Shown: positions 1 through 64,000 of the stretch, one piece after another
How the letters are laid out: each line of letters starts with the position of its first letter
How positions within the stretch are numbered: position 1 is the stretch's first letter
Assembly (NCBI GenBank): GCA_002070955.1
Contig: MWEK01000012.1
Location: 35,514-99,513, forward strand
Origin: Planctomycetes bacterium ADurb.Bin069
GTDB lineage: Bacteria; Planctomycetota; UBA8108; UBA8890; UBA8898
Direction: 5' to 3'
Length of the DNA stretch: 64,000 bases
Program-made: the position numbers and the translations under genes
Notes under the pieces: generated by a model
Database searches by the model: none
Told to the model about the DNA's origin: nothing
What the model saw: the letters and a program-made list of their open reading frames with translations, nothing else

Positions 1-323
1 ACGGGCAGGCCGAAGGCGAAGTGCAGGTCGTGGTAGGCTTGGGCGCCGGTGGTGCAGATGACATCGACGAAGCCCTTCTCGATGCACTGGATGACGAGGC
101 CGCCGAGGCCGCCGGCGATGCCGGCGCCGGCGATGCCGAGCCAGATGGCGTCGCCGGCGTCGATCATGGTTTTCCAGAGGCGCGCGCCGCGGGCGATGAC
201 GCGCGCTTCGAAACACGTGCCCCCCAGGAGGTCCACCAGTTCGGAGGCCGCCGCGCCGCGGCGGTGCCTGACGGGCTCAATGTCCGGACTCAGGCGGAAG
301 AGCGAATGCTTCGATCGTTTCAT
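1..323 (-). CDS. Deoxyhypusine synthase-like family protein; N-terminal part only, the gene runs off the window start
   Basis: Reverse-strand ATG at 323..321; the translation MKRSKHSLFRLSPDIEP...LGIAGAGIAGGLGGLVIQCIEKGFVDVICTTGAQAYHDLHFAFGLP resembles the N-terminal NAD-binding region of deoxyhypusine/homospermidine synthase-like proteins. No clear SD. Confidence 0.45.
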   Translation of the reverse strand, partial: MKRSKHSLFRLSPDIEPVRHRRGAAASELVDLLGGTCFEARVIARGARLWKTMIDAGDAIWLGIAGAGIAGGLGGLVIQCIEKGFVDVICTTGAQAYHDLHFAFGLP

Positions 324-496
324 GGCGGTATTGTACGCCATCGGGGGAGGCATCCGCGAGCAGCTCCCGCGCGGGCCGCGCGCGGACTGGGCGACCGCGC
401 GCACCGGCGTCGCCCGCGGCCTTGCCATTCGCCGCGGCGCTGCGTATCTTGGAAGGCGTGTCCGCGGTTCGCGCTTCCCTGCAAACGAGGTGACCC

Positions 497-2398
497 ATGA
501 GGATCGGATCGCTTCCGGCGCCGCGGCGGATTGCCGCCTGCGTCGCGACCCTGTGCTTGTTCGCCGCCGTCGCCTGCGCCGCGGGCGACAATATCGCGCC
601 GGAAGGTTACACGGCCCTTTTCAACGGCGCGGATCTTGCGGGCTGGAAGGGGCTTGTGGCCGATCCGCCCGCGCGGGCGGCGATGACGGCGGAGCGCCTC
701 GCCGAGGAGCAGCGGAAAGCCGACGAGCGCATGCGCGCCCACTGGCGCGTCGAGGATGGCGCGCTGGTTTTCGACGGCAAGGGCGACAGCCTCTGCACGG
801 CGCGCGACTACGCCGATTTCGACCTGTACGTCGACTGGAAGATCGAGGCGAAGGGGGACAGCGGAATTTACCTGCGCGGCTCCCCGCAGGTTCAGATCTG
901 GGACAACCCGGTGGGATCGGGCGGCCTCTACAACAACGAGAAGCATCCTTCCGGGCCGCTCTTCGTGGCCGATCGGCCCGTCGGGCAGTGGAATACGTTC
1001 AGGATCATCATGTCGGGCGAGCGCGTGACGGTCTACCTGAACGGGATTCTCGTGGTCGATGACACGCCCATGGAGAATTACTGGGAGCGCGGCAAGCCCA
1101 TCTACCCCTCGGGGCAGATCGAACTCCAGAACCACGGCAGCAAGCTGTACTTCAAGAACATCTACCTGCGCGAGCTTCCCCCCGCGCCGGCGCGGGCGGC
1201 CGCCGCGCCGATCGTGAAACGCGGGTGCCGCGTGGCCGTCGCCGGCGACTCCATCACCGAGCAGCGGCTCTACTCCCGCTTCATCGAGGATTACCTCCTC
1301 ATGTGTTGCGCGGACTTGGATCTGATGTGCATGCAGTTCGGGTGGAGCGGGGAGCGCGCGCCCGGGTTCCAAGCGCGTTTCGCCGACGACTGCCTCGGCT
1401 TCAAGCCCAATGTCGTGACGACCTGCTACGGCATGAACGATGGTTTGTACCGCCCCTACGAACCCGGGATCGGCGCGGCGTACGAGCAAGCCATGCGGGC
1501 CATCGCGCGGGCGGCGGCCGCCGCGGGCGTCGGCATGGTCGTGGGGTCGCCGGGCGCCGTCGATCTCTTCACCTTCAGGCGGCCCGACTTGCCGCCGCCC
1601 GTCTACAACGACAATCTGGCGCGCCTCCGGGACATCGCGCGGACCATCGCCCGGGAATCGGGGCAGCCCTTCGCCAACGTGCACGACCACATGATGCTCG
1701 CGCAGCTTCGGGCCAAGCCCGTTCTCGGCGAGGCCTACGATGTGTGCGGCGGCGATGGCTTCCATCCCCAGCCCAACGGCCACTTGGTCATGGCCTATGC
1801 CTTCCTGAAAGCGTTGGGCATGGACGGCGCCATCGGCTCGATCACGGTGGACATGCAGGGCGGCGCCGCGGCGCAGGGCGGCCACACGGTTTTGAGCGCC
1901 GAGAAGGGCGCCGTCGAAATTCGGAGCGTCAACTACCCGTTCTGCTTCTTCGGCGATGAAAAGTCGCCGGCGGCGACGCGGAGCATCCTGCCGTTCCTCC
2001 CCTTCAACGCGGACTTGAACCGCTTGACCCTCGTCGTCCGGAACCTGACGGGCGCGAGCGCCCGGGTCACGTGGGGCGCGGCCTCGAAGGTCTTCCCGCG
2101 CGCGCGCCTGGAAGAAGGCATCAACCTCGCCGCGGAGTTTCTCGACAACCCCTTCTGCGAGGCCTTCCGCAAAGTCGATGCCCTGGTGGCCAAGAAGCAG
2201 GAGTTCGAGACCGTAATGATCAAGGAGGCCGTGACGAAGTTCAGGTGGATCCGCGCGGCGCTGGGCGATGACGCCGAGGGGGCGCGCGCCATCGCGACGC
2301 TCGTGGACAAGCTCTTCGCGCGGCAGCGCGCCCTGCACGAGGAGGTGCGCGCCGCGATCGCGCCCGTCACGCACAGGCTTGTTGTCGGCGCGCCGTAG
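497..2398 (+). CDS. Secreted fusion protein: DUF1080 (3-keto-disaccharide hydrolase-like/LamG fold) N-terminal domain plus SGNH/GDSL hydrolase domain
   Basis: Signal peptide MRIGSLPAPRRIAACVATLCLFAAVACAAG. The motif FNGADLAGWKG...WRVEDGALV...IYLRGSPQVQIWDN is typical of DUF1080. VAVAGDSITEQ is a GDS(L)-like block-I motif followed by SGNH-like blocks. Confidence 0.7.
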   Translation: MRIGSLPAPRRIAACVATLCLFAAVACAAGDNIAPEGYTALFNGADLAGWKGLVADPPARAAMTAERLAEEQRKADERMRAHWRVEDGALVFDGKGDSLCTARDYADFDLYVDWKIEAKGDSGIYLRGSPQVQIWDNPVGSGGLYNNEKHPSGPLFVADRPVGQWNTFRIIMSGERVTVYLNGILVVDDTPMENYWERGKPIYPSGQIELQNHGSKLYFKNIYLRELPPAPARAAAAPIVKRGCRVAVAGDSITEQRLYSRFIEDYLLMCCADLDLMCMQFGWSGERAPGFQARFADDCLGFKPNVVTTCYGMNDGLYRPYEPGIGAAYEQAMRAIARAAAAAGVGMVVGSPGAVDLFTFRRPDLPPPVYNDNLARLRDIARTIARESGQPFANVHDHMMLAQLRAKPVLGEAYDVCGGDGFHPQPNGHLVMAYAFLKALGMDGAIGSITVDMQGGAAAQGGHTVLSAEKGAVEIRSVNYPFCFFGDEKSPAATRSILPFLPFNADLNRLTLVVRNLTGASARVTWGAASKVFPRARLEEGINLAAEFLDNPFCEAFRKVDALVAKKQEFETVMIKEAVTKFRWIRAALGDDAEGARAIATLVDKLFARQRALHEEVRAAIAPVTHRLVVGAP

Positions 2399-2477
2399 CC
2401 TCGAAAGCGCGCTGAATCCGCCGCTCCCGGAGCCTTTGGAGCCTGTTTTTCCCCTGCGAGAGGAAAGGAGACCGTCC

Positions 2478-7004
<4,527 letters not shown>

Positions 7005-7012
7005 TCAGCGGT

Positions 7013-7453
7013 TCAACGGGAGCCGTGGCCGGCCGGAGCGTGGAGTCCGGCGGCGGGCTCGGGCTCGCCGAGCAGCTTCCTGACCTCGACACGGATCTGC
7101 TCGGGGCGAACGGGCTTGTCGAGCACCTTGTCGGCCTTGATCCACGACCGCGCCTCGGGCGACCGGGCGCCGAAGGAAACGCCCGTCGTGGCCGTCACCG
7201 CCGTGAGCATGATCACCGGCGTCTCGGGATAGAGCTTCTTCAGGTGGTGGCAGAGGACGAAACCGGAGTCCTTCTCCTCCATCATGAGGTCGAGGATCGC
7301 CAGGTCGGGCCGCACCGTGAGGAGGGTCTCCTCGGCCTCGACTTGGCCGCCGGCGCTGACGATGTCGTAGCCCCGCCCCTGCAGGGCGAGAGTGAGCTGG
7401 TCGACGATGTCCGGATCGTCGTCCACAATCAGGATCTTCTTTTTTGCGTTCAT
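7013..7453 (-). CDS. Stand-alone response regulator receiver (CheY-like, no output domain)
   Basis: MNAKKKILIVDDDPDIV...LAILDLMM...PVIMLTA...K shows receiver-domain Asp and Lys motifs. The gene sits between hydA and the nfn-like gene on the same strand. Confidence 0.85.
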   Translation of the reverse strand: MNAKKKILIVDDDPDIVDQLTLALQGRGYDIVSAGGQVEAEETLLTVRPDLAILDLMMEEKDSGFVLCHHLKKLYPETPVIMLTAVTATTGVSFGARSPEARSWIKADKVLDKPVRPEQIRVEVRKLLGEPEPAAGLHAPAGHGSR

Positions 7454-7505
7454 CGTTGTCCTTGCGGGTTCCTGTGCGTTGCGGGTTCACGCGCCGAAGC
7501 GTCCA

Positions 7506-9227
7506 TCATAGCAACACATCGCGCTGGGCGTAATGCGTGTGCAGCAAGCGGTGGCTCGTCTCGCTGAGCGGCTTGCCGAGAAACTCCTCGTAGAGCCGGA
7601 GGACCCACTTGTTGCGGTGGCTCACCCGGAGCTGCTCCTCCCGGTCGATCTTGTACAGCGCCTGCATGCGGGACTTGACCGCCTCCAGGTCGGCCTTGAG
7701 CGGCTGGCCGCCGCCGTTGATGCACCCGCCGGGACAGGTCATGACCTCGATGAAGTGCAGGTCTTTCCGGCCCGCCTTGATCTGATCGAGGAGCTTGCGC
7801 GCCTGCCCGAGGCCGCTCACGACGGCGGCGCCCAACTCCAGCCCGTCGATGTTGAGGCGCACCTCCTTGCAGCCGTGCATGCCGCGGATCGGCTGGATCT
7901 TGAGATCGGGGTACTCCTTGCCCGTGATCAGGAAGTAGGCCGAGCGCACCGCCGCCTCCATGACGCCGCCGCTGGCGCCGAAGATCTTGCCCGCGCTGGA
8001 GCGCTCCCCGAAGGGCGTGTCGGCTCCCTCGGGCTCCATGGCCGCCAGGTCGATGCCGAACATGCGCAGGAGTTGGCCGAGCTCGCGGGTGGTCAGGACG
8101 TAGTCGACGTCGGGGATGTGGCCGGGGGCCATCTCGGGCCGCGAGCACTCGAATTTCTTGGCCGTGCAGGGCATGATGGAAACGCTGACGATCTTGGCCG
8201 GATCGACGGCCTCGCGCTGGGCGAAGAAGCTCTTGATGACCGCGCCCATCATCTGCTGCGGGCTCTTACAGGTGGAGATGTTGGGGATGAACTCGGGGTA
8301 GAACTCCTCGACGAACTTGATCCAGCCCGGCGAGCAGCTCGTCAACATGGGCAGCACGCCGCCCGTCTTGATGCGGTGGACGAGCTCGGAGCCCTCCTCC
8401 ATGATGGTCAGGTCCGCCGCGAAGGAGGTGTCGAAGACGCGGTCGAAGCCCACGCGCCTCAAGGCGGCGACCATTTTGCCGTCCAGATCGGTGCCGGGCT
8501 TGACGCCGAACTCCTCGGCGAGGCTCACCGACACGGCGGGGGCGTGCTGGGCGACGACCAGCTTGTCGGGGTCCGACAGGGCCGCGACGACGTCGGCCAG
8601 CGAACTCGTTTCGCTGAGGGCGCCCGTCGGGCAGACGAGGACGCATTGGCCGCAGTTGACGCAGCTTGAGAGGTTGAGCCCCGTGTCGAAGGCGGTGCCG
8701 ATGAAGGCGCGCGAGCCGCGGTTGACGAAGTCGATGGCGGAGATGCCCTGGACCTCCTCGCAGACGCGCACGCAGCGCCCGCAGAGGATGCATTTGTCCG
8801 GGTCGCGCAGAATCGAGGGGCTGGAGACGTCCAGCTCCCTGGTCGTCTTCTTCCCGCGGTACAGGCGCTGGCGGATTCCCATCTCCATGGACAGAGTCTG
8901 GAGATCGCACTTGCCGTTGCGCGCGCAGTACAGGCAGTCATCGGGGTGGTTGCTCAAGAGCAATTCCACGTTGGTCCGGCGCGCCTCGAGCACCTTGGGC
9001 GAACGGGTCTTGATCTTCATGCCGGGGGCGACGGGAAAGGAGCAGGCCGGCGTCAACGTCGGGGAGCCCTCGACCTCCACCACGCAGAGGCGGCAGGCGC
9101 CGCTGGGCGGCAGCCCCTCCATGTGGCAGAGCGTGGGCACCTGGATGCCCTCGCGCTTGAGCGCCGTCAGAATCGTCTCGCCCTCGTTGGCCTGGATCGT
9201 ACGACCGTCAGCTTCGAACGTGATCAT
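7506..9227 (-). CDS. hydA: [FeFe]-hydrogenase catalytic subunit HydA (multimeric/bifurcating type: N-terminal 2Fe-2S, 4Fe-4S ferredoxin domains and H-cluster domain)
   Basis: H-cluster motifs TSCSPGWIKFVE, MPCTAKKFE and MTCPGGCINGGGQP. N-terminal CxxC plant-ferredoxin-like fold and CxxCxxCxxxCP 4Fe-4S motifs. ATG at 9227. Confidence 0.9.
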   Translation of the reverse strand: MITFEADGRTIQANEGETILTALKREGIQVPTLCHMEGLPPSGACRLCVVEVEGSPTLTPACSFPVAPGMKIKTRSPKVLEARRTNVELLLSNHPDDCLYCARNGKCDLQTLSMEMGIRQRLYRGKKTTRELDVSSPSILRDPDKCILCGRCVRVCEEVQGISAIDFVNRGSRAFIGTAFDTGLNLSSCVNCGQCVLVCPTGALSETSSLADVVAALSDPDKLVVAQHAPAVSVSLAEEFGVKPGTDLDGKMVAALRRVGFDRVFDTSFAADLTIMEEGSELVHRIKTGGVLPMLTSCSPGWIKFVEEFYPEFIPNISTCKSPQQMMGAVIKSFFAQREAVDPAKIVSVSIMPCTAKKFECSRPEMAPGHIPDVDYVLTTRELGQLLRMFGIDLAAMEPEGADTPFGERSSAGKIFGASGGVMEAAVRSAYFLITGKEYPDLKIQPIRGMHGCKEVRLNIDGLELGAAVVSGLGQARKLLDQIKAGRKDLHFIEVMTCPGGCINGGGQPLKADLEAVKSRMQALYKIDREEQLRVSHRNKWVLRLYEEFLGKPLSETSHRLLHTHYAQRDVLL

Positions 9228-9256
9228 GTTGCACCTTTATCCTTTTTCTTTCGGCC

Positions 9257-12200
9257 TCACTCCGGTTGCGTGAAATCGAGATCGCACCGCAGGCACCGGC
9301 GCGCCTCGCACACGGCGGCCTCCTCGCTCACGGCCAGCTCGACCTCGGCGAAGCACTTCGCGCGTTTGGCCACGGGCAGCTCCGGCGCGCGCACGCGCCC
9401 CGCGGGCTCGGCATCCTCGTCCGGCAGTTGGACCGGCTCGATGTACACCGTGGGCAGCGTCACCTTCGGCAGGGTCCTCATGAGCTTGCCCTTGAGGAAC
9501 CGGTCGATCATGAGGGCCGCGTTCTTGCCCGCCGCGATGGCCGCGACGACGGTGCTCGGGCCGGTGACCATGTCGCCGCCGGCGAACACGCCCGGCCGGT
9601 CCGTGGCGTAGGACTCGGGGTTGACCGCGACGGTGTTCCACTTCGTCTTTCTGAGGCCGTCGAGCCCCTCGGTTTCGGCCTCCTCGCTGATGGCCGCAAT
9701 GAGGGTGTCGAGCTCCACCTCGAACTCGGAGCCCGGCACCGGCACGGGCTTGGCGCGGCCGGAGGCATCGCGCTCGCCGAGGCGGTTGCGGATGAGCCGC
9801 AGGCCGGTCAGGGCGCCGTTCTTGGAGAGCACCGCCACCGGCGCCACCAATTCCTCGATTTTGATGCCTTCCTTGAGGGCCCCCTCGATTTCCTCGGCGT
9901 AGGCCGGCATCTCCTGGCGCGTGCGGCGGTAGAAGACCGTGACGCTCGTAACGCCCTTCTCCCTGAAGGCCACGCGGGCGGCATCGATGGCGGAGTTGCC
10001 GCCGCCGACAATGCCGACCCGCCCCTTGGCGGTCTCCTTGCCGTGGAGGTTGTAGTCCTTGAGGAAGGTCACGCCGGGCAGGACGCCCTTGACATCCTCG
10101 CCGGGCACTCCGAGCTTCTTGCTCCGGTGCGCGCCGAGGGCCAGGTACACCGCCTTGTAGCCCTCCTTGAACAGGCCGTCGACCGTCACGTCGCGGCCCA
10201 GCGCCGCGCCGTACTTGATCTCGACGTTCTGGTTGAGAAGGGCCTCGATCTCCTTGTTGAGCGTTTGGCGGGGCAGGCGGTAGGCGGGAATGGCCGCGAC
10301 CAGCATCCCCCCCGCCTTGGCCTCGCGCTCGAAGACCGTGACCTTGTTTCCCAGGAGCGACAGATAGTGGGCGGCCGCGAGGCCCGAGGGGCCGGCGCCG
10401 ACCACCGCGACCTTGGGCGCGTTCTCGGCGGCCGGAATGGCGACCGGCGCCCCGACGGAAGGATCGACGCGGTCGACGACGAAACGCTTCAGCGTGCGAA
10501 TCGCGATGGGCTCGCCGCCGGTTTGACCCGCGCGGCAGGTGCGCTCGCAGGGGTGGTGGCAGACGCGGGCGCAGGCCGACGGGAAGGGGTTCGCGGCCCG
10601 GATGGCGCGGTAGGCGTCCTGGTACTCGCCGCGGGAAATATGGGCGACGTAACGCCAGACCTCGGTGCCCACCGGGCAGCCGTTCTGGCACGGCGCGCCG
10701 ACCAGCTCCTTGCAAGCGCCGGCCGGGCAGCTCCGGTCGAAGATATGCGCCTCGTACTCGTCGCGGAACCACTTCAGCGTGCTGAGCACCGGGTTGGGCG
10801 CGGTCTGTCCCAGGCCGCAGAGGCTCGTCGTCTTGATCGTCTCGCCGAGCTGCTGCAGGTACATGATGCCCTGGACGCGCAGGAGGGCGTCGATGTCCTC
10901 CTCCCGCTTACGGGGGCGGCACACGGCTTGGAGGATTTCCAGCATGCGCTTCGTGCCCTCGCGGCACGGGATGCACTTGCCGCAGCTCTCGCTCTGGATG
11001 AACTCCATGAAGAACTTGGCGAAGTCGACCATGCAGGTGCCCTCGTCGACGACGACCATGCCGCCCGAACCCATGATCGTGCCGAACTCCTTGAGGGCCT
11101 CGTAGTCCGTCGGGAGGTCCAGATGCGCTTCGGGGACGCAGCCGCCCGAGGGGCCGCCGATCTGAACGGCCTTGCACTTGCGGTTGTTGGGGATCCCGCC
11201 GCCCGCCTCGAAGACGACGGTGCGCAGCGTCGTGCCCATGGGCACCTCGACCAGGCCGGTGCGCCTGACCATGCCCGAGAGCGCGAACACCTTCGTGCCC
11301 TTGCTGCCCTTGGTTCCCAGGGCCGAGTACCACTCGGCGCCGTGGTGCAGGATCAGCGGGAGGTTCGCCAGGGTCTCGACGTTGTTGATGACGGTGGGCT
11401 TGCCGAAGAGGCCCTTGACCGCCGGGAAGGGCGGGCGGGGCCGAGGCATGCCGCGGCGCCCCTCGATGGAATGGATCAGCGCGGTTTCCTCGCCGCAGAC
11501 GAAGGCGCCGGCGCCCATCTTGAGCACGATGTCCAGATCGTTGCCGGTGTCGAAGATGTTCCGGCCCAGGAGGCCGCAGGCGCGGGCCTGGGCGATGGCG
11601 TCGGTCAAGCGCTTGATCGCGAGGGGATACTCGGCGCGGATGTAAATGTACGCCTTGGTGGCGCCGAAGGCGTAGGCGGCGATGATCATGCCCTCCAGGA
11701 GGCGATGGGGATCGCTCTCGCCGACGGCCCGGTCCATGAAGGCGCCGGGGTCGCCCTCGTCCGCGTTGCAGATGAGGTATTTTTGATCACCGACCGCCTG
11801 GCGCGCGAACTTCCACTTCCTCCCCGTGGGGAAGCCGCCGCCGCCGCGGCCGCGCAGCCCGCTGGCCTCGACGCAGTTGCACACGTCCTCCGGCGTCATT
11901 GTCTTGAGGGCCTTGGTCGCGGCCGAGTAGCCGCCCCAGGCGATGTACTCATCGATGCTGCTCGGATCGATGATGCCGCTGGCCGCCAAGACGACGCGGT
12001 ACTGGGGCCGCAGGAACGAGTGGGCCTCGAGGGCCGGGACGCCGTCCCAAGCTTTGGCGCCGACGTTCCGGAACTGTCCGATGACGCCGTTGCCCGCGGG
12101 AATCACGCCTTTGCCGAGGACCGCGGCCAGGAGATCGGGAACCTTCTCGGCGGTGACTCCGCCGAAGCTCACGCGCGTCCGGCCGGGCAGGTGGATATCG

Positions 12201-12532
12201 ACGATGGGTTCCTCGGAGCACAGGCCGATGCAGCCGGTCTCGAGGACCTGCGCGTCGCTTTTGTGCGCCGCCACCCATTCCTTGATCGCCGCGAGGGTCT
12301 TGCCCGCGCCGGCGCCCAGGCCGCAAGTGCCCGCGCCCACGAAGACGACGGGCGTCGCGAGCGTTTCGCGGCGCAGCGCGGCGAGCAGTTCCGCGATCTT
12401 CCCGGGGTCTCCGGTGCGCGCGGCCGCGAAAGAGCCCGCCTTGAGCCAGCCCAGGAGATCCGGCGACGGCGCCGGCGGCTCGGCCCAGCATTTACCCGGA
12501 GACACCGGACGAACGAAATCACCTAGGCGCAT
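9257..12532 (-). CDS. hydB: HydB/NuoF-like flavoprotein subunit (NuoE-like Trx-like 2Fe-2S N-terminus, FMN/NADH site, 4Fe-4S clusters) fused to a C-terminal GltD-like (glutamate synthase small chain/NfnB-like) FAD/NAD(P)H domain
   Basis: ATG at 12532 with GAAAAGGAGG 7 nt upstream. NuoF-like motifs are GLRGRGGGGFPTGRKW and ESCGKCIPCREGT. The residues beyond about 590 (CQNGCPVG...[14 protein letters not shown]...VFAGGDMVTGPSTV) are GltD-like. Confidence 0.85.
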   Translation of the reverse strand: MRLGDFVRPVSPGKCWAEPPAPSPDLLGWLKAGSFAAARTGDPGKIAELLAALRRETLATPVVFVGAGTCGLGAGAGKTLAAIKEWVAAHKSDAQVLETGCIGLCSEEPIVDIHLPGRTRVSFGGVTAEKVPDLLAAVLGKGVIPAGNGVIGQFRNVGAKAWDGVPALEAHSFLRPQYRVVLAASGIIDPSSIDEYIAWGGYSAATKALKTMTPEDVCNCVEASGLRGRGGGGFPTGRKWKFARQAVGDQKYLICNADEGDPGAFMDRAVGESDPHRLLEGMIIAAYAFGATKAYIYIRAEYPLAIKRLTDAIAQARACGLLGRNIFDTGNDLDIVLKMGAGAFVCGEETALIHSIEGRRGMPRPRPPFPAVKGLFGKPTVINNVETLANLPLILHHGAEWYSALGTKGSKGTKVFALSGMVRRTGLVEVPMGTTLRTVVFEAGGGIPNNRKCKAVQIGGPSGGCVPEAHLDLPTDYEALKEFGTIMGSGGMVVVDEGTCMVDFAKFFMEFIQSESCGKCIPCREGTKRMLEILQAVCRPRKREEDIDALLRVQGIMYLQQLGETIKTTSLCGLGQTAPNPVLSTLKWFRDEYEAHIFDRSCPAGACKELVGAPCQNGCPVGTEVWRYVAHISRGEYQDAYRAIRAANPFPSACARVCHHPCERTCRAGQTGGEPIAIRTLKRFVVDRVDPSVGAPVAIPAAENAPKVAVVGAGPSGLAAAHYLSLLGNKVTVFEREAKAGGMLVAAIPAYRLPRQTLNKEIEALLNQNVEIKYGAALGRDVTVDGLFKEGYKAVYLALGAHRSKKLGVPGEDVKGVLPGVTFLKDYNLHGKETAKGRVGIVGGGNSAIDAARVAFREKGVTSVTVFYRRTRQEMPAYAEEIEGALKEGIKIEELVAPVAVLSKNGALTGLRLIRNRLGERDASGRAKPVPVPGSEFEVELDTLIAAISEEAETEGLDGLRKTKWNTVAVNPESYATDRPGVFAGGDMVTGPSTVVAAIAAGKNAALMIDRFLKGKLMRTLPKVTLPTVYIEPVQLPDEDAEPAGRVRAPELPVAKRAKCFAEVELAVSEEAAVCEARRCLRCDLDFTQPE

Positions 12533-13001
12533 TGACGGCCTCCTTTTCACGGCAGCTCTGAATGATCTGCGCCAGCTTGCGCGGCGACACTTTGGCGTAG
12601 AATTCCCCGTTGACGTTGACGACGGGCGCCAAACCGCAGGCGCCCATGCAGGCGACGACCTCCAGGCTGAACATCCGGTCGCGGGAGGTCTGGCCGGGGC
12701 TGAGCTTGAGCTGCTTCATGACGGTCTGCAGCACCTTGTCCGAGCCCTTGACGTGGCAGGCCGTGCCGCGACACACCATGAAGTGGTACTTGCCCTTGGG
12801 CTGGAAGCGGAACTGGTTGTAGAAGGTCGCCACGCCGTAGATCTTGCTGGCTGGGAGCTTGAGGTGCTTGCTGATTTGGATGACCGCCTCCCGCGACAGG
12901 TATCCCTCGGCTTCCTGCACCTCCTGCAGGATCGGGATAAGCGCGTCGCGCGAGGCGCCCTGATGCTGCGTCAGGATCCTTTCAACGGTTTGGGCGCTCA
13001 T
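12519..13001 (-). CDS. hydC: HydC/NuoE-like thioredoxin-fold [2Fe-2S] subunit of multimeric [FeFe]-hydrogenase
   Basis: The translation ...MVCRGTACHVKGSDKVL...VACMGACGLAPVVNVNG matches the NuoE/HoxE 2Fe-2S family. The ATG at 13001 overlaps the rex stop codon (ATGA). Confidence 0.85.
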   Translation of the reverse strand: MSAQTVERILTQHQGASRDALIPILQEVQEAEGYLSREAVIQISKHLKLPASKIYGVATFYNQFRFQPKGKYHFMVCRGTACHVKGSDKVLQTVMKQLKLSPGQTSRDRMFSLEVVACMGACGLAPVVNVNGEFYAKVSPRKLAQIIQSCREKEAVNAPR

Positions 13002-13666
13002 GCGTGTTTCCTTTCCATCTGCTGTCCCCGGCGCGCGAAGAACGCGACCTTCTCGAGGGACATGGCCAGATCAATATCCTCGACGAAGACGTGGTCTGGA
13101 ACGCGCAGCGTCACCGGGGCGAAATTGAGAATGCCGCGCACGCCGGCATCGACGAGCAGGTCGGCCGTCGCCTGGGCGGCGGCCGCGGGGACCGTCAGCA
13201 TGGCGACCTCGATGCGGGCGGCGGCGGCCACCGTGCGGAGATCGGCGACGGGATAGCAGCGGCAGCCGAAGGTGACGCAGTTGGTTTTCGCAGAATCGAT
13301 GTCGAAGGTCGCGACGACGGCCAGGCGGGACCGGCGGCCGGCGAAGAAGCTCAGAATGGCGCGCCCGAGGTTGCCCAGGCCGACGAGCGCCACGTTCTGG
13401 GTGCCGGGGCGGTAGAGGAATTCCTCGATTCCGGCGAGGAGCTCCCGCCGGTCGTAGCCGCGGTTGGGGCTGCCCGCGCAGCCGACGAGCATGAGATCGC
13501 GGCGCACCTGCGCCGAGGAGACGCCGCACATGGCGCCGAGCTCATAAGAGTATATGAACCGTTTTTGGTGTTCGTGGGCGCCCGAGAGGCGTTTTCGATA
13601 GAGAATCAGACGGCTGACCGTCCGCTCCGAGATTGTGCGCTCGGATCCGCCCTGTTGCTTCTTCAT
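12998..13666 (-). CDS. rex: Redox-sensing transcriptional repressor Rex (NADH/NAD+ sensor)
   Basis: N-terminal winged helix (RLILYRKRL...) and Rossmann fold (VALVGLGNLGRAIL) typical of Rex. First gene of the hydCBA operon. Confidence 0.85.
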   Translation of the reverse strand: MKKQQGGSERTISERTVSRLILYRKRLSGAHEHQKRFIYSYELGAMCGVSSAQVRRDLMLVGCAGSPNRGYDRRELLAGIEEFLYRPGTQNVALVGLGNLGRAILSFFAGRRSRLAVVATFDIDSAKTNCVTFGCRCYPVADLRTVAAAARIEVAMLTVPAAAAQATADLLVDAGVRGILNFAPVTLRVPDHVFVEDIDLAMSLEKVAFFARRGQQMERKHA

Positions 13667-13691
13667 GATCTAATTCGTTACACGCGTAGCG

Positions 13692-13709
13692 CTGTGAAAT
13701 ATCTCACGT
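13692..13709. promoter_or_regulatory. Putative degenerate Rex operator (cTGTGAA-ATAT-cTCACgt)
   Basis: Compared with the canonical Rex box TTGTGAAnnnnTTCACAA, the first half-site is perfect and the second has two mismatches. It lies 26 nt upstream of the minus-strand rex start. Confidence 0.4.
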
Positions 13710-13808
13710 ATTATGGCGCATCCCTCGGCGGTTGTCAAGGTGGTCGTAAGGCGGCTCCTTGGCATGATCGTTGCGGGGAACTTGACGCCGGGTTGTCTTG
13801 ACGTTAAG

Positions 13809-13826
13809 CTGTGAATGGTTTCACAA
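13809..13826. promoter_or_regulatory. Putative Rex operator (cTGTGAA-tggt-TTCACAA), near-perfect inverted repeat
   Basis: 17/18 match to TTGTGAAnnnnTTCACAA. It is 44 nt upstream of the plus-strand rex paralog start and within the shared divergent promoter region. Confidence 0.6.
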
Positions 13827-13869
13827 TGTGATTGGCTTTGCAAGGCTCCCGGGAGCTTCATGGTCACCG

Positions 13870-14514
13870 ATGCCGCCTTCTGAACGGACAATCGGCCGCC
13901 TGAGCCTGTACCGCCGCCTGCTCAAACAGGCCGCCGCCGCGGGACACGAGCACGTGTACTCCCACGAGCTCGGCGCGCGGGCCGGAGCGACGGCTTGCCA
14001 GGTCAGGCGCGACATCATGGGGCTTGGCTGCGCTGGAAGCCCGAGCCGGGGGTACAAGGTGAAGACGCTGCTCGACCGGATCGAATTTTACCTCGATGCG
14101 CCCGTGGTCGAGCGCGTCGCGCTGGTCGGCGTCGGGAATCTGGGCCGGGCGATTCTGTCGTTTTTTCAGCGCCGCCGGCCGAAGCTCGAGATCACGGCGG
14201 CGTTCGACAGCGACCCGTGGAAGACAAACCGCGTCGTCCAGGGCGTGCGCTGCCACGCCATGGCCGAATTGGAGCCGGTGGTGAGGGAGCAGGGCATCAG
14301 GCTCGCCGTTCTGACCGTGCCCGCCGCGGCGGCGCAGGAGGCGGCCGACGCCCTGGTGGCGGCGGGGATCACGGGGATCCTGAGCTTCGCGCCGGCGCCC
14401 CTGCGCGTGCCGCTCGGCGTTTTCGTCGAGGACATGGATTTGGCGATGTCCCTGGAGAAAGTGGCGTACTTTGCCCGGCGGCACGTTCGGGCGCCGCGGC
14501 GGGGCGGGAAGTGA
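13870..14514 (+). CDS. rex: Second Rex-family redox-sensing repressor (paralog), divergent from the first
   Basis: MPPSERTIGRLSLYRRLL...VALVGVGNLGRAILSF... is about 55-60% identical by eye to the rex at 12998..13666. ATG at 13870. Confidence 0.8.
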   Translation: MPPSERTIGRLSLYRRLLKQAAAAGHEHVYSHELGARAGATACQVRRDIMGLGCAGSPSRGYKVKTLLDRIEFYLDAPVVERVALVGVGNLGRAILSFFQRRRPKLEITAAFDSDPWKTNRVVQGVRCHAMAELEPVVREQGIRLAVLTVPAAAAQEAADALVAAGITGILSFAPAPLRVPLGVFVEDMDLAMSLEKVAYFARRHVRAPRRGGK

Positions 14515-14524
14515 GGGCCCTCCG

Positions 14525-16531
14525 ATGAAATGCGCGGGCGACATCCAGCTCGTACGGACGATCAAGGAGCGCTGCCGCATCTGCTTCACCTGCGTGCGGG
14601 AATGCCCCGCCAAGGCCATCAGGATCGTCGAAGGCCAGGCCGAGGTGGTGCCCGAGCGCTGCATCGGGTGCGGCAACTGCATGCGGGTGTGCAGCCAGAA
14701 CGCCAAGCAGGTGCTCGACGGGAAGCCGGACACGGCCGCGCTGCTAGCCTCGGGCGCGCCCGTCGCGGCCCTGGTCGCCCCGAGTTTTCCGGCGGAGTTC
14801 GTCGAGTGCGGGTGGCGCGAGTTCGTGGGCATGTTGCGCGCGCTGGGCTTCGCCTTCGTCAACGAGGTCGCTTTCGGCGCCGATATCGTCGCCGAACGCT
14901 ACCGGCGCCTGCTCGCCGAGCATGACGGGAAGCGCTACATTGCCACGACCTGTCCGGCGATCATCTCCTTCGTGGAGCAGTACCACCCCGAGCTGGTCAA
15001 GTTCCTGGCGCCGGTGGTCTCGCCCATGGTGGCGGAGGCGCGGGTGCTGCGCAGCATCCACGGCGACGGGGTTAAGCAGGTCTTCATCGGCCCCTGCATC
15101 GCCAAGAAGGGCGAGGCGGCCAGCGAGAACGTTCCGGACGAGGTCGATGCCGCCCTGACCTTTCAGGAGCTCCGGCAGATGTTCGCCGAGGCCGGCATCA
15201 CGCCGGAAAACGTGCGGCCGAGCGATTTCGACCCGCCGCGCGCCGGTCTCGGGGCGCTCTTCCCCTTGAGCCGCGGCTTGCTCCAGACCGCGGGGCTCGA
15301 CGAGGACCTGCTCACGGGCCACGTGGTCGTGACGGGCGGACGGCAGAACTTCGTCCAGGCCCTGCGCGAGTTCGAGAAGGGCGACCTCAACACGCGGCTC
15401 CTGGAGATTCTGGCCTGCGAAGGCTGCGTGATGGGGCCCGGCGTCACGAACGATACGCCGCTTCTGACCCGGCGGGCCAACGTCAGCCGCTACGTGCGCG
15501 AATGCCACGCGACGCTGGACCTGGCGCGCTTCCGGGCGGACCTGGACCGATGCGAGAAAATCGATTTCACGCGGGGGTTCAAGGTCTACGATCAGCGCAT
15601 GCCGGTGCCGCCCGAGGAGGAGATCAGGAATGTGCTGGAGCGCATGGGCAAGGAGGAGCCCGCCGACGAGCTGAACTGCGGCGCCTGCGGCTACGACACC
15701 TGCCGCGAGCACGCCGTGGCGATCATCGAGGGGCTCGCCGAGCACGAGATGTGCCTGCCGCATTCCATCGAGCGGCTGCACAAGACGGTGAAAGACCTGG
15801 CCGCTTCGAATCGACAGCTCGCCTCGACCCAGGAGGCGCTGCTCAACTCCGAGCGCCTCGCGAGCATGGGGCAGCTCGCCGCCGGCATCGCCCACGAGGT
15901 CAACAACCCCCTGGGCGTGGTGCTGATGTTCGCGCATCTGCTCCGCGAGCAGCACGCCAAGAACCCGGCGCTTGCCCAAGACCTGGCCCTGATCGTCGAG
16001 CAGACCGATCGCTGCAAGAAGATCGTGGCGGGCCTGCTCAATTTCGCGCGCCAGACCAAGGTTCTCAGGCAGCCCTTCGATGTGCGCGAGCTCGTCAACC
16101 GCACGCTTCAGACCATGCCGCCCCCCGCGGGCGTCAAGGTGCGCGTCGAGCATGGAATCGAAGACCCGGTCGCCGAGATCGACCGCGATCAGATCGCGCA
16201 GGTCCTCGTCAATCTGATCACGAACGGGTACCAGGCCATGGCGGGCGGGGGCGTGTTGAGCGTGCGCACCCGCGGCGATGCCGACACGGCGGTCATCGAG
16301 GTGGCCGACACCGGCGTGGGCATCCCCAAGGAGAACCTGACGAAGATCTTCGAGCCGTTCTTCACGACCAAGCAGATCGGCACGGGCACGGGCCTGGGGC
16401 TCGCGGTGAGCTACGGGATCACCAAGATGCATAACGGCGGCATCGCCGTGGAATCCAACATCGACCCCGCCCGGGGGCCGACCGGAAGCACGTTCACCGT
16501 CACGCTGCCGCGCCGGGGGGCCGACGCTTAG
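14525..16531 (+). CDS. Putative sensory [FeFe]-hydrogenase (HydS-like, group C type) fused to a histidine kinase (HisKA + HATPase_c)
   Basis: N-terminal 2x 4Fe-4S ([23 protein letters not shown]). H-cluster-like motifs [22 protein letters not shown] and [12 protein letters not shown] Cys-rich linker CGACGYDTC is followed by the H-box (IAHEVNNPL) and N/G1/G2 boxes (LITNGYQA...DTGVGI...[11 protein letters not shown]). Confidence 0.85.
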
Positions 16532-16548
16532 CGCGGAAGGAGAGATTC

Positions 16549-17697
16549 GTGGGAGCAACGACACTGAAAATCCTGGTGGTCGATGACGAGCCTGGGATGC
16601 AGATCGGCGTCGAGCGCGCCCTCAGGGACTACGCCGTGCATGTCGCCGAGGTGAACGAGGATGTGCGCTTCGAGGTCGAAACCGCCGGGAGCGGCGAGGA
16701 TGCGCTGGCGCGCATCGAGAACGTCCCGGCGCCGCCGCACCTCCTGCTGCTGGATCACATGCTGCCCGGCATGACCGGCCTGGATGTGCTCGACCGCCTG
16801 GCGGGCAGGGATCTGGAGCTCCTCACCATCATGATCACGGCGTATGCGTCGCTGGAGACCGCCGTGACGGCGACGAAGCGCGGGGCCTACGATTTTCTGG
16901 CCAAGCCCTTCACGCCGGCCGAGCTCAAGAACGTGATCCAGAAGGCGGCGGCCCGGCTGCTCCTGGCGCGCCAGGCGCGCGCGCTGGCCCGCGAGCGGCA
17001 CCAGGTGCGCTTCCAGTTCATATCGGTGCTGGCGCACGAGCTCAAGGCGCCCCTGGCCGCCGTCCAGGGCTACCTGGCCATCATGCGCGACCGCGCCGCC
17101 GGCGATACGATCGACGATTACGACGAGGCGATCGGGCGCTGCCTGGCCCGGGTGGAGGGGATGCGCAAGCTGATCCTCGATCTGCTCGATCTCACGAAGA
17201 TCGAATCCGGCCAGCGCGCGCGGGAGATCGCCCCGCTGGATCTCTGCGACGCCGTGCGCCACGCGCTGGACACCTACCGGCCCGAGGCGGATGCGCGGCG
17301 GATCACGCTGGAGTTCGCGCCCGCGGGGCCGGTGCCGATGGAAGCCGACCGGAGCGAGATCGAGGTGATTCTCAACAACCTGCTCTCCAACGCCGTCAAG
17401 TACAACCGCGACGGCGGGAGCGTGACCGTGGAGTGCGGGGCCGAGGACGGCACCGTGACGATCGGCGTCGCCGACACGGGCATCGGCATGGGGCCTGAGG
17501 ATGTCAAGAAGCTGTTCGGCGATTTCGTGCGCATCAAGAACGAAAAGACCCGCAAGATCTCCGGCAGCGGCCTGGGCCTGGCGATTCTCAAGAAACTGGC
17601 GCTCTTGAACGGGGGCGACGTGAAGGTGGAGAGCACTCCTGATGTCGGGACGCGCTTCACCGTGACGCTCAACCAGCGTCAGACAAGCAAGGAATAG
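16549..17697 (+). CDS. Hybrid sensor: N-terminal receiver domain fused to histidine kinase (REC-HisKA-HATPase_c)
   Basis: GTG start at 16549 with GGAAGGAGAG upstream. REC motif (LKILVVDDEP...LLLLDHMLPG), H-box (LAHELKAPL) and ATPase boxes (LLSNAVKYN...DTGIGM...GSGLGLAI). Confidence 0.85.
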   Translation: MGATTLKILVVDDEPGMQIGVERALRDYAVHVAEVNEDVRFEVETAGSGEDALARIENVPAPPHLLLLDHMLPGMTGLDVLDRLAGRDLELLTIMITAYASLETAVTATKRGAYDFLAKPFTPAELKNVIQKAAARLLLARQARALARERHQVRFQFISVLAHELKAPLAAVQGYLAIMRDRAAGDTIDDYDEAIGRCLARVEGMRKLILDLLDLTKIESGQRAREIAPLDLCDAVRHALDTYRPEADARRITLEFAPAGPVPMEADRSEIEVILNNLLSNAVKYNRDGGSVTVECGAEDGTVTIGVADTGIGMGPEDVKKLFGDFVRIKNEKTRKISGSGLGLAILKKLALLNGGDVKVESTPDVGTRFTVTLNQRQTSKE

Positions 17698-17737
17698 ACG
17701 CGCGCCCGGGCGCGCGAAGCGGAAGCGAGGTGCATCC

Positions 17738-19162
17738 ATGTGTGCGCTGCCGGCCATGCGCGTGAGCGCGGGCTGCATCGATTTCATCAACGAGGCGCGT
17801 TTCAACGCGCTGCTGGCGCCGAGCCGCCCCGACCCGGGCCGCGTGCGCGAAATCATCGACAAGAGTCTCGCGAAGGAGGCCCTGTCGCTGGAGGAGACGG
17901 CGGTCCTGCTGGGGGCGGAGGATCCCGGCCAGATCGAGGCGATCTTCCAGGCCGCGCGGACTCTCAAGGAGCGGGTCTACGGGAACCGCATCGTGCTCTT
18001 CGCGCCGCTTTACATCGGCAACCATTGCGTCAACGACTGCGCCTATTGCGGCTTCAAGCGCTCGAACAAGGAAGCCGTTCGGCGGACGCTGCGCGGCGGG
18101 GAGCTCGAGGCCCAGATCCGGGCGCTCCAGCGCGCCGGGCACAAGCGCCTGATTCTGGTCTTCGGCGAGCACCCCGCCTACGATGCGGAGTCCATCGCCG
18201 AGGCCGTGCGCACGGCCTATCGCATCAAGGAAGGCCGCGGCGAGATCCGGCGCGTCAACATCAACGCGGCGCCCCTGGATGTGGAGGGCTTCCGCGCCGT
18301 CAAGGCGGCCGGCATCGGGACGTACCAGATCTTCATGGAAACGTACCACCGCGCCACCTACGCCCGCCTCCACCCGGCCTACACGCGCAAGGGGGACTAC
18401 CTGTACCGCCTGGATGCGTTGAATCGGGCCCTCGAGGCCGGTTGCGACGATGTGGGCATCGGCGCCCTTTTCGGACTCTACGACTGGAAGTTCGAGGTGC
18501 TCGGGCTCGTCGCCCACGCGCTCCATCTCCAGGAGCGCTTCCGCGTGGGGCCCCACACGATCAGCTTCCCGCGCATCAAACCCGCCTCGGGCGTGTGCCT
18601 CGACGATTGCCACGACGTGAGCGACGAGGAGTTCGCCCGCGTCGTGGCGATTCTGCGCCTGGCGGTGCCCTATACGGGCCTCATCCTGACGGCGCGCGAG
18701 CCCGCGGCGCTCAGGCGCCGCCTCATGGCGTTCGGCGTGTCGCAGATCGACGCGGGCACGCGCCTTGAGATCGGCGGCTACACCGAAGCCGGCGATGCGC
18801 AGGTCATGGAGCGCGAGCAGTTCAGCCTGGGGGACGTGCGCTCGTTGGACGAGGTCATCTTCGAGCTGGTCGAGGACGGCTACGTGCCGAGCTTCTGCAC
18901 GGCGTGCTACCGGCTCGGCCGCACGGGGGAGCACTTCATGGAGTTCGCGATTCCCGGCTTCATCAAGCGCTTCTGCACCCCGAACGCGCTGACGACCTTC
19001 AAGGAATACCTGATCGACTACGCCTCGCCGCGCACGCGCGCGGCCGGCGAGCGCCGCATCGCGGCGGAGCTGGCCCAGTTGCCCGACGATCCGCAGAAAG
19101 CGGCGCTCATGCGCCGGCTGGAGGCGATCGAAACCGGCACGGCGCGGGATCTGTACTGCTGA
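17738..19162 (+). CDS. hydG: [FeFe]-hydrogenase maturase HydG (radical SAM tyrosine lyase)
   Basis: Radical SAM CNDCAYC motif. C-terminal auxiliary-cluster motif FCTACYRLGRTGEHFME is characteristic of HydG. ThiH-like overall. Confidence 0.9.
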   Translation: MCALPAMRVSAGCIDFINEARFNALLAPSRPDPGRVREIIDKSLAKEALSLEETAVLLGAEDPGQIEAIFQAARTLKERVYGNRIVLFAPLYIGNHCVNDCAYCGFKRSNKEAVRRTLRGGELEAQIRALQRAGHKRLILVFGEHPAYDAESIAEAVRTAYRIKEGRGEIRRVNINAAPLDVEGFRAVKAAGIGTYQIFMETYHRATYARLHPAYTRKGDYLYRLDALNRALEAGCDDVGIGALFGLYDWKFEVLGLVAHALHLQERFRVGPHTISFPRIKPASGVCLDDCHDVSDEEFARVVAILRLAVPYTGLILTAREPAALRRRLMAFGVSQIDAGTRLEIGGYTEAGDAQVMEREQFSLGDVRSLDEVIFELVEDGYVPSFCTACYRLGRTGEHFMEFAIPGFIKRFCTPNALTTFKEYLIDYASPRTRAAGERRIAAELAQLPDDPQKAALMRRLEAIETGTARDLYC

Positions 19163-19202
19163 GAGGGGGGAATCCGCGCCGCGGCGCCGCGGCCGCGCCT
19201 CT

Positions 19203-21197
19203 CTATTCGATGGCGCGGATCGCGGCGTCCGCCGACCATTTGGCGCGGGGTATCTGCGCGATTTTTCGGAGGGCGGGCAGCGCCGGCGCGGCGGGCTTGC
19301 CGATGGCGCCCAGCGCCGCGGCGACCGAACGCAGCACATGGACCTGCTGGCCCTCCGCCGAGGCGGCGTCGATCAACGCCGGGACCGCCGGCGCGGCCTC
19401 CCGGCCGATCGCCGCGAGGGCGTTGGCCGCCATCATCCGAACGCCGGCGTCGGAGTCCTGGAGCGCGGCCGCCAGCATGTCCAGCGCCGCGACGCTCTCC
19501 TGCCCCCTGTCGCGCAGCGCCAAGGCCGCCAAGCCGCGGGTGATCGGATCGGGATCCGACAGGGCGCGGCCGATGTCGGCAATGCTCCCCGCGGGCCTGC
19601 GCGGTTCGGTCACCGCCGCGGCGGCCGCCCACGCCTCCGGGCCCGTCTTGGCGAGAATGATGCAGTCGACGCCGAGGTTGTAGCCCCCGGACGCCTCGCG
19701 CTTGCCGAGGCACACGAACGTCAGGGTGTGCCGGCCCTTCGCGAGGCTGGGCCAGCCGACCTGGTAGGCGAGGCCGACGTAGGTCTCGGGAGCGTATCCG
19801 TCGAACTGCGTCCGCTCGATCACGTCGGCGCCCGGCTCGTGCTCGAGCTGCGCCGCGCCGGGGGCCTTGCCGTCGAGAAGCACGGTGTAGATCCCGTAGT
19901 CGCCCGCCTGGGCGACTTCGGTGTACACCTCGTAGACGCCGTCCTCGGGCGCGTCGAAGGGGATTTCGAGCTTGGCGCCCGGGCCCTCGGCGGCGAAGAA
20001 GATCACATCCTTGGACCAGAAAAGCTCGGGGATGAGGGACGCCTCGCCGCCCGCGGCCTTGACCTCGGCGAGGGATTGCTCCACCTCGATTTGCGCGGCG
20101 TTGCCGTGGGGCAGCCGCGCGGAGCCGTAGGGCACGGGGGGAAGATCCCGCGCGATGCCTTCTTGGTACCAGAAGGCGACGCTCGCGATGCAATCGGTGC
20201 GCTCGCCGAAGCACGATTTGACTGAGCCGTCGGCGTTGTAAGTCCAGCCCCGGTGCTCCATCTCCGCCTTGAGCGCGGACGTGAAGGGAATGGGATCGGT
20301 GAGGTGCCAGCGGTAGGCCGTCATTCGCGCGCCGAGCCCGGTGCCCTCGGCCACCGTGACGCCGTACAGGGGTCCGTCGTTGACATGCAGGCCCCAGGCG
20401 TCGTTGAAGTAGTCCTCGCTGCCCGTGCCCACGATCTCGGGGCGCCGCCCGTCCACCCAGAAGAAGTCATCGCCTTCCCCGAACCAGCCGGCCTCGGCCT
20501 GGACGACGGACATCACGGTGCCCACGTAATGCCCCCGGCCTTTGACGTTCAGGAATTCGTACCTGGAGCCATCCGCCGGTGCGGGCAGCGCCTGGCGGTA
20601 CCACGCGTGGAAGTAGCGCGTGTCCCGCGGGAGCGACGGCACTTTCTGCCAGTCGACGTGGTAGTAGAGCATGGTCACGCGGCGGCGGCCCTCGTTGGTG
20701 ATGGTGATCTTGCACGACTTGTGGAACGGCATCGGCCAGTAGCAGTTGCGGGCGCGGCCCGCGGAGCTGTTCCGAACCATGAGGGACTCGACCTCGGCCT
20801 CGACGCCGTTGCCGACGGCGAAGAAATCGCCCACCGGCGCGTCGACGCTGGGGGTGGGGCTCCCGTCGTAGTACACGCGCAGGCGCAGGAGCCGCGGCCA
20901 GCCGTACTCGTTGTCCGCGATGGTCAGCCAGATGTGGGTGACGACGCCGGGGCCTGCCAGGTCGGCGAGGACCGTCGTCTCGCCGGGGATCGGGCGCGCG
21001 CTGTCGTCGTTCGAGTCCCAGTCGGGATTGTTCGACGAGGCGCGCATCGCCGTGAAGTCCTTCGGCCGGGTCAGGCCGTAAGGATCGGGGTAGGCGGGGG
21101 CCGCGCGGTCGCTGCAGCCGGACGCCGCGGCGATGAAGAGCGCGGCGGGGAACCACGAGAGCAGAAGCTGTGTTTTCATGGGTTCAGTATACCTCAT
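19203..21197 (-). CDS. Secreted lipoprotein: DUF2961 (GH172-like) domain fused to C-terminal HEAT/PBS-lyase-like repeats
   Basis: Possible lipobox (LFIAAASGC). DUF2961 blocks GPGVVTHIWLT...GTGSEDYFNDAWG. The C-terminal GLAALALRDRG...DSDAGVRMMAANALAAIG run is HEAT-like. The exact start (21197 or 21179) is uncertain. Confidence 0.7.
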   Translation of the reverse strand: MRYTEPMKTQLLLSWFPAALFIAAASGCSDRAAPAYPDPYGLTRPKDFTAMRASSNNPDWDSNDDSARPIPGETTVLADLAGPGVVTHIWLTIADNEYGWPRLLRLRVYYDGSPTPSVDAPVGDFFAVGNGVEAEVESLMVRNSSAGRARNCYWPMPFHKSCKITITNEGRRRVTMLYYHVDWQKVPSLPRDTRYFHAWYRQALPAPADGSRYEFLNVKGRGHYVGTVMSVVQAEAGWFGEGDDFFWVDGRRPEIVGTGSEDYFNDAWGLHVNDGPLYGVTVAEGTGLGARMTAYRWHLTDPIPFTSALKAEMEHRGWTYNADGSVKSCFGERTDCIASVAFWYQEGIARDLPPVPYGSARLPHGNAAQIEVEQSLAEVKAAGGEASLIPELFWSKDVIFFAAEGPGAKLEIPFDAPEDGVYEVYTEVAQAGDYGIYTVLLDGKAPGAAQLEHEPGADVIERTQFDGYAPETYVGLAYQVGWPSLAKGRHTLTFVCLGKREASGGYNLGVDCIILAKTGPEAWAAAAAVTEPRRPAGSIADIGRALSDPDPITRGLAALALRDRGQESVAALDMLAAALQDSDAGVRMMAANALAAIGREAAPAVPALIDAASAEGQQVHVLRSVAAALGAIGKPAAPALPALRKIAQIPRAKWSADAAIRAIE

Positions 21198-21305
21198 GAG
21201 AAGGAGGCCGCGCGGCGGCGCGGGAACTTCGCGCGCGGCGGCGCGGCGGGGGATTCGGGCGCCTTCGCCGCCGCGGCCTGCCGGACTTTCGCGGCGGCGC
21301 CGCCC

Positions 21306-22433
21306 TTACAACTCGACCCTCGTACAGCGCAGAAGAGTCAAGAGCGCAAAGGCCGTTCCGTACTGCTGGTGATAGTCGTAGAGGGGATAATCCCACCAGG
21401 AGCCGTCCTTCTCCTGGAGCCCGACGAGGAGCGCGGCCATGCGGTCGCGATAAGGCGCCGCCACGGAGGGGTCCAGCGCGTCCATGCAGAGCGCGGCGTA
21501 GTAGTGGCCGTAGTAGAAGAAGTAGCCCGCCACCTGGAACCAGGCCTCGTGCGGAATGGGGCGCTTGCGGCCGATGCTCAGCCACCCGTTGCGCGCGAAC
21601 AGCCGCTCGAGCCAGGTCCGCAGGACCTCGTCGGTGACGGCGCCCCCCCACAGCCTGAGGGCGACGTTGCAGGCCTGGGAGCGGCCCAGGCTCCCCGCGG
21701 GGCGGTTGACGAGGCGCATCGGCCGCCACTTGTGCGACTCGGCGTACAGGTAGGAGCTGTCCGGCTTGCGCTGCCTCAGGATGGATTGCATGCCGCGGGC
21801 GACGAGCTCCGGCGGAACTCGAATCCCCGCGTCGGCGGCCTCCTTCAGGGCCACCAGCACCGTCGCCGTCACGAAACTCGGCGAAGCGTCGCTCGGGCGC
21901 TGCGTGCGAGCCTCGAAATCGTAGTAGGCCCACCCGCCGGAGATGCACTCGTACCGCGCGAGGTAATCGATCTGGCTCGCGATCAACGCCTGATAGGCCG
22001 CCTGCTCCTCAGCGTCGCGCGTCCGGGCGCGCAGCCTGACGAGGGCCTGAATTGCGTAGGCGTGTCCCCACACGTTGTAGGTCGTGTCGGCCGTGGCGCG
22101 GCGGAGCTTCGGAAGCTGGGCGCGCATCCAGCTCCCGCCCCGGGCGATGGCGTCCCGGACGGCCGGCCGGTCGTCCGCGCTCTCGATCAACGCGGCGAGG
22201 CACAGCGCCGTGGTTCCCGTGCGGAAGGCGTCGTGCGCGCCGGGGACCGGCGCGTAGATGTTGAGGTTTTTCGTGTTACGCGGCGAGCCCCAGCAGCCGT
22301 CGCGCTCCTGGCGCGCGATCAGAAAATCAATGCCGCGCCTGATGGCCAGGCGCACATCCTCGGGATTCGCCGCCCCGCGCGCGGGCGGCGCGGCGGCGAG
22401 CAGCACCGCCGTGCAGAGAAGCGTCCGGAGCAT
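21306..22433 (-). CDS. Secreted prenyltransferase/squalene-cyclase-like (QW-motif, alpha-alpha toroid) repeat protein
   Basis: Signal peptide MLRTLLCTAVLLAAAPPARGAA. Repeated QxxDGxW motifs (RQERDGCWGS, ISGGWAYY, LQEKDGSWWD). The start coordinate is +/-2 nt; it overlaps or abuts the upstream gene's stop. Confidence 0.6.
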   Translation of the reverse strand: MLRTLLCTAVLLAAAPPARGAANPEDVRLAIRRGIDFLIARQERDGCWGSPRNTKNLNIYAPVPGAHDAFRTGTTALCLAALIESADDRPAVRDAIARGGSWMRAQLPKLRRATADTTYNVWGHAYAIQALVRLRARTRDAEEQAAYQALIASQIDYLARYECISGGWAYYDFEARTQRPSDASPSFVTATVLVALKEAADAGIRVPPELVARGMQSILRQRKPDSSYLYAESHKWRPMRLVNRPAGSLGRSQACNVALRLWGGAVTDEVLRTWLERLFARNGWLSIGRKRPIPHEAWFQVAGYFFYYGHYYAALCMDALDPSVAAPYRDRMAALLVGLQEKDGSWWDYPLYDYHQQYGTAFALLTLLRCTRVEL

Positions 22434-22441
22434 GCCGGGCC

Positions 22442-23878
22442 TCAACGCCCCTCGGGGGGCGCGAGGAGGATGCGGTCGCCCTCGACGAGACCTTCCAGAA
22501 TCTCGATCCGATCGCCTGAACGGGGGCCGGTCTTCACCGCGCGCTTGACCGGGCCTTCCGCCAGGAGGAGGTAGACGCTGCGCGCGTTCGGATCGAAGGG
22601 ATCGGCGGCGACGGCCCGGGCCGGCACCGCGATGGTCTCTCGCTTTTCGTAGGCGTTGATCGTCACGGCGCAGCGCATGCCGGGCGCGATGCATTCCCTG
22701 TCCTGGGGGATCGACACCGTCAATTCGGCTCCGAACGTCTCGGGCGCCAGGGGAATGGCATCGATGCGGCGCAGGATGGCGGTGCACGCCGTCTCCGGCG
22801 CGGCCGCCGGCCGGGCAAAACCCTGCATCCCGGCCCGCAGATGCTCCAGATCCTTCTCCGCCAGCTTGGCGACGATGCGCAGCGGCCGCGGATCGACCAC
22901 CGTGAAGACGACTTGGCCGGAGGCGATGGTGCCGCCGCGGCGCAGCTTGGCCGCGGCCTGGAGCGCGTCGCCCCATTCTCCGAAAACGCAGGCGCCGTAG
23001 TAAACGATGCCGCTCATGGGCGCCTTGACCTCCATGATGCCGCGGTCGGCCTCGAGCCGGGCGAGCCTTTCCCGGGCGCGGCGGAGTTCCAGGCGCGTCT
23101 TCTCCGCCGCCAGGCGCTGCTTGTTCAGGGAGGCGGGGACGGAGGTCTGCGCGCGCCGCCAGGCGATGTCGGCGCGGGCGGCCTCATCCTCCAAGCTCAG
23201 GAGCTGGCGCGGCAGGGAGACTTCGAGGACGCGGGCGCACTGCAGGCGCGCGCGCTCGAGGGCGAACTCCGCGCGCTCGACGCTGTTGCGCTGGCGCGTC
23301 AGGACGATCTCCTCGGTCTCTTCGGTGAGTTCGTCGGCCTTGTACATTTTCTCGAGCTGCGCGAGCTCCTCGCGTTCGTACTGGAGCACTTGAGTCGCGG
23401 ACTTGAGATCGAACTGCGCCGACTTTTCCCCTTGAGGCCGGTCGATGCGGATGTAGCGCTCGAGGTTCTCCTGCGCGTGGCGGCGGGCCTTCTCCGCCCC
23501 CGCCAAGTCGAGAGCGGCGGTTTTTTCGGCCGCCTGCAGCGCGGTCTCGGCCTGGGCCGCGTCGATCTCCATGGCGCGGATCTCCGCTCTCAGGTCATGG
23601 ATGGCCTTGTCCAGATCGTCGACGGCGAGCCGCAGGAGCAGATCGCCCTTCCCGACCCGCGTCCCGTGAGCGACGGCGTCGATGACCTCCAGCGTCCTCC
23701 ATTCCTTGGGCCGGAGGACGACTTCGGCGGCATGTTCCGCCTCGAAAACGCCCTTGAGTTCGCTCGTGATGACGAAGGGCCCCTTGGCGACCGTGTGGGT
23801 CGCGGGGGGGTCGTCCGCCGCGCAAGCGGCCGCCGCGAGGGCCAGACAAGCCAAGGTGCCGATAATGCGTTTAGGCAT
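22442..23878 (-). CDS. HlyD-family membrane fusion/periplasmic adaptor protein (efflux or secretion)
   Basis: ATG at 23878 with AGGAGA 7 nt upstream. Signal/anchor sequence, long coiled-coil segments and a C-terminal beta-barrel region (MSGIVYYGA...VVFTVVD) fit HlyD/RND-adaptor architecture. Confidence 0.7.
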   Translation of the reverse strand: MPKRIIGTLACLALAAAACAADDPPATHTVAKGPFVITSELKGVFEAEHAAEVVLRPKEWRTLEVIDAVAHGTRVGKGDLLLRLAVDDLDKAIHDLRAEIRAMEIDAAQAETALQAAEKTAALDLAGAEKARRHAQENLERYIRIDRPQGEKSAQFDLKSATQVLQYEREELAQLEKMYKADELTEETEEIVLTRQRNSVERAEFALERARLQCARVLEVSLPRQLLSLEDEAARADIAWRRAQTSVPASLNKQRLAAEKTRLELRRARERLARLEADRGIMEVKAPMSGIVYYGACVFGEWGDALQAAAKLRRGGTIASGQVVFTVVDPRPLRIVAKLAEKDLEHLRAGMQGFARPAAAPETACTAILRRIDAIPLAPETFGAELTVSIPQDRECIAPGMRCAVTINAYEKRETIAVPARAVAADPFDPNARSVYLLLAEGPVKRAVKTGPRSGDRIEILEGLVEGDRILLAPPEGR

Positions 23879-24086
23879 AGAAGTTTCTCCTCTCGTGGGC
23901 CGCCGGAACGAGGGCGGTATCAATCATCTTCGAACGGCGCGGGCGCGCGGGTGAAGGCGATTTCGGGCCGCGCCGCTCCGGTCCGATTGTACGGCCCGCC
24001 GCGGAGGGATACCATAGATCGTTCCGCGCGGGGGTTCGGCGCGCTCGCGGCCGCGCGGGGCGCTCCGGACCCGCGGAGGGCGACGC

Positions 24087-25334
24087 ATGAAACAAACACC
24101 CAAGGGGCTCCGGCTCCACATCGGTATTTTCGGCCGGCGCAACGTCGGCAAGTCCTCGCTCCTGAACGCGCTGACGCGGCAGACGGTTTCGATCGTGTCC
24201 GACGTCGCCGGAACCACCACCGATCCGGTGGAAAAGCCCATGGAGCTTCCGCCGATCGGCCCGGTTCAGTTCATCGACACGGCGGGCATCGACGACCCGA
24301 GCGCGGTGGGAGAGCAGAGGGTCGCCCGCACGCGCCAAGTGTTCGATCGGACCGATGTGGGCATCCTGGTGGCCGAGGCGGCCGTATGGGGGCCTTACGA
24401 GGACATGATCCTCGCCGAGCTGGCGCGGCGCCGCGTTCCCGCGGTGGTGGTGTTCAACAAGGCCGACCGCGGCGCGCCGTCCCCGGAGGCGTCCGGGGCG
24501 GCGGCCAAGGCCGGCGCGCGGACCGTCACGGCCATCGCCACGCGGGGCGAGGGAATCCTCGACCTCAGGAACGCCCTCATCGAGGCCGCGCCCGAGGAGT
24601 ACATCGACGCGCCCCCGCTCATCGCCGATCTGGTCGCCCCGGGGCAGTGTATCGTGCTCGTTGTGCCCATCGACAAGGAAGCCCCCAAAGGCCGCCTCAT
24701 CCTGCCGCAGGTGCAGACCATCCGGGAGATCCTCGATTCCGATGCGTACTGCCTGGTCGTCAAGGAGCGCGAGCTTGCCGACGCGCTCGGGCGCCTGGCG
24801 CGGCCTCCCAGTCTGGTCGTCACCGATTCGCAGGCGTTCGCCAAGGTCGCCGCCGACACGCCGGCGGAGATTCCCCTCACGTCCTTTTCGATCCTCTTCG
24901 CCCGGGCCAAAGGGGATCTGGGCGAGTTCGCGCGGGGCGCCATGTCCATCGATTCCCTGAAGCCCGGCGACGCCGTTCTCATCGCCGAATCCTGCGCCCA
25001 TCACCCGATCGGGGACGACATCGGCCGCGTGAAAATTCCCCGTTGGCTCACGCGCTACGTGGGAGGGGCGCTGCGCTTCACCACGGTCCAGGGGCACGGC
25101 CTGCCCGACGACCTGGCGCAGTACCGCCTCGTCGTCCACTGCGGCGCGTGCATGTGGAATCGCAGGGAGGTGCTCGCGCGCATTATCCGCTGCCGCGACG
25201 CGGGGGTGCCGATCACGAACTACGGGACGGCGATCGCCTATTCCCTCGGCATCTTCGAGCGCGCGCTCGGGCCGTTTCCCGCGGTGCTCGCCGAGTACCG
25301 CGCGGCGCGGGCCGCCGGCGGCAGCCGAGTTTGA
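24087..25334 (+). CDS. hydF: [FeFe]-hydrogenase maturation GTPase HydF
   Basis: P-loop GRRNVGKSSLLNAL. C-terminal cluster-binding motifs ESCAHHP and VVHCGACMWNR are typical of HydF. ATG at 24087 with GGAGGG upstream. Confidence 0.85.
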   Translation: MKQTPKGLRLHIGIFGRRNVGKSSLLNALTRQTVSIVSDVAGTTTDPVEKPMELPPIGPVQFIDTAGIDDPSAVGEQRVARTRQVFDRTDVGILVAEAAVWGPYEDMILAELARRRVPAVVVFNKADRGAPSPEASGAAAKAGARTVTAIATRGEGILDLRNALIEAAPEEYIDAPPLIADLVAPGQCIVLVVPIDKEAPKGRLILPQVQTIREILDSDAYCLVVKERELADALGRLARPPSLVVTDSQAFAKVAADTPAEIPLTSFSILFARAKGDLGEFARGAMSIDSLKPGDAVLIAESCAHHPIGDDIGRVKIPRWLTRYVGGALRFTTVQGHGLPDDLAQYRLVVHCGACMWNRREVLARIIRCRDAGVPITNYGTAIAYSLGIFERALGPFPAVLAEYRAARAAGGSRV

Positions 25335-25342
25335 GGTTCGCC

Positions 25343-28300
25343 ATGATTAGGACGTTTTGCGGCGGCCGCTGCGCCTGCGCGGCCCTCGTGTGCGCGGTTC
25401 TGAACGCGGCGGACGGCCGGGACCTGACGGTGCCGCTGCCCGCCGGCCGAACGGCGCTTACCGACATCGGGCTCTACCGCGTGATTTGGCAGTCCTACGG
25501 GAAGGCGCCCGTGGCCATGCCGGATTCGTGGGCCGGCCACTTCGAGCCCTCCACGGGCATCTCGGTGGCGAAGTGGGGGCGCGTGCTCGGGCGCGAGGCG
25601 CTGCTGCTCCATTCGCCGTGGCGCGTCGCGTCCGGCTTGCTGCGGGTGGAGTACGAACTGGCGCTTCCGCGCGCCAAGCCTATCACGCTTTCCTTCGGCA
25701 TCGCCATGGGGCCGGACGTGGCGCAGCCCAACAAGAGCGACGGCGTCACCTTCGCGTGCACGCTGGCCGCGGGGGGCGCGAAGCGCGAGCTCATGCGCGT
25801 TCACCAGACGAAGGCCGAGTGGCGCGACTTCGCCTTCGACCTGTCCGCGCACGCGGGGACGACCGTCGTCGTGGCGCTCCAGGTCGAACCGGGCCCCGCG
25901 AACAACTCCGCGTGGGACTATTCCTTCTTCGGCGACGCGGCCATCACGGCGGGGGACGCGCGGCCGAGCCGCGCGGAGACGCTGGCGCGCCTGACGGGAG
26001 CGCGCGCCTACAAGGCCGCCGCGGGCGCTAGCCTCGCCGCGCTCGCCAATCGTCCGGGCAACGGCGTTGTGCCGTCGAACCTGCTTCCCTGCCGAAACTC
26101 CGTGCGGGCCGATGGCTCCGCCTGGCGCTTCGCCTACGAGGGCGCGGACTGCCGCGTCGTCTATACCTACACGCCGGCTACCGGCACCCTTGACGATTTC
26201 CTCGCCTGGGTCGATGCGGGGCAACCGTTCCGGCCGGCGGCGAGCGGCGGCGTCCTGGCGGAGGAGGTCGACGGCGGGCGGCTGCCCGTCCGCGGCGGCC
26301 GAGCGGCGGAGACGACCCTCTCGGGCAACACGCTCAAGGTGGTCTGGGACTACGAGCTCGCGGGCGCGCCGCTGCGCGTCGTCTGGACCTTCGGCATCGA
26401 GGGCAAGGCGCTCACCGTCGCGGCCGAATGCGCGGCGCCGCGCCTGATCGGCTTCTCCCTCGGCGAGGCCGCGGCGCCCTTGCGCCGGACGTTCGACGTT
26501 CCCTATTTGGCCGGCGCCGTCGCCTATCTGTCGGTCCAGAACGCCTTCGCGTGCCGGTACCTCGACTGGACCTTCTCCAACGCCTCGCAATGCCCTCAAG
26601 GGACGGCCGCCTACGACCGCATGACCGACGGCGCGCGCAATCCCCTTAGGGAGCGGGGTTACATCGCGGTCTCGCCCGATGTGGGCGAGGTGCTTCCCAA
26701 CATTCCCCACGCGCCCTCGCCGTACCTGGCCGCGCTCGGCCCGCGCATCATGCTCGACATCTGGAGCCACCACCAGCACAGTTTTGCGGGCGATGCCGAG
26801 AGGCTCAGGGAGCTTGCTGACAACGGCGTCGATCACCTGGCGATCATCCAGCACGTCTGGCAGCGCTACGGCTACGACGTCAAACTGCCCGACCACCTTC
26901 CCGCCAACCCGCGGTACGGCGGCGAGGAGTGCCTGCAGATCTTCGGCCGCGCCGCCAAGGAGTGCGGCTGCATCTGGGCGCTCCACGAGAACTACATCGA
27001 TCTCTATCCCGACGCGCCGTCGTACGATCCCGCCGCGCGCGTCCTGCTGGCCGACGGCCGGCCGTCGCCCGCCTGGTTCCACCCCGATACCAAGATCCAG
27101 AGCTTCGGCCTGAAGTGCAACCTGGCGCTGGGCTTCGCGCGGCGGAACTCCCCCGAGATTCACCGGCGCTACGGCACCACCGCGGCGTATCTCGATGTCC
27201 ACACCTGCGTGGTGCCTTGGCACCAGCTCGACCACGAGGCCGGCCAGCCCATGGCGGCCATGGCGCGGGCCAAAGTCCGGTTCGACGGCGAGCTTTTCCA
27301 GTACCAGCGCGACACGCACGAAGGCCCCCTCTTCGGCGAGGGGTGGAGGCACTTCTACTGGGCGGGGCGCTGCGACGGCGTCGAGGCTCAGGTGGCGGGA
27401 GGCGAGGATCACGCGCCGTTCCTGGATTTCGATCTCTTGAAGCTGCATCCGCAGATGGTGAACCACGGCATGGGCTACTACGAGCGCTGGTTCCGCCGCG
27501 GCTACGACGCCGTGTGGGGCTTCGATGCCGGCAGCGTCCAGCAGTTGGACAAGTACCGGGCCATGGAGCTGGCGTACGGCCACGCGGGGTTTCTAGGCGC
27601 GCGCTTGGTCCACAACGTCAACGCCGTCGTCAGGGAGCACCACCTCATGCACGCCGTGCAGCGGCTCTACGGCACGGCGCGGGCCGTCGCGATCCGCTAC
27701 GAGGTCGACGGCGTCCTCGTGACGGCGAGCGCGGCGTTGGCGCTGGACGACACGCGACGGCAGCGCATCGAGTACGATTCGGGCTTGGTCGTGTGGGTGA
27801 ACTGGCGCGAGGAGCCGTGGCGCGTCGAAGGACGCGTCCTGCCCCAGTGGGGGTTTCTCGCGCGCGGGCCCGAAACGGAGGCGTCCACCGAGCTGCGCGC
27901 CGGCGTCATCGCCGACTACGCCGAATGCCCGGAGTATATCTTCGCCGACGCGCGCACGTGGTTCGATCTGCCCGCGGCGAGTGTTCGGAAGAACATCGAG
28001 CCCCGCCTGAGGGATTTCACGGACCTGGGCGGCGGACGCGTGCGGGTCACCTACGAGTGGGTGGTCAACGACGCGCTGGAACAGGATTTCCGCTGCTTCG
28101 TCCACGCCGTGAACCCCCAGTACGCGGGCGGCGAGAGCATCGTTTTCCAGCAGGATCACGCCCTGTCGCGGCCGACGAGCGCGTGGCGCAAGGGCGAGGT
28201 CGTTACCGACGGCCCGTGGGAGTTCACGGTGAGCGGGAAGTACGACGCGTACGACCTCATGATCGGGCTCCACAAGGGCGAGCGTGTGTGCCTCAAGGGC

Positions 28301-28744
28301 GTCGATGGCGGCGCGAATCGAATTCTGGTCGCGCGGTTGAAAGTGGTCCGCGAAGGCGGGCGCGTCGCGGCCGTCGCGTGCGAGAAGGCGGGGCCGGGGG
28401 CCGCGCCGGCCGAGGGCGTGCGCGAGGCCGACTTCGCGGCGCATCGCAACCCGCCGGGCACCTGGGTCGATTTCGGGAAGGTCGCGACGGACGGCGCGGT
28501 CAAGGTCGACCGCCGGCCCGACCGGCTGGTCGTGTTCCCCTATCCGCGGGCGAGGGAGTTCCGCGTGAGCCTGGCGCTCCCGCCGGGCGCGGAGGCGGCG
28601 CGCGTGCGGCTGCGCGCTCTGGCCGCCGAGACGCGCGAGGATCTGGGTCCGGTTCCCTTCGCGTGGGACGGCGCCGGGCGGCTGGCCTTCACGGCGGGCA
28701 TGCCCCGCGCGGGCCGCTACGTCGTCGCCTGGGACGCGCGCTGA
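25343..28744 (+). CDS. Large secreted protein of unknown function (1133 aa), possibly glycoside-hydrolase-like
   Basis: ATG at 25343 and signal peptide MIRTFCGGRCACAALVCAVLNAADG. There is continuous codon-usage-consistent coding to 28744, and no motif I can assign confidently. The region upstream of 25343 in the same long ORF (22841..28744) is non-coding shadow. Confidence 0.55.
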   Translation: MIRTFCGGRCACAALVCAVLNAADGRDLTVPLPAGRTALTDIGLYRVIWQSYGKAPVAMPDSWAGHFEPSTGISVAKWGRVLGREALLLHSPWRVASGLLRVEYELALPRAKPITLSFGIAMGPDVAQPNKSDGVTFACTLAAGGAKRELMRVHQTKAEWRDFAFDLSAHAGTTVVVALQVEPGPANNSAWDYSFFGDAAITAGDARPSRAETLARLTGARAYKAAAGASLAALANRPGNGVVPSNLLPCRNSVRADGSAWRFAYEGADCRVVYTYTPATGTLDDFLAWVDAGQPFRPAASGGVLAEEVDGGRLPVRGGRAAETTLSGNTLKVVWDYELAGAPLRVVWTFGIEGKALTVAAECAAPRLIGFSLGEAAAPLRRTFDVPYLAGAVAYLSVQNAFACRYLDWTFSNASQCPQGTAAYDRMTDGARNPLRERGYIAVSPDVGEVLPNIPHAPSPYLAALGPRIMLDIWSHHQHSFAGDAERLRELADNGVDHLAIIQHVWQRYGYDVKLPDHLPANPRYGGEECLQIFGRAAKECGCIWALHENYIDLYPDAPSYDPAARVLLADGRPSPAWFHPDTKIQSFGLKCNLALGFARRNSPEIHRRYGTTAAYLDVHTCVVPWHQLDHEAGQPMAAMARAKVRFDGELFQYQRDTHEGPLFGEGWRHFYWAGRCDGVEAQVAGGEDHAPFLDFDLLKLHPQMVNHGMGYYERWFRRGYDAVWGFDAGSVQQLDKYRAMELAYGHAGFLGARLVHNVNAVVREHHLMHAVQRLYGTARAVAIRYEVDGVLVTASAALALDDTRRQRIEYDSGLVVWVNWREEPWRVEGRVLPQWGFLARGPETEASTELRAGVIADYAECPEYIFADARTWFDLPAASVRKNIEPRLRDFTDLGGGRVRVTYEWVVNDALEQDFRCFVHAVNPQYAGGESIVFQQDHALSRPTSAWRKGEVVTDGPWEFTVSGKYDAYDLMIGLHKGERVCLKGVDGGANRILVARLKVVREGGRVAAVACEKAGPGAAPAEGVREADFAAHRNPPGTWVDFGKVATDGAVKVDRRPDRLVVFPYPRAREFRVSLALPPGAEAARVRLRALAAETREDLGPVPFAWDGAGRLAFTAGMPRAGRYVVAWDAR

Positions 28745-28758
28745 GGGCGGGCGCGCCC

Positions 28759-29607
28759 ATGCCCGGAAGGAACTTCCGCCTCCAGGACTACGCGGCCTAT
28801 TTGGCCCGAGTGGGCGATGCGACCTACGTGGATTGCACGCGCCGCACCGATCCCGCGCGGGCGCCCCGGGTCTGGGAAAACCTGCGCGCGGTGGCGGAGG
28901 CGTACGGGCCGCCGTGGATTCTCCAGATCTGGACCAAGAACCCGCGGGGCGTCATGGAGTTGGGCGGCGCCCTGCTGGAGAGGCTGTGCGCGGGCGGAAC
29001 GACGATTACCTGCCAGCTCACGGTCACGGGGCTGGGGGGGACGGAGCTGGAACCCCGGGCGCCGGCCGACGCCCTCGGCGAGGCGGGCGAACTGCTTGAG
29101 TGCATCGGCGGGCCCGCCCATTGCGCGTGGCGCTTCGATCCGGCGATCGCGGGGCTTGACAATACGGCGCGGTTCGAGGCGCTTGCGCCGAGAGCCGCCG
29201 CTCTGGGCATCAAGCGGCTCGTCGTCAACTTCGCCTGCGACCCCGGCGTGTATGCGCGCGTCGACGCCCGCCTCGCGGCGGTCTTTCCGTACTGGCGTCC
29301 CGGACTTCCCGGCATCGAGCCCGGGTGGAAGGAGCGCACGGCGCGGGAGATCGCGGCGCGCGCGGCCGCCCTAGGGCTGGCGGTGTTTTGCTGCGCGGAG
29401 GGCAAGGCGCTCCGCGAGGCCGTGCCCGACCTGGAGCCTCCCGAATGCGGCAGCTTCACGTGGTTCTGCGCGCTCTCGGGCAGGACGCCGGGGCGCCGCA
29501 AGGGCCGTCCGTCGCGCCGCGGCTGCGGCTGCGCCGACTACTTCGATGTGGGCTGCTACGGGAATTGGCGCGCCTGCCACGGGTGTCTTTACTGCTACGC
29601 GGGGTGA
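28759..29607 (+). CDS. DUF1848-like protein with C-terminal Cys-rich cluster
   Basis: ATG at 28759. C-terminal CGCADYFDVGCYGNWRACHGCLYCY Cys pattern. The assignment to DUF1848 is from memory of the family's Cys signature and is not verified. Confidence 0.45.
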   Translation: MPGRNFRLQDYAAYLARVGDATYVDCTRRTDPARAPRVWENLRAVAEAYGPPWILQIWTKNPRGVMELGGALLERLCAGGTTITCQLTVTGLGGTELEPRAPADALGEAGELLECIGGPAHCAWRFDPAIAGLDNTARFEALAPRAAALGIKRLVVNFACDPGVYARVDARLAAVFPYWRPGLPGIEPGWKERTAREIAARAAALGLAVFCCAEGKALREAVPDLEPPECGSFTWFCALSGRTPGRRKGRPSRRGCGCADYFDVGCYGNWRACHGCLYCYAG

Positions 29608-29707
29608 GGCCGGCGGGCGTGCGGCGCAGCTTTGACGATCCCGCGGCCAGGCGCTACTATCGGTGTTCCGCGGCGTCCGCCGCGGCGCCGCAGGAAAGGA
29701 AACCTCC

Positions 29708-31267
29708 ATGCGACCCGTGATCCTGATCATACGCGACGGCTGGGGCCTCAACCCGCGAACCGAGGGCAACGCCGTCGCCGCCGCCAAGACGCCGAACATC
29801 ACGGCCTACAAGGCCGCGTACCCCTGGACGACGCTGGAGTGCGCGGGCGAGCCCGTCGGGCTTCCCGACGGGTACCAGGGCTCCTCCGAGGTCGGGCACC
29901 TGAACATGGGCGCCGGCCGCATCGTGATCCAGGAGCTCAAGCGCATCGACGACGGCCTCAGGACGGGCGCGCTTTTCCGCGTGGAGAAGTGGATCCGACT
30001 CATCGCGAGCTGGAAGGCCAACCGGAGCGTTCTGCACCTCCTCGGCCTCCTCCAGGACGAGGGCGTCCACGCGCACCAGGAGCATCTCTTCAAGATCATG
30101 CGCCGCGCCCGGGAGGAGAACCCGGAGGGCGCCATAACCGTCCACCCCTTCCTCGACGGCCGCGACACGCCGCCGCGCAGCACGCGCGAGTACATCGCCA
30201 AGTTGAACCTGGTCATGCGCGAGGTCGGCAACTGCCGCATCGGCACCGTCATGGGGCGCTACTACGCCATGGACCGCTCGAAGGACTGGGCTCTCACCGA
30301 CACGGCCTACCGCTGTTTGGTGAACGCCGAGGGCCGCCGCGCGGCGTCGGCCGAGGACGCCGTCGCGGAATCGTACGCCCGGGACAAGACCCCGGACGGC
30401 GTCGACATGTTCGACGAGTACGTGCCGCCGTACTGCATCGGCGATTTCGCGGGCATCAAGGACGGCGACTGCGTGCTGCACACCAACTACCGCCAGGACC
30501 GCGCGATCCAGCTTTCGATGGCCTTCGTCGACCCGGCCTATCCGGGGACGCTCCCCGCCAAGCCGAAGGTGGTCTTCGCCGGCCTGACGCGCTACTGGGA
30601 TGCCTTCACGGAGTACCTGATGGGTCCCATCGACGAGGGCGGCGGCATGGAGAACCTCCTCGGCGAGGTGATCTCGCGGGCCGGCCTCGCCCAGCTCCGC
30701 ATCGCCGAGACGCAGAAGTTCCGCCACGTGACGAGCTTTTTCAACGGCAAGTCGACGACGCCGTATCCGGGCGAGGATCAGGTGGAGGTCAAGAGCCGCT
30801 TCGATCCGGCCACCTTCGCCAGCCACCCCGAGATGGACGCCTACAACGTCACCCGGGAGCTGCTCGCGCGCTGGGAGCGGAAGCAGTACGGCTTCATCGC
30901 CGTCAACTACGCGAACGGCGACATGGTGGGCCACACGGGCGACTTCGAGGCGGCGCGCCGGGCCATCGAGGTGGTGGACGAGTGCGTGGGCAAGCTCGTG
31001 GAACGGATGCTCGCCGCGGATGCGCAGATCCTCATCACCGCCGACCACGGCAATTCCGAGGAGATGATCGATTACGAAACAGGCATGGTGAAGACGAGCC
31101 ACACGCTGAATCCCGTCGAGTGCATCTACGTCGCGAGCGATTCGCCGGGCGTGAAGCTCAGGGAACGCGGTAAGCTCTCCGACATCGCGCCCACCGTCCT
31201 GACGCTCCTCGGCCTGCCGATCCCGGCGGAAATGACCGCCGACAACCTGCTCGCGGCGCCGGCCTAG
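29708..31267 (+). CDS. gpmI: 2,3-bisphosphoglycerate-independent phosphoglycerate mutase
   Basis: The translation MRPVILIIRDGWG...SSEVGHLNMGAGR...ITADHGN matches iPGM metal-binding and catalytic-Ser motifs. ATG at 29708 with AGGAAAGGAAACC upstream. Confidence 0.9.
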   Translation: MRPVILIIRDGWGLNPRTEGNAVAAAKTPNITAYKAAYPWTTLECAGEPVGLPDGYQGSSEVGHLNMGAGRIVIQELKRIDDGLRTGALFRVEKWIRLIASWKANRSVLHLLGLLQDEGVHAHQEHLFKIMRRAREENPEGAITVHPFLDGRDTPPRSTREYIAKLNLVMREVGNCRIGTVMGRYYAMDRSKDWALTDTAYRCLVNAEGRRAASAEDAVAESYARDKTPDGVDMFDEYVPPYCIGDFAGIKDGDCVLHTNYRQDRAIQLSMAFVDPAYPGTLPAKPKVVFAGLTRYWDAFTEYLMGPIDEGGGMENLLGEVISRAGLAQLRIAETQKFRHVTSFFNGKSTTPYPGEDQVEVKSRFDPATFASHPEMDAYNVTRELLARWERKQYGFIAVNYANGDMVGHTGDFEAARRAIEVVDECVGKLVERMLAADAQILITADHGNSEEMIDYETGMVKTSHTLNPVECIYVASDSPGVKLRERGKLSDIAPTVLTLLGLPIPAEMTADNLLAAPA

Positions 31268-32037
31268 ACATCGAATTCCGCCGCGAGGAAAGTGTGGTCC
31301 GAGGGTTTCGGGCCGAGGCGGGGCGCCAGGTCGACGTAGGCGGCCGCGGACTTGGCGGCGAGGGGCGCCGTGGCGAGGATGTGGTCGATGCGCCAGCCCA
31401 TGCCGCGCTTGGCGGCGTTCGGCGTCCGGTAGTCGAAGAAGGTGTACTGGCCCGGCTCGGGGCGGTGCTTCCTGAACACGTCGACAAAGCCCCACCGCAC
31501 GACGTCCGCGAAGGCTCGGCGGACATCCACGTGGTAGCAGACGTGGTCCTCCTGCTCCTCGGCGTTGTGGATGTCCATGGCCTCGGGAGCGACGTTGAGA
31601 TCGCCCAGCCAGACCAGCGGCGTTCGAGGGGTGAAGTGCCGCGCGAAGTACTCCTTGAGCCGCGCGAACCACTGGAGCTTGTATTGATACATCGCGTGCT
31701 CGATGTCGCGGCCCTGCGGGACGTAGGTGTTGACGATGTGGATTTTGCCGACCTTGGCGTGCACGAGGCGGGTCTCGTCGGCCGGCCCGCCGTCGTCCAG
31801 GCCGAAGCGCACCTCCGCCGGCGCGCTCTTCGCGATGAGCGCGACGCCGTTGTACGCCTTCTCCCCGCGGTAGACCACCGCGTAGCCGGCGCCTTCGATC
31901 GCTTCGGCGGGAAAGGCCTCGTCGACCGTCTTCGTCTCCTGCAGGCAGAGAACGTCGGGCGCCTGGGCGGCGAGCCACGCCGTGACGACGCCGATGCGCG
32001 AGCGGATCGAATTCGCGTTGAACGTTGCAATCTTCAT
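31264..32037 (-). CDS. xth: Exodeoxyribonuclease III
   Basis: The translation MKIATFNANSIRSR...VLCLQETK...GDLNVAP...DHILAT shows the EEP-nuclease/ExoIII signature. ATG at 32037. Confidence 0.9.
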   Translation of the reverse strand: MKIATFNANSIRSRIGVVTAWLAAQAPDVLCLQETKTVDEAFPAEAIEGAGYAVVYRGEKAYNGVALIAKSAPAEVRFGLDDGGPADETRLVHAKVGKIHIVNTYVPQGRDIEHAMYQYKLQWFARLKEYFARHFTPRTPLVWLGDLNVAPEAMDIHNAEEQEDHVCYHVDVRRAFADVVRWGFVDVFRKHRPEPGQYTFFDYRTPNAAKRGMGWRIDHILATAPLAAKSAAAYVDLAPRLGPKPSDHTFLAAEFDV

Positions 32038-32132
32038 GTGAGTCTGCTCCACTGTGAGGAGCCGCGGCGCGGACCGTTCCGGCGGTTGAGTGTACCCGCC
32101 CGCGCCCGCGGCTTCAACGAGTCGAGCCGCGC

Positions 32133-33146
32133 ATGACCGCGCCCCGCGTCCGCAGCGTTCTCCCCGCGTACAACGCCGCCGCGACCCTCGGCCGGGCGCT
32201 GGCCAGCCTTGCCGCGCAGACCTTCGCCGACTGGGAATGCCTGATCGTCGATGACGGATCTACCGACGCCACGGGGGCCGTGGGCGCGGAATGGGCCCGC
32301 CGCGACGGGCGCATGCGCATGCTCGCGGCGCCCCGCGGCGGCATCGTCCGCGCCCTGAACGCCGGGTTCCGCGGCGCGGACGCGCCGCTCCTCGCCCGCA
32401 TGGATGCCGACGACGAGTCCCTGCCCGACAGGCTCGCGCGGCAAGTCGCGTTCCTCGATGCCAATCCCGACATCGGCATCGTTTCCTGCCTGGTGGAGCA
32501 CGTGCCCGCCCACGGCGCGCAGCAGGGTTTCGGCTTGTACGTCGATTGGACCAACGGCCTGCGGACGCCGGAAGACCATGCCCTGAATCGCTTCGTCGAA
32601 TCGCCGCTGGTTCACCCGACCGCCGTGTGGCGGCGCGATTGCGCGCCCGGCGCCGCCCTCTACCGCGAATCGCCGCGTTGGCCCGAGGACTACGACCTGT
32701 GGCTCAGGCTCATGCACGCCGGCGTCAAGGCGGCCAAAGTGCCCGCCGTGCTCTACCGATGGCACGATCCGCCGGGCCGGCTCTCGCGGACCGATCCGCG
32801 CTACTCGGTGGAATCGTTCTACGAATGCAAGGCGCATTACCTCGCCATCGGGCCCCTTGCGGACCGGAGCGAGGTGGGCGTCTGGGGCGCGGGCCGGCCG
32901 GCGCGCCTGCGCGCGGCGCTGCTTGAGCGCCACGGCGTTCGAATCCGGTTCTACGTGGATATCGACCCGCGCAAGACGGGCAAGAAAATCGCCGGCCGCC
33001 CCGTGCTGGCCCCCGAAGATCTCGCCGCGGCGCCCCCCGTGCCGCTCCTGGCTTACGTCGGTTCGCGGGGCGCGCGCCAGCGGATCCGCGCGTTCCTGGC
33101 GAGGATGCGTCGGCGCGAGGGCGTGGATTTTTGGTGCGCGGCCTGA
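32133..33146 (+). CDS. Family 2 glycosyltransferase
   Basis: The translation SVLPAYNAAATLGRALASLAAQTFADWECLIVDDGSTD...ARMDADD shows GT2 DxD and N-terminal motifs. Confidence 0.8.
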   Translation: MTAPRVRSVLPAYNAAATLGRALASLAAQTFADWECLIVDDGSTDATGAVGAEWARRDGRMRMLAAPRGGIVRALNAGFRGADAPLLARMDADDESLPDRLARQVAFLDANPDIGIVSCLVEHVPAHGAQQGFGLYVDWTNGLRTPEDHALNRFVESPLVHPTAVWRRDCAPGAALYRESPRWPEDYDLWLRLMHAGVKAAKVPAVLYRWHDPPGRLSRTDPRYSVESFYECKAHYLAIGPLADRSEVGVWGAGRPARLRAALLERHGVRIRFYVDIDPRKTGKKIAGRPVLAPEDLAAAPPVPLLAYVGSRGARQRIRAFLARMRRREGVDFWCAA

Positions 33147-33177
33147 GGGCGGTGCGCGCGCCAAAGCGCGGGCGGCG

Positions 33178-34116
33178 TTATTTCTCCGGGACGCCGCCGC
33201 GCCAACGCGCGTGAAGCTCGAGCGCCTCGCCGTGCCTGGCGAGCGTCGCCACCGCGGCGCGCAGGCGGAAGCGCGCCGTCTCGCCCTCCGCGAGATCCTT
33301 GCCCCCGAGGCTCAGGTACAGCGAGTTGTGGCTCGCGACGGAATCGTGTCCGCCGGGCCGCGTGTACGTGCTCTCCAGCGCGAAGCAATCCTCGGCGCGG
33401 GCGAAAAGCAGCACCGCGACGCCGTTCTCGGGATTGCGCGAGCCGAGGAGCGGCGCGGCGTAATGCCGGCCGGCGGCGAAGTGGACCGGGTTGGGCGGCT
33501 TCTCCCACCGGCCGTCGAAGATGAGCCGCGCGGCCGCGTCGTCGCGGGGGAAGGCGAGGTAACAGCCCTCGATGAAGGGCGCGGCCGTGGGCTCGTAGAG
33601 CACGGGGTCGCGCCCGCCGCCCTGGTGGAGCGTGTCCTTGAGGAACAGGAAATGCCGGAGCGCCATGGCCGGGTAGGAGGAGACGAAGATTTCAAAGGCG
33701 GGCAGCGGGGCCTTGGCGACGCACTCAAGCGCCAGGTCCAGCGAGCGCGCGTCGCCCAGCGTGAAGCGCCCCGTGATGGAGTAGGGCCGCTCGGGCGCCG
33801 CCTCCCACAGGATCGAAAGCTCGGTGCGCGCGGCGTTGAGTTGGGCGCGGTGCGGCGCCGTGCGCGCGTCAGGGAAGCGCGTCGGGCCGGCGAAGACGCG
33901 GTACAAGCTCAGGAGGCCCGGAAGCGGCGGGTCGTTGGCAAGCTCCAGCCCCGTGGCCGCGTCCGTGAGCTTGACGACGCCCTGGGACCGGCCGTCGGCG
34001 CGGATCGTGCCCCGCAGAGCGCCGGTGTCGAAGGAAAAATAACCCGGCGCCGCCGGCGTGAAGGTCAGATCGGCGGCGCCTGCCCACGCGACGGCGAAAA
34101 GCACGATCGTGCTCAT
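33178..34116 (-). CDS. Secreted hypothetical protein
   Basis: ATG at 34116 with GGAGGAC upstream. Signal peptide MSTIVLFAVAWAGAADL. No recognisable domain. Confidence 0.55.
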   Translation of the reverse strand: MSTIVLFAVAWAGAADLTFTPAAPGYFSFDTGALRGTIRADGRSQGVVKLTDAATGLELANDPPLPGLLSLYRVFAGPTRFPDARTAPHRAQLNAARTELSILWEAAPERPYSITGRFTLGDARSLDLALECVAKAPLPAFEIFVSSYPAMALRHFLFLKDTLHQGGGRDPVLYEPTAAPFIEGCYLAFPRDDAAARLIFDGRWEKPPNPVHFAAGRHYAAPLLGSRNPENGVAVLLFARAEDCFALESTYTRPGGHDSVASHNSLYLSLGGKDLAEGETARFRLRAAVATLARHGEALELHARWRGGVPEK

Positions 34117-34147
34117 GGCGGCGGTCCTCCCGGACGGCGCGGCGCGC

Positions 34148-34315
34148 TCAGAACGACAAGAGGCAATGCCAGATATACACGTAGGCCAGCGCGTCGTTCT
34201 TCTCCCAGATCGCCTTGATCAGGTCCTCGCGGGTGATCTGCGTCGGCAGCTCCTTGCGCTTCTCCTCCCAGGGAATGCACACGCCGGGCGGACGTTGCCG
34301 CGTTTTCTCGGCCAT
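34148..34315 (-). CDS. Small hypothetical protein (55 aa) immediately downstream of the URO-D-like gene
   Basis: ATG at 34315 with GGGAGGAACACGACC upstream. Translation MAEKTRQRPPGVCIPWEEKRKELPTQITREDLIKAIWEKNDALAYVYIWHCLLSF. It falls below the ORF-track size cutoff. Confidence 0.35.
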   Translation of the reverse strand: MAEKTRQRPPGVCIPWEEKRKELPTQITREDLIKAIWEKNDALAYVYIWHCLLSF

Positions 34316-34340
34316 GGTCGTGTTCCTCCCGATCCGCTTC

Positions 34341-35537
34341 TCAGTACTGCCCGTATTCGCGCGCGGCCTCGGTCATGGCCCGCATGTTCTCGACCCGCGC
34401 GTCGTCCTGGACGATGGCGCTGGCATCCATGATATAGCCGCCGTCGCGCGCGACGCCCTCGATGACCTTCTTGACGCAGGCGCGCACCTCGTTGGGGCTG
34501 TTGTAGGCCAGCATGGCGTTGGGAATCCCGCCGCTCAGGCAGAATTTCCCCCCCAGCGCCTTGTGAGCGTTGAAGATGTCCCCGCGGTCCACATGGTAGA
34601 TGATGCTCTTTTCGGGCAGCTCGGCGAAGGCGCCCAGGTGCGCATCCCAGCTTCCCTCGGCGTAAAAGAGCACCTGGTGCCCCTTGCTCCAGATCTCCTC
34701 GATGATAGGTTTGAGCGTGGGCCAGTAGATGCGGTCGAAATGCTCGCGCGACACGAAGGGCACGCAACCGCGGTGCATCCAAATGGTGATCGGCACCTCC
34801 TTGGCGGGGTCGGCTCCGGACAGGGCCACCCACGTCAGGTGCGGCATGAGCGCCTCGCAGGCGGCAAGCACCTTCTCGGGCTGCTCCATGAGATCGTTGA
34901 TGAGGCCCAGGTAGCCGCGCAGCTTGTCCGCCAGGATGTCCATGGGCGCCTTGAGGATGCCGGCGATCGCCGAGACCGTGCCGCATTCGGTCCGGAGGCG
35001 CTGGTTCTGGCCGCCGAAGCCGAAGAAGTAGTTCAGCATGGCCATGCCGCCCTTCAGGAACGAGAGGTTGTTCCTGAGGGTGGCGGGCGCGCCGATGGGG
35101 ACCACATCGGTCGAGACCCGCGGCAGCCAGACGTTCAAGAGGAATCCCGTGGGGTCCTCGATGAGGGCGTCGTACTCGTCGGCGCGCATGAAGGCGCGGT
35201 CGGGGGGCGGCTCGCGGTACTGAAAGCCCGTGTCGGGCGAGATGTCGACGCCCGGCACGGCGTAGTACTTCAAGCCGATGGCCTGGGTAAGGCCGGTCCA
35301 GACGTAGACCATGTTGCCGACCACGGCATCCCAGTCGAACGCGGCCGCGCACTTGCAGGCCGCATCAAAGGCTTTCTCGTAGTCGTGCGTCACCTCCTGG
35401 CACGTGTAGCCGGCGTACTTGGCGGTGAACTCGGCGACGAAGGGGCGGATCGGCACCATGTCGGGCTTCTCGTTGCGCATCGCCGTCGTGTAGCGCGCCA
35501 ACCGCGCTTGGTAGAGCTTCTCCATCTCGTTCGCCAT
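34341..35537 (-). CDS. Uroporphyrinogen decarboxylase (URO-D)-like family protein (MtaA/CmuA-type putative corrinoid-dependent methyltransferase)
   Basis: Overall URO-D/MtaA-like TIM-barrel pattern (…YAGYTCQEVTHDYEKAFDA…GIPNAMLAYNSPNEVRACV…DGGYIMDASAIV). Confidence 0.75.
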   Translation of the reverse strand: MANEMEKLYQARLARYTTAMRNEKPDMVPIRPFVAEFTAKYAGYTCQEVTHDYEKAFDAACKCAAAFDWDAVVGNMVYVWTGLTQAIGLKYYAVPGVDISPDTGFQYREPPPDRAFMRADEYDALIEDPTGFLLNVWLPRVSTDVVPIGAPATLRNNLSFLKGGMAMLNYFFGFGGQNQRLRTECGTVSAIAGILKAPMDILADKLRGYLGLINDLMEQPEKVLAACEALMPHLTWVALSGADPAKEVPITIWMHRGCVPFVSREHFDRIYWPTLKPIIEEIWSKGHQVLFYAEGSWDAHLGAFAELPEKSIIYHVDRGDIFNAHKALGGKFCLSGGIPNAMLAYNSPNEVRACVKKVIEGVARDGGYIMDASAIVQDDARVENMRAMTEAAREYGQY

Positions 35538-35704
35538 AGCCGCGCGCTCCTTTCGAGCAAGGGGGCGATCTCCTATGCCTCCACATGATACTTAAAACCG
35601 GGCGCGCGTACCAGCCATCCCGCCGCGATCGGGGCGGCCGCGGGGAATACCCGCCGGCGCGGCCTGGCGTTCGGTTACAATCGACGGGGGAGACCTCGCC
35701 GCCC

Positions 35705-37216
35705 ATGAACCGCCGCGTTCTCTTCCTCTACCCGCCGCACGCGCGCAACACCGAACCGCCCCTCGGCGCGGCGCTGCTCGCGGCGTTTCTGCGCTCCTGC
35801 GGAGGTGAGGCGCGCGTCCTGGACCTCAACGCGGGGGCGGCCCCCGCGCTCGCGCTCGGCGCGCCCGACGCGCCCGACGCCCGCACCCACCGCGCGGCAC
35901 TGCACGTCGCCGGCGCGTTGCGCGCCCTGCGGACGCCGGAAGGCTACGCGTCGCCCGCCCGGTACCGCACGCACGTGGCGCACTACGCGGCGGCCCTGCG
36001 GGCGCGCGCCCGGGGCGAGCCCTGGGATTTGACGCCGGGGGATTTCACGGACGGACGTTGCCCGGACTTCGGCGCCGCGGCCGTCGAGCCCTTCATCGAC
36101 GCGCCCGAGCGCGTGCCCTTCCTGGCGCGCTGCGCGGAAATCGCCGGCCCCGTTCTGCGGGAGTTCGAGCCCGACACGGTGGGCATCTCCGTCATCTTCC
36201 GCTCGCAGCTTCTTCCCGCCGCGGCGCTGGGCGGCTGGGTGCGGCGCCAGCGGCCCGGCGCGGTGGTGATGCTGGGCGGCGGTTTCCTGGACGCCCTGCC
36301 CGCGGGGACTCGCGCCATGCTCGAGCGGCGCCTCGGCGCGGTGGTGCTCGGCGACGGCGAGCCGGCCCTCCGCGCGGCCTTCGGGCTGGAGCCGCCCGAA
36401 CCGGACTTTTTCCGCGATCCCGATTTCGGCGATTTCGACCTGGACGCATACCTGGCGCCCGGCCGCGTGTTGCCCATCGCGGCGAGCCGCGGGTGCTACT
36501 GGCGGCGCTGCGCGTTCTGCGACGAAGGGCGCCGGGATTTCGCGCAGGACCGCCCCCGCGCCTTCGCGGCGCGGCTGGCGCGCCTGGCCGCGGCCCATGC
36601 GCCCGCCTGCTTGCACTTCACCGACAACGCGGTTCCCCCCGCGTGCCTGCGCCTGCTTGCCGACGAGGGGAGCCCGGCCGCGTGGTTCGGGTTCGTGCGG
36701 GCGCGGCCGGAGTTGCGGGACCCGGGTTTTGTGCGAGCCTTGGCGGCCTCGGGTTGCCGCATGCTCCAGCTCGGCCTCGAGACGCCTGTCCCGCGGCTGC
36801 TTGCGGCGCTGGGAAAAGGCGTCGATCCCGGGGACTACGGCCCGATTCTGCGGAATTGCGCCGAGGCGGGCATCCGGAGCTACGTTTACCTCATGTTCGG
36901 GCTGCCGGGGCAGACGGTCGCCGACTGCGAAGCGGCCCTGCGGCTGATCGCGTCGGAGCCCATGGATTTTCTCAATGCCTCCATCTTTCGCTTGCCGCCC
37001 GGCGCCGCGATGGGCGCCGATCCCGCCCTATGGGCCATCGACCGCTTCGAGGCGGAACGCGCCACCAGCCTCTACCACGCGTGGAGCGCGCCCGGCATGG
37101 ACACGCGCGCGGTCAGGCATTGGCTCGCGCGACGCTTGAGGCGCGAGCCGCGGGCGCGGGCGGCCCTGGCGCGCACGCCGTCGTACTTCAAGTCGAGCCA
37201 CGCGGCCTTTCTTTGA
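35705..37216 (+). CDS. B12-binding domain radical SAM protein (class B)
   Basis: N-terminal cobalamin-binding Rossmann-like region (RVLFLYPP...) followed by the radical SAM motif RGCYWRRCAFCDE (Cx3Cx2C). Confidence 0.8.
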   Translation: MNRRVLFLYPPHARNTEPPLGAALLAAFLRSCGGEARVLDLNAGAAPALALGAPDAPDARTHRAALHVAGALRALRTPEGYASPARYRTHVAHYAAALRARARGEPWDLTPGDFTDGRCPDFGAAAVEPFIDAPERVPFLARCAEIAGPVLREFEPDTVGISVIFRSQLLPAAALGGWVRRQRPGAVVMLGGGFLDALPAGTRAMLERRLGAVVLGDGEPALRAAFGLEPPEPDFFRDPDFGDFDLDAYLAPGRVLPIAASRGCYWRRCAFCDEGRRDFAQDRPRAFAARLARLAAAHAPACLHFTDNAVPPACLRLLADEGSPAAWFGFVRARPELRDPGFVRALAASGCRMLQLGLETPVPRLLAALGKGVDPGDYGPILRNCAEAGIRSYVYLMFGLPGQTVADCEAALRLIASEPMDFLNASIFRLPPGAAMGADPALWAIDRFEAERATSLYHAWSAPGMDTRAVRHWLARRLRREPRARAALARTPSYFKSSHAAFL

Positions 37217-37931
37217 CGCCCGGCGGAGCTGCCGCGAGGGCGCGCGCCAAGAGGGCCCCATAACGGTCAAAGACCGCCTCGAGCCGCGTGTTGCCCATGC
37301 GGGCGAGAAGCGCCTCCAGCGCGCGCGCGAGCACGGGGGCCTGCGCCGCGAGAAGGAGCTTGTGGCGGGCGTGGAAGTCGAGGAGAGCGGCGCGCGTTCC
37401 GCCCCGCGCGGCGAGATCGCGCCAGCGCCGCAGGGCGAAAACGCGGCGGCAGAAATCCTCCCGCGCCGCGCGGGTGCGCAGGCGGCCCTCCTCGGCGACC
37501 GGCAGGAGCGGAAAACGCGCCGTGAAGGCCGCGGCCCACAGCCCCGCGCCCCTGCGCGCGACGGCGCCGCTCCGGCTGTGGATCTCCACGCACTCCAGGC
37601 CGCAGCTCGGCGAGCGGGCCTTGAAGACGAAGCCGCCGAGATTCTCGGCGCGGAGCGCCGCGAGGCGTTTCCGCGCCCACGCCTTCATGCGGCCGGTGAG
37701 GTCGACGCCGGTTTCGAGCGTTTCCAGGCGGACGCCCCCCCGCGCGGCCACGAGGTGGATGGGCTCGCGGGGCACCGGCAGGCCGCACTCGACCTCGGGA
37801 CAGACGGGCACCCACCGGACGCGCTGCCCGAACCCGTCCCGCAGCCGCCGGTCGAGCTTGTGCCGCCCGTCGTACCTGACTTTCTCGCCGAGCAGGCACG
37901 CGCTTATGCCGAGCGCGATCTTGGGGTCCAT
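37188..37931 (-). CDS. DUF523/DUF1722 (YbgA-like) family protein
   Basis: MDPKIALGISACLLGEKVRYDGRHK... is the typical DUF523 N-terminus. The 3' end overlaps the convergent radical SAM gene by about 29 nt, so the true stop may differ. Confidence 0.6.
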   Translation of the reverse strand: MDPKIALGISACLLGEKVRYDGRHKLDRRLRDGFGQRVRWVPVCPEVECGLPVPREPIHLVAARGGVRLETLETGVDLTGRMKAWARKRLAALRAENLGGFVFKARSPSCGLECVEIHSRSGAVARRGAGLWAAAFTARFPLLPVAEEGRLRTRAAREDFCRRVFALRRWRDLAARGGTRAALLDFHARHKLLLAAQAPVLARALEALLARMGNTRLEAVFDRYGALLARALAAAPPGVKERPRGST

Positions 37932-37964
37932 TCGAAAGCCTCCCTCGCCGGGCCGCCGGCGGCG

Positions 37965-39821
37965 TCACGACCTCCGCACGAACCAGTCGGCGTAGCTGCG
38001 CACTTCCCGGCCGTTCAGGACGTGGACGAGCCGGAGTTGCCTGAGGGTTTGGCCGCTGAAGCGCGCGGCCGGCAGGTGGACGAGGCGCCGGCCGTACATG
38101 CGCGCCATGCGGCGCCACACCGCCGTGGGGGCGACCGGGCTCAGGAACGCGATGCGGCGGTGGCGGCTGTAGGCGCAGGCGGCGGCGATGAGGCGCTCCT
38201 CCAGAGTGTCGGCGAAATCGAAATGCGGGTCGGTCCAGATGTCCGGCATGATGCGCGGCGGGTAGATCAGGAGCACGCCGCCGTACTGCGCGCGGCCGAT
38301 GCCGGGGCCCACCATGTCGTCCAGGTAGTTGCTCGCGTAGAGAATGAGGGTCGACTCCTCGGCGTACTCCGGATACCAGGTGGTGCGCCAGGGGTACTTG
38401 CGCGGGTCGGCCGGCGTGTCGAAGAGCATCACAACGCAGTCCAGGCTGCCGCGCGCCGGCGGGTTGATCTTGACGTAGATGTCGCCGCTCCAGAAACGCC
38501 TGACCGTCTCGCGGATGTCCAACCCGTCCTTGAGACTGGTCGTGAACTTCTCGCTGCGGGCCAGGTCCAGGCCGGCGAGCGCTTTGGCCTGGCTCACGAC
38601 GTGGCTCCGGAAGCGCTCGATGGCTTTGTCCTCGGGGATGAAGGAGCACATCGAGCGCGGATCCCAGAGGATGCGCCACTTGCGCCGATCGCCGGCGGGG
38701 GGCCGCGGCGTGAGCTCGAGGGTGCGCCAGACAAGCGGCGGTCCCGGCAGGCGGCTCACGGCGCGCACGATCCGCCCGTCGGGAAGGCGCGCCTTGTCGA
38801 TGCCGAACTCGATGTCGGGGTGCGGGAGCGGGCGCTGGTAGGGATAGGCGCGCGAGGTTTCCACCAGTTGGAGGGCGAAAGAGTCGCCGGCCATCTGCTT
38901 GGCCGCCACGGCGAGGGTGTACAGGTCCGGCGTCAACCGGTGTCTCATGAGGCTGAGGTTGCGCACGTATTTCAGGTAGAGCCCGAGGGCGTGGGGGCTG
39001 AGGTCGGCGCCGAGCGCCGCGTGGCGCGTCCGATAGCGCCGGCGCGTCTCCAGCAGCAAGTCCTTGACGCCGTCGACGGCGAGGTTCGCGTCGTCCTCGA
39101 TCTCCGCGCGGGCGCGCTCGTACAGGCCGGTGATGTAGGGCAGTTCGCCCAAGACGAAGAACAGCGTCGGCCCGCTGACGCGGAAGGTGCGCGTGGGCTC
39201 GACGAGATCGCTCTCCGCCGGCCGCGCGTCCGGATCGAGATACGCCTGCCTGAGCCACGGCCACTCAAGGAGCGAGCACAGGCACAGGATCGCGCCGAAG
39301 CGCGTCTCGAGGCTCCTGAGGGCCGCCGCCATGGCGCGGACGCGATTGCGCGGCTGGCCCTCGGGAAGGGGCGGCACGGCGGGGAGGCAGGCCGCGGCGA
39401 AGCGCGCCAGCGGCACGCGCTTGAGGGCGTAGGCGTCGGGGAAAAGCGCCCCGCGGGGCTCGAAGGCGTCGACCTCCAGGTCGATGAACGCCCGCGGGAT
39501 GCGTTCCTCCCGCGCGATCCGCAGGGCCGCGATCACCGCCTGGCAGGGGTCGATGGGCACGAAGCTGATCGTTCCCTCGGAGGCATCCTCCTCGCGGTCC
39601 GGGGACCAGGCGGTCGCTTCCTGGGTCACGACGGTGATGGCGGGAAGGTGGGCGATGGCGTCCTCGACATCGCGCTGGAAGGACGGAGGCAGCGGCACGG
39701 CGAGACAGTCGAAGCGCTCCTCGAGCATGAGACGCCGCGCCTCGAGGGCGAAGTCGCCGTTCCCGTGGACGATGGGCGCGAGGGTGATGCGGGGGCTCAG
39801 GCGCAGGACCGGGTCAATCAT
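37965..39821 (-). CDS. Hypothetical protein (619 aa), downstream partner of the MoxR-like ATPase
   Basis: ATG at 39821 overlapping the MoxR stop. No VWA MIDAS (DxSxS) motif or other recognisable domain found by eye. Confidence 0.5.
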
Positions 39822-40840
39822 CGTCCGCGGGGCGCTCGGCGCGCCCGTCGCCGTCGGCATCGTGGGATCCCGGCGGCTCGTCGGCATCGGGATTGAGGGG
39901 GTCGTCGGGCCTGAGGAAGAAGTCGCCCAGGCCGAGGGGCGGCACCTCGCTGCCGAGGCTGCGCTGCCTCGCCTCGGACAGCGCCTTGAGGTCGAGGGCA
40001 TCCTCGCCCAAGCAGCGCTCGACGGCCTCGCGCCACACCGCATCCTCGGCGAGGGGATGGCCCCGGCGCTGGGAGAGGCGCTTGACCGCGTACTTGATGA
40101 TGTTCATGCCGTCGCGGGGCGAGAAGTCCAGGCGCAGCGCGTGCGCCCGCTGCAGGAAATCCACCGTGAGGTCGAGAATCTGCCCGGCGGCGAAGGGCAG
40201 GTGGTAGGTGAGGATGGCCATCTCATCGGCGCGGGACGGGAAGCCGATCTTGAGCGTGGGCTGCAGGCGGCTCAGGATGTAGTCGGGAATCTCGTAAGTC
40301 GCGTCGTCCTCGTTCATCGTCACGGCGCAGCGGAAGTCCGCGTGCGCCCGCACGGCGATGCCCGCGATGATCGACTCGACGAAGCGGCGGTGGTCGAGAA
40401 GGGGCGCCAGGCTCGCCCACGACTTCTCGTTCATGCGGTTGCCCTCGTCCAGGACGCAGACCCCGCCGCGGATCATGGCGGTGACGAGGGGCGAGGCGTG
40501 GTACGCGATCGCGCCCTTCTCGGCCAGGACCGGCGTCACGAGCAGGTCCTCGGGGCGCGTGTCCGCGGTGCACTGGTAGATGTAGACCTCCTGCTTTCTA
40601 AGGGCGCCCGCCGCCGTGGCCAGGGTCGTCTTGCCGATGCCGGGAACGCCCAGAATCCGCGGCGTGAGGGGCAGGTCGTCCTTGTCGGTGACGAGCCAGC
40701 AGGCGAGGAGCTGGGTCAGGGTCTCCTCCTGTCCGATCCAGCGACCCGTGAAGGGCTGCGGCCGCGCCAGGGCGAGCTTCACGCCCTGGATGACGACGGT
40801 CTGGGTCGGGGCGTCCGCGGCCGGCGCCGACGTGGTCGGC

Positions 40841-40854
<14 letters not shown>
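39814..40854 (-). CDS. MoxR-family AAA+ ATPase
   Basis: Walker [12 protein letters not shown], Walker [11 protein letters not shown] and an acidic C-terminal tail. ATG at 40854. Confidence 0.8.
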
Positions 40855-42232
<1,378 letters not shown>

Positions 42233-42422
42233 GCTGTCGAGATCCTTTCGAGGCGACCCGGCGAGCGCCCGGGCGTGAACGCTTCTCAGACCGCCGGACA
42301 CCCCTTTGTAGTCCGTGGCGCGCGTTTTTGCAACCTCGCGCGGAGCGCGTCAAGGACGCCGGGCGGGAGGGCGCCGGCGAAGCCGTCGGAAAGCGGCGTT
42401 CCGCGCCGCCCGACCGCGGCCT

Positions 42423-43745
42423 TCACGGCTCGCCGCCGTACTGCTTCAAGCGGTAAAAGAGCGTCCGCCGGCTGATGCCGAGGAGCGCCGCCGCCTCGGT
42501 ACGGTTGCCGCCGGTCCGGCGCAGCGCTTCGCGGATGGCGAGGCGTTCCGCTTCCTCCACGCTCACGACGGGCGTCCGGTCGGGGCGGGCGGGGGGCGGC
42601 GCGGCGGAGGCGCGCAGCTTCTCCGGCAGGTGTTCGGGCAGGATGACGGCGCCCGCCGACAGAATCGCGGCGCGCTCGATGACGTTGGCCAGCTCCCGCA
42701 CGTTGCCGGGCCACCCGTAGGCCGCAAGGAGCGCCTGGGTCGCCGGCGACAGGCGCGCCTTCTCCTTGCCGGCGCGGCGCAGAAACAGGCGCGCGAGTTC
42801 GGGAACGTCCTCGGGGCGCTCTCGCAGGGGCGGCACGCGGATGTGAAACACGTTGAGCCGCCAGAAGAGATCCTCGCGGAAGCGCCCGGCGGCGGCCTCC
42901 TTCTCCAGATCCCGGTTCGTGCAGGCGATGATGCGCGCATCGGCGCGGCGGGTCCGGGACTCGCCGAGCCGCTCGTAGGCGCCGTCCTCCAAGACGCGCA
43001 GGAGCTTCGGCTGCACGTCGAGGGGCAGTTCGCCGATCTCGTCCAGAAGCAAGGTGCCGCCCGTCGCCGTCTCGAACCGGCCGCTGCGGTTGGCGTCGGC
43101 GCCGGTGAACGCGCCCTTCACGTGGCCGAAAAGCTCGCTTTCGACGAGGGTGCGGGGAATGGCGGCGCAGTTGACCGCGACGAAGGGCCCCGCGGCGCGG
43201 GCGCTCCGGGCGTGGATCAAGGCGGCGATTTTTTCCTTGCCCGAGCCGCTCTCCCCGGTGATGAGCACCGTGGCGTCGGTGGGCGCCACCATGTCGGCCT
43301 CGCGCACGACGCGCGCCATGGCCGGGCCGGCCGCCACGAACCCCTCCGGGAGGGGCGGCGGCGCCTCCTTCCCGCGCTCCTCGCGCGGGCCGGCGAGATC
43401 TTCGATCACGGCCATGAGCTCGTGGAGATCGACGGGCTTTTCCAGGTAGTCGGCGGCGCCTTTCTTGATGGCCTCCACCGCGTCGCGCACCTCGGCGTAG
43501 GCGGTGAGCAGGATCACGGGCAGCGCGGGCAGCCGGGCGCGCATGCGCGCGAGGCCTTCCAGGCCGCCCATGCCGGGCATGCGCACGTCCATGAGGACGA
43601 GGTCCGGCGCCTCCTCCTCCAGGAGCGCCAGCGCGCCTTCGGCATCCCCCGCGGCCCGGACGCGCAGCCCGCGGCCCTCGAGGAACTTCGCGATGATCTC
43701 GCGCTGGCGCGCGTCATCCTCGACGACGAAAATCAAAACGCTCAT
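42423..43745 (-). CDS. Sigma-54-dependent response regulator (NtrC family: REC-AAA+-HTH)
   Basis: REC (VLIFVVEDD), Walker [15 protein letters not shown] motif (HVKGAFTGA) and a C-terminal Fis-type HTH. Confidence 0.9.
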
Positions 43746-45148
43746 GGGACGGCGGTTCCCCTGATGCCCGCGATGCGCACGGTGGTGCCCGCGCCGACCG
43801 CGCTCTCGATGGCGACCTGCCACCCGTGGGCCTCGGCCAGGCGCCGAACGATGGCCAGGCCCAGACCCGTCCCGCCCGGCCGCAGGGAGTAGTACGGCCG
43901 GAAGACTTTGCCGAGCTCCCCGGCCGGAATGCCGGCGCCGTCGTCGGCCACTTCAATGGCGACGGTTCCGTCGTCCGCCGCCGCAGCGCGGAGCCGGATG
44001 CGGCCGCGGGGCCCGATGGCCTGCGCGGCGTTGACGAGGAGGTTGAGCAGAATCTGCCTGAGCATGCCGGCGTCGGCCAGAACCGCGAGGGGCTCGCCCT
44101 CGATTGCCACGGCGCCCTCCCGCGGCGCGAGGTCCGCCTCGATGAGCGCGGTCATGTCGGCGAAGAGGGTGGGCAGGGGCACGGGCGCGAGCGCGGGCTC
44201 AATGGGACGCGAGAACTGCAAGAATTCGTCGACCCGAGCGACGACGCGGTCGATCTCCTCGACCATGCGCCGGGCGGCATCGCGGTGGCGGTCCGGCGCG
44301 TCGGCGTCGTCGGCGAGCTGCTGCGCCAACCCCCGCACGACGGAGACGGGATTCTTGGTCTCGTGTGCCAGGCCGGCGCCCAGCAGGGCCCATTCGCGGT
44401 GCTGCGCGGCGCGCGTCTCCGCGACGGCCAGCTCGCCGCGCAGGAGCCGCGTTTTGCGGCCGCTCTGAAGGAGGAGGAAGAGGCCGGCGAAGGCGGCGCC
44501 CGCGGCGGCCACGATACCCGCCCGCAGGAGCAGGTCGCCGCGAATGCGCCGGTCGGTTTCCGAGCGGTCCAGAAAGAGAAGGAGATCGGCGGGCCTGGTT
44601 TCGGGGATCTCTTCCAGCGCGGCGCGCCCGCGGCCGGCGGGGCCCGGTCCGTACGGAGGGGCGTGGGGGCCTGGGGCGCGCCCCGGCCCGAGGCGGCCGC
44701 CGAGCCGCATCCCGCCGACGTCGATTCTGCGGGTCATGATCAGATCGGCGTCCGTCCAACACAGGGGCGCGACGCGCTTGGGGAGGGGCTGGGATTCGAC
44801 CGCGCCGGCGGCGGCGATGCGCGCGCCGTCCATGCCGAGGATGATCGCGCCCCGCACCTGCGGGATCTGGAGGACTTCGTCCAGCGCGCCGTTCATGAAC
44901 TCGGGGACCTCGCGCCGGCGCGGCCCCATGGAGCGCAGGGCGGCGTCGAGCATGTTGAGGTAGGCGCCGCCCTCGCGCTCCAGGCTCTCCCGGTGGCCCC
45001 GCGCGGCCAGCTCGTGCTCCAAGGCCTGCCAGACCAGCAGGCCGCCCCACGGGAGGGCGCACCAGAGCGCGAGAACGACCGCGGCGCTTGCGTCCAGGGC
45101 GGGCCGGGCGCCGGCGCCCGGCGCGGAGGAAGGCGGGGGTTCGCGCAT
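43742..45148 (-). CDS. Sensor histidine kinase (NtrB-like partner, membrane-anchored)
   Basis: H-box LAHETKNPV and ATPase boxes [11 protein letters not shown]...DDGAGIP...GTGLGLAI. There is a 4-nt overlap with the downstream regulator. Confidence 0.8.
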
Positions 45149-45276
45149 GAGGGCTCCTTGCGGCTTTCAGTGTGCCACGGCGGAGCGGGGTTGTCCACCG
45201 GCCGGGAGGCGCATCCTTGCATCGGGCCCCGCGGAGGGGTACACTCAGGCCTCCGCTCTTACGGGGAAGGAGAAAA

Positions 45277-47031
45277 ATGAACCCCTCGGACCGTTCGCTC
45301 GCCGTGACCTTCCTTGAGCTTCCCGCCACCGTCGATGGCAGGCTTCATGGTCCTCAATCGCGGGACGTGTACTCGCTGTTCAGGCTGCCGGCCCGGTCGG
45401 CGGATCTGCTGGCGGCCATCGCCAAGCGCGCCGGCTACGGCAATGCCGCGGCTTTGACGCCCGCGTTGCGCAAGGGCGGGCGGCTTTCGGCCGAGGACTG
45501 GCAGCGGCTGCGGACTTCCGACGTGGTGGGAATATCGGTCATCACGCGCACGGCGCCGCCGTCCTACGAGGCCGCCCGGCTGATCCGCGCCGCCAACCCC
45601 CGGGCGACGATCGTTTTCGGCGGGCCGCACCCTTCGGCGCTGCCCGAGGAGGCCCTTCAATTCGGCGACGTCGTGGTCATGCGCGAAGGCGACCGCACGC
45701 TGGCGGAGCTTCTCGAGCGCTTGGCGGAGTCGCGGGAGCGCCCGCACCTGGCCGACGTCAAGGGCATTGCGTACAAGGACGGCGGGCAGGTGGTGGTGAC
45801 GCCGCCCCGGCCGTTCCTCACGGGGGCGGAGCTCGACGCCCTGCCCTTCCCGGTGTTTCCGCGCTACGTCCTTAAGCGCATCACCCACCAAACCGTGTGC
45901 ACCTCCCGCGGCTGTCCCTTCGGCTGCGAGTACTGCTCGGTCATCGAGAATTTCGGGCGCGGCTACCGCTGCCTGTCGGAAGATCGGACCATGGAGCTTC
46001 TGCGGCACCACCTCGCGCAGTCGCGCGCGCCGATCTTCTTCGCCGACGACAACTTCACGGCCAACCGGGCGCACACCAAGTCGCTGCTCGAGCGCTGCCT
46101 GTCCGAGGGGCTGACGCTGCCCGCCTGGAGTTGCCAGTCGCGGGTGGAGGCGGCGTTCGACGACGAGCTTCTGGACCTCATGGTCAAGACCGATTTCAGC
46201 ACGATCATGGTGGGGTTCGAGTCCGTCAACGACGAGACGCTCAAGCTGTGGCACAAGTCCTCCACGCTGGAGAAGAACATGGAGGCCGTGCGGCGCTTCC
46301 ACGCCAAGAGGATCTCGGTTCACGGGATGTTCGTGCTGGGCTCCGAGGCCGACACGGTGGAGACCATCCGCCAGACGATCGCCTTCGCCAAGGGCATGAA
46401 GCTGGACACCGCGCAGTTTTTCGCCATCACGCCGTTGCCGGGGCCGCCGCTGACGCGCAAGCTCGAGGAGCAGGGCTGCATTCTGACCCGCGCCTGGCAC
46501 CTCTACGACGCGCAACACGTGGTCGTCAAGCCGGCGCGCATGACGGCGATGGAGCTCCAGAACGGCATCATGCGCGCCTTCCGCGAGTTCTACAGCCCGT
46601 GGGAGGGCGTGAAGCGGCTCTTCGCGCGCGCCCCGCAGCGCCTCGAGAACTGCGTGATCAGGTTTTTGGGCCGGCGGCTCGTGCGGCGCGTCGCCAAGGA
46701 GACGCGGACGCATCGGCGGGGCCTGGAGCGGCTCAACGAATGGATCGGGCGTGTCGATGCCATGTACGCGAGCTCCAAGGAAAACCTCAAGGAGCTCCGG
46801 GCGTGGATCGAGGCGTCGCGGGAGGATTTCTCCAAGGCGCTCGATCGCGGCCGCGCGGAACTCGCCGAGCGCAAGGCGCGCCTGGTGGCGGGTTTCGAGG
46901 CGCACCTGAAGACCCTCAGGGAGAGCCTGGCTTCCCTGGGCGAGAGCTACCATCCTTTCTGCCAGCGGTTTCTCGACGAGCTCTACGCGCGCTTCCGCAA
47001 GGAAGCCGAGGCCGTGCTCGTGCCGGCGTAG
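45277..47031 (+). CDS. B12-binding domain radical SAM protein (class B) with C-terminal helical extension
   Basis: ATG at 45277 with GGGGAAGGAGAAAA upstream. Cobalamin-binding N-terminus. CTSRGCPFGCEYC contains the Cx3Cx2C radical SAM motif. Confidence 0.8.
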   Translation: MNPSDRSLAVTFLELPATVDGRLHGPQSRDVYSLFRLPARSADLLAAIAKRAGYGNAAALTPALRKGGRLSAEDWQRLRTSDVVGISVITRTAPPSYEAARLIRAANPRATIVFGGPHPSALPEEALQFGDVVVMREGDRTLAELLERLAESRERPHLADVKGIAYKDGGQVVVTPPRPFLTGAELDALPFPVFPRYVLKRITHQTVCTSRGCPFGCEYCSVIENFGRGYRCLSEDRTMELLRHHLAQSRAPIFFADDNFTANRAHTKSLLERCLSEGLTLPAWSCQSRVEAAFDDELLDLMVKTDFSTIMVGFESVNDETLKLWHKSSTLEKNMEAVRRFHAKRISVHGMFVLGSEADTVETIRQTIAFAKGMKLDTAQFFAITPLPGPPLTRKLEEQGCILTRAWHLYDAQHVVVKPARMTAMELQNGIMRAFREFYSPWEGVKRLFARAPQRLENCVIRFLGRRLVRRVAKETRTHRRGLERLNEWIGRVDAMYASSKENLKELRAWIEASREDFSKALDRGRAELAERKARLVAGFEAHLKTLRESLASLGESYHPFCQRFLDELYARFRKEAEAVLVPA

Positions 47032-47059
47032 CGCGGGCGCGCGCGTCGAGGGGCGGGCG

Positions 47060-48550
47060 CTAGAGCTCCCAACCCGGGCGGTAGGACCGCGCCAGGAGCC
47101 GGTTGGCGGCTTCCGAGTTCGTGAACCGGCGCGCCGCCGCGTCCCACGCGAGCTTCTTGTCGACGCGCAACGCGATGTTCCCCAGAAGAATCGTCTGGCT
47201 CCAGGGCCAGGCGCGCTCGAAACTCGCCTCGGTGGCCGGGCCGCCGCGGCAGGCCTTGATCCACTGGTCGACTTCCGGGAGGGGGCGGGCCAAGGTGGCG
47301 GGAGGCTTGGCGAAGGCGCGCATCTTCCGGGACGGAATCAAGCGGGGGTTGTCGCCCATGAATTCGGCCAGCAGCTTGCCCTCGTCGCCGACGAACATCA
47401 TGCCCTCCGCGGGGAGGTCTTCGCCGTCCTCCTCGAGCTCGGCGGGCAGCGGCGGCCGCAGGCCTCCGTCGTACCAGTAGAGGACGACGGGCGGCATGCC
47501 GTCGCGCGCGGGGAACTCCCAGCGGATCGCCGCCGCGCGGGGGAAAGACACGTTGTTCTCCTGCTTGACCCACAGGCAGTCCTCGATCTTCCAGAACTGG
47601 TCGCGGCCCGCCTCGACGGCGGACGGCGCGCCGAGGTTCAGGATCTTGAAGATCTGCGAGAAGCTGTAGTGGCCCATGTCGCCGAGGGCGCCGCTTCCGA
47701 AGTCGATCCAGCCCCGGAACACGGCGTGGGTGTAGGCGGGGTGGTACGGACGCGGCGGCACGGGGCCGAGCCAGAGGTCCCAGTCCAGGCCGTCCGGCAC
47801 CGGCGGCCGTTCGCGCGGCAGTTCGGTCATGCCCTGTGGCCAGAAGGGGCGCGTCGTCCAGTTGTGGACCTCGCGCACCGCGCCGATGGCGCCGGCCTGA
47901 ATCCATTCCCGCATGAGGGGCGTGGAGTGCTTGTCGGCGGCGCAGAAAAGATGCGTCGCGAGGCCGGTGGCCTTCGCCGTCGTCATGGCCAGGTGCGACT
48001 CGGAGAAGGTGTTCGCGACAGGCTTGTGCGTGATCGCGTGCTTGCCGAGGCGCATGGCGGCGACGACCACCGAGCCGTGGAGGTGGTCGGGCGTCATGTT
48101 GTAGACGGCGTCCAGATCCTTCTCCTTGGCGAGCATCTCCCTGAAGTCGGCGTAGGCGGGGCATTTCCAGCCGAGCCCGGTCTTGGCATAGTGCCGCTCG
48201 ACCAGCTCCGTGCCGACTTCGCGGCCGCAGCGGCAGCCTTTCGCGTCGGCGCCCCAGGCCGGGTCGTCGAGGAAGCGCCTGACCTTGTCCCGAATCTCGT
48301 TGCGGCCCCACTCGACGTAGTCGTCGGATCTGCGGTTGGGGTCGCACATGGCGGCGACGCGCATGTCGCCCCGCGGCAGCGCCTCGATCAGTTGGCGGAT
48401 GCCCTGGGTTCCCGCGCCGACGAAGGCGACGTTCACGCGGTCGCTGGGCGCGACGAATTTCGCGCCGGCGATGACGCGGCGCGGCACGGCGGTGAGGGCC
48501 GCCCCCGCGGCGGCGGCGGCCAGAAAACGGCGTCGGCTGGCGGTGTGCAT
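47060..48550 (-). CDS. Gfo/Idh/MocA-family oxidoreductase with Tat signal peptide
   Basis: SRRRFLAAAAAGAALTAV is a twin-arginine motif. VAFVGAGTQG is the Rossmann motif. ATG at 48550 with CAGGAGGAACC upstream. Confidence 0.85.
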   Translation of the reverse strand: MHTASRRRFLAAAAAGAALTAVPRRVIAGAKFVAPSDRVNVAFVGAGTQGIRQLIEALPRGDMRVAAMCDPNRRSDDYVEWGRNEIRDKVRRFLDDPAWGADAKGCRCGREVGTELVERHYAKTGLGWKCPAYADFREMLAKEKDLDAVYNMTPDHLHGSVVVAAMRLGKHAITHKPVANTFSESHLAMTTAKATGLATHLFCAADKHSTPLMREWIQAGAIGAVREVHNWTTRPFWPQGMTELPRERPPVPDGLDWDLWLGPVPPRPYHPAYTHAVFRGWIDFGSGALGDMGHYSFSQIFKILNLGAPSAVEAGRDQFWKIEDCLWVKQENNVSFPRAAAIRWEFPARDGMPPVVLYWYDGGLRPPLPAELEEDGEDLPAEGMMFVGDEGKLLAEFMGDNPRLIPSRKMRAFAKPPATLARPLPEVDQWIKACRGGPATEASFERAWPWSQTILLGNIALRVDKKLAWDAAARRFTNSEAANRLLARSYRPGWEL

Positions 48551-48697
48551 GGTTCCTCCTGGGAGAGCGTGATGCGCGACGGCTGCATCGTACCCGGCGT
48601 GCCGCGCGCCTCACAAGAGCCCGGCGCACGGGCGAACAACGAAAACGCGGCGCGCGCGGAAGATTCGATCCGCGCGCGCCGCGCGCAGGCCGGCCGG

Positions 48698-49582
48698 CTA
48701 CTGGCGGTAGTCGCAGATGCCGTCGTTGTTCCGGTCGACGAAACCAGGCCCGCGTCCGCGTCCCCAACCGGGGCCGGCCTGGGGCTGGGCCGGGGGATTA
48801 CCCATCGGTCCGCGTCCGCGTCCCCAGCCGGGAGCGCCCTGGGGCTGGGCCGGGGGATTGCCCATTGGTCCGCGCCCGCGTCCCCAGCCGGGGCCAGCCT
48901 GGGGCTGGGCCGGGGGATTACCCATCGGTCCGCGCCCGCGTCCCCACCCGGGGCCAGCCTGGGGCTGGGCCGGGGGATTGCCCATCGGCCCGCGTCCGCG
49001 ACCCCAACCGGGGCCGCCCTGCGGCGGAGCGGGAGGATTACCCATCGGTCCGCGTCCGCGTCCCCAACCGGGAGCGGCCTGCGGCGGAGCCGGAGGATTG
49101 CCCGCGGGACCTTGCCTGTAACCCCAGGCGGGGCCGCCCTGGAACGGAGCGCGAGGAGGCGGTCCCCACGGCCGGTTCCAGCATGGGCAGCCCGCGCGTC
49201 CCCGGAAGCCCGCGGGGGGCGCCGTCCCCTGAAGCCGATCGCAGACTCCGTCTCGGTTGCGATCGACGAACCACCGGCCGGGTCCGAACGCGGGGCCGAC
49301 CGGCCGCCCGAAGGCGCGGCCCGGTCCCGGCTGAAAGGCCGGAGCGCGGGGCGCCAAGCCTTGGATTCGGTCGCAGACTCCGTCTCGGTTGCGATCGACA
49401 AACCACGGACCGCGTCCGAACCACCCGGGCGGCGCGGGCGCGGGCGAATCGGGCGCGACCTGCGGTTGTGCCGGGGCGGGGCTTGCCTCCTGCGGCGCCG
49501 CCTCCTGCGCCATCGCGGCGCCGCAGGCCCAGAAGAACATGGCCGCGAACGCCAACGCCGTCAACGTTTTCGAGCTCAACAT
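48698..49582 (-). CDS. Secreted Gly/Pro-rich repeat protein with three FVDRNxDGxCD (EF-hand-like) motifs and about 6 tandem 20-aa repeats
   Basis: ATG at 49582 with CAGGAGGTGACGC upstream; signal peptide. The unit PMGNPPAQPQAGPGWGRGRG is repeated about 6 times. Motifs WFVDRNRDGVCDRIQG, WFVDRNRDGVCDRLQG and FVDRNNDGICDYRQ flank the repeats. Confidence 0.65.
   Translation of the reverse strand: MLSSKTLTALAFAAMFFWACGAAMAQEAAPQEASPAPAQPQVAPDSPAPAPPGWFGRGPWFVDRNRDGVCDRIQGLAPRAPAFQPGPGRAFGRPVGPAFGPGRWFVDRNRDGVCDRLQGTAPPAGFRGRAGCPCWNRPWGPPPRAPFQGGPAWGYRQGPAGNPPAPPQAAPGWGRGRGPMGNPPAPPQGGPGWGRGRGPMGNPPAQPQAGPGWGRGRGPMGNPPAQPQAGPGWGRGRGPMGNPPAQPQGAPGWGRGRGPMGNPPAQPQAGPGWGRGRGPGFVDRNNDGICDYRQ
48745..49135. 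repeat. Tandem direct repeats, about 6.3 copies of a 60-nt unit (coding repeats of the G/P-rich protein)
   Basis: The unit cccatcggtccgcgtccgcgtccccagccgggagcgccctggggctgggccgggggattg recurs with few substitutions. Confidence 0.8.
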
Positions 49583-49847
49583 GCGTCACCTCCTGTGTGA
49601 TCCACTCTGGCTCGCCGGACTGAAGCTGCGTGACTTTTAGCAACAACCATGCCAATGCGCGTTGAAGCTCTTTCGGCCCTCGCGAGCCTGGAAAAGGCGC
49701 CGCCGCCGCGCCGTCGCGCGTGGCAACGGGTGCAAGCCTTGCACTCCACCGGAGGCGGTGCAAGATCTGCCCGCGCCGCGCGGTTGCCGCCCCGGGCGCG
49801 CGGTGGTACAAGAAATGCGGCGGACGAATCGTTCCCGAGAGACTGTA

Positions 49848-50606
49848 ATGAACGCGGAGGCGCTCCTTTCTTTTCCGATTCTGGTCCTGGCGGCGCTCTG
49901 CCTGGTCGGGTGCGCGGAGCCCGCGCCCGCGCCCGAAGCGGCACGGGCGCCGGAGGTGATCGCGATAGGGCGTTCGGTGCGCGGCGCGCCGATCGAGGCG
50001 TGGATGTTTCCGGGGCGCGAGCCCGGCTTCCTCATCATCGGCGGAGTGCACGGCGATGAACCCATCGGCGCGGAGCTTGTCGAGGCGTTCGCGGAACGTC
50101 TGCGGGCCGACCCCGCGGCGGCGGGCGGACGGCTTCTGGTTCTCGTGCCGCGGGCGAATCCCGACGGTCTTACGGCCGGAACCCGCGGGAACGCCCGAGG
50201 GATCGACCTTAACCGCAACTTCCCCGCGCCGAACTTCACGGCGGCGGCGCGCCACGGGAGCAAAGCGGCCTCGGAGCCGGAGACACGCGCCCTCGTGGAG
50301 CTCTTGGCGACGCACGCGTTCGCCTGCGTGATCGCGGTTCACGCGCCGCTTCGCTGCGTGGATTTCGATTGCGAGGCCGCCGGGCCCATCGCGGAGGCGA
50401 TGGCCGCGGCGGGCGGGCTTCCGCTCCGGCGCCTGGGAGCCTTGCCGGGTTCGCTGGGGTCGTATGCCGGCGTGCACCTGGACCTACGCTTGGTGACGTA
50501 CGAGCTGGGCCGCCGGCGCGCGCCCAGGGAAAAGACGGCGGAATACCTGGCGCCGCACGTCGAGGCCTTATGCGCGGCGGTGCGCGCGGCGGCCGCGCTG
50601 GAATGA
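49848..50606 (+). CDS. M14-family zinc carboxypeptidase-like lipoprotein (MpaA/succinylglutamate-desuccinylase-like fold)
   Basis: Lipobox LVGCAEP. Zinc-ligand region GGVHGDEPIG and DLNRNFP motif. Confidence 0.7.
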   Translation: MNAEALLSFPILVLAALCLVGCAEPAPAPEAARAPEVIAIGRSVRGAPIEAWMFPGREPGFLIIGGVHGDEPIGAELVEAFAERLRADPAAAGGRLLVLVPRANPDGLTAGTRGNARGIDLNRNFPAPNFTAAARHGSKAASEPETRALVELLATHAFACVIAVHAPLRCVDFDCEAAGPIAEAMAAAGGLPLRRLGALPGSLGSYAGVHLDLRLVTYELGRRRAPREKTAEYLAPHVEALCAAVRAAAALE

Positions 50607-50739
50607 AGATGCGGCCGCCTGAGAAAAGAGGTTGGGCGGGAAGGAACCGCCAGGGCCGGCGGCTTGGCGCCGGGCTCCGGCTGCCTTGTGGCATCGAGAA
50701 TTCGACCGGGAAGGTTCGGCTTCGGGGGTGAGGTGCGCC

Positions 50740-51612
50740 GTGGGCGGCTTGGCGTTGAAGCATGGGACGGTCGTGTTTCTCAGGGGCTTCGGCCAAATCA
50801 TGCTCCAGCCGAGCGCGCTCACCGGCGCCTTGTTTCTCGCCGGCATCTGCACGAACTCCTGGTTGCTGGCTGCGGGCGCGCTTGCCGGCGCCCTGGCCGG
50901 CGTGGTCACCGCCATGCTCTGCGGGTTCAAGCCGGCCGAGATTTCTCAGGGAATCTACGGTTTCAACGGCGCCTTGGTGGGCATCGCACTGCTCGTTTTC
51001 CACGCCCCGGGCGCCTTGTGCTGGCTGCTGATCGCGGCCGGCGGCGCGTTGTCGACTCTCATCATGCGCGTAATGCTGCGCCGGGCGGAGTTTCTGCCGC
51101 CCTTTACGGCGCCCTTCATCCTGGCGGCTTGGGCCATGCTGGCGCTTGCCCATTCGGCCGGAATTGAGGCGGCCGCCCTGGGACGCCCGCCGAGCCATCC
51201 GGGCGATGTCTTCGCCGTTTTCCGCGGCCTGGGACAAGTGATGTTTCAGGAATCCTGGATCGCGGGGGCGGTGTTTTCAATCGGCCTTCTGCTGCATTCA
51301 CGCCAGGCCGCGGCGTGGGGGGTGATAGGCTCGGCGGTCGGGCTGCTCGCCGCCCGCGGCCTCGGCTGCCCCGAGGCCCTCCTCGACGCGGGGATTTTCG
51401 GTTTCAACGGCGCGTTGGCGGGCATCGCCCTGGGCAGCGCCTTTCGCGACAACGCCATGATGCCCCTTGCGGGCGCCGTTCTGTCGGCGGCGATTACCCG
51501 CGGCTTTCAGTTGGCTGGAATTCCCGCCCTGACAGCCCCCTTCGTCCTTGCCACGTGGGCGGCGATCTTGGCGGATCGCGGCTGGGCGCGGGTGTGCCGC
51601 GCGCGCAGCTGA
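50740..51612 (+). CDS. Urea-transporter (UT) family membrane protein
   Basis: Internal duplication with hallmark LRGFGQIMLQ / FRGLGQVMFQ and GFNGALVGIAL / GFNGALAGIAL signature pairs. The proposed GTG start at 50740 (GGGGGTGAGG upstream) is uncertain; the ORF is open from 50632. Confidence 0.65.
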   Translation: MGGLALKHGTVVFLRGFGQIMLQPSALTGALFLAGICTNSWLLAAGALAGALAGVVTAMLCGFKPAEISQGIYGFNGALVGIALLVFHAPGALCWLLIAAGGALSTLIMRVMLRRAEFLPPFTAPFILAAWAMLALAHSAGIEAAALGRPPSHPGDVFAVFRGLGQVMFQESWIAGAVFSIGLLLHSRQAAAWGVIGSAVGLLAARGLGCPEALLDAGIFGFNGALAGIALGSAFRDNAMMPLAGAVLSAAITRGFQLAGIPALTAPFVLATWAAILADRGWARVCRARS

Positions 51613-51772
51613 TCGACGCCGACGAGGCGCGCGGCTCGGGGTGGTTGCGGCCTGAGGGACGTCGAATCCGCGGCAACCGACGGCCCGTGGCGGTTGCTTG
51701 CGCCGTCCGTCCGGGAGCCTACAATAAACCTTGGGTGGGCACGAGGCACCCGTGGTTGACAGGAGGCGTTCC

Positions 51773-52618
51773 GTGCACAGACTGCGGTCGGCATTGGCAA
51801 TTGCCGTATTGTGTGGGTCGGCGGCGCGGGCGGCTGATGCCGTGTACGCTGTCGCCGACACGGGGATCGCGCCGGGGGCGAAGGGCGCCCGCGTTCCCAT
51901 CGCGGCCATGTTCCCGCTACCGACTCAGGGTTTTTCGATGGCCCTGCGCCACGACTGCCCGGCATGCGCCGTTCGCGGGGTTACCACCGACGGCACGATC
52001 GCGTCCGAGGCGGATTTCGTGGAAATCCTCGTGGACGCGCAACTCCGCACGGTGGTCGTCGGGCTGCTGATGGCGGCCGCGCCGCCCGGCGGTCTCAAGG
52101 CGATCCCCGCGCTTCCCGAACCCGCCCCCGTCGTGGCGCTGGAAGTGGACGTGGATGCCGCCGCGGCGCTCGGCGAATTCGAGTTCCGGTTCGAGCCCGC
52201 GGGCTTGCCTTCGGGCGGCGCATGGGTCTACAACACGTACGCCGCCGACAACCGTTCCTTCCCCGTGACGCAGCTTCGGCCCGGCGTGGTGACGGTGGCC
52301 GAGGCGCCGCCGCCGGGGTTCCCCCGCTTCATCCGCGGCGACGCCAACCAAAACCTCGAGCTGGACCTCTCCGACGTCATCTACATGCTGAACGCGCGCT
52401 GGATGCGGCCCGGCAGACCGCCGTGCCTCGATGCGTGCGATGTCAACGATGACGGCAAGCTCGACGTCGCCGACCCGATCTATCTCCTGAGCTACCTCTT
52501 CGGCAAGGGCCCGCGGCCGCCCGTGCCCGGGCTTGTGCCCGGCATCGACTGGACGCCGGACTCCCTGGACTGCGAGCACCCCGCGGCAGGCTGGCTCACG
52601 GACTTCTGGCCGCGGTGA
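51773..52618 (+). CDS. Secreted protein with C-terminal dockerin-like double-repeat module
   Basis: GTG at 51773 with AGGAGG 6 nt upstream; signal peptide. RGDANQNLELDLSDVIYMLNARW and CDVNDDGKLDVADPIYLLSYLFGKG resemble type-I dockerin Ca-binding repeats. Confidence 0.65.
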   Translation: MHRLRSALAIAVLCGSAARAADAVYAVADTGIAPGAKGARVPIAAMFPLPTQGFSMALRHDCPACAVRGVTTDGTIASEADFVEILVDAQLRTVVVGLLMAAAPPGGLKAIPALPEPAPVVALEVDVDAAAALGEFEFRFEPAGLPSGGAWVYNTYAADNRSFPVTQLRPGVVTVAEAPPPGFPRFIRGDANQNLELDLSDVIYMLNARWMRPGRPPCLDACDVNDDGKLDVADPIYLLSYLFGKGPRPPVPGLVPGIDWTPDSLDCEHPAAGWLTDFWPR

Positions 52619-52723
52619 CGCGGCCTCAAAGGGCGCCGTAACGGAGCCGCAAGTCGGTGGCGGCGGACTGAACGCTCTTCTCCTGGTTCTTCGTGTCGTC
52701 CGCCGCGCTGCGCGGCGTCGCCG

Positions 52724-53218
52724 TCACGGCCCCGCGTGGATCATGGGCCAGGCGCCGCCGGCTTCCTCCGCGGCGAGGGCCGTTTCGCGCTCTTCCTCAA
52801 GCAGTTGGTAGTGCCCGCGTTCCATGCGCGCCAGGTAGTCCAACATGCGGGCGGTGTCCGTGTCGGCGCGCACGCGGTCGGCGAGGGCCTGGTAGAAATC
52901 GCGGGCCGCCTGCTCGGCGGCCATGGCCTGCCCGAGGACCGTCGAAAGCGGCGTCGCGTCGTCGGGAATGTCGAGTTCCGGGAGGGGTACGGGCGAAGCG
53001 TCGGGCGGCGTCGCCGCCCGCCCCGGAAACTTGCCCTGGTGGATTTGCGTGAGGATCGCCGCGTGCTTCTCCTCCTCGGCGGCGAGAAACAGCAGTCGGT
53101 CGCGGAGGAGAAAGTTCTCGACCCGCGCGGCCACGGCGGAATACACGCGGTGGGCGTCGATCTCGCTCCTGATGCCGGCCAGGAGCAGCTCTTCCAGGCT
53201 GAATGCGGTCACGTCCAT
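52724..53218 (-). CDS. Ferritin-like/rubrerythrin-family four-helix-bundle protein
   Basis: ATG at 53218 with GAGGGAG upstream. Paired E-x-x-H-like motifs (LAAEEEKHAAIL; LARMERGHYQLLEEE) suggest a diiron site. Confidence 0.55.
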   Translation of the reverse strand: MDVTAFSLEELLLAGIRSEIDAHRVYSAVAARVENFLLRDRLLFLAAEEEKHAAILTQIHQGKFPGRAATPPDASPVPLPELDIPDDATPLSTVLGQAMAAEQAARDFYQALADRVRADTDTARMLDYLARMERGHYQLLEEERETALAAEEAGGAWPMIHAGP

Positions 53219-53390
53219 GAGGTTGTTCTCCCTCGTGTGCCGAAACGGCGGCGATTATAGCATGGCGCGACGGTTTCGCGCGGCCGTATCCCCGGCCGCG
53301 GGGACTGTGCGCCGGGGCGGCGGCCGCGTAAAATGGCGTCCCCCGGGGAGGAAACACGTGGTTCCTCTTGGGCTCGAAAAGAGGCGCGCC

Positions 53391-54728
53391 ATGGAAAGCT
53401 CGCGGATCGAGGCGGCGCTGGCGAAAGCCGCCGAGACGAAGGTCTTCAAGACGGGGGCCGGCGTCCTCGCCGAAGTGCCAGCCGTGTTCAAGGCGTGCTT
53501 CGCCGGCCCGGCCGCCGTCGTCGCGGATGAGAACACCTGGCGCGCGGCGGGGGCGCGGGTCGATGCGGCCCTGAGGGCGGCGGGCATCGCCGCGGCGCCG
53601 CCCATCGTCTTCCCCGGCAGCCCGGTGCTTGCGGCCGACTACGCCCACAGCGCGGCGATCCGCGACCGGCTGCGGCCGACGGGCGCGACGCCCGTGGCCG
53701 TCGGCGCCGGCACCATCAACGACCTGGTCAAGCGCGCCGCTTTCGAGCTGGGGCGCCGCTGCATGGTCGCGGCCACCGCGGCGTCGGTGGACGGTTATTC
53801 GTCCTTTGCCGCGGCGCTGGCGGAAGACGGCTTCAAGAAGAGCATGGATTGTCCGGCGCCGTACGCCATCGTGGCGGACACGGAAGTTCTCCGCGCCGCG
53901 CCGCCCGCCATGACCGCGGCGGGCTACGGCGACCTCGCCGGGAAGATCACGGCGGGCGCCGACTGGATCATCGCGGATGAGCTCGGCCTCGATCCGATCG
54001 ATCCGGTGGGCTGGGACATGGTGCAGAGGGATCTGCGCTTGTGGCTGTGCGGACCGGGAAAGCTGGCGGCCGGCGATGCACGGGCGTTCGAGCTTCTCTT
54101 CGAGGGCCTGACGATGAGCGGCTTCGCCATGCAGGCCCTGCGCAAGTCGCGGCCGGCGTCGGGCGCCGAGCATCTCTTCAACCACATCTGGGAGATGGAG
54201 GGCCTGGCGAAGGACGGCACGACGGCGTCGCACGGATTCTGCGTCGCCATCGGCACCCTGGCCACGGCGGCGCTGATGGAAACCGTGTTCGCCGGCGGCG
54301 CGGGCCCGCCCGATCTCGCCGAGGCGGCGGCGCGCTATCCGACGTGGGAGGCGCGCGAGGCGGCGATCCGCGCCGCTTTCGGCGGCACGCGAATCCTGGA
54401 ACGCGTCTTGGAGGAAAGCCGCGCCAAGTTCCTCGATCCCGCGGGGCTGGCCGAGAGGCTGCGGCGCATTGAGGAGCGCTGGCCCAGCATGCGCCGCCGC
54501 GTGTTGGCGCAGCTCTATTCGTACCGCGAGCTCAGGCGCATGTTCCGCGAGGCCGGCTGCCCGGTCGCGCCCGAGGAGATCGGCCTCACGCGGGAACGCG
54601 CCGCCGGCGCCTTTCGCCTGGCCGAGAAGATCCGCAACCGCTACACGATCCTCGACCTAGCCGTCGAGCTGGGCATCCTCGACGCCTGCGTCGAGCGCAT
54701 CTTTCGGTCGCCGCACTACCTGCGCTGA
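53391..54728 (+). CDS. Iron-containing alcohol dehydrogenase / glycerol-1-phosphate dehydrogenase (AraM/EgsA)-like family protein
   Basis: ATG at 53391. The GAGTINDLVKRAA nucleotide-binding loop and the overall DHQS-like superfamily pattern. The subfamily assignment is tentative. Confidence 0.6.
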   Translation: MESSRIEAALAKAAETKVFKTGAGVLAEVPAVFKACFAGPAAVVADENTWRAAGARVDAALRAAGIAAAPPIVFPGSPVLAADYAHSAAIRDRLRPTGATPVAVGAGTINDLVKRAAFELGRRCMVAATAASVDGYSSFAAALAEDGFKKSMDCPAPYAIVADTEVLRAAPPAMTAAGYGDLAGKITAGADWIIADELGLDPIDPVGWDMVQRDLRLWLCGPGKLAAGDARAFELLFEGLTMSGFAMQALRKSRPASGAEHLFNHIWEMEGLAKDGTTASHGFCVAIGTLATAALMETVFAGGAGPPDLAEAAARYPTWEAREAAIRAAFGGTRILERVLEESRAKFLDPAGLAERLRRIEERWPSMRRRVLAQLYSYRELRRMFREAGCPVAPEEIGLTRERAAGAFRLAEKIRNRYTILDLAVELGILDACVERIFRSPHYLR

Positions 54729-55217
54729 AAGAGCGGCGCGCGGAAGGCGTGTGTTGCGGGACGCCCGGGGCGTTTCCAATAGCATCGTCGGCGATGAAAA
54801 CGCCAACGAGAAGTCCTATGGGTCGGGTAGCTGGCCACGCGAGCCGAGGGGCTCTACAACGTAAGGCCGAGGCAGCGGAACCGCTGACCTGCCGGGATGG
54901 CCGTCGGCCGGATAACGGCCGACGCCACGTGGCGTGCCGACGACGCTCCTGGCTTCTATTTTGCATTCTGGTATGATGTGAAGCAAGAGGCACACTGTGT
55001 CAACGGATTCGTAACCATTGTCAGATAGTGAGTCTCGGTCATGATGCTTCCACGGCGAGAAGTAGACCGGAGATGGGTGGGAGGTGCGAACACCGCCTCA
55101 AGTGAAGTGATAGGAGTGTCGGCTGAGGGGGAGTTCGCGCCTCCCCGCGCGATGCTTCGCTGGAGGGGATAGTTTTCCTCTTCGGTCTCTCTTTGACTGG
55201 TAAAGGGAACGGAGTGG

Positions 55218-56792
55218 ATGGACATGCGCGCCTTGAAGAACACAGAAGAGTCAAAATGTACCGATGTGGCAAGGGCCTACCGTCGAGCAGGAGTGCCAAA
55301 CGAAGCAAGGCGAAGCCCCGGACTCTTACAGCACATTGTACCGACAGAAGTCAGAGATTCCGAAGTTGGAGTCGTCCTTCTAGGTGTAACCCTTCTTTTT
55401 CTGGGGAGTATTCTGTGGGCCGAGGAGTCAAGAGACGTTTCGTCGCCTTCTGGGGAAGGGGAGCCCATCGCGAGAAACGCTGAGCTGAAGAAGACTATTT
55501 ATGAGTTACTGGAAACGTTAATCGAGGCGAAGACCGCGAAGGAGAACGTGGACGCTTTTGGTTCCCTTGTCGAAATGAACGAAAAAGGGGTAACGCCCAC
55601 CCTCCTAGCGATCTTCGAAGAGGCGGAGGACGATGTGGTTCTCCAGTGCACGATTCTGCGGGTACTCGGGGCAAGAAAGGACGAATCTGCGCTTCCAGCG
55701 TTACTGGCACTTGTCAAGGTCGGCACAGAGTCTGAAGAATTCAAGGTTCATCCCGATGTGATTTTTGTCGCATGCACGACTATTGGCATGATAGGGACTG
55801 AGAAAGAACTTCCCGAACTTATTGATATGTTCATTGCCACGGACGGGGCCGAGGCGAATCTTTCGCGTGCAATAGATTCAATACTGCACAGGCTCGAGGG
55901 CGCGGGCGAAAGCCCGGTCGTCGCGGGAGTGGGCCGAGCTAAGGGGTGGGCCAAAGCTAAGCTGCTCGTGCTACTGCGCTTCTTTCCAACCGAGACAGCT
56001 CTCCAGACCGTGCGTCAGTGCCTAAGTGACCCTGACCCCGTAGTCGTCAGTTGGGCGATACACGCTCTTGGGTATTGGCAAAATCGCGAGCCTTTGCCTG
56101 ACTTACTGAGAATTGCTGAAGATAGCAGCAACCGTTCGCGTCAACGACTGGCACTGAGCTGCTATATCGATCTGCTCATAAGGCCCGCGTACGACAGGCC
56201 TGCAGCCGAAACAGTGAAGCTCTTAGAGCAGGCCTTCCAGCGGACAGCTTCGCTGTACGATAAGGAGAGTATCATCAACTCGCTGCGCACATTTGCGTGC
56301 AAAGAGGCGCTTGTCCTTGCGCAGAGGTGCTCGGACGACGGTGAGTTTGGCAGCTCGGCAAAGGAGAGTGCGAAGAAGATCAAGGAGGTTCTTCAAGACA
56401 CAAGGTGCTCCGTCACCGCATCCCCTCATCCGGAGGATGCAGAGAAGGCTATTGACGGTGATATTACGACACGGTGGAGCACGGGGGAGATCACCCGCAC
56501 TGGCTGCGGGCCCGTGCCCTTCTTCCAGATCAACTTGGGGGGAGAAAGGGCATTGAAGCGGATCATTCTTGACGGTGGAGACTCCTCAGACGAGTATCCA
56601 AGATCGTTCAAGGTGTCTGCTTCATTCGATGGCGTTTCGAGTGCACCAGTACTCTCGATCACGTCCGAAGGAAATCCGACTTTGCTCGCATTTTCGAAAC
56701 CGATTTACGCGCGCTACGTGTGGATATCGCTGACAGGAGATTCTAGGCATTTCCCTTGGTCTATCCATGAGTTACTGGTTGAGCATGACTGA
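55218..56792 (+). CDS. Membrane-anchored HEAT-repeat protein with C-terminal F5/8 type C (discoidin)-like domain, in a lower-GC segment
   Basis: TM helix VGVVLLGVTLLFLGSILWA. HEAT-like repeats (…VLQCTILRVLGARKDESALPALLALV…DPDPVVVSWAIHALGY…). The C-terminal AIDGDITTRWSTGE…FPWSIHELLVEH is discoidin-like. Confidence 0.6.
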   Translation: MDMRALKNTEESKCTDVARAYRRAGVPNEARRSPGLLQHIVPTEVRDSEVGVVLLGVTLLFLGSILWAEESRDVSSPSGEGEPIARNAELKKTIYELLETLIEAKTAKENVDAFGSLVEMNEKGVTPTLLAIFEEAEDDVVLQCTILRVLGARKDESALPALLALVKVGTESEEFKVHPDVIFVACTTIGMIGTEKELPELIDMFIATDGAEANLSRAIDSILHRLEGAGESPVVAGVGRAKGWAKAKLLVLLRFFPTETALQTVRQCLSDPDPVVVSWAIHALGYWQNREPLPDLLRIAEDSSNRSRQRLALSCYIDLLIRPAYDRPAAETVKLLEQAFQRTASLYDKESIINSLRTFACKEALVLAQRCSDDGEFGSSAKESAKKIKEVLQDTRCSVTASPHPEDAEKAIDGDITTRWSTGEITRTGCGPVPFFQINLGGERALKRIILDGGDSSDEYPRSFKVSASFDGVSSAPVLSITSEGNPTLLAFSKPIYARYVWISLTGDSRHFPWSIHELLVEHD

Positions 56793-57433
56793 TGCTTTAT
56801 GCTCCTTGCCCCCCGTGTCAGGATGGTTGTCGGGCGGGGTGAAACCGCTGGGACGCCATCGACGTTCCGGCATCGGGCCCAACCGCGCTCTCCCCGCCCG
56901 CCAGGCGGCCAGCGCATCTCGGGCCTGCTCCAGCTTGGGATCGTTGATTTCGAATCGTCGCTGCATCGGCGGTCCTCCCTGATGTCAAAAGGTCCGCCGT
57001 AAAGGTTACAGCCCGGACGCCACCAAAACACGCAGGCTTGCCGAAAACTCACTTCAGATCCGCGAGAGGGCGGCGAGGCGGGGGCGCGAACGAGCGCGTA
57101 GACCGGCCATGCGGCCGGAGCCGCGGGCGAGCCTGACCAGGTCTACGACATCCACGGCGACTCATTAAATTCCGACAATGGGTGTCTCAAAGTCATTGAC
57201 ACATACCGCGTCTTCGTGTTAAGGTGCTATCAGCTTTGCTGACCGCGTACTGCAAGAAACGCTCGGCTGCCGAGTAATCTCAGTCGCCGTTCTTAGTAGC
57301 AGTGAGTCTCGCATGGCTCTTGACTTTGTCTATTGGGCGTCCTCTCTGCGTTCCAGGGAGGACCCACGCAGGGGCCCTACCGTGCCGCCTTCCTTTATTC
57401 GTCGCTTGAAGAAGCGCACCTCAATTCGTCTCT

Positions 57434-57446
57434 GGGGGGGGGGGGG
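57434..57446. repeat. Homopolymeric G tract (13 nt) in the intergenic region
   Basis: tct-GGGGGGGGGGGGG-caat; a second G6 run lies at about 57519. It is about 165 nt upstream of the small secreted-protein gene. Confidence 0.8.
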
Positions 57447-57612
57447 CAATACAACGTCATCTTCACGCGGCTTGTCGGCCCCGTATCACGTATAGCCGGC
57501 GTAGTCCAGTAGACGTCTTCTGGGGGGTGTTTCGGGTTCGAGACCCACCTTCTTCACAAGAAACTGCTATTCGTGGCTAAGTTTAAGCTCATAGCATCCA
57601 AGAAGAAGGTGG

Positions 57613-58083
57613 ATGTATTGTATGAGGCATTTCGTTTTCGCCATCTGTGTCGCTGCGCTGCTTGGCAGCTCCGCAGGCACACTCCTCGCACAGACTAATT
57701 GCTCGGATCTGACGATGTCCCTGCCATATGGCGGCCCACACACCACATGGTGGTGTCGGCCCGCGCCGCATGAGTTTCACTGGGATACCGCGCTTATCCG
57801 TGTGAAGAACGACGCCTACGGCAACGGCTACATCTGCGTCTGGGCGGATGTGTCTAGCATGTGGAATGTGAAGAGCTGGGATATCTTCTCTTACACACCG
57901 TCTAGGGACGACTGCATCAACACCCCTGCTCGTGGGTACACCGAATGGGGGTACACGCAGTTCCGGAATGACTGGAGGGCGAGCGCAGCCGCCACCGTGT
58001 ACATAGCATTCCCTTGCACGGCTGCACAGAGTCAACAAGAGGGGAAACATCTCGACCTTTTGTGGACGGAAACAAGGCCCTAA
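57613..58083 (+). CDS. Small secreted Cys-containing protein (156 aa), unknown function, lower-GC codon usage
   Basis: ATG at 57613 with AAGGTGG upstream. Signal peptide MYCMRHFVFAICVAALLGSSAGTLLAQT. Five Cys in the mature part. Trp/Tyr-rich. Confidence 0.55.
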   Translation: MYCMRHFVFAICVAALLGSSAGTLLAQTNCSDLTMSLPYGGPHTTWWCRPAPHEFHWDTALIRVKNDAYGNGYICVWADVSSMWNVKSWDIFSYTPSRDDCINTPARGYTEWGYTQFRNDWRASAAATVYIAFPCTAAQSQQEGKHLDLLWTETRP

Positions 58084-58167
58084 TTGACGCTACCACCAGG
58101 GCCCCGCTGCCGTACGGGTTTCGGGGCCCTGGAGACTTGTGCGCAGCAACAAACGGGAAAAAACGCC

Positions 58168-60261
58168 ATGCACAGGAATGTTCTTCTCGCGGGGGTGGCG
58201 ATCGTCGCCTCGGGGCTCGCGCTCTTTCTTCTTGTCCGTGTACAACGCTGCGACCACGAGACGCCGCGTACGCCGCCCGATGAGTTCGTACGTGTAGAGG
58301 AACTTCCACGGCGACCTCCAGACGAGAACCGGCACACGGAAACGCACGGATCCGAAGCGGCACCGGCACTGATCACGGTATACGATTTCTTCACCAAGGA
58401 TCCCATTTCGAGCGAGCTGACAAGCGCCGACCAAGTGATTCGAACGTCACCTGCGGGCGACGCTGTCCTCATGTTGTTGCAGCCGCCGCACGAGGTAATC
58501 GCCAAGGCCGACGGCTATGTTCCGGGGAGGTTCATGCTTCCCGATGAAATCCGGGAGGCGCGCCTTCCTCTGGTGCCGGCGGATCCCCATCGAGTATTCG
58601 TCACGGACACAGACTCCCATGATCCGGTTGTGCATGCCCAAGTCCGGCTGTGGTTGGATGGGGCTGTGATCGCGGAGGCGAGAACGGACGAAGGCGGCAG
58701 GGCGATGGTCTCGCGTGGCGAGATCTTCTGCGATTTGCGAGCCGGGGAAACCGGCGACGTTGCGTTGAGACGACTTCGGTGGAACCGAGAAACCACGGCC
58801 ATGGGCTACATGCCGGATGAAGAACTCGAGACAGTCGTCTCGTTCGGCACAAGGGAGGGAGACGCCCTTGTCGAACTGGAGCCCGTGTGGACTCTCCAGG
58901 GGCTGGTTATCGATCCGAACGGGCGCCCTATGCCCGACGCACATGTCTTGTGGACGTGGAATCTGGTCAAAGGACTTGGTTCCGTATTTCGCGACGGAGA
59001 AGCGGTCACCGATTCGCAAGGGCATTTTACCTGGGAGGGGCCGCGGACTACCCAGCAGACGATGGTACTCGCCTGTCATCCCCAATACGGCTACACCTGG
59101 CAACAGGTACGCTATCCCTTCACGCATTCCGAAACAGGGCTCGTTCTGCGTCTGAACGACGCCTGCTCGCTGGAGGGCACCGTGACCCAGAACGACAACT
59201 TGCCCCTGGCGCAGGCAATGATCATGCTGGAGCCGCTCGATCATCCGAATCTCCGCAGGTCCGCAGTCAGGTGTATTCTGCGCTCGTCGGCATTGCGGTC
59301 CTTCAGCGAAAGCACGGGTCAAGAGGGACGGTTCCTCTTCCGGGGCCTTCCGCCCGGGCGCTATCGTGTTGTCTGCATGCACCCAGGACTCGTACTGGAC
59401 ATGGAGACTCCGATAACCGTCACACTCCCGTATGCAGGCCCTGTCACGATTAGGATGCGGCCCGGAGGAATGCGGATACGGGGCTTGGTATTGTCGACCG
59501 AGGGGGATCCCATCCCGGGCGCCATCGTCGATGTCATGAGGCGCAACGTAAACAGCGGGACGCCGGCCTTCTTCAAGCTGCCCGTTCACGTCGACGGGAG
59601 CTTCGAGTTGTCGGACCTGGAGGATGGGCCCTACCTCGTGGGCGCTTCGGCCATAGGTTTCTCCGGCGATCCCGTTGAAGTCAAACCCGGAAACACCGAT
59701 GACGTGCTGGTGGTTCTGGCCAGGACCACGGGACCGGATCCGACCCCCGGCGAAGAAGTGTCTCTCCCGATACGAATCGACTACCAGGGTGCGTTGCCCA
59801 CGCTGCAGTTCCTCGAGATAGCGGTGTGCTCGGCGTCACACACGTGTCGACTCGTGGCGGTACGCGTTGAACGAGGGTCGGCCGAGCTGCGGCTTGCACC
59901 AGGTACATGGGATATCGTGACGAGCGCGTATGGGTTCGCTCCCGAGGTTATCCGCGGGGTGACCGTCCCCGCGCCGGAACCGCTTTCTGTCACGCTACGG
60001 CCGGCACCGACATGGGCGGGCAGGATCGAGGCAGAAGGCCCCGAAACACCGGACCTGCTTGCGGTGATCGACAGGGATGGCCGCCGTTTGCGACAGGTGG
60101 CGCTTGGGCCCGATGGCGACTTTCTCATCCACGGTCTCCCGCCCGGCCTCCACACGTTCAGGGCATGGACGAACCTCGGACGCCAGTGGCGCGGAGAAGT
60201 TAATCTGGAGCGCGGTTGCGAAGATGAGGTTGTCGTGACCCTGAAGAGGGCCGATAATTGA
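58168..60261 (+). CDS. N-terminally membrane-anchored protein with multiple carboxypeptidase-regulatory-like (prealbumin-fold) domains
   Basis: ATG at 58168. TM segment LLAGVAIVASGLALFLLV. Repeated segments of the type GLVIDPNGRPMPDAHV...TDSQGHFTW and GLVLSTEGDPIPGAIVDV...VDGSFEL. Confidence 0.6.
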   Translation: MHRNVLLAGVAIVASGLALFLLVRVQRCDHETPRTPPDEFVRVEELPRRPPDENRHTETHGSEAAPALITVYDFFTKDPISSELTSADQVIRTSPAGDAVLMLLQPPHEVIAKADGYVPGRFMLPDEIREARLPLVPADPHRVFVTDTDSHDPVVHAQVRLWLDGAVIAEARTDEGGRAMVSRGEIFCDLRAGETGDVALRRLRWNRETTAMGYMPDEELETVVSFGTREGDALVELEPVWTLQGLVIDPNGRPMPDAHVLWTWNLVKGLGSVFRDGEAVTDSQGHFTWEGPRTTQQTMVLACHPQYGYTWQQVRYPFTHSETGLVLRLNDACSLEGTVTQNDNLPLAQAMIMLEPLDHPNLRRSAVRCILRSSALRSFSESTGQEGRFLFRGLPPGRYRVVCMHPGLVLDMETPITVTLPYAGPVTIRMRPGGMRIRGLVLSTEGDPIPGAIVDVMRRNVNSGTPAFFKLPVHVDGSFELSDLEDGPYLVGASAIGFSGDPVEVKPGNTDDVLVVLARTTGPDPTPGEEVSLPIRIDYQGALPTLQFLEIAVCSASHTCRLVAVRVERGSAELRLAPGTWDIVTSAYGFAPEVIRGVTVPAPEPLSVTLRPAPTWAGRIEAEGPETPDLLAVIDRDGRRLRQVALGPDGDFLIHGLPPGLHTFRAWTNLGRQWRGEVNLERGCEDEVVVTLKRADN

Positions 60262-60277
60262 CCGAGCGAGGACAAAT

Positions 60278-63200
60278 ATGCTAGTCATGCCGAAGTCGAA
60301 GCTGGCCTGGAGGATCGGTGGTGTGCTGCTGCTGTCATTGCCGCTCGCGCGCGGGGAGTCCTCGCTCTGGCCTTTCGCATTGCCGGCGGTCCCGTCGATG
60401 GAATCGTCATCGCATCTCACGGGCGTGCCGGTGGGGGATTTCGACGGCGATGGGTTTACCGATTTCCTGTTCCTGAGGGACAGCCGGTCGCGGATGCCGT
60501 TCACCTTGGTCTACGGCGGGAACATCGACAGCCCCTGCATGGACATCGAAGCCGGCGAGCTCCGGTCGACGGAATTCACGTGGGGTGGCGGCGGATTCGA
60601 TGTTTCCTACTCCCTGGTCTACGGACATGGCGACATCAACGGCGATGGCATGGAGGATCTGATTCTCGGGTACTTCTTCGACTACGTGGATCCCGGTGCC
60701 ATGAAGACGTTCGTCGTCGTCGTCTTTGGAAGCGACCTATCGGCCGAGAGCGTCGTCGACCTTGCGCGGGTCGAGGCGAATGGCACCGGCTTCGTTCTCT
60801 GCCTGGACACCTCCTCGGAGGTCCTCCCCGACATCTGGACGTGCAGCGCGACTCACGTTCCTGCCGTGGGAGACTTTAACGGCGATGGCATCGATGATTT
60901 CGCGCTATGGCGGCCGACATGCTTCGAAAAGGGAAGCGCCGTGAAGCTCTTCCTGTGTCTCGGCCAGGCACGGTGGCCGTCCCGGGTGTCGATCGACGAG
61001 TTGGTGTCCGCGGGGAAGGCCGTTCTCGTCGATTGCGTCGATGCGGCGGGATCGGAGGGGCTCGGGTCGGCGAAGTACCATCGGGTGGTTCCCGTCGGCG
61101 ACCTCGACGGCGATGGCCGCGCGGAGCTCGCGTGGGCGGTGGCGGATTCCATGTACGAGGAGGGAGGCGGCATGAGCGCCGCCTCGTGGATCATATGGGG
61201 TTGCGCCGATCTCTCCGCGCTGGTGGGGACCGCATGGATCGACCTTGTGGCCCAAGGGCGGGCGTCGTCCTTCAGGAACCTGGTTCTGACGGGTTCGGCC
61301 GGAGACATGGACGGGGACGGGTTCGGCGATGCCCTCGCGTTCACCGTTCCCGAGAAGGATCCCAATCAGGCGACGTTCGACTCCGGGCAAAGCGAAGGAA
61401 TCGTGATATACGGAGGGACGCGGCAGTCCATGTCTCCGGCCGGTGGCCTGGAGTGGCTGAATCCGGGCGTCAACTGTACGAGGCTTCCCCCGTTGCCCGC
61501 GACGCCGCGGTACTTCCCCGCGGGCGTGCGGCACATGGCGGGAGGGACGGATCTCGACGGCGACGGCATTCCCGATATTGCCCTGGCCAACAGTTCTCTC
61601 GAAATCGCCTATGGCGAGTTCCGTGCCGGTAGGGCGGGGCAGGTCCTCCTGGTCGCAGGAGTGAGGGGCAGGCCGGTGACGATCGCGGCAGACGCCGGCT
61701 CCGGCATGCTGTGGGCCGGCACGGACCACTGGGAACGCCTTGGTGCTCCGCTGTCCTTCTCATCTCGCCGGAGCAACGGCGCCGAACCCTTTCTCTATGC
61801 GGTTGCGGGGGCGAGGCTGGACATCCATGGATACGCCGACAGCCTCTCGTCGTCGATGCCGTTACGTGTCGCGTGCGTTCCCCAGGGCGCAGGCGTTCCG
61901 GCATCGCTTGCCGTCAGTCACTGGCGCGGCGTTTCGAGCTACAGAATCATGATCGTCGGTGCCGGATTCTGCGAGGGGGTCGAGGTGTTCTTCGGCGGAG
62001 TTGCGGGACACGATATGGTGATCGTAAGCCCTTGCTGCCTGCTTGTCACCGCACCGCCGGGCACGGCGGGCGAGGAAGTCGACATCACGGTGCGGCAGAG
62101 CGGCAAGGACATAGTCCTGCCAAGCCTGTACGTGTATCCGGTCACGTCTCCGACGCGTTCCCTGTCGCTCGACCGGCTCGTCTCCGCGGGCAAGGCGCAT
62201 CGGTTCGCATTCGAAGATGCAAGCGCCGACGCATACACGTGCATTCCCGTCGGAGATGTGAACGCCGACGGCGTCGAGGAGATCGCCATCGGCGTCGCGC
62301 GCGCGGATACGGACGCAATCTGGCTTCTGCCGTGCGATGCGCGGCTCGCGCCATCCACGGCGGTGTTCGCTTCCGAGGCGCCTGTCGTGGCGCGAGTCTC
62401 GGGGGCGACTCCCGGGATGCGCCTCGGTACGCCTGTCGCCGCGGCCGATCTCGACGGCGATGGGGTCTCCGATATCGTATGCACGGGGTGGACCAGTGCA
62501 GAGGGAGGTTTTGCGTGCGTCGTGTTCGGCGGATCGCATCTGCAAGGCGATGTCGCGATCGACTCCGGCATGGGAGTCTTGCAGCTCGGGCCAACCGCCG
62601 GCGTGTCCTACCCGGTGGTGCAGCTCGCAGGCGACATCGACGGCGATGGGACGGCTGATCTCGTCCTCGGACTCGTCACACGAGGCGTCAACTCTGTCTT
62701 CGTGCTGTACGGCGGCGCTCAATTAAGGTCGCTGGGGCGCATTGGTCTCGATGCTGTGCCGGCGGCGTCCGCGGGCGCGAGGATCCTTCCAGGAACCGCG
62801 CTCGTCATGTTCGGCGATCATCTCGGAGACGGGAATATCGGCGCCGGGCTGATGTTCGCCGACCAGTTCGGCGTCCTTGCGTGGGGGGAGAAGCTGACGG
62901 GCGAGTTGGAGGCGTCGGAGCTCTGCGTCGAGCGAAGGGTGTCTTCGCCATTCTACATCGATCATTGCGGGGGGCTCACGGGTATTGCCCCCGGTCCTGT
63001 CGACTTCGACGGAGATGGACGGCCCGATCTCGTGGCCTGCAAGCCGTCCTTCTTCACGGAAATGGTGGGCGCTTCCCTTGTCGGCGTGGTGGGTTTTTTC
63101 TCCGGAGAGTTTCTCGACTTCCCATCCGGGCGCTTCGATTTGGGCACATACCTAGGGTGGCTGGTGCAGGGCATGGGGCAGATGACGGGTACGCCTCGAT

Positions 63201-63862
63201 ACTATGTCGGGGACGCGGTCACATCGGTCGGCGACCTGAACGGAGACAGTCGTACCGACTTCGTGGTCCTGTGCGCCGACCGATTGGATGCGGAGAAAGG
63301 GGCTCGCGGCGTCGCGCTGCTGCTCCTCGGCGACGCGAGTTGGTCCGGTGGCGTCTCGTGCGATGTGGAAAGCGTGGGCGGCGTCGGGGTCTTCCTCGAT
63401 ACCGCCTCGCGACTGAGCGCGCGGCCGCTGTATCAGACCGCCTCGCGCGACGTGAACGACGACGGGCTCGACGATTTCGTGGTCGCGTTCAGCGCGGGTC
63501 CCTACAGCAAGTGGAACGCCGTGCCTCTCTCCGAGGCGTATCTTGTCCTGGGCTCCGTGACCCCGTACTGGGATCTCGTCCGCGAGATGTTCCAGCGCGC
63601 CGATGTGAACGACGATGGCAAGGTCGACATCGCCGACGCCATCTTCATCCTGGGCTATCTGTTCGCTTGGGGCGCCGTTCCGGGGTGCGTCGATGCGGCC
63701 GATGCCAATGACGATGGCAAGGTCGACATCGCCGACGTCATCGCCATCCTAGGGCATCTTTTCGCGAACAGCGGTCCTCTGCCGGCGCCATTCGGCGAGT
63801 GCGGAACCGATCCCACGGACGATACGCTGGGATGCTTTGAGTACTCCCACTGCGAACCGTGA
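60278..63862 (+). CDS. Large secreted FG-GAP/VCBS-repeat (beta-propeller) protein with C-terminal dockerin-like double repeat
   Basis: Signal peptide. At least 12 repeats of the xDxNGDGxxDx type (GDFDGDGFTDF, GDINGDGMEDL, GDLDGDGRAELA, DLDGDGIPDIA, GDIDGDGTADLV ...). The C-terminus ADVNDDGKVDIADAIFILGYLF / ADANDDGKVDIADVIAILGHLF is dockerin-like. Confidence 0.75.
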   Translation: MLVMPKSKLAWRIGGVLLLSLPLARGESSLWPFALPAVPSMESSSHLTGVPVGDFDGDGFTDFLFLRDSRSRMPFTLVYGGNIDSPCMDIEAGELRSTEFTWGGGGFDVSYSLVYGHGDINGDGMEDLILGYFFDYVDPGAMKTFVVVVFGSDLSAESVVDLARVEANGTGFVLCLDTSSEVLPDIWTCSATHVPAVGDFNGDGIDDFALWRPTCFEKGSAVKLFLCLGQARWPSRVSIDELVSAGKAVLVDCVDAAGSEGLGSAKYHRVVPVGDLDGDGRAELAWAVADSMYEEGGGMSAASWIIWGCADLSALVGTAWIDLVAQGRASSFRNLVLTGSAGDMDGDGFGDALAFTVPEKDPNQATFDSGQSEGIVIYGGTRQSMSPAGGLEWLNPGVNCTRLPPLPATPRYFPAGVRHMAGGTDLDGDGIPDIALANSSLEIAYGEFRAGRAGQVLLVAGVRGRPVTIAADAGSGMLWAGTDHWERLGAPLSFSSRRSNGAEPFLYAVAGARLDIHGYADSLSSSMPLRVACVPQGAGVPASLAVSHWRGVSSYRIMIVGAGFCEGVEVFFGGVAGHDMVIVSPCCLLVTAPPGTAGEEVDITVRQSGKDIVLPSLYVYPVTSPTRSLSLDRLVSAGKAHRFAFEDASADAYTCIPVGDVNADGVEEIAIGVARADTDAIWLLPCDARLAPSTAVFASEAPVVARVSGATPGMRLGTPVAAADLDGDGVSDIVCTGWTSAEGGFACVVFGGSHLQGDVAIDSGMGVLQLGPTAGVSYPVVQLAGDIDGDGTADLVLGLVTRGVNSVFVLYGGAQLRSLGRIGLDAVPAASAGARILPGTALVMFGDHLGDGNIGAGLMFADQFGVLAWGEKLTGELEASELCVERRVSSPFYIDHCGGLTGIAPGPVDFDGDGRPDLVACKPSFFTEMVGASLVGVVGFFSGEFLDFPSGRFDLGTYLGWLVQGMGQMTGTPRYYVGDAVTSVGDLNGDSRTDFVVLCADRLDAEKGARGVALLLLGDASWSGGVSCDVESVGGVGVFLDTASRLSARPLYQTASRDVNDDGLDDFVVAFSAGPYSKWNAVPLSEAYLVLGSVTPYWDLVREMFQRADVNDDGKVDIADAIFILGYLFAWGAVPGCVDAADANDDGKVDIADVIAILGHLFANSGPLPAPFGECGTDPTDDTLGCFEYSHCEP

Positions 63863-64000
63863 TGTCGGAGGGCGGCTTCAAGGAGAGTCCCGTTCTCGGC
63901 GCCCCCATGATCCACGTGGTCCCGCGACGTTGCGCGAGCCCGGCGTGGAGGTGTCCCTCCCGAAAATCCCATCCGCTGCCGAGGTGCGGGTCGGCAGAAC

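Follow-up and report, generated by a model that had tools for sequence, protein, structure and literature searches.

Judged by its genes and domains, the locus is a heterotrimeric Bfu-type [FeFe] hydrogenase operon, rex-hydC-hydB::nfnL-hydA, in which the C-terminal 2x[4Fe-4S] ferredoxin-like domain of HydB (B3/B4) is replaced, right after the zinc hinge, by a GltD/NfnL-like module. Its most likely function would be that of a ferredoxin-independent hydrogenase in which H2 is coupled to NAD(H) and NADP(H) alike. The initial annotation had described a HydB subunit continuing into a GltD-like domain within an otherwise classical HydCBA operon. The continuation is present, but it is not a mere extension, since the module takes the place of the B3/B4 domain, and an operon whose HydB is without the canonical C-terminal 2x[4Fe-4S] domain in Pfam and PDB alignments is not classical.

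The hydB::gltD fusion gene, a 'sub-type I' BfuB, occupies positions 9257 to 12532 on the minus strand of the window, the whole 64,000-nucleotide stretch of DNA that was analysed, and was identified as a single ORF with Pfam and NCBIfam domains and full-length homologues. Read from the ATG at 12532 its product has 1091 aa plus stop, and the ORF 9257-12550 contains no internal stops. Third-position GC of its codons (GC3) is 0.92, similar to the adjacent genes, and it sits between hydC (12519-13001) and hydA (7506-9227), both also on the minus strand. Over its entire length the protein is 100% identical to HQJ52953.1, a public protein from a Planctomycetota MAG, and the fused ORF recurs with identical sequence in independent assemblies. 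The protein aligns over 99% of its length, at 68-78% identity, with at least 120 clusters whose members are about 1090 aa long, and the fusion occurs in at least 258 species-representative genomes from about ten phyla. Because so many full-length clusters and species genomes carry the fused gene, a sequencing or assembly frameshift or a pseudogene was ruled out as its source, and the chance of such an artefact is negligible; we found nothing in support of one. The fusion is thus genuine, and the frameshift between the two halves that was to be checked for is absent, while all four domains expected at the outset (Complex1_51K, NADH_4Fe-4S, Fer4_20 and Pyr_redox_2) were matched by Pfam. The spread of the gene does not bear out its description as atypical in the sense of rare. 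An Rfam scan of the whole window returned no matches.

The N-terminal half of the fused protein retains, by sequence and homology, the full Bfu bifurcation core, comprising the FMN/NAD(H) site, cluster B1, the signature residues and the zinc hinge. Residues 191-600 (10733..11962, minus strand) correspond by Pfam, PDB alignment and conservation to a NuoF-like core with the FMN/NADH site, an SLBB domain and a four-helix bundle; Pfam places Complex1_51K at residues 221-392 (E 2e-47), SLBB at 415-464 (27.9 bits against a cutoff of 27) and NADH_4Fe-4S at 503-596 (E 9e-32). The B1 [4Fe-4S] ligands C517, C520, C523 and C572 are all invariant in an alignment of 44 sequences. Losey et al. (2020, PMC7311640) characterized bifurcating beta subunits by Ala/Glu and Met at Tm HydB positions 232/234, Phe at 367 and GGPSG in the SLBB region, and all three signatures can be read in the fused HydB as A264/M266 (DPGAFMDR), F344 (GAGAFVCGEE) and GGPSG at 459-463. 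Of the latter, S462 occurs in at least 90% of the 44 sequences and the other four residues (G459, G460, P461 and G463) in all of them. A non-bifurcating HydB of the S. wolfei type was ruled out, the signature residues being those of the other type. The B2 zinc-hinge motif HIFDRSCPAGAC (residues 596-607, 10712..10747, minus strand) is collinear with other BfuBs, the identity of its ligands following PMC12018979, and the hinge residues C500, H596, C602 and C607 are all invariant in the same alignment. Hinge spacing is the same as in the BfuB of T. kivui, A. woodii, A. mobile and S. ovata, and the alignment stops directly after the hinge, which is where the fusion junction lies. At the motif level, the flavobicluster ligands (B1-FMN-C1) and the Bfu-specific His/Cys3 hinge of the structural definition of Bfu enzymes (PMC12018979; PMC11829005) are present. 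So are the NuoF FMN-binding, SLBB and NuoF 4Fe-4S domains of BfuB (by Pfam), a BfuC with the C1 2Fe-2S and a BfuA with 2Fe-2S and 4Fe-4S in the cluster, by which Schut et al. (2022, PMC9304861) define the family.

PDB matches and conservation assign residues 1-190 (11963..12532, minus strand) to an N-terminal extension of about 60 aa, in which C15-W16 is near-invariant among the 44 sequences, and a thioredoxin-like domain with best PDB matches, from residue 63 on, to 9n5u_B, 9bov_B and 8oh5_B. The B5 site within it has only three invariant Cys in the alignment, C70, C101 and C105. In Nfn-Bfu the N-terminal site holds Zn and not [2Fe-2S], as seen by cryo-EM (PMC12018979, PMC11829005). With only three Cys conserved, the B5 site of the fused HydB appears to be of this Zn type, so that the NuoE-like 2Fe-2S initially ascribed to the subunit is doubtful, while the FMN/NADH and 4Fe-4S motifs ascribed along with it stand.

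Neither a Fer4-type Pfam match nor a CxxCxxCxxxCP motif was found in the fused HydB by Pfam scan and from the sequence, and PDB alignments to BfuB stop at the hinge, about 60 residues short of the end of the BfuB chains. The C-terminal 4Fe-4S ferredoxin-type domain (IPR017896) with B3/B4, part of the 'invariant' five-cluster BfuB of the family definition (PMC9304861), is absent. In solved Bfu enzymes B3/B4 are located in the domain that follows the hinge, and the low-potential path runs from C1 through B3/B4 to Fd (PMC11829005; PMC12018979).

At this position PDB matches, residue invariance and Foldseek identify an NfnL/GltD-like module of the Stn/NfnA type (residues 613-1085, 9278..10696, minus strand), with Pfam matches to Fer4_20 (the DPD domain II model) at residues 607-689 (E 2e-21) and Pyr_redox_2 at 707-1002 (E 2e-24). 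The module matches 9bov_A (2e-108), 9n5u_A, 8oh5_C and 4ylf_B (2e-74) in the PDB, and by Foldseek 9bov_A and 5jca_L (rmsd 2.9 A), with a further structural match to 2vdc_G; Foldseek against the PDB gave no chain spanning both halves of the fused HydB, the halves being found separately. The alignment to 4ylf_B falls in two pieces, and the tail at residues 1055-1084 holds an 'RCLRC' segment that is N-terminal in NfnL; the module is therefore circularly permuted. Ligands for its two [4Fe-4S] clusters were assigned to C615, C619, C654, C658, C662, C666, K682, C1080 and C1083, the FAD site to a GxGxxG motif (G712/G714/G717) plus R752, and the NADPH site to G843-G845/A848 plus the YRR motif Y868-R869-R870. 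All of these FAD, NADPH and cluster residues, including K682, R752 and Y868-R870, are invariant in the 44 sequences, which removes the concern that the C-terminal half might have lost its nucleotide-binding residues.

By alignment, K682 corresponds to K170 and R752 to R239 of StnC, and K682 aligns to a Glu of 4ylf_B. The FAD of StnC/NfnA has been shown to be non-bifurcating and its proximal cluster to be Lys-ligated (PMC10482914), and the residue comparison points to a module FAD of this non-bifurcating Stn type. The YRR motif is common to the module and to the NADPH-dependent NfnL, StnC and NfnA, and by this motif homology the second nucleotide site in HydB is probably NADPH-specific. Both the YRR and the Rossmann motifs agree with the early prediction of a second pyridine-nucleotide site, possibly for NADPH, and the non-standard electron path proposed with it is upheld by the exchange of the B3/B4 domain for an FAD/NADPH module. 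An AF2 monomer model of HydB gave good domain folds (pTM 0.54), but pLDDT falls below 50 in the hinge/linker at residues 595-614, and the model therefore does not fix how the module is placed against the core or HydC.

The first gene of the operon is rex (12998..13666, minus strand; NCBIfam Rex, 187 bits, above cutoff), and a Rex gene is found upstream of the fusion in 49 of 70 loci. HydC (BfuC, NuoE-like, with the C1 [2Fe-2S]; Pfam 2Fe-2S_thioredx, 1e-51) has PDB matches to 9n5u_C and 8a6t_C and a conserved C-terminal domain, and its gene lies directly upstream of the fusion in all 75 loci compared. HydA, the H-cluster subunit, is of the M3 type (Fe_hyd_lg_C, 1e-95; NCBIfam FeFe_hydrog_A6, 833 bits against a cutoff of 765), with 2Fe-2S, His-ligated 4Fe-4S, 2x4Fe-4S, an H domain and an SSU-like tail. 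Motifs L2 and L3 are present, the match to HydA1 is full-length, and the best PDB matches are T. kivui HydA1 8a6t_A (2e-185) and A. woodii 7q4v_A; taken together, the best PDB matches of HydA and HydC are to bifurcating HydABC and NfnC. The hydA gene lies directly downstream of the fusion in 66 of 68 loci and is followed by a single-domain response regulator (7013..7453, minus strand; Pfam Response_reg), as in 61 of 65 loci.

On the plus strand lie a divergently transcribed second rex paralogue whose start codon is uncertain (13798..14514, plus strand), a HydS-like sensory [FeFe]-hydrogenase domain fused to a histidine kinase (14471..16531, plus strand; Fe_hyd_lg_C, FeS, HisKA and HATPase_c), which is in the cassette in 47 of 59 loci, a hybrid response-regulator/histidine kinase (16549..17697, plus strand) and the H-cluster maturase gene hydG (17738..19162, plus strand; TIGR03955, 479 bits against a cutoff of 312). 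A palindrome resembling a Rex operator, CTGTGAATGGTTTCACAA (13809..13826, plus strand), has one mismatch to TTGTGAANNNNTTCACAA and lies close to the divergent region between both rex genes, within the 5' end of the second rex ORF as listed. It is the sole match to TTGTGAANNNNTTCACAA in the window, yet shuffling also produced one or more matches in 31 of 100 cases, so that on its own it is weak evidence for an operator. The conserved cassette reads Rex-HydC-HydB::GltD-HydA-RR-HydS::HK, and control by Rex and an H2-sensing kinase fits a redox-valve role. A fused NfnSL gene downstream (4572-6950) was considered as a further member and excluded, since only 2 of 80 related loci have one nearby; no NfnS/PyrK-like gene was found in the conserved cassette.

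As a whole, a Bfu core carrying the module in place of B3/B4 and coupling H2, NAD(H) and NADP(H) free of ferredoxin is to us the best explanation, held tentatively and at somewhat less than an even chance. The specific proposal in which two pyridine nucleotides are the partners of bifurcation or confurcation at the Bfu flavobicluster, NADP(H) taking ferredoxin's place on the low-potential side, is possible though rather unlikely. The two module clusters would then stand in for B3/B4: the swinging C1 cluster of HydC would hand them the low-potential electron, and they would pass it on to a non-bifurcating FAD, which would gather two electrons and reduce NADP+. The overall reaction would be 2 H2 + NAD+ + NADP+ <-> NADH + NADPH + 2 H+, catalyzed by a ferredoxin-free, three-flavin/metal-site hydrogenase. 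NADP(H), at about -370 mV in cells (PMC6288185), would be the low-potential and NAD(H), at about -280 mV (PMC9304861), the high-potential partner, and the in vivo gap of about 90 mV between the two pools would be exploited. HydAB using NADH only reaches equilibrium at 2-40 Pa H2 (PMC7311640); by our own arithmetic, confurcation of NADH and NADPH would allow H2 evolution to roughly 100 Pa, against a few Pa with NADH alone. Counting against this mechanism, driving force would be lost in handing so low-potential an electron to NADP+, unless the clusters had retuned potentials. The ferredoxin-free reading must also be set against Greening et al. (2024, PMC11216029), who assumed ferredoxin for a related archaeal HydB.

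Ferredoxin could indeed still be a substrate, docking on the [4Fe-4S] pair of the module that replaces B3/B4, perhaps at its distal cluster as in NfnSL, with FAD/NADP(H) as an additional or alternative entry or exit; HydABC and Nfn activities would then be merged, linking H2, NAD, NADP and Fd. We consider this possible though rather unlikely. The bifurcating-type core is kept, and the NfnSL module does pass electrons to ferredoxin via its [4Fe-4S] pair (PMC10482914), but the NfnB partner domain is absent in the Planctomycetota system, and the Stn type to which the module belongs makes no ferredoxin contact in StnC.

The behaviour of the module in StnC, where it is a plain electron-input device (PMC10482914), would also suit a non-bifurcating NAD(P)H-linked hydrogenase in which the module is a second, independent diaphorase site and NADH or NADPH alone suffices, and loss of the B3/B4 domain is seen in non-bifurcating homologues (PMC9304861; PMC11406978). 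All three residue signatures of the beta subunit are nevertheless of the bifurcating type, and conservation extends to the hinge His specific to Bfu enzymes and to the C-terminal domain of HydC, which makes this reading unlikely. Less probable still, at a small chance, is the postulate of Zheng & Huang (2024, PMC11406978) that the FAD forms a second, NfnSL-like bifurcation centre beside the FMN-FeS centre. Homology of the module to the bifurcating NfnL (4ylf_B, 5jca_L) speaks for it, but the invariant Lys at 682 is that of the non-bifurcating StnC and not the Glu of NfnL (PMC10482914), and the cassette offers no high-potential branch of the NfnS/PyrK kind, a fused NfnSL gene lying nearby in only the 2 of 80 loci noted above.

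HydDB-type tools bin fused-HydB enzymes as group A3, 'NAD + ferredoxin bifurcating'. As these enzymes combine an NADPH site with the loss of the ferredoxin-contacting domain, redox partners may be misassigned in metabolic reconstructions of soil and sediment H2 cycling. If NADH/NADPH coupling were true, it would be a new bifurcation chemistry in the Bfu family, widespread in Planctomycetota, Acidobacteriota, Lentisphaerota, Elusimicrobiota and Myxococcota, and would connect H2 directly to NADPH, which is of interest for biotechnology. A rough neighbour-joining tree of NuoF cores, built to see whether the fusion arose once, shows an apparent mixing of fused cores with canonical BfuBs, although the tree has no support values and truncated fragments in it are mislabelled.

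The HydB-GltD fusion design is not new, having been described in 2024 as 'sub-type I BfuB' in a purely genomic study centred on Hydrogenedentota (Zheng & Huang 2024, mSystems, PMC11406978), which lists Planctomycetota among the phyla with close sub-type I homologues; no biochemical study of any fused-HydB hydrogenase was found in the literature searched. The present protein matches the described architecture. In sub-type I BfuABC, as here, the B3/B4 domain gives way to DPD_II (Fer4_20, two 4Fe-4S) and a C-terminal FAD/NAD(P) domain directly after the hinge, in a bfuC-bfuB-bfuA cluster with a group A3 [FeFe] hydrogenase. A BfuD subunit is often found in that sub-type, whereas the Planctomycetota locus has none, and the Rex and HydS::HK sensor of the Planctomycetota cassette are a difference from the sub-type as described. 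The FAD was proposed there as a second bifurcation site, whereas a specific, testable alternative to that proposal follows from the lack of an NfnS partner, the Stn type of the module and its Lys ligand.

Canonical HydABC (T. kivui 8a6t, A. woodii 7q4v, T. maritima 7p5h) shares with the locus its HydA (2e-185), its HydC and a HydB core that is collinear through the 'EYEAHIxDxxCPAGxC' zinc hinge. The fused HydB differs in carrying an FAD/NADPH module of about 480 aa instead of the 2x[4Fe-4S] C-terminal domain, and in having three Cys at the B5 site where canonical HydABC has four. The archaeal group F hybrid [FeFe]/[NiFe] hydrogenases, compared by description only, likewise have a NuoF-like HydB with a GltD/GltA-like domain, which was modelled as a low-potential acceptor site (Greening et al. 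2024, PMC11216029), but their complex has five genes and a HydA fused to a [NiFe] small subunit.

NfnSL (NfnAB), GltD and group A2 share the fold of the C-terminal half (4ylf_B, 5jca_L, 2vdc_G). Unlike the fused HydB module, however, these proteins have an unpermuted segment order, a Glu cluster ligand and a need for an NfnS or GltB partner; at the FAD-proximal [4Fe-4S] the fused HydB has Lys682. Membership in group A2 was ruled out, as the HydDB rule asks for a GltD-domain protein 'but not NuoF' (PMC5037454) and the partner here contains NuoF domains; the enzyme is therefore binned as A3. The 'glutamate-synthase-linked' A2 enzymes named by the initial annotation are accordingly not the relevant relatives, the NfnL-like insert of StnC/NfnA being closer in best PDB matches, permutation and Lys ligand (PMC10482914). 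Stn/Nfn-Bfu enzymes (S. ovata StnABC 8oh5, C. saccharolyticus 9bov, T. sibiricus 9n5u) share the circularly permuted NfnL-like module with its Lys-ligated proximal cluster, conserved Arg, YRR motif and NADPH site, and the N-terminal half of the fused HydB finds its best PDB matches in their B-subunit core and 3-Cys N-terminal domain. In those enzymes the module is inserted in an H-cluster-free A subunit as a mid-potential input and the B subunit keeps B3/B4, whereas in the Planctomycetota system the B subunit carries it, at the low-potential exit, and the A subunit is a genuine hydrogenase.

The fused hydB gene is read without interruption at 9257-12550 on the reverse strand of the window (G+C ~69%), and translation from the ATG at 12532 gives a 1091 aa product that is 100% identical to HQJ52953.1 from a Planctomycetota metagenome-assembled genome. 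Pfam places Complex1_51K at residues 221-392, SLBB at 415-464, NADH_4Fe-4S at 503-596, Fer4_20 at 607-689 and Pyr_redox_2 at 707-1002. NCBIfam adds a NuoF-family match at 190-597 and 'NAD(P)-binding protein / NADPH-dependent glutamate synthase small subunit' models at ~565-1085. The gene overlaps the 3' end of the NuoE-like hydC (12519-13001, reverse strand), is preceded further upstream by rex (12998-13666, reverse), the first gene of the operon, and is followed by an M3-type hydA (7506-9227, reverse; Fe_hyd_lg_C, E 1e-95). Because the ORF, Pfam, NCBIfam and neighbouring genes agree, the coordinates and domain description of a HydB-GltD fusion (9257-12532) in the initial annotation are correct. 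HydA scores 833 bits against the NCBIfam model 'NADH-dependent [FeFe] hydrogenase, group A6' (cutoff 765) and is best matched in the PDB by HydA1 of the bifurcating T. kivui and A. woodii enzymes, while the best matches of HydC are NfnC and T. kivui HydC. The H-cluster L1 motif of HydA (residues ~294-300) is TSCSPGW, not the textbook TSCCPxW; the variant is shared by A. woodii HydA1 (PDB 7q4v_A) and by 72 of 75 HydAs of related cassettes.

PDB sequence searches divide the fused HydB in two. Residues 63-612 match BfuB subunits, namely T. sibiricus NfnB (9n5u_B, 2e-191), A. mobile 7t2r_B, A. woodii 7q4v_B, C. saccharolyticus 9bov_B, S. ovata 8oh5_B, T. kivui 8a6t_B and T. maritima 7p5h_B, in alignments that end ~60 residues short of the C-termini of those chains. 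A focused alignment with BfuBs was fully collinear through '...SLCGLGQTAPNPVLST(L/I)(K/R)xFRDEYEAHIxDxxCPAGxC', and no similarity was found in it beyond the EYEAHIxDxxCPAGxC motif. In the solved Bfu enzymes, this hinge His/Cys motif and an upstream Cys are described as binding the B2 zinc, and the ferredoxin-like domain next after the hinge as holding the [4Fe-4S] clusters B3 and B4, which relay to ferredoxin the low-potential electron delivered by BfuC through its swinging C1 cluster (PMC11829005, PMC12018979). A scan of the fused HydB found no CxxCxxCxxxCP motif, Pfam gave no Fer4 match besides Fer4_20, and the GltD-like module starts seven residues past the last hinge Cys. By these sequence comparisons the B3/B4 domain is missing. 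The replacement was overlooked in the initial annotation, where the operon was taken as an otherwise classical HydCBA; with the canonical B3/B4 domain of HydB gone and a GltD-like module in its place, it is not.

Judged by the residues that Losey et al. (PMC7311640) use as criteria, Ala264/Met266 (DPGAFMDR), Phe344 (GAGAFVCGEE) and GGPSG at 459-463 of the NuoF-like core are in the bifurcating-type state. Among 44 homologues the hinge ligands (C500, H596, C602, C607) and the B1 ligands (C517, C520, C523, C572) are invariant. At the B5 site only three Cys are invariant (C70, C101, C105), in the pattern 'VGxGxCG...GCxGxCxxEP', which is shared with Nfn-Bfu B subunits; cryo-EM of two of these reported Zn, not [2Fe-2S], at the three-Cys site (PMC11829005, PMC12018979). 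An N-terminal extension of ~60 aa (residues 1-60, window ~12353-12532, reverse) contains a near-invariant Cys15-Trp16, which may supply a fourth ligand for B5, and the four-helix bundle carries a 9-residue insertion (residues ~549-557, window ~10862-10888). Neither has a counterpart in the solved BfuBs.

Residues 613-1084 are best matched in the PDB by the NfnL-like insert of C. saccharolyticus NfnA (9bov_A 102-567, 2e-108), with T. sibiricus NfnA and S. ovata StnC as other top matches. T. maritima NfnB (4ylf_B, 2e-74), P. furiosus NfnI-L, GltD and DPD come next, so that the nearest relatives of the module are Stn/NfnA-type inserts rather than the glutamate-synthase-linked [FeFe] group originally named. 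Alignment to NfnB falls in two pieces: NfnB 46-462 is matched by the body and NfnB 14-43 by the tail at the very C-terminus ('...FAEVELAVSEEAAVCEARRCLRCD'). The distal cluster therefore takes its first CxxC from a segment at the C-terminus, and the module is circularly permuted with respect to NfnL/GltD; StnC/NfnA have this segment at the same C-terminal place. Lys682 aligns to StnC Lys170, an unusual ligand of the FAD-proximal cluster, whereas bifurcating NfnL has Glu at this position, and Arg752 aligns to StnC Arg239. The FAD of the Stn module was shown to be non-bifurcating in the Stn study (PMC10482914). Past the second Rossmann strand, Y868-R869-R870 is held in common with NADPH-dependent relatives. 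Lys682, Arg752 and Y868-R869-R870 are invariant in the 44 homologues, as are C615, C619, C654, C658, C662, C666, C1080 and C1083; C1060 and C1075 are not. Of these Cys, C615, C619, C1080 and C1083 are assigned to the distal cluster. The C-terminal half thus has conserved FAD/NAD(P) residues (Arg752 and the NADPH-type Y868-R869-R870), and the second nucleotide site claimed earlier is borne out as a sequence-based prediction.

In the AF2 model (mean pLDDT 77.5), Foldseek matched the N-terminal half to NfnB/StnB (TM 0.77-0.85) and the C-terminal half to 9bov_A and 5jca_L (rmsd 2.9 A), and found no single solved chain spanning both. Because the hinge has pLDDT <50 and pTM is 0.54, the model supports the folds and not the inter-domain geometry.

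At least 120 clusters at the 90% identity level, ~1090 aa in length and from Planctomycetota, Acidobacteriota, Lentisphaerae and Longimicrobiales, share 68-78% identity over 99% of the query, and with one genome scanned per species, 258 genomes encode a relative. With the uninterrupted ORF and these full-length clusters, a frameshift or assembly artefact is ruled out and the fusion is genuine. Nor is the architecture rare, as first implied, given relatives in 258 species genomes and a cassette across about ten phyla. The best 80 loci of the 258 genomes come from Planctomycetota (including Phycisphaerae), Acidobacteriota (Holophaga, Geothrix, Mesoterricola), Lentisphaerota/Victivallales, Elusimicrobiota, Myxococcota, 'Deltaproteobacteria', Latescibacterota, Krumholzibacteriota, WOR-3, Eisenbacteria and a Spirochaetaceae MAG. 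Among these 80, hydC lies immediately 5' of the fused hydB in 75/75 loci and hydA immediately 3' in 66/68; a single-domain response regulator comes next in 61/65, a HydS-like hydrogenase::histidine-kinase fusion is found in 47/59, and 49/70 have rex upstream. When 1.84 billion representatives at 50% identity were searched exhaustively with HMMER, at least 8 more full-length NuoF::GltD clusters (37-49% identity) came up, some in a NuoE-fusion-HydA operon and some stand-alone. One metagenomic contig (L083, 4239-13156) has two tandem NuoE + NuoF::GltD gene pairs, 43% identical to the window protein, with a NuoG/HydA-like gene after them. In five Holophaga/Geothrix/Mesoterricola loci (L037, L048, L053, L059, L061; ~2200-4500), the cassette is directly preceded by another, divergent hydA (47-48% identity) and a hydC-like gene, so that these Holophagae have two distinct multimeric [FeFe] hydrogenases next to each other.

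Within the window, the single-domain response regulator is encoded at 7013-7453 (reverse), the HydS-like H-cluster domain::histidine kinase, a putative H2 sensor of HydDB group C1-like type, at 14471-16531 (forward) and a hybrid RR::HK at 16549-17697 (forward). All three accompany the hydrogenase in most relatives, mostly on the same strand after hydA, whereas here the sensor genes are divergent. A second rex paralogue (13798-14514, forward) is divergent from the first. Flanked by the two is a Rex-box-like palindrome, CTGTGAATGGTTTCACAA (13809-13826, one mismatch to the consensus), which is weak evidence alone; since it sits inside the 5' end of the listed ORF, the start codon of the second rex is probably further downstream. 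Directly after the hydrogenase operon lies a gene for a fused NfnS-NfnL protein of 792 aa (4572-6950, reverse) with a PyrK-like Fe-S domain, Fer4_20 and Pyr_redox_2 (NCBIfam PRK12778, 1050 bits, slightly below the cutoff of 1103). It is present in only the two closest relatives (2/80 related loci) and is thus outside the conserved cassette. The hydrogenase region is flanked by DUF2961 proteins at 2268-4577 (forward) and 19203-21197 (reverse), one with HEAT repeats, and by a 3-keto-disaccharide hydrolase/GDSL lipase fusion (497-2398); no functional link of these to the hydrogenase is evident. Between 54000 and 60000 the G+C falls from ~0.70 to 0.57-0.61 over genes for HEAT/F5_F8-type-C, CarboxypepD_reg and FG-GAP repeat proteins, probably surface proteins. 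The whole window gave no Rfam matches.

By sequence and homology, the enzyme combines an intact flavobicluster core (B1-FMN on HydB, C1 on HydC) with a true H-cluster subunit, and its putative NADPH/FAD/2x[4Fe-4S] module occupies the position of the ferredoxin-reducing domain; the proposal of a non-standard electron path is borne out in this respect. We tentatively favour a ferredoxin-independent, NAD/NADP-coupled H2 reaction. The module clusters would act in place of B3/B4, passing the low-potential electron to a non-bifurcating FAD and on to NADP+, with the overall reaction 2 H2 + NAD+ + NADP+ <-> NADH + NADPH + 2 H+. It is somewhat less likely that ferredoxin still docks at the module clusters, which would make a four-substrate enzyme. 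Less probable again is a simple non-bifurcating hydrogenase taking either nucleotide, set beside a core in the bifurcating-type state. A second bifurcation centre at the FAD, the proposal of Zheng & Huang, seems improbable, as the Lys ligand on the proximal cluster speaks against it and so does the lack of an NfnS-type high-potential branch.

The favoured NAD/NADP-coupled reaction can be placed energetically with E' values given as ~-280 mV for NADH (PMC9304861) and ~-370 mV for NADPH (PMC6288185), and -414 mV for H2 at 1 bar. We calculate that NADH and NADPH oxidised together (mean ~-325 mV) would allow H2 evolution up to ~100 Pa, NADH with ferredoxin ~0.1 bar and NADH alone ~3 Pa, the last in agreement with the 2-40 Pa reported for an NADH-only HydAB (PMC7311640). 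Control by Rex and an H2-sensing kinase fits a redox-valve role.

The novelty implied by the initial annotation does not stand, as the same architecture was published as 'sub-type I BfuB' by Zheng & Huang (mSystems 2024, PMC11406978), who list homologues in Spirochaetota, Pseudomonadota, Planctomycetota, Verrucomicrobiota, Kiritimatiellota and Thermodesulfobacteriota, name Syntrophus gentianae DSM 8423 and Desulfotignum balticum DSM 7044 as carriers of distant sub-type I homologues, and suggest that the mechanism of bifurcation may be novel. An archaeal hybrid hydrogenase was modelled by Greening et al. (Cell 2024, PMC11216029) with a glutamate-synthase-like domain of HydB as the low-potential acceptor site. 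The HydDB rule for group A2 reads 'GltD ... but not NuoF' (PMC5037454), so that NuoF::GltD fusions are binned as A3, and the Bfu survey of Schut et al. defines BfuB by a C-terminal ferredoxin-type domain (PMC9304861), so that the fused-HydB subfamily departs from that definition in one criterion. A full-text literature search found no biochemical characterisation of the subfamily; the fused HydB of the window belongs to a described but uncharacterised kind. Compared with these descriptions, what appears to be new is the predicted Zn-type B5 site, the Rex/HydS::HK cassette conserved over about ten phyla, and the probable placing of the module in the permuted, Lys-ligated Stn type, by which its FAD would be non-bifurcating.

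Follow-up and report, generated by a model that had tools for sequence, protein, structure and literature searches.

In the Clostridia, control of HydABC, of hydS/hfs and of hydG by the redox-sensing repressor Rex is documented (PMC8457756; PMC5886521). In the systems of Clostridia and Thermoanaerobacterales (C. thermocellum Rex_2471, Caldicellulosiruptor bescii Rex and T. saccharolyticum Rex), TTGTGAAnnnnTTCACAA-type boxes lie at the promoters of the bifurcating hydrogenase, hfsABCD and hydG, a likeness to the locus described here, and clostridial Rex autoregulates (PMC8457756; PMC5886521), as we propose below for the present regulators. The clostridial systems have a single global Rex encoded elsewhere, whereas here, in a high-GC member of the Planctomycetota rather than a member of those groups, two rex paralogs stand back to back and each heads a hydrogenase operon. 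Genomes with more than one Rex are also known; C. thermocellum has two rex genes, encoding Rex_2471 and Rex_1799 (PMC8457756), and the T. maritima protein of entry 5zz5 is named 'Rex 1' in the PDB, with more than one Rex per genome as here. The paralogs of C. thermocellum and T. maritima are distant in the genome and ~35% identical, unlike the divergent neighbours of this locus (58%). T. maritima Rex 2 (TM1427) adjoins hydABC; the literature that we searched offered nothing relevant on TM1427/TM0169.

In Elusimicrobia and Hydrogenedentota, HydS fusions of the histidine-kinase type are on record beside Rex genes. For R. albus and S. fructosivorans, HydS and Rex have jointly been proposed to control HydABC/Hnd (PMC10084766), a model that the present locus resembles in placing a putative H2 sensor and Rex over a predicted bifurcating hydrogenase. 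Connections of Rex with HydABC and HydS have been described before, as have Rex paralogs, and the paired layout is a conserved, modest variation on a known scheme; in the literature searched, no paired divergent rex arrangement with one operator per paralog was found described.

The locus lies within a 64-kb stretch of DNA that was analysed as a whole (the window), and its features are listed in Table 1. The genes rexA and rexB are transcribed divergently from a 203-nt intergenic gap (13667..13869), and BLASTP aligns their full-length products with 58% identity over 212 aa (E = 1e-72), which falls within the 55-60% estimated by eye in the original prediction. The plus strand reads TCAT at 12998-13001, giving ATGA on the minus strand, so that the TGA ending rexA and the ATG opening hydC overlap, and the proposed coupling of the two genes through ATGA is borne out; the same overlap is present in the gene calls of L020 and L021. 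The second rex is likewise placed as predicted, on the plus strand ahead of the sensory-hydrogenase kinase, whose ATG (14525) comes 10 nt after the rexB stop. GC3 is of coding type, and at 0.84 is alike in both genes.

Table 1. Genes, predicted promoters and predicted Rex operators of the divergent rex locus, in order of position in the window.
Feature	Coordinates	Strand	Description
NfnA-NfnB-like fusion	4572..6950	-	792 aa; closes minus-strand cluster; Pfam DHODB_Fe-S_bind, Fer4_20, Pyr_redox_2
Stand-alone response-regulator receiver	7013..7453	-	146 aa; Pfam Response_reg
hydA	7506..9227	-	Catalytic [FeFe]-hydrogenase subunit; Pfam Fe_hyd_lg_C (1e-95) and Fe_hyd_SSU
hydB	9257..12550	-	NuoF-like flavoprotein fused to GltD/NfnB-like NAD(P)H domain; ORF 1097 aa
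hydC	12519..13001	-	NuoE-like [2Fe-2S] subunit; Pfam 2Fe-2S_thioredx (9.7e-52)
rexA	12998..13666	-	222 aa; Rex-family redox-sensing repressor; heads catalytic hydrogenase operon; ORF, Pfam, NCBIfam
Box 1	13692..13709	-	Predicted rexA operator; CTGTGAAATATCTCACGT in plus-strand listing, ACGTGAGATATTTCACAG read in rexA direction; directly downstream of -10
P_rexA	13710..13738	-	-35 TTGACA (13738..13733), 17 nt, -10 CATAAT (13715..13710); promoter scan
P_rexB	13782..13810	+	-35 TTGACG (13782..13787), 17 nt, -10 TAAGCT (13805..13810); read from sequence
Box 2	13809..13826	+	Predicted rexB operator; CTGTGAATGGTTTCACAA; overlaps -10 and expected transcription start
Possible second weak box abutting Box 2	13826..13843	+	ATGTGATTGGCTTTGCAA; 4 mismatches; only first half-site partly conserved
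rexB	13870..14514	+	214 aa; Rex-family repressor; heads sensory operon; ORF, Pfam, NCBIfam, PDB
hydS-HK	14525..16531	+	Sensory-type [FeFe]-hydrogenase domain and histidine kinase; Pfam Fer4, Fe_hyd_lg_C, FeS, HisKA, HATPase_c
Hybrid receiver-histidine kinase	16549..17697	+	Pfam Response_reg, HisKA, HATPase_c
hydG	17738..19162	+	H-cluster radical-SAM maturase; last plus-strand operon gene; NCBIfam TIGR03955 (479 bits vs 312)

Membership of both products in the Rex family is clear from domain searches. Put_DNA-bind_N (PF06971) is found above its gathering score in RexA (2.3e-12) and RexB (1.3e-12), the CoA_binding Rossmann domain (PF02629) is matched by both, and both exceed the NCBIfam cut-offs for Rex (NF003995, 186.9 bits for RexA and 199.3 for RexB versus 126) and for NF003994 and NF003996. 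Comparison with solved structures, made for RexB alone, returns Rex proteins as the best matches, with B. subtilis Rex at the top (5e-34); RexA is named Rex by an annotation source. Orthologues of rexA are present in five other lineages (L003, L004, L020, L022 and L025), and those of rexB are P0121-P0126.

The roles of Rex residues in DNA contact and in the NAD(H) pocket have been described for T. maritima Rex (PMC8836258). The base-reading set (T. maritima Arg48, Lys49, Arg60, Gly61 and Tyr64) appears in both paralogs as QVRRD with an xRGY wing; the Lys49 position is Arg in each, as in B. subtilis. RexA and RexB alike have the Arg-Arg pair and the Gly/Arg/Gly/Tyr wing through which the T. maritima protein touches DNA. 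RexA has the Rossmann GxGxxG motif as GLGNLG and RexB as GVGNLG; both retain the FD motif, and alignment mapping finds the NAD(H)-selecting Asp after strand 2, the Lys and the helix-9 Asp in each. In these respects both proteins look like functional Rex repressors. The idea of an NADPH-sensing paralog, raised by the GltD-fused HydB, is ruled out by the retained NAD(H)-selecting Asp. A further position departs from the T. maritima pattern: Tyr100, which in NADH-bound Rex stacks on the nicotinamide and hydrogen-bonds the helix-9 Asp (PMC8836258), is Phe in both paralogs, with the ring kept and the hydroxyl lost, and their NADH response could therefore be altered. Family-wide this position is Tyr in 99 of 124 proteins and Phe in 23, and the partner helix-9 Asp is conserved.

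In the minus-strand operon HydA, a NuoF-like HydB and a NuoE-like HydC are encoded together, the combination that defines the HydABC type, and HydB carries an additional GltD-like domain. HydB, whose length is called as 1091 aa in L001, matches Complex1_51K, NADH_4Fe-4S, Fer4_20 and Pyr_redox_2 in Pfam and nuoF_fam and PRK12771 in NCBIfam. HydA matches NCBIfam NF040763 (833 bits versus 765), and its closest solved relatives are the bifurcating HydA1 proteins 8a6t and 7q4v; the HydA motif TSCSPGW is odd-looking, yet it is identical in 7q4v. NCBIfam matches to the 146-aa protein span the receiver domain only, and the protein is conserved in L003 and L004. The NfnA-NfnB-like fusion reaches 1049.9 bits with PRK12778, slightly below the cut-off of 1103. 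The rexA-hydC-hydB-hydA-receiver-nfnAB-like operon encodes a HydABC-type, NAD(P)H-linked [FeFe]-hydrogenase that is probably electron-bifurcating.

The plus-strand operon, rexB-hydS(histidine kinase)-receiver/kinase-hydG, is predicted to encode an H2-sensing phosphorelay together with a maturase; the gene after hydG is convergent. The hydrogenase domain of HydS-HK (Fe_hyd_lg_C, 6.4e-46) has the motifs TTCPA, GPCIAKK and ACEGC, and in the first of these, L1, the proton-relay Cys is absent; the domain as a whole keeps the cluster Cys ligands. The proton-relay Cys is missing in sensory HydS too, with Ala at the Cys299 position in TmHydS (PMC10055695). HydS-HK thus has the features of a group C (sensory) [FeFe]-hydrogenase with a putative role in H2 sensing. 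Described HydS proteins mostly have PAS and phosphatase modules, whereas the sensor here is fused to HisKA-HATPase_c; also unlike them, its gene precedes that of a hybrid kinase, and the sole other receiver is the stand-alone domain in the catalytic operon. No DNA-binding response regulator for the kinase relay is encoded in the locus.

Each operon has a promoter and a Rex box of its own, observed at conserved positions in a comparison of seven lineages (the window, L003, L004, L020, L022, L023 and L025). Of the 12 hexamer positions in P_rexA, 11 agree with the sigma-70 consensus; Box 1 directly follows the -10, and both hexamers are conserved in the other six lineages. At P_rexB, TTGAC(T/G/C)-17-TA(A/G)(A/G)CT is kept in all seven; an alternative rexB promoter from the promoter scan (TTGACG 13798 / CACAAT 13827) is not conserved and was set aside. 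Box 2 shares positions with the rexB -10, and its distance upstream of the rexA -35 is ~70 bp. Transcription is expected to begin near 13703 on the minus strand and near 13817 on the plus strand. The promoter hexamers and the boxes form the conserved islands of the intergenic region, and the remaining spacer is unalignable among the seven lineages.

The near-canonical and the weaker Rex box that had been predicted differ from the consensus TTGTGAANNNNTTCACAA by one mismatch (Box 2) and four (Box 1). Box 2 is the sole match within 64 kb at ≤3 mismatches, and none of 100 dinucleotide shuffles contained a match at ≤1 mismatch. Ten sites in the window reach the four-mismatch level, so that Box 1 by itself is not significant; it is conserved in the orthologous regions. 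Scored with a matrix built solely from the sites of other genomes, which include the orthologous sites so that the test is not fully independent, Box 1 (22.2 bits) and Box 2 (28.4 bits) each exceed the maximum found in 200 simulated 64-kb sequences (21.7 bits). In five lineages 14 of the 18 columns are invariant in Box 1, and the same number in Box 2; the L025 version of Box 1 is nearer to the consensus and nearly symmetric (TTGTGAGAGTTTTCACAG). The promoter-proximal half of Box 1, ACGTGAG, deviates from the consensus, this deviation is itself conserved, and the distal half is lost in L024, so the conservation of Box 1 may be due in part to a promoter or leader function rather than to Rex binding. 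In the weak box abutting Box 2, (T/C)GTGA is kept in 5 of 7 lineages, and abutting boxes with a 17-bp offset are also present 5' of the single rex genes of L007, L008 and L015. The matrix scan, which covered the 64-kb window, found no further Rex site above chance; its third-best match (55756, 15.9 bits), considered as a further Rex target, lies inside a gene and within the chance range. An Rfam scan of the window gave no match, and a scan of metagenome contigs returned short fragments only.

The original prediction had one operator common to both genes; in its place we find two promoter-operator units, one per gene, kept in the seven lineages. The centre-to-centre distance between the boxes varies by lineage (117, 123, 118 and ~330 bp), so a loop of fixed geometry or an operator used in common is unlikely; both ideas were dropped, since each box stands on a conserved promoter of its own.

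Distant relatives have one rex only. In a member of the Pirellulales (L006) and two of the Verrucomicrobiota (L007 and L008) the single rex is directly upstream of hydC-hydB-hydA, and a Rex box is present 25-75 nt upstream of rex-hydCBA in the single-rex L007, L008 and L012-L015. These PVC relatives (L006, L007 and L008) are like the window in that rex precedes hydCBA and unlike it in having one rex. In L006 a co-oriented sensor-kinase gene comes after hydA, in one operon with hydCBA, and the layout of the window therefore looks like an L006-type operon that was divided in two, with a rex for each half. In NJ analysis the RexA and RexB clades are each monophyletic in 100/100 bootstraps and are sisters in 3/100, and a recent duplication of rex in place is thus unsupported. 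Rare residues common to both paralogs (Gly40 and Ser102/Phe103, B. subtilis numbering) hint toward duplication instead.

We propose, at a probability of about 0.72, that the bidirectional region consists of two autoregulated Rex units with NADH-relieved repression of both operons. Each operon would have one sigma-70-type promoter whose -10 overlaps, or is directly followed by, a Rex operator of its own, a position at which a bound Rex dimer would stand in the way of RNA polymerase. At low NADH/NAD+, Rex dimers would occupy both boxes and keep both operons low, the rex genes included; as NADH builds up, NADH-bound Rex would close its DNA-binding domains and leave the DNA, and both operons would be derepressed. 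Excess reductant would then be released as H2, with the sensor kinase supplying H2 feedback. We infer the NADH-responsive binding, the repression and the pairing of paralogs with boxes by analogy with the Rex family. With a near-consensus box at rexB and a weaker, asymmetric one at rexA, repression is probably of unequal strength. The layered NADH/NAD+ control or cross-regulation of catalytic versus sensory hydrogenases suggested in the original prediction is plausible as a hypothesis. It is a good deal more speculative, and on present evidence improbable, that the paralogs are non-redundant and now differ in the operator they prefer, in their NADH threshold or in both, such that the H2-sensing machinery would switch on at one NADH/NAD+ and the catalytic hydrogenase at another, and that the kinase relay may act via the stand-alone receiver, on a Rex protein or on the enzyme, merging H2 and NADH signals at one intergenic region.

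Other divisions of labour between the two proteins can be considered. RexB, the more canonical of the two, could be a general Rex with a genome-wide regulon and RexA a dedicated, faster-evolving regulator of hydCBA, which is possible though doubtful. Outgroup Rex proteins are closer to RexB than to RexA (55/54, 58/55, 58/51, 48/44 and 35/31% identity respectively), orthologue identities are 87 and 84% for RexB against 84 and 75% for RexA, and C. thermocellum offers a precedent in its global Rex_2471 and divergent second Rex (PMC8457756); however, it is RexA and not RexB that holds the single-rex position of the relatives, directly 5' of hydC, and the 64-kb window is without any other Rex site. 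We consider it unlikely that the loops are insulated, with RexA on Box 1 only, RexB on Box 2 only, independent autoregulation and separate NADH set-points. The two proteins do not differ in the residues that read bases in solved structures with DNA (the Arg-Arg pair and the wing Arg-Gly), and the distal half TTTCACA(A/G) is common to both boxes, although the DNA-binding domains have fixed differences (the recognition helix has Ser-Ala in RexA, Ala-Cys in RexB and Ala-Ala in the family), the proximal half of Box 1 reads (C/T)GTGAG throughout the seven lineages versus TGTGA(A/T) in Box 2, and each paralog clade has its 100/100 bootstraps. The RexB Cys, moreover, gives way to Ala (L023) or Ser (L025) in the deeper RexB-like proteins, which also weakens the notion of this residue as a defining redox thiol.

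The conserved asymmetry of Box 1, with one canonical and one variant half-site, could accommodate a RexA-RexB heterodimer, and the domain-swapped C-terminal helices are near-identical (VFVEDIDLAMSLEKVAFFARR and VFVEDMDLAMSLEKVAYFARR); but this helix is conserved family-wide and so says nothing specific to the pair, Box 1 is nearly symmetric in L025, and we regard such a dimer as very improbable. That the palindrome arose by chance and one rex is a decaying duplicate is scarcely credible: nine other four-mismatch sites in the window equal Box 1, but the genes are intact with coding-type GC3, the seven lineages, among which RexA identity falls as low as 59%, have kept both boxes, and no shuffle reproduced Box 2. 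Two autoregulated Rex units, each on its own promoter, is the reading that we prefer.

Fermentative hydrogenases are known to be under Rex control chiefly in Firmicutes and Thermotogae, and the two units would extend the same logic to anaerobic-digester Planctomycetota, with the catalytic enzyme and the presumed H2 sensor each under its own Rex. Nothing known is overturned by the rexA/rexB locus. Regulator, operator and promoter are all present twice, an unusually tidy form, and comparison with the single-rex relatives suggests that the operon split was accompanied by a second copy of the regulator. The locus is a compact natural test case for the partitioning of targets by paralogous homodimeric repressors, and a defined 200-bp fragment could serve to dissect NADH and H2 signalling.

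The divergent rexA and rexB genes, which head a catalytic [FeFe]-hydrogenase operon and a sensory hydrogenase-kinase operon respectively, are a real and conserved feature whose probable function is readable from the sequence. Re-checking upholds the coordinates of both genes and of their Rex boxes, Box 1 on the rexA side and Box 2 on the rexB side, and the proposed paralogy is borne out by 58% identity between the proteins (E = 1e-72). Both contain the Rex N-terminal DNA-binding domain and a Rossmann domain and surpass the NCBIfam Rex cut-off; the solved structures best matching RexB are Rex proteins, and RexA is already named Rex in the source databases. The spacer between the genes is 203 nt. 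The predicted overlap of the rexA stop with the hydC start is confirmed, because plus-strand 12998-13001 reads TCAT and the minus-strand ATGA thus combines the TGA and ATG codons; rexB immediately precedes the sensor-kinase gene, as also predicted, with an ATG at 14525, 10 nt past the rexB end.

Features of the rexA-rexB region and its operons (window positions)
Feature	Position	Strand	Description
nfnAB-like	4572..6950	minus	separate NfnA-NfnB-like fusion; last gene of catalytic operon
receiver	7013..7453	minus	stand-alone, 146 aa, within catalytic operon
hydA	7506..9227	minus	[FeFe]-hydrogenase; nearest solved relatives are bifurcating HydA1
hydB	9257..12550	minus	NuoF-like subunit fused to GltD/NfnB-like NAD(P)H-flavoprotein domain, 1097 aa
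hydC	after rexA	minus	NuoE-like subunit
rexA	12998..13666	minus	Rex repressor, 222 aa
rexA leader element	13669..13681		GTAACGAATT
Box 1	13709..13692		ACGTGAGATATTTCACAG in rexA direction
P_rexA	-35 13738..13733; -10 13715..13710	minus	TTGACA, 17 nt, CATAAT; 11/12 consensus positions
P_rexB	-35 13782..13787; -10 13805..13810	plus	TTGACG, 17 nt, TAAGCT
Box 2	13809..13826		CTGTGAATGGTTTCACAA
rexB	13870..14514	plus	Rex repressor, 214 aa
hydS-HK	after rexB	plus	hydrogenase H-domain without proton-relay Cys, fused to HisKA-HATPase_c
receiver-kinase	after hydS-HK	plus	hybrid receiver-histidine kinase
hydG	after receiver-kinase	plus	H-cluster maturase

The host is a member of the Planctomycetota that is known from metagenomes alone and occurs commonly in digesters run anaerobically; 277 blocks of the collection searched list the protein, and one of these has a 1.2-Mb contig. 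Among related genomic loci, the divergent pair recurs with the same neighbours in L003, L004, L020/L021 and L022. In the deeper L023, a RexB-like protein (69% identity) is preceded by a RexA-like N-terminus and followed by hydS; in L025, also deeper, a RexA-like protein (59% identity) has a RexB-like gene on its upstream side and hydC on its downstream side. The paired layout is thus present in seven lineages altogether. More distant loci (L006, L007 and L008) have one rex, placed directly ahead of hydCBA, and L006 also has the sensor-kinase gene behind hydA and co-oriented with it; the window layout therefore resembles an L006-type arrangement split in two, with a rex on each half. The RexA and RexB clades are each monophyletic (100/100 bootstraps) and are sisters in just 3/100; RexA has evolved faster than RexB, and outgroup Rex proteins are consistently nearer RexB.

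The near-consensus operator of the original prediction, Box 2, is the sole match to TTGTGAANNNNTTCACAA at ≤3 mismatches in the 64-kb window, and 0/100 shuffles gave a match at ≤1 mismatch; an AT-rich palindrome is even less probable by chance at a G+C content of 68%. The weaker second box is also present, with 4 mismatches to the consensus, and is unremarkable taken alone. A scoring matrix built only from sites in other genomes gives 28.4 bits for Box 2 and 22.2 bits for Box 1 (top score in 200 simulated 64-kb sequences, 21.7 bits), the test being not fully independent for Box 1 because orthologous sites sit in the matrix. No third Rex site was found in the window by the matrix, the next match (15.9 bits) lying inside a gene.

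Across lineages the spacer varies from 203 to ~420 nt and is unalignable except for a few islands, which form one rexA-side and one rexB-side group. Box 1 lies directly past the rexA -10 and Box 2 overlaps the final two bases of the rexB -10; each has 14 of 18 columns invariant in five lineages. Orthologues of Box 1 read ACGTGAGATCTTTCACAA, ACGTGACAGTTTTCACAA, ACGTGAGAGTTTTCACAA, TCGTGAGGTTTTTCACAA and TTGTGAGAGTTTTCACAG, and those of Box 2 read CTGTGA(A/T)nnnnTTCACA(A/G) except in the two deepest lineages, where the right half deviates in its opening bases (AGTCACA in L023, GGTAACA in L025). Each operator falls in the -10/transcription-start region, where steric repressors classically bind. 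Site positions and conservation are read from the sequence; the best-supported reading, to which we assign a probability of about 0.7, is that of two autoregulated, NADH-relieved repression units, with repression and the NADH response predicted from the Rex family. Distances between box centres are 117, 123, 118 and ~330 bp, and looping phase is therefore not conserved.

A third half-site, (T/C)GTGA, abuts Box 2 and is partially conserved. Abutting box pairs with a 17-bp offset and one base in common are found at window 13809-13843 and in L004 (5820-5854), L007 (1498-1532), L008 (5924-5958) and L015 (1040-1074), those of L007, L008 and L015 preceding single rex genes; their position upstream of rex in several PVC-group genomes hints at two dimers binding in tandem. 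The leader element just upstream of the rexA start is invariant across five lineages, its (G)TAACGA part persisting in deeper ones. No Shine-Dalgarno sequence is apparent there, and the element may act in the leader or in translation, or may be a further binding site.

The T. maritima ternary complex (PMC8836258) served as the template for assigning residue roles in both paralogs. Both keep the NAD(H)-site residues (GxGxxG, Asn, the adenosine-ribose-binding Asp, Lys and the helix-9 Asp) and the DNA-contact residues (the recognition-helix Arg-Arg pair and Arg-Gly-Tyr wing), and in both the nicotinamide-stacking Tyr is replaced by Phe, a minority state (23/124 family members). Fixed differences between the paralogs include positions in the recognition helix, with Ser-Ala in RexA versus Ala-Cys in RexB and Ala-Ala in the family. 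The base-facing Cys43 of RexB (TACQVRRD) is conserved in five orthologues but gives way to Ala or Ser in the two deeper RexB-like proteins, and none of 124 other sampled family members has a Cys at this position. As to which paralog binds which box, there are three rival explanations: the paralogs may form insulated loops, may divide global and local roles between them, or may act as RexA-RexB heterodimers.

A response regulator with a DNA-binding domain is encoded in neither operon. L003, L004 and L008 share the HydB fusion, and the match of L006 HydB is restricted to residues 31-617; together with the NfnA-NfnB-like fusion, the HydB fusion suggests that this hydrogenase is linked to NADP(H). 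The HydA L1 motif (residues 296-302) is TSCSPGW, not TSCCP, and is kept in L003, L004, L006 and L008; this is a known family trait, since the solved bifurcating HydA1 7q4v carries the identical motif. A hydF gene (24087..25334, plus strand) lies ~5 kb past hydG with unrelated genes between, and no hydE was seen among the window ORFs examined; 45172..47031 encodes a B12-binding radical-SAM protein. Large GH172-domain proteins flank the hydrogenase locus (~2268..4577, plus; 19203..21197, minus), one with HEAT repeats in the gene calls of L001.

Published work documents Rex autoregulation, as well as Rex boxes ahead of a bifurcating hydrogenase, a sensory cluster and hydG (PMC8457756; PMC5886521), and joint control by Rex and HydS has been proposed (PMC10084766). 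Kinase-type HydS fusions with a neighbouring Rex have been noted before, and two Rex genes in one genome are known (PMC8457756; also the PDB name 'Rex 1'). We found no description in the searchable literature of a conserved back-to-back rex pair with a promoter-operator unit for each paralog, and this appears to be the first examination of Rex operators in Planctomycetota. In the two-unit reading, NADH would relieve Rex repression of both the catalytic and the sensory unit, the rex genes themselves included.

Follow-up and report, generated by a model that had tools for sequence, protein, structure and literature searches.

A sensory-type [FeFe]-hydrogenase fused to a histidine kinase, a putative H2 sensor encoded beside Rex and a bifurcating hydrogenase operon in Planctomycetes bacterium ADurb.Bin069

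The gene at 14525..16531 (+) of the ADurb.Bin069 window (the whole stretch of DNA analysed, 64,000 nucleotides) encodes a 668-amino-acid protein in which a sensory-type [FeFe]-hydrogenase head is fused to a histidine kinase, hereafter HydS-kinase. With a probability of roughly 0.6, this protein is a cytoplasmic H2-sensing histidine kinase in a signalling chain of two kinases that responds to H2 and, together with Rex, acts on a bifurcating hydrogenase. Through HydS-kinase, this anaerobic planctomycete can probably match its hydrogen metabolism to the H2 level. Judged from its sequence, this is a genuine, well-conserved type of gene. It is not a new type, as kinase-fused group C hydrogenases located by Rex and bifurcating hydrogenases are already present in HydDB and in genome papers. 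The novelty claimed in an earlier, sequence-only reading of this DNA was overestimated, since HydDB (PMC5037454), PMC11406978, PMC7768429, and bioRxiv 10.1101/765248 precede it.

The start of the HydS-kinase ORF was assigned to the ATG at 14525, which has a GAGGG 8 nt upstream and lies 10 nt past the stop codon of the preceding rex gene. Full-length alignment could be obtained with 120 database homologues (60–100% identity), which had an identical domain set. Pfam analysis revealed an N-terminal ferredoxin-like domain for two [4Fe-4S] clusters (14558..14704, +; 12–60 AA; Cys 17, 20, 23, 27, 46, 49, 52, and 56; Fer4 families), followed by the H-domain (14759..15439, +; 79–305 AA), which matched Fe_hyd_lg_C with 157 bits against a cut-off of 22. 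The ferredoxin-like motifs and H-cluster domain described from the letters alone were thereby confirmed, and the motifs quoted at that time, including ...HEMC, were present. The stretch previously taken as a Cys-rich linker does contain four Cys (C385, C388, C393, and C410); it is, however, not a mere linker but the conserved Cx2Cx4Cx16C cluster domain of HydS-type enzymes (15671..15760, +; PF04060 at 383–412 AA, 39 bits), a motif defined for the M2e/M2f HydS (PMC8163306). The C-terminal part is a complete transmitter (15866..16516, +) composed of HisKA (448–510 AA, with the phospho-His H457) and HATPase_c (553–664 AA), joined in frame to the hydrogenase head as the first reading had it. The best PDB match of the transmitter was ZraS (9jfj_A, E 2e-34) and the best NCBIfam match, a partial one, was AtoS. 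Among the profiles suggested earlier for a search, Fe_hyd_lg_C, HisKA, and HATPase_c were found, while PAS gave no Pfam match in HydS-kinase at E <= 0.01. The linker of the AF2 model did not reveal a PAS domain either, and a hidden PAS domain was ruled out on these two grounds. Because no PAS domain is present, HydS-kinase is best classified from its sequence as having a group-C-like head, yet not as modular type M2f.

The AF2 model of HydS-kinase had a pLDDT of 79.7. Foldseek analysis of the model superposed the N-terminal ~370–460 residues (369–459 aligned columns) on the solved [FeFe]-hydrogenase structures DdH, CpI, and CbA5H, with an E value of 1e-22 and a TM-score, normalised to the target, of up to 0.69. 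Approximately 35 residues, all helical by prediction, lead from the cluster domain to HisKA and into the helical domain bearing His457. The AF2 confidence was low at 428–465 AA, the helical region around His457, and the modelled geometry coupling the cluster domain to this residue is therefore tentative.

Residues of the H-domain were assigned by alignment to T. maritima HydA (7p5h_A). The L1 motif is ATTC143P, the L2 motif is G189-P-C191-IAKK-G-E197, and the L3 motif is E-I-L296-A-C298-E-G-C301. The four H-cluster Cys (C143, C191, C298, and C301) were invariant across the 120 homologues, as were K194 (K358 of CpI), K195, E197 (equivalent to E361), G189, and L296, all eight Cys of the N-terminal ferredoxin domain, and all four Cys of the C-terminal cluster domain; the A85-P86-S87 loop was likewise invariant in the homologues. 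The sensory-type changes of the protein are C299 to Thr/Ser, M353 to Gly (Gly189), and M497 to Leu (Leu296). At position 142, equivalent to C299, HydS-kinase has Thr, and Thr and Ser were found in 60 and 46 of the 120 homologues, respectively. The same three positions are reported to be changed in sensory enzymes, TmHydS among them (PMC10055695; PMC8163306). The proposal that the altered L1 and L2 motifs are typical of sensory or group C enzymes could thus be upheld, with all H-cluster ligands kept. Canonical P1–P3 motifs were reported to be hard to find in group C1 enzymes (PMC11406978); despite this report, modified P1–P3-type motifs with every ligand could be clearly located in HydS-kinase. 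In the transmitter, the H, N, G1, F, and G2 boxes were present and invariant, including AHEVNNPL (H457), D595xGxG, FEPFFTTK, and GTGLGL, and the invariant residues comprised H457, N563/N567, D595-G597-G599, and G621-G625. These are the features expected, at the sequence level, of a class I (HisKA-type) sensor histidine kinase. The outcomes that the earlier reading had named as fatal to its own claim were all rejected using Pfam, the homologues, residue conservation, and the fold search: the Cys ligands are present; a frameshift or separate kinase ORF is ruled out by the single reading frame, a GC3 of 0.91, and the full-length homologue alignments; and a different Fe-S fold (CODH/ACS or Nar-like) is ruled out by the Pfam hits, the sequence matches in the PDB, and the fold comparison.

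Downstream of HydS-kinase, after a gap of 17 nt (18 nt in the earlier reading), lies a gene for a 382-amino-acid REC-HisKA-HATPase_c kinase (16549..17697, +). Its domains, as named earlier, were confirmed by Pfam, whereas its description as a hybrid kinase could not be retained: the receiver (8–130 AA, with D69) lies N-terminal to HisKA (156–221 AA, with H163) as an input, which is not the classical hybrid or phosphorelay layout. D12, D13, D69, T97, K119, and H163 were invariant in 28 orthologues of this REC-kinase. No HPt domain was reported by Pfam among the cluster proteins scanned. A single-domain receiver (Pfam Response_reg) is encoded at 7013..7453 (-), and its D55, T84, and K113 were invariant in 26 orthologues. 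The receiver of the REC-kinase gave top scores to LuxO/AtoC/NtrX/NtrC in four lineages, which fits the assignment of the HydS-kinase transmitter to the AtoS/ZraS class; the kinase part of the REC-kinase gave top scores to PnpS/PhoR/WalK, and the single receiver to OmpR-class or DivK-like receivers. This pairing of kinases and receivers by class is suggestive and rests on small margins, for example 65.2 versus 64.3 bits in the related locus L006. A DNA-binding response regulator was found neither near the cluster in the window nor in the Bacteroidales flanks. The nearest NtrC-type regulator lies at a distance of 25 kb, paired with a kinase of its own (42423..45166), the only other two-component pair in the window, and such a regulator was ruled out as part of the module on these grounds.

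The last gene of the + operon is hydG (17738..19162, +; TIGR03955, 479 bits against a cut-off of 312), which encodes the radical-SAM maturase of the H-cluster and is followed by a terminator-like hairpin at 19180–19197. The maturation GTPase gene hydF (24087..25334, +; TIGR03918, 540 bits against a cut-off of 326) is located nearby in a separate transcription unit, and hydE was not found within the 64-kb window. The presence of hydG in the same predicted operon with hydF nearby is consistent with a matured H-cluster. Structured RNAs and tRNAs were not found in the window.

The first gene of the + operon encodes Rex2 (13870..14514, +; NF003995, 199 bits), most likely starting at the ATG at 13870, and the presence of a Rex paralog directly upstream of HydS-kinase was confirmed by Pfam and NCBIfam. 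A second paralog, Rex1 (12998..13666, -; NF003995, 187 bits), is encoded by the first gene of the minus-strand operon and is 58% identical to Rex2. Both are assigned by sequence to the Rex family, with a winged-helix N-domain, an NAD(H)-binding Rossmann domain carrying the G(L/V)GNLG motif (GVGNLG in Rex2), and scores above the cut-off of 126. The minus-strand operon continues with hydC (12519..13001, -; PF01257, 175 bits), which encodes a NuoE-like 2Fe-2S subunit; hydB (9257..12550, -), whose 1097-amino-acid product has a NuoF-like core and a C-terminal GltD/NfnB-like extension of Fer4_20 and Pyr_redox_2; and hydA (7506..9227, -), which encodes the catalytic [FeFe]-hydrogenase subunit (Fe_hyd_lg_C, 320 bits; NF040763, 833 bits against a cut-off of 765). 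The operon from which HydS-kinase had been described as divergent was confirmed and reads rex-hydC-hydB-hydA. HydA matched HydA1 of T. kivui with an E value of 2e-185 and is likely the enzyme under control of the system.

A search for the palindromic Rex operator TGTGAA-N4-TTCACA revealed only two matches in 64 kb, both inside the 200-bp divergent intergenic region between the Rex paralogs. The perfect putative operator, TGTGAATGGTTTCACA (13810..13825), overlaps the spacer and -10 element of the predicted + promoter of the rex2 operon (TTGACG, 13798–13803; CACAAT, 13822–13827). The second, Rex-box-like site (13693..13708) has two mismatches and lies just downstream of the -10 element of the predicted minus-strand promoter of the rex1 operon (TTGACA, 13738–13733; CATAAT, 13715–13710). 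Both candidate boxes would thus overlap or abut -10 elements. A Rex box with at most one mismatch also precedes the first gene of the cluster in four loci of relatives (L001, L002, L006, and L031).

The cassette of hydCBA, single receiver, HydS-kinase, REC-kinase, and Rex was syntenic over Planctomycetota, Bacteroidota, Desulfobacterota, Myxococcota, and Eisenbacteria. The REC-kinase gene was directly downstream of HydS-kinase in 25 of the 26 loci with enough flank, hydA was upstream in 14 of 16, and Rex was near in 18 of 26. An orthologue of the single receiver adjoined HydS-kinase in 25 of 33 related loci, which strengthened the proposed tie of the orphan receiver at 7013..7453 to the system. 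Linkage to hydG and hydF was seen in several related clusters as well. The Bacteroidales orthologues of HydS-kinase had 50–54% identity, and their cluster layout agreed with published descriptions.

HydS-kinase resembles T. maritima HydS (group C, M2f) and the HydS/HfsB of Ruminococcus albus and Thermoanaerobacterium in the N-terminal pair of [4Fe-4S] clusters and in the H-domain with all ligands. Altered C299, M353, and M497 positions, the C-terminal Cx2Cx4Cx16C cluster, and a gene location beside bifurcating HydABC and Rex are also common to the T. maritima type, and M353 is replaced by Gly in TmHydS as well. In contrast to the TmHydS type, HydS-kinase has neither a PAS domain nor PP2C phosphatase or Ser/Thr-kinase partners, and its cluster domain runs straight into HisKA-HATPase_c. 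The two also differ at position 299 (Thr/Ser in the HydS-kinase family versus Ala) and at position 497 (Leu versus Ser). HydDB defines [FeFe] group C1 as 'histidine kinase-linked (putative)' (PMC5037454), that is, encoded or transcribed with a histidine kinase, and this applies here through both the fusion and the second kinase downstream. Kinase-fused group C enzymes were described in groundwater Elusimicrobia in 2020 (bioRxiv 10.1101/765248), and a 'BfuT' with a His-kinase domain was described in Hydrogenedentota, Caldithrix, and Bacteroidota in 2024 (PMC11406978). The HydDB subgroup labels of these relatives conflict between publications: ING2E5A_0849 of Petrimonas mucosa (PMC7768429) and a Hydrogenedentota group C enzyme with HATPase_C are labelled C1, while BfuT with its His-kinase domain is labelled C3 (PMC11406978). 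The published enzymes are built in a like manner, and their genes also lie next to a trimeric group A hydrogenase and Rex. However, only the fusion is described there, and not the REC-kinase and single-receiver partners, the ligand invariance, or the Rex operators.

The HoxBC-HoxJ-HoxA system of Ralstonia eutropha (HydDB [NiFe] group 2b) follows the same logic, in which a crippled hydrogenase serves as H2 receptor for a histidine kinase that controls hydrogenase genes, although its metal site and fold are unrelated. Its sensor and kinase are separate proteins, the kinase input is PAS-like, and the output is the NtrC-type DNA-binding HoxA, whereas here a single polypeptide is present with no linked DNA-binding regulator. 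As here, Myxococcus RedCDEF and Caulobacter DivJ/PleC-DivK combine a kinase with a REC-kinase and a stand-alone receiver and contain no HPt. Only generic two-component domains are in common with these systems; the input of HydS-kinase is a metalloenzyme head.

The structure of the genes, their domain make-up, the conservation of ligands and catalytic residues, the synteny, and the Rex boxes with their positions are seen directly in the sequences; H2 as the signal, the direction in which the kinase responds, the sequence of phosphotransfer steps, and the eventual output are inferred. The input would be a slow sensory-type [FeFe]-hydrogenase with two N-terminal [4Fe-4S] clusters and an H-cluster, at which H2 would be bound and oxidised, altering the redox state of the accessory clusters. 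The C-terminal [4Fe-4S] cluster would lie ~35–45 residues before His457, linked to it by a helical segment, and the redox change of the accessory clusters may turn the fused AtoS/ZraS-type transmitter's autophosphorylation on or off. From there, the phosphoryl group would most likely pass to D69 of the NtrC-class receiver at the N-terminus of the REC-kinase, and phosphorylated D69 would gate the second, PhoR/WalK-type kinase, which probably acts on D55 of the single-domain receiver whose gene closes the hydCBA operon. Separately, both Rex paralogs would repress the divergent promoters through operators overlapping the -10 regions until NADH rises, the controlled units being rex1-hydCBA-REC and rex2-hydS-kinase-REC-kinase-hydG. 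Given such repression, the sensor, maturase, and bifurcating hydrogenase would be made at high NADH, and the H2 partial pressure would then tune hydrogen metabolism.

Signalling of H2 was weighed against three other readings of HydS-kinase. The protein could be a redox sensor whose three accessory [4Fe-4S] clusters equilibrate with ferredoxin or the electron pool, the kinase reporting the reduction state of the cell and the H-cluster being incidental or an electron vent. Such a sensor would agree with the position of one of the three clusters beside the kinase, with the predicted co-regulation with Rex, itself redox-sensing, and with the N-terminal dicluster, the usual ferredoxin entry port of catalytic enzymes (PMC8163306). 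It was nevertheless considered unlikely: invariant 2Fe-subsite residues in 120 homologues and hydG in the same operon would be needless for a pure Fe-S sensor, and the C299, M353, and M497 changes are shared with sensory hydrogenases that do bind H2, albeit with slow turnover.

The second reading is a Narf/Nar1-like protein without an H-cluster that would sense O2, NO, or Fe-S status through [4Fe-4S] clusters only. The deviation of L1–L3 from canonical motifs, with P1–P3 barely found in group C1 (PMC11406978), would fit this, but the four Cys, K194, E197, and the A85-P86-S87 loop never vary, the fold agrees with that of true hydrogenases, and hydG and hydF are linked both here and in several related clusters. 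TmHydS, with similar substitutions, also takes up a functional [2Fe] subcluster (PMC10055695), and a Narf/Nar1-like role was regarded as very improbable. Least probable, and by our estimate hardly credible, is an extra catalytic or accessory subunit of HydABC ('BfuT'), in which the ATPase-like C-terminus is structural or a chaperone and has no signalling role. The name 'T subunit' (PMC11406978) and the proximity of the gene to hydA in most lineages speak for a subunit. In the window, however, HydS-kinase lies in a separate divergent operon with regulators, neither its H, N, G1, F, and G2 boxes nor His457 vary among the homologues, and it is accompanied by two receiver proteins with intact acceptor Asp (25/26 and 25/33 loci).

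Returning to HydS-kinase as an H2-sensing kinase, an extension that seems unlikely is a self-contained circuit of the conserved four-gene cassette, composed of HydS-kinase, REC-kinase, single receiver, and Rex without a DNA-binding response regulator, in which the phosphorylated single receiver would contact Rex or HydABC. If this were true, a single repressor or the enzyme itself would combine the signals of H2 partial pressure and the NADH/NAD+ ratio. The circuit would then be the first [FeFe]-based route from H2 to His-Asp signalling to be demonstrated, as well as a novel way of controlling Rex or the hydrogenase. Literature searches revealed only genomic mentions of kinase-fused HydS and no biochemical or experimental study. 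With the head fused to a canonical histidine kinase, autophosphorylation in the presence or absence of H2 can be read from a single protein, and two obvious phosphotransfer substrates are at hand; the family is therefore a practical route to asking how [FeFe] enzymes sense and transmit H2. It is abundant in uncultured anaerobes of at least five phyla. It is encoded beside electron-bifurcating hydrogenases, which determine the balance of fermentation and the transfer of H2 between species, and the way it works is thus relevant to the cycling of H2 in sediments, digesters, and guts. The ADurb.Bin069 locus adds no new category and represents a clean, fully syntenic example with clear predicted Rex operators.

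In another locus of the same phylum (L037), the corresponding position after rex-hydCBA is taken by a HydS of the PAS type, with a PP2C phosphatase encoded after it. This HydS scores for PAS, and its head is only 42% identical to that of HydS-kinase. Alternative transmitters are thus coupled to the same sensor head.

The window had a G+C content of approximately 69% and contained plentiful spurious long ORFs; real genes were recognised by a frame GC3 value above 0.8. On the forward strand, this value marked out four genes, beginning with those of Rex2 (13870..14514; best start ATG at 13870) and the 668-amino-acid HydS-kinase (14525..16531), the latter also supported by Pfam. The HydS-kinase gene starts 10 nt past the Rex2 stop, with a GAGGG ribosome-binding site ahead of it. 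It was followed on the same strand by REC-kinase (382 amino acids, 16549..17697; Pfam Response_reg, HisKA, and HATPase_c) and HydG (474 amino acids, 17738..19162; Pfam Radical_SAM and BATS, NCBIfam HydG above cut-off). The sequence-only reading had described an H2-sensor candidate, in which a sensory-type [FeFe]-hydrogenase is fused to a histidine kinase and followed by a hybrid kinase. ORF and GC3 calls, Pfam, and NCBIfam confirmed its coordinates, motifs, and gene order, and the observation is real and was correctly interpreted. Some details had to be amended: the two kinase genes are adjacent as described, but 17 nt rather than 18 nt apart, and the downstream protein does combine REC, HisKA, and HATPase_c domains, but its receiver is N-terminal, unlike that of a classical hybrid kinase.

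Assessment of the domain architecture of HydS-kinase using Pfam revealed a ferredoxin-like dicluster domain (12–60 AA), an Fe_hyd_lg_C domain (79–305 AA; 157 bits against a cut-off of 22), the PF04060 "putative Fe-S cluster" domain (383–412 AA), HisKA (448–510 AA), and HATPase_c (553–664 AA). The motifs of the head were placed by HMMER alignment to Thermotoga maritima HydA (chain 7p5h_A) and by a four-way alignment. L1 reads A-T-T-C143-P, with Thr at the position of the CpI proton-relay residue Cys299 and the ligand Cys300 retained. L2 reads G189-P-C191-I-A-K194-K-G-E197, with Gly at Met353, while Cys355, Lys358, and Glu361 are retained. L3 (E-I-L296-A-C298-E-G-C301) carries Leu at Met497 and a one-residue deletion, and both Cys are retained. 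Although the L1–L3 motifs are degenerate, the H-cluster ligand set is invariant: all four H-cluster cysteines, K194, K195, E197, G189, and L296 were conserved without exception in 120 full-length homologues, as were all eight ferredoxin cysteines and the phospho-acceptor His457. Position 142 was Thr in 60 and Ser in 46 of the 120. The alignments thus bore out the sensory-type assignment of the head, in which the C299, M353, and M497 positions are altered and the ligands kept. These three second-sphere positions are those reported to be altered in sensory [FeFe]-hydrogenases; TmHydS carries Ala, Gly, and Ser there, and the M353 position is Gly in about half of the sensory sequences (PMC10055695).

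The Cys motif between hydrogenase and kinase, previously noted as a Cys-rich linker, is present, but it belongs to the conserved cluster-binding domain PF04060 and is not a mere linker. Its four cysteines (C385-x2-C388-x4-C393-x16-C410) were invariant in the same 120 homologues. The Cx2Cx4Cx16C motif defines the M2e/M2f HydS enzymes (PMC8163306); the head is nevertheless better described as group-C-like than as M2f, since Pfam found no PAS domain in HydS-kinase. In an AlphaFold2 model built from a 51-sequence alignment (mean pLDDT 79.7), the N-terminal 370–460 residues or so superposed on CbA5H, DdH, CpI, and HydA of HydABC, with Foldseek E values down to 1e-22 and TM scores normalised to the target of up to 0.69; the stretch from the cluster domain to HisKA was modelled as helices only.

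Three ways in which the fusion could have been misread were considered. A head missing its H-cluster ligands was ruled out by the four cysteines invariant in the 120 homologues, and a different Fe-S fold by the Fe_hyd_lg_C match together with the superposition of the model on solved [FeFe]-hydrogenases. A frameshifted kinase was likewise ruled out, the ORF encoding one 668-amino-acid protein with a complete kinase core and full-length homologues.

The HydS-kinase core contains the H box AHEVNNPL and invariant N, G1, F, and G2 boxes, and its closest kinases were ZraS, KinB, and AtoS. REC-kinase has an intact receiver (D12, D13, D69, T97, and K119) and an H box (H163), all invariant in 28 orthologues, while D55, T84, and K113 of the single receiver (7013..7453, reverse strand) were invariant among its orthologues. 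A scan of the genome collection for HydS-kinase revealed 38 loci in MAGs of Planctomycetota, Bacteroidota, Desulfobacterota, Myxococcota, Eisenbacteria, and others; the nearest, L001 (Planctomycetes bacterium UBA4800; 90% identity), was gene-for-gene syntenic with the window. REC-kinase lay directly downstream of the fusion in 25 of the 26 loci with enough flank, and an orthologue of the single receiver was adjacent to it in 25 of 33. Upstream hydA within 7 kb could be observed in 14 of 16 loci and a nearby Rex gene in 18 of 26. The single receiver is located between the two kinases in Bacteroidota and just upstream of the fusion in Planctomycetota; the window has the cluster divided between two divergent operons, with the receiver at the end of that for hydCBA. 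Based on these synteny counts and the invariant acceptor residues, HydS-kinase, REC-kinase, and the single receiver, usually with Rex, form a conserved predicted signalling unit.

The classes of a kinase and its receiver usually match. HydS-kinase falls into the AtoS/ZraS/NtrB class and the second kinase, REC-kinase, into the PhoR/PnpS/WalK class. The best scores of the REC-kinase receiver, for the window protein as well as for its Planctomycetota, Bacteroidales, and Desulfobacteraceae orthologues, were against NtrC-class receivers (NtrX, LuxO, NtrC, and AtoC), and the single receiver had its best, though weaker, scores against OmpR-class and DivK-like receivers. From these class scores, whose margins between receiver classes are small, the most economical hypothesis is that phosphate would pass from HydS-kinase to the receiver of REC-kinase, then to the second kinase, and finally to the single receiver. 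No DNA-binding response regulator was found in the cassette or in the flanks of one Bacteroidales locus, and no linked DNA-binding regulator other than Rex was found at the HydS-kinase cassette. A single further two-component pair occurs in the window, 25 kb away, and consists of a sigma-54 NtrC/AtoC-type response regulator (42423..43952, reverse strand) and its partner, an AtoS/ZraS-type kinase (43742..45166, reverse strand). This kinase resembles the HydS-kinase transmitter, and cross-talk is conceivable.

Rex1 (12998..13666, reverse strand) shares 58% identity with Rex2; each has the glycine motif of the Rossmann domain and scores above the NCBIfam cut-off for Rex. A search of the whole 64 kb for TGTGAA-N4-TTCACA with at most two mismatches returned two matches against 0.43 expected by chance (at least two in 8 of 100 shuffles), both inside the 200-bp divergent intergenic region. 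The perfect box (13810–13825) overlaps the spacer and -10 element of a sigma-70-like promoter toward rex2 (TTGACG, 18 nt, CACAAT), and the imperfect box (13693–13708) lies just downstream of the -10 element of a promoter toward rex1-hydC (TTGACA, 17 nt, CATAAT; 11/12 matches). A box with at most one mismatch was also present ahead of the first cluster gene in L001, L002, L006, and L031. The predicted boxes have the classical layout for repression relieved by NADH.

The reverse-strand operon encodes HydC, HydB, HydA, the single receiver, and an NfnAB-like fusion. HydB (1097 amino acids, 9257..12550) consists of a NuoF-like core and a C-terminal GltD/NfnB-like module (Fer4_20 and Pyr_redox_2; FAD/NAD(P)), which replaces the usual C-terminal ferredoxin domain and could supply a second flavin site or a link to NADP(H). 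Planctomycetota relatives have the full-length protein, while Bacteroidota relatives align to the NuoF-like core only. The full-length form matches the "sub-type I BfuB" of Hydrogenedentota, also noted in Planctomycetota (PMC11406978). HydA (7506..9227) exceeded the cut-off of the NCBIfam model "NADH-dependent [FeFe] hydrogenase, group A6" (E value of 2e-185 to Thermoanaerobacter kivui HydA1). Its L1 reads TSCSPGW instead of TSCCPxW, and an ungapped alignment with T. kivui HydA1 (8a6t_A) places Ser at the [4Fe-4S]H ligand Cys position (CpI C300), with the relay Cys retained. The Ser variant was conserved in nine related loci, including L001, L002, L005, L006, L007, L009, L022, and L031, while Bacteroidota have [TS]SCCP; Ser is common at the P1 position concerned (PMC11406978). 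The NfnA-NfnB-like fusion (792 amino acids, 4572..6950, reverse strand; DHODB Fe-S domain, Fer4_20, and Pyr_redox_2) comes directly after the single receiver at the end of the operon. It scored 1050 bits to NF009414, below the 1103-bit cut-off, and is conserved in L001 and L002.

Among the maturases, hydG is co-transcribed with the sensor gene and hydF is located at 24087..25334, while hydE was not detected within the 64 kb. Two relatives, L004 and L031, have a possible hydE directly ahead of hydG, seen as a weaker radical-SAM match (29% identity to HydG). A perfect GC-rich palindrome, CGCGCGCCCGGGCGCGCG, lies at 17698..17716, in the gap that runs from the REC-kinase stop to the start of hydG; it had a terminator-like score on the reverse strand only and may act in the operon as an attenuator or a site of RNA processing.

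HydS-kinase belongs to a class that is already catalogued, widespread, and experimentally untouched. Méheust et al. related a kinase-fused enzyme of Elusimicrobia to those of Ignavibacterium album and Caldithrix abyssi. The Hydrogenedentota study reported HATPase_C in group C1 enzymes and, beside bfuABC in Hydrogenedentota, Caldithrix, and Bacteroidota, a "BfuT" subunit that bears a His-kinase domain and is labelled C3 (PMC11406978); in Petrimonas mucosa, a C1 enzyme lies near hnd genes (PMC7768429). That Rex and HydS jointly control bifurcating hydrogenases has been a standing proposal since R. albus, with the mechanism "yet to be elucidated". No paper testing a kinase-fused HydS biochemically was found in the literature, and no NCBIfam model covers the whole family. 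The present analysis adds the invariance of the ligand set, the accompanying REC-kinase and single receiver with a plausible phosphotransfer order, predicted Rex operators at both divergent promoters, and the placing of hydG in the sensor transcript. A specialist would not find this surprising; even so, the fusion makes it possible to assay directly how [FeFe] sensors signal.

In the Phycisphaerae locus L037, the equivalent position after rex-hydCBA is taken by a PAS-type HydS (609 amino acids) followed by a SpoIIE/PP2C phosphatase (5613..8569), so one sensor head type is joined to alternative transmitters within a single phylum. A HydS-like head without the kinase part followed rex-hydCBA in L033, L034, and L037 (Phycisphaerae, Planctomycetaceae, and Omnitrophota relatives). 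L010 (3876..5258, reverse strand) and L029 (42..890, reverse strand) carry, upstream of hydC and in the opposite orientation, a second HydS-like gene that is 42–46% identical to the window head; such a second gene in Bacteroidales clusters fits the "two bfuT genes" of PMC11406978. In L017, a PstSCAB-like ABC transporter (PBP_like_2, two permeases, and an ATPase) and a Por_Secre_tail protein (5396..9914) separate hydA from the HydS-kinase gene, and similar gaps occur in the Bacteroidales loci L011, L013, L015, L029, and L030.

No tRNA or Rfam matches were found anywhere in the window. Two DUF2961-family proteins are encoded on either side of the hydrogenase region (2235..4577, forward strand; 19203..21197, reverse strand), one of them carrying HEAT repeats, and 494..2398 encodes a 3-keto-disaccharide hydrolase/GDSL protein. 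Such genes fit the assignment of the nearest relatives to Planctomycetota. The G+C content decreased to 0.57–0.61 between 54000 and 60000, compared to approximately 0.70 elsewhere, and the genes of this segment encode surface-type proteins (HEAT/F5_F8_type_C, CarboxypepD_reg, and FG-GAP/dockerin).

Follow-up and report, generated by a model that had tools for sequence, protein, structure and literature searches.

The 64-kb stretch of DNA analysed here (hereafter the window) carries, at 48698..49582 on the minus strand, a gene for a Gly/Pro/Arg-rich protein of 294 aa, which appeared in the list of open reading frames, has an orthologue in the Planctomycetes bacterium UBA4800 and matched the profile of a protein family described below. 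The gene is real, and encodes a protein with three calcium-loop-like motifs that appears to be exported and is proposed to be largely disordered. The UBA4800 orthologue shares 71% identity with the window protein and has a fourth motif, and a homologue at the related locus L002 is 37% identical to it. The gene has been overlooked in one or more public annotations of this genome, where an opposite-strand ORF of 83 aa is called in its place. Scans of the window for Rfam families and tRNAs were both empty.

The start codon stands 3 nt behind the Shine-Dalgarno sequence AGGAGGTGA (49586..49594, minus strand), which is conserved in UBA4800 and agrees with the strong ribosome-binding site reported in the preliminary description of this gene. 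The signal peptide covers aa 1-25 (49508..49582, minus strand); as read from the sequence, the N-terminus MLSSKTLTALAFAAMFFWACGAAMA|QE is laid out in n, h and c regions like a Sec signal, with likely cleavage at AMA|QE. The mature part is composed of 22% G, 22% P and 11% R and is basic (30 Arg vs 12 Asp+Glu), so that the Gly/Pro-rich composition given in the earlier account stands, as does its signal peptide. We rejected a lipoprotein reading of the FFWAC segment, because the UBA4800 orthologue has no such Cys and yet keeps AMAQ(E/D). Two of the five cysteines of the mature part form a pair, GCPCW (aa 131-135; 49178..49192, minus strand), which has CCPCC as its counterpart in the same orthologue. 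In an AlphaFold2 single-sequence model (mean pLDDT 42.6), the sole confident helix is that of the signal (residues 4-22, pLDDT ~82) and everything outside it scores below 50; the model is uninformative beyond the signal helix. Neither Pfam nor NCBIfam gave a significant match for the window protein or for its closest homologues, including those of L002 and L004.

Calcium-loop-like motifs and the repeat array

Three copies of the consensus [WG]FVDRNxDGxCDxxQ are present in the window protein, namely WFVDRNRDGVCDRIQ (motif 1, aa 60-74, 49361..49405), WFVDRNRDGVCDRLQ (motif 2, aa 104-118, 49229..49273) and GFVDRNNDGICDYRQ (motif 3, aa 280-294, 48701..48745), all on the minus strand, and a six-frame search of the whole window for D-x-[ND]-x-[DN]-G-x-C-D gave no matches beyond these. 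The three copies had been described as flanking the repeats; their number was confirmed, and the precise layout is two motifs N-terminal to the array and one at the extreme C-terminus, the latter a placement also seen in L007, L018, L020, P0003 and P0006. All three motifs have the loop spacing D1, N3, D5, G6 and D9, with Arg at position 2 and Gln at position 12, and in motifs 1 and 2 a Trp stands three residues ahead of the first Asp of the loop.

The comparison with an EF-hand or dockerin Ca2+ loop made at the outset holds for the D-x-N-x-D-G spacing, which is of the EF-hand type, but not for the corresponding HMMs, which were not matched. The canonical EF-hand models (PF00036, PF13202) gave E = 2.5 and 8.3 bits against a cut-off of 25.4, Excalibur (PF05901) gave 9.7-12.8 bits against a cut-off of 22 with the Cys displaced by one residue, and dockerin type I and thrombospondin type 3 gave no match at E ≤ 10 in a Pfam scan whose HMMER filters may drop very weak matches. 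Position 12 is G or Q family-wide, with E in only 40 of ~510 motifs. Since position 12 is not acidic and both the EF-hand and Excalibur models scored far below threshold, we can only infer that the loops bind cations.

With EF-hands and the engineered lanthanide-binding tags in 2OJR and 3VDZ, the motif shares a 12-residue loop having D1, N3, D5, G6, a hydrophobic residue at 7 and an acidic one at 9; an aromatic residue followed by V/I leads into the loop, as it does in YIDTNNDG. It departs from them in its invariant Cys at position 8 and in having Gln or Gly, not Glu, at position 12, and the window protein was modelled without flanking helices (AlphaFold, at low confidence). The Excalibur motif is DxDxDGxxCE. 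It resembles the window motif in its extracellular setting and in a D-x-D-x-D-G loop that has Cys and an acidic residue after it, whereas the window motif, DxNxDGxCD, has its Cys one residue earlier and lacks the N-terminal partner cysteine. Disulfide stapling of two loops via Cys 8 was considered and rejected, as even Cys counts were not enriched among 147 family members (65 even vs 82 odd).

Six in-frame 60-nt units (aa 159-278; 48749..49108, minus strand) make up the array, each encoding 20 aa of the form P(M/A)GNPPA(Q/P)PQxxPGWGRGRG. Tandem Repeats Finder reported a period of 60 nt with 5.9 copies at 48750-49103 (score 512, 88% matches), and this was the only strong tandem repeat it found within the 64-kb window. 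The program and the protein register both bear out the six repeats first noticed, and the frame disruption named at that time as counter-evidence occurs in no unit, the reading frame being intact throughout. The array ends at 49108, and not at 49135 as first given, and "near-identical" or "perfect" overstates the likeness of its units, which differ pairwise at 2-13 of 60 nt (3-9 synonymous codons vs 0-3 non-synonymous). An alternation of GGC and GGT at codon 3 between units produces a 120-nt higher-order period. As the units have diverged at synonymous sites, slippage has been neither recent nor frequent.

The concern that the assembler had collapsed or expanded the repeats is unlikely to apply to the six-unit form, because the gene contains no repeated 41-mer (12 repeated 31-mers were found) and because three public records match the window at 100% over 13.4 kb including the array. 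These are an ENA 1.2 Mb SPAdes contig, a JGI record of 440 kb and an NCBI TPA MAG, the latter two being perhaps of common origin. The only shorter version, with 2 units, comes from a Logan contig, shows an exact join at a 32-nt word common to the unit 1/2 and unit 5/6 boundaries, and might represent either a true deletion allele or a shortcut produced by assembly at short k. Between species, copy-number variation is real (6 units here vs ~2.5 in the UBA4800 orthologue), a length difference of the kind that the first reading had proposed to look for among related genomes.

An HMM search with the motif, as proposed in the preliminary description, revealed a large unnamed family of 1,235 clusters at 50% identity (E ≤ 1e-3), in which P0001, near-identical to the window protein save for one substitution and an 80-aa repeat deletion, scored E = 1.2e-38. 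We defined members by at least two copies of [FY][VI]-D-x-[DN]-x-[DN]-G-[VI]-C-D plus an N-terminal signal, and the window protein, with three copies and a signal, belongs to the family. Its members are small secreted proteins with 2-6 motifs and G/R-rich spacers, and an N-terminal hydrophobic stretch is present in 135 of 151 proteins among those listed. The proteins of another cluster measure 83, 106 and 137 aa, suggesting gain and loss of units. Unlike the usual FVDxNGDGxCD proteins, in which the spacers measure 12-30 residues, the window protein has spacers of 44 and 176 residues, a Pro-rich array of 6 x 20 aa, a CD(R/Y)xQ ending, and predicted sigma-54/two-component control, which is wanting in most members. 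The Pfam entry PF27309 (MJ0753_N) flags the family in part, with a precomputed 'faint' match for P0001 and P0004. The cluster names found were only 'hypothetical protein' and one 'YkoI' label, a second database search with the motif profile returned only proteins of up to 83 aa, all unnamed or 'hypothetical' and adding no context, and literature searches for the motif strings and MJ0753 retrieved no papers.

Transcription unit and linkage to a two-component system

A sigma-54 (-24/-12) promoter, TGGCATGGTTGTTGCT, lies 57 nt upstream of the ATG (49639..49654, minus strand). It is the single match to TGGCAY-N5-TTGCW in 64 kb, where 0.07 would be expected, and the top-scoring site of the window, and it is identical in UBA4800. 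Farther upstream we found a candidate enhancer (UAS), the perfect palindrome GTGCAAGCCTTGCAC (49730..49744), and 28 nt from it a second, imperfect copy, GTGCAAGATCTGCCC (49758..49772); the two are the window's only matches to the consensus GTGCAA-N3-TTGCAC at up to two mismatches. Both the promoter and the UAS stand out as conserved blocks within a spacer that has otherwise diverged from that of UBA4800, and the homologous genes of L002 and L004 are likewise preceded by this palindrome, with an analogous second site in L002. On the other side of the gene, 13 nt past the stop codon, an intrinsic terminator (48645..48684, minus strand) consists of a 16-bp stem with 14 G-C pairs and a T-rich tail. 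No sigma-70-like promoter was found for the gene. Enhancer sites, -24/-12 promoter, Shine-Dalgarno sequence, ORF and terminator together appear to constitute a single-gene sigma-54 transcription unit. The same type of promoter is found elsewhere in the family: in the first 38 related loci, seven independent genes of the family have upstream of them a site scoring at least 10/11, the background for which is 0.0055 per 300 nt, and such sites were also found in L044 and L051.

A two-component system lies 3.5 kb from the gene, with an oxidoreductase gene and, on the plus strand at 45277-47031, a B12-binding radical SAM gene in between. It consists of a ZraS/AtoS-like sensor histidine kinase (43742..45148, minus strand), recognised by the Pfam domains HisKA and HATPase_c, and a sigma-54-dependent response regulator of REC-AAA+-HTH_8 architecture according to Pfam (42423..43745, minus strand), which is the presumed activator of the gene. 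Two membrane-spanning segments of the kinase appear to enclose a periplasmic domain of ~160 aa (about aa 42-204). Its best NCBIfam match is ZraS (165 bits, under the equivalog cut-off), and it is 37% identical to E. coli ZraS over the cytoplasmic part. The regulator, the only sigma-54 activator detected in the window, shares 45% identity with E. coli ZraR over its full length and 58% with the regulator of L002. Neither the two-component system nor the promoter, UAS and terminator figured in the preliminary description.

This linkage recurs across phyla. When the search set out from the motif gene, genes for a homologous kinase and sigma-54 regulator were found near it in the window/L004 lineage (at 3.5 kb in the window), L002, L012, L013, L018 and L038; when it set out from kinase homologues, motif genes were found directly upstream in L044, with four motifs and an 11/11 promoter match, and in L046. 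In total, eight independent lineages carry a motif gene beside a homologous two-component system, most of them with sigma-54 promoters. The kinase homologues of L051 and L049 have as neighbours related genes, for secreted G-rich or DUF2202 proteins, that carry sigma-54 sites. A secreted-protein neighbour of this kind was missing for 4 of the 8 kinase homologues examined (L045, L047, L048 and L050), and both the two-component system and a sigma-54 site are wanting in the majority of the family, the Bacteroidota and Clostridia types among them; the link is thus confined to a subfamily. Within it, the window gene combines a sigma-54 promoter with linkage to a ZraSR-type kinase and an NtrC-family regulator, as the ZraP/CpxP/Spy functional module does.

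A putative role in a ZraSR-like circuit

ZraP is a sigma-54/ZraR-dependent periplasmic zinc-binding chaperone (PMC4987338). The window protein resembles ZraP of E. coli and Salmonella in that it is a small exported protein with a sigma-54 promoter (predicted from sequence for the window), in that a HisKA kinase and a REC-AAA+-HTH regulator are linked to its gene, and in a Gly-rich GxGxG tail. It differs in being entirely without the helical LTxxQ core, having the DxNxDGxCD loops and the 20-aa repeat array instead; the gene is at a distance from the two-component system and not divergent from it, the periplasmic domain of the kinase has no detectable similarity to that of ZraS, and the host is a Planctomycetota bacterium. 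The ZraP/CpxP/Spy HMMs (PF13801, NF008584) matched neither the window protein nor its homologues in L002 and L004. Only the L012 relative comes close: it joins in one polypeptide a ZraP/Metal_resist-like helical region, which is near threshold (NF008584, E = 1.5e-5; PF13801, 28.7 bits vs a cut-off of 29.2), a G-rich tail and one motif. L018 and L020 align to E. coli ZraP across the PD..KI..L...LRQ segment and the G-rich tail, neither reaching the ZraP HMMs.

On balance we hold it probable, if only just, that the window gene encodes an inducible exported cation-binding protein holding the place of ZraP in a ZraSR-like circuit. The kinase would sense an envelope or metal signal via its periplasmic domain and phosphorylate the NtrC-type regulator, which would in turn bind the paired GTGCAA-N3-TTGCAC sites (GTGCAAGGCTTGCAC) and activate the sigma-54 promoter, as their sequence and conservation suggest. 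The product would then be exported by Sec, remaining largely disordered, and its three D-x-N-x-D-G-(V/I)-C-D-x-x-Q loops may bind cations through oxygen ligands at EF-hand positions 1, 3, 5, 9 and 12 and a backbone carbonyl at 7, with the invariant Cys at 8. The PDB matches to lanthanide-binding tags and the ligand map of the tag, given below, also speak for such loop chemistry. Hard ions of the Ca2+ kind would be bound most readily, and Zn, Cd or Pb might be held via Asp/Cys. The six GWGRGRG/PMGNPP units may serve as a flexible basic spacer, the length of which varies between species. The protein could act in the periplasm as an inducible accessory that binds metal, as a buffer or as a holdase, and might feed back on the kinase.

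The preliminary description had instead suggested a variable surface or matrix protein. On that view the array would expand and contract by slippage, and the cell surface or a biofilm matrix would become diverse in antigens or in structure. The differing unit numbers of the window, UBA4800 and the one Logan contig would suit such a protein, as would the family cluster with members of three lengths, and a basic mature protein could adhere to anionic polymers. Nevertheless, we regard this as unlikely: the synonymous divergence of the units speaks against recent or frequent slippage, the same six-unit allele stands in three public records, and the join of the 2-unit form at a common 32-nt word is also expected of a short-k assembly shortcut. 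In the window protein we detected neither an anchor of the cell-wall, outer-membrane or sorting type nor a Pfam domain of adhesins or matrix proteins, and tight sigma-54/two-component control typifies conditional responses to stress, not surface layers that are made constitutively. The suggestion is not directly supported, and the promoter, enhancer sites and conserved ZraSR-like linkage point to an inducible exported stress or metal-related protein; an inducible envelope/metal stress protein is more likely than a variable surface protein.

Two further readings attribute a more specialised chemistry to the gene. Repeated core-like units occur in some multi-core precursor peptides, and the units of the window protein, seen as Cys-, Trp- and Gly-rich, might be acted on by the B12-binding radical SAM enzyme encoded nearby and by the Tat-signal GFO/IDH/MocA oxidoreductase; the genes of both lie between the gene and the two-component system and are retained in UBA4800. 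The repeat units contain no Cys, though, the gene and that of the oxidoreductase have a terminator between them, and the radical SAM gene runs on the opposite strand and is missing at all other family loci with the two-component system (L002, L012, L018 and L044). The protein moreover carries a Sec signal peptide, whereas radical SAM enzymes work in the cytoplasm. Because of this signal and of the restriction of the radical SAM gene to this lineage, we rejected the link and give a modified-peptide precursor very little credence.

We deem it just as improbable that the protein is a dedicated high-affinity binder of an uncommon cation, e.g., a lanthanide, in the manner of lanmodulin or engineered tags. 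In the EF loops of lanmodulin, position 2 is Pro and position 12 is Glu; all three loops here have Arg and Gln, respectively. The first 11 residues of family motifs (GPGYVDxNNDG) nearly equal the tag GPGYIDTNNDG, and the best PDB profile matches were the lanthanide-binding-tag fusions 2OJR and 3VDZ; these matches were short and non-significant (E = 0.12 to 4), as was one to the CHAP-domain loop of the cell wall hydrolase 5UDM, and we used them as leads, not as evidence of homology. The tag ligands D3, N5, D7, the W9 carbonyl, E11 and E14 (PMC12160965) correspond in turn to the motif's D, N, D, V/I, D and Q, placing an oxygen donor or backbone carbonyl at all six ligand positions, and the Trp ahead of the loop in motifs 1 and 2 also fits. 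Gln or Gly nevertheless replaces the bidentate Glu at position 12, and the neighbourhood is without lanthanide-dependent enzymes or xox genes.

Returning to the inducible cation-binding protein of a ZraSR-like circuit, it is attractive to speculate, albeit with more doubt than confidence, that a subfamily of helix-less EF-hand-type loops with an invariant Cys forms an exported cation-binding array of species-variable length, which in Planctomycetota, Verrucomicrobiota and Acidobacteriota takes the place of the helical ZraP chaperone as the periplasmic partner in sigma-54 circuits of the ZraSR-like type, and that the motif, the loops of which share the tag core D-x-N-x-D-G, is an unrecognised widespread module of more than 1,000 clusters. 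If the reading holds, a large unnamed family, the members of which are almost all called 'hypothetical' by the sources that name them, would gain its first functional handle in cation binding under envelope-stress control. The ZraPSR paradigm would then reach beyond enterobacteria with its sigma-54/two-component wiring kept, while the periplasmic partner would be exchangeable, being a helical domain, a motif array, or both fused. The motif would also be a short natural relative of the lanthanide-binding tags, and its metal selectivity would be measurable with peptides such as GPWFVDRNRDGVCDRIQ.

Repeat array and copy number

The minus-strand ORF at 48698-49582 encodes a real 294-aa protein, which is predicted to be exported and disordered and bears cation-loop motifs. 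The preliminary description reported six 60-nt tandem repeats and three FVDRNxDGxCD motifs in this protein, and both were recovered. Tandem Repeats Finder (TRF) placed 5.9 copies of a 60-nt period at 48750-49103 and detected no other strong tandem repeat across the 64 kb; in the protein register, the array comprises six 20-aa units, P(M/A)GNPPA(Q/P)PQxxPGWGRGRG (aa 159-278). The motif [WG]FVDRNxDGxCDxxQ occurs at aa 60-74, 104-118 and 280-294, and a six-frame scan of the window found no match outside these three. The repeats had been regarded as near-identical or perfect, but this was overstated, as TRF gave 88% matches and the units differ from one another by 2-13 of 60 nt. The majority of these differences are synonymous, and GGC and GGT alternate at codon 3 from unit to unit, generating a 120-nt higher-order period. 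Such a pattern indicates an old array with purifying selection on the peptide, and rules out recent slippage or assembler stutter as its origin.

Collapse or expansion of the array by the assembler had also been raised. The gene contains 12 repeated 31-mers and no repeated 41-mer, so the array should be resolvable by ordinary reads. Furthermore, a 13.4-kb segment of the window that spans all six units is matched at 100% identity in three public records: a 1.2-Mb SPAdes contig from ENA, a 440-kb contig from JGI and a TPA MAG from NCBI (the latter two may share an origin). The suspicion is therefore unlikely to hold for the six-unit form, but survives for a Logan contig that carries two units only and is elsewhere identical bar one SNP. 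Its junction lies exactly within a 32-nt word that recurs where unit 1 meets unit 2 and where unit 5 meets unit 6, as expected of a homologous deletion and equally of an assembly shortcut at short k. Between species, the variation in unit number is real, as seen in the 71%-identical orthologue of the Planctomycetes bacterium UBA4800, which has ~2.5 units, an additional Cys-rich segment and a fourth motif. In the 90%-identity cluster of P0125 (gut or Clostridia-type family proteins), the members are 83, 106 and 137 aa long, suggesting gain and loss of repeat units in the motif family. The gene table of the NCBI TPA MAG (GCA_035357425.1) has no entry for the 294-aa protein and instead lists an opposite-strand 83-aa ORF (L042:1509-1760, equivalent to window 49389-49640); the 294-aa gene is present in the ENA and JGI gene lists.

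The motif family and its putative cation loop

The HMM search proposed earlier for the motif, performed here with a profile built from 13 motif copies, retrieved 1,235 clusters (50% identity) at E<=1e-3 and 213 at E<=1e-10; the window protein is a member of a large uncharacterised family. A typical family protein is 100-260 aa long with 3-4 motif copies, and an N-terminal hydrophobic stretch was seen in 135 of the 151 proteins among the matches listed. No functional name for family members was found in the sources looked up, and some members have precomputed hits to PF27309 (MJ0753_N).

The loop is composed of D1, N/D3, D5, G6, V/I7, C8 and D9, with mostly G or Q at position 12 across the family. 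The best PDB matches, which were non-significant, were fusions carrying a lanthanide-binding tag (GPGYIDTNNDG) and 5UDM, a cell wall hydrolase, in one of its loops. The ligands of the lanthanide-binding tag are D3, N5, D7, the W9 carbonyl, E11 and E14 (PMC12160965), and these map onto the family motif. Neither EF-hand nor Excalibur HMMs matched the window protein, and AlphaFold predicted the mature protein to be disordered throughout, with small low-confidence beta-bridges at each motif. We infer that the protein binds metal, and that it may serve as a chaperone or in feedback; any assignment of the metal would be putative. A separate EF-hand-like Ca-loop protein of 295 aa is encoded 2 kb away at 51731-52618 (plus strand), with two C-terminal dockerin-like segments, DANQNLELDLSDVIYMLN and DVNDDGKLDVADPIYLLSYLF.

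Sigma-54 promoter and the ZraSR-like system

The gene is very probably the sigma-54 target of a ZraSR-like two-component system. A consensus-matching sigma-54 promoter, TGGCATGGTTGTTGCT (49639-49654, minus strand), lies 57 nt upstream of the ATG and is the single match to TGGCAY-N5-TTGCW in the window (0.07 expected); a sigma-70-like promoter for the gene was sought and not found. Upstream of the promoter are a perfect palindrome, GTGCAAGCCTTGCAC (49730-49744), and a second palindrome-like site, GTGCAAGATCTGCCC (49758-49772), which are the only sites with <=2 mismatches to the palindrome in the 64 kb. Between the window and UBA4800, the promoter, the palindrome, a second TTGCAC block and the Shine-Dalgarno region form conserved islands, whereas the spacer has diverged. 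At locus L002, in a genome with a much lower G+C content, the gene of a 37%-identical homologue is preceded by TGGTATGCTTGTTGCA and GTGCAACTCTTGCAC. Downstream of the window gene's stop codon, a 16-bp stem and a T-rich tail make up a terminator (48684-48645, minus strand).

The only sigma-54 activator detected in the window is a REC-AAA+-HTH_8 response regulator (42423-43745, minus strand; Pfam), partnered with a HisKA kinase (43742-45148, minus strand; Pfam). Along its entire length, the regulator shares 45% identity with E. coli ZraR, and the kinase shares 37% with ZraS in the cytoplasmic part; the top NCBIfam match of the kinase is ZraS, tied with AtoS and far under the equivalog cut-off. 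Residues ~150-175 of the kinase, in its predicted periplasmic part, form a G/P/R-rich stretch similar in composition to the target protein's repeats. The gene is separated from the two-component system by a B12-binding radical SAM gene (45277-47031, plus strand) and a GFO/IDH/MocA oxidoreductase gene (47060-48550, minus strand); the radical SAM gene does not appear among the genes listed for other family loci, for example L002 and L044. The N-terminus of the oxidoreductase, MHTASRRRFLAAAAAGAA, resembles a twin-arginine signal, and the protein is conserved at 90% in UBA4800 (tblastn). A second, weaker sigma-54-like site, TGGCATGATCGTTGCG (13760-13775, plus strand; 9/11), lies ~2 kb from another histidine-kinase/receiver-domain region (15875-17652, tblastn).

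Linkage across lineages and relation to ZraP

A motif-first survey, scanning genome and metagenome collections with profile-derived patterns, found the motif gene next to a homologous kinase-regulator pair in L002, L012 (Verrucomicrobiota), L013 (Acidobacteriota), L018, L038 and the window/L004 lineage. Sigma-54 sites of at least 10/11 have a background of 0.0055 per 300 nt (~1 Mb of strand sequence), yet among the 38 related loci considered first, seven independent lineages have one upstream of the family gene. A kinase-first survey of eight kinase-homologue contexts added L044, with a four-motif protein directly upstream of the kinase and an 11/11 promoter match; L046, with motif ORFs in the same position; L051, with a G-rich CDGTG secreted protein and a 10/11 site; and L049, with a DUF2202 secreted protein and a 9/11 site. 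No comparable secreted-protein neighbour was found in four of the eight. The Bacteroidota and Clostridia-type members have neither the two-component system nor a sigma-54 promoter, and the linkage is thus subfamily-specific.

ZraP, a zinc-binding chaperone of the periplasm that depends on sigma-54 and ZraR, responds to envelope stress (PMC4987338). Besides a signal peptide, a G-rich tail and one motif, the L012 protein has a coiled-coil region, which matches ZraP NF008584 (E=1.5e-5) and scores 28.7 bits against Metal_resist (cut-off, 29.2). The L018 and L020 proteins share this layout and can be aligned with E. coli ZraP (PD..KI..L...LRQ helix and GxGMGxG tail), albeit reaching no threshold in HMM scans. 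The window protein lacks the ZraP helical core and keeps the G-rich region and a multiplied motif, and thus probably takes the place of ZraP in the circuit while falling outside the ZraP family.

An ORF divergent from the kinase homologue in L045 (3717-4406, minus strand) encodes a His/Cys/Trp-rich repeat, CIWHDWPHEPEHCEDAAAGCM.HELPHCDAVCDP, and could represent a further metal-binding partner, or else a spurious ORF call. Two loci with sigma-54-like promoters encode secreted DUF2202 (ferritin-like) proteins: L007:6284-7096, where the protein ends in the C-terminal motif also seen in the window protein (FVDKNGDGICDYRQ), and L049:4608-5291, where this motif is absent and the neighbouring kinase and sigma-54 regulator are homologues of those in the window. 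A second short motif, (I/T/L)CDGTGPKG, is common to a related group of small secreted G-rich proteins at L013:9923-10261, L038:3487-3813 and L051:4357-4692; the FVD motif is present in some and absent in others, and all adjoin the same type of two-component system.
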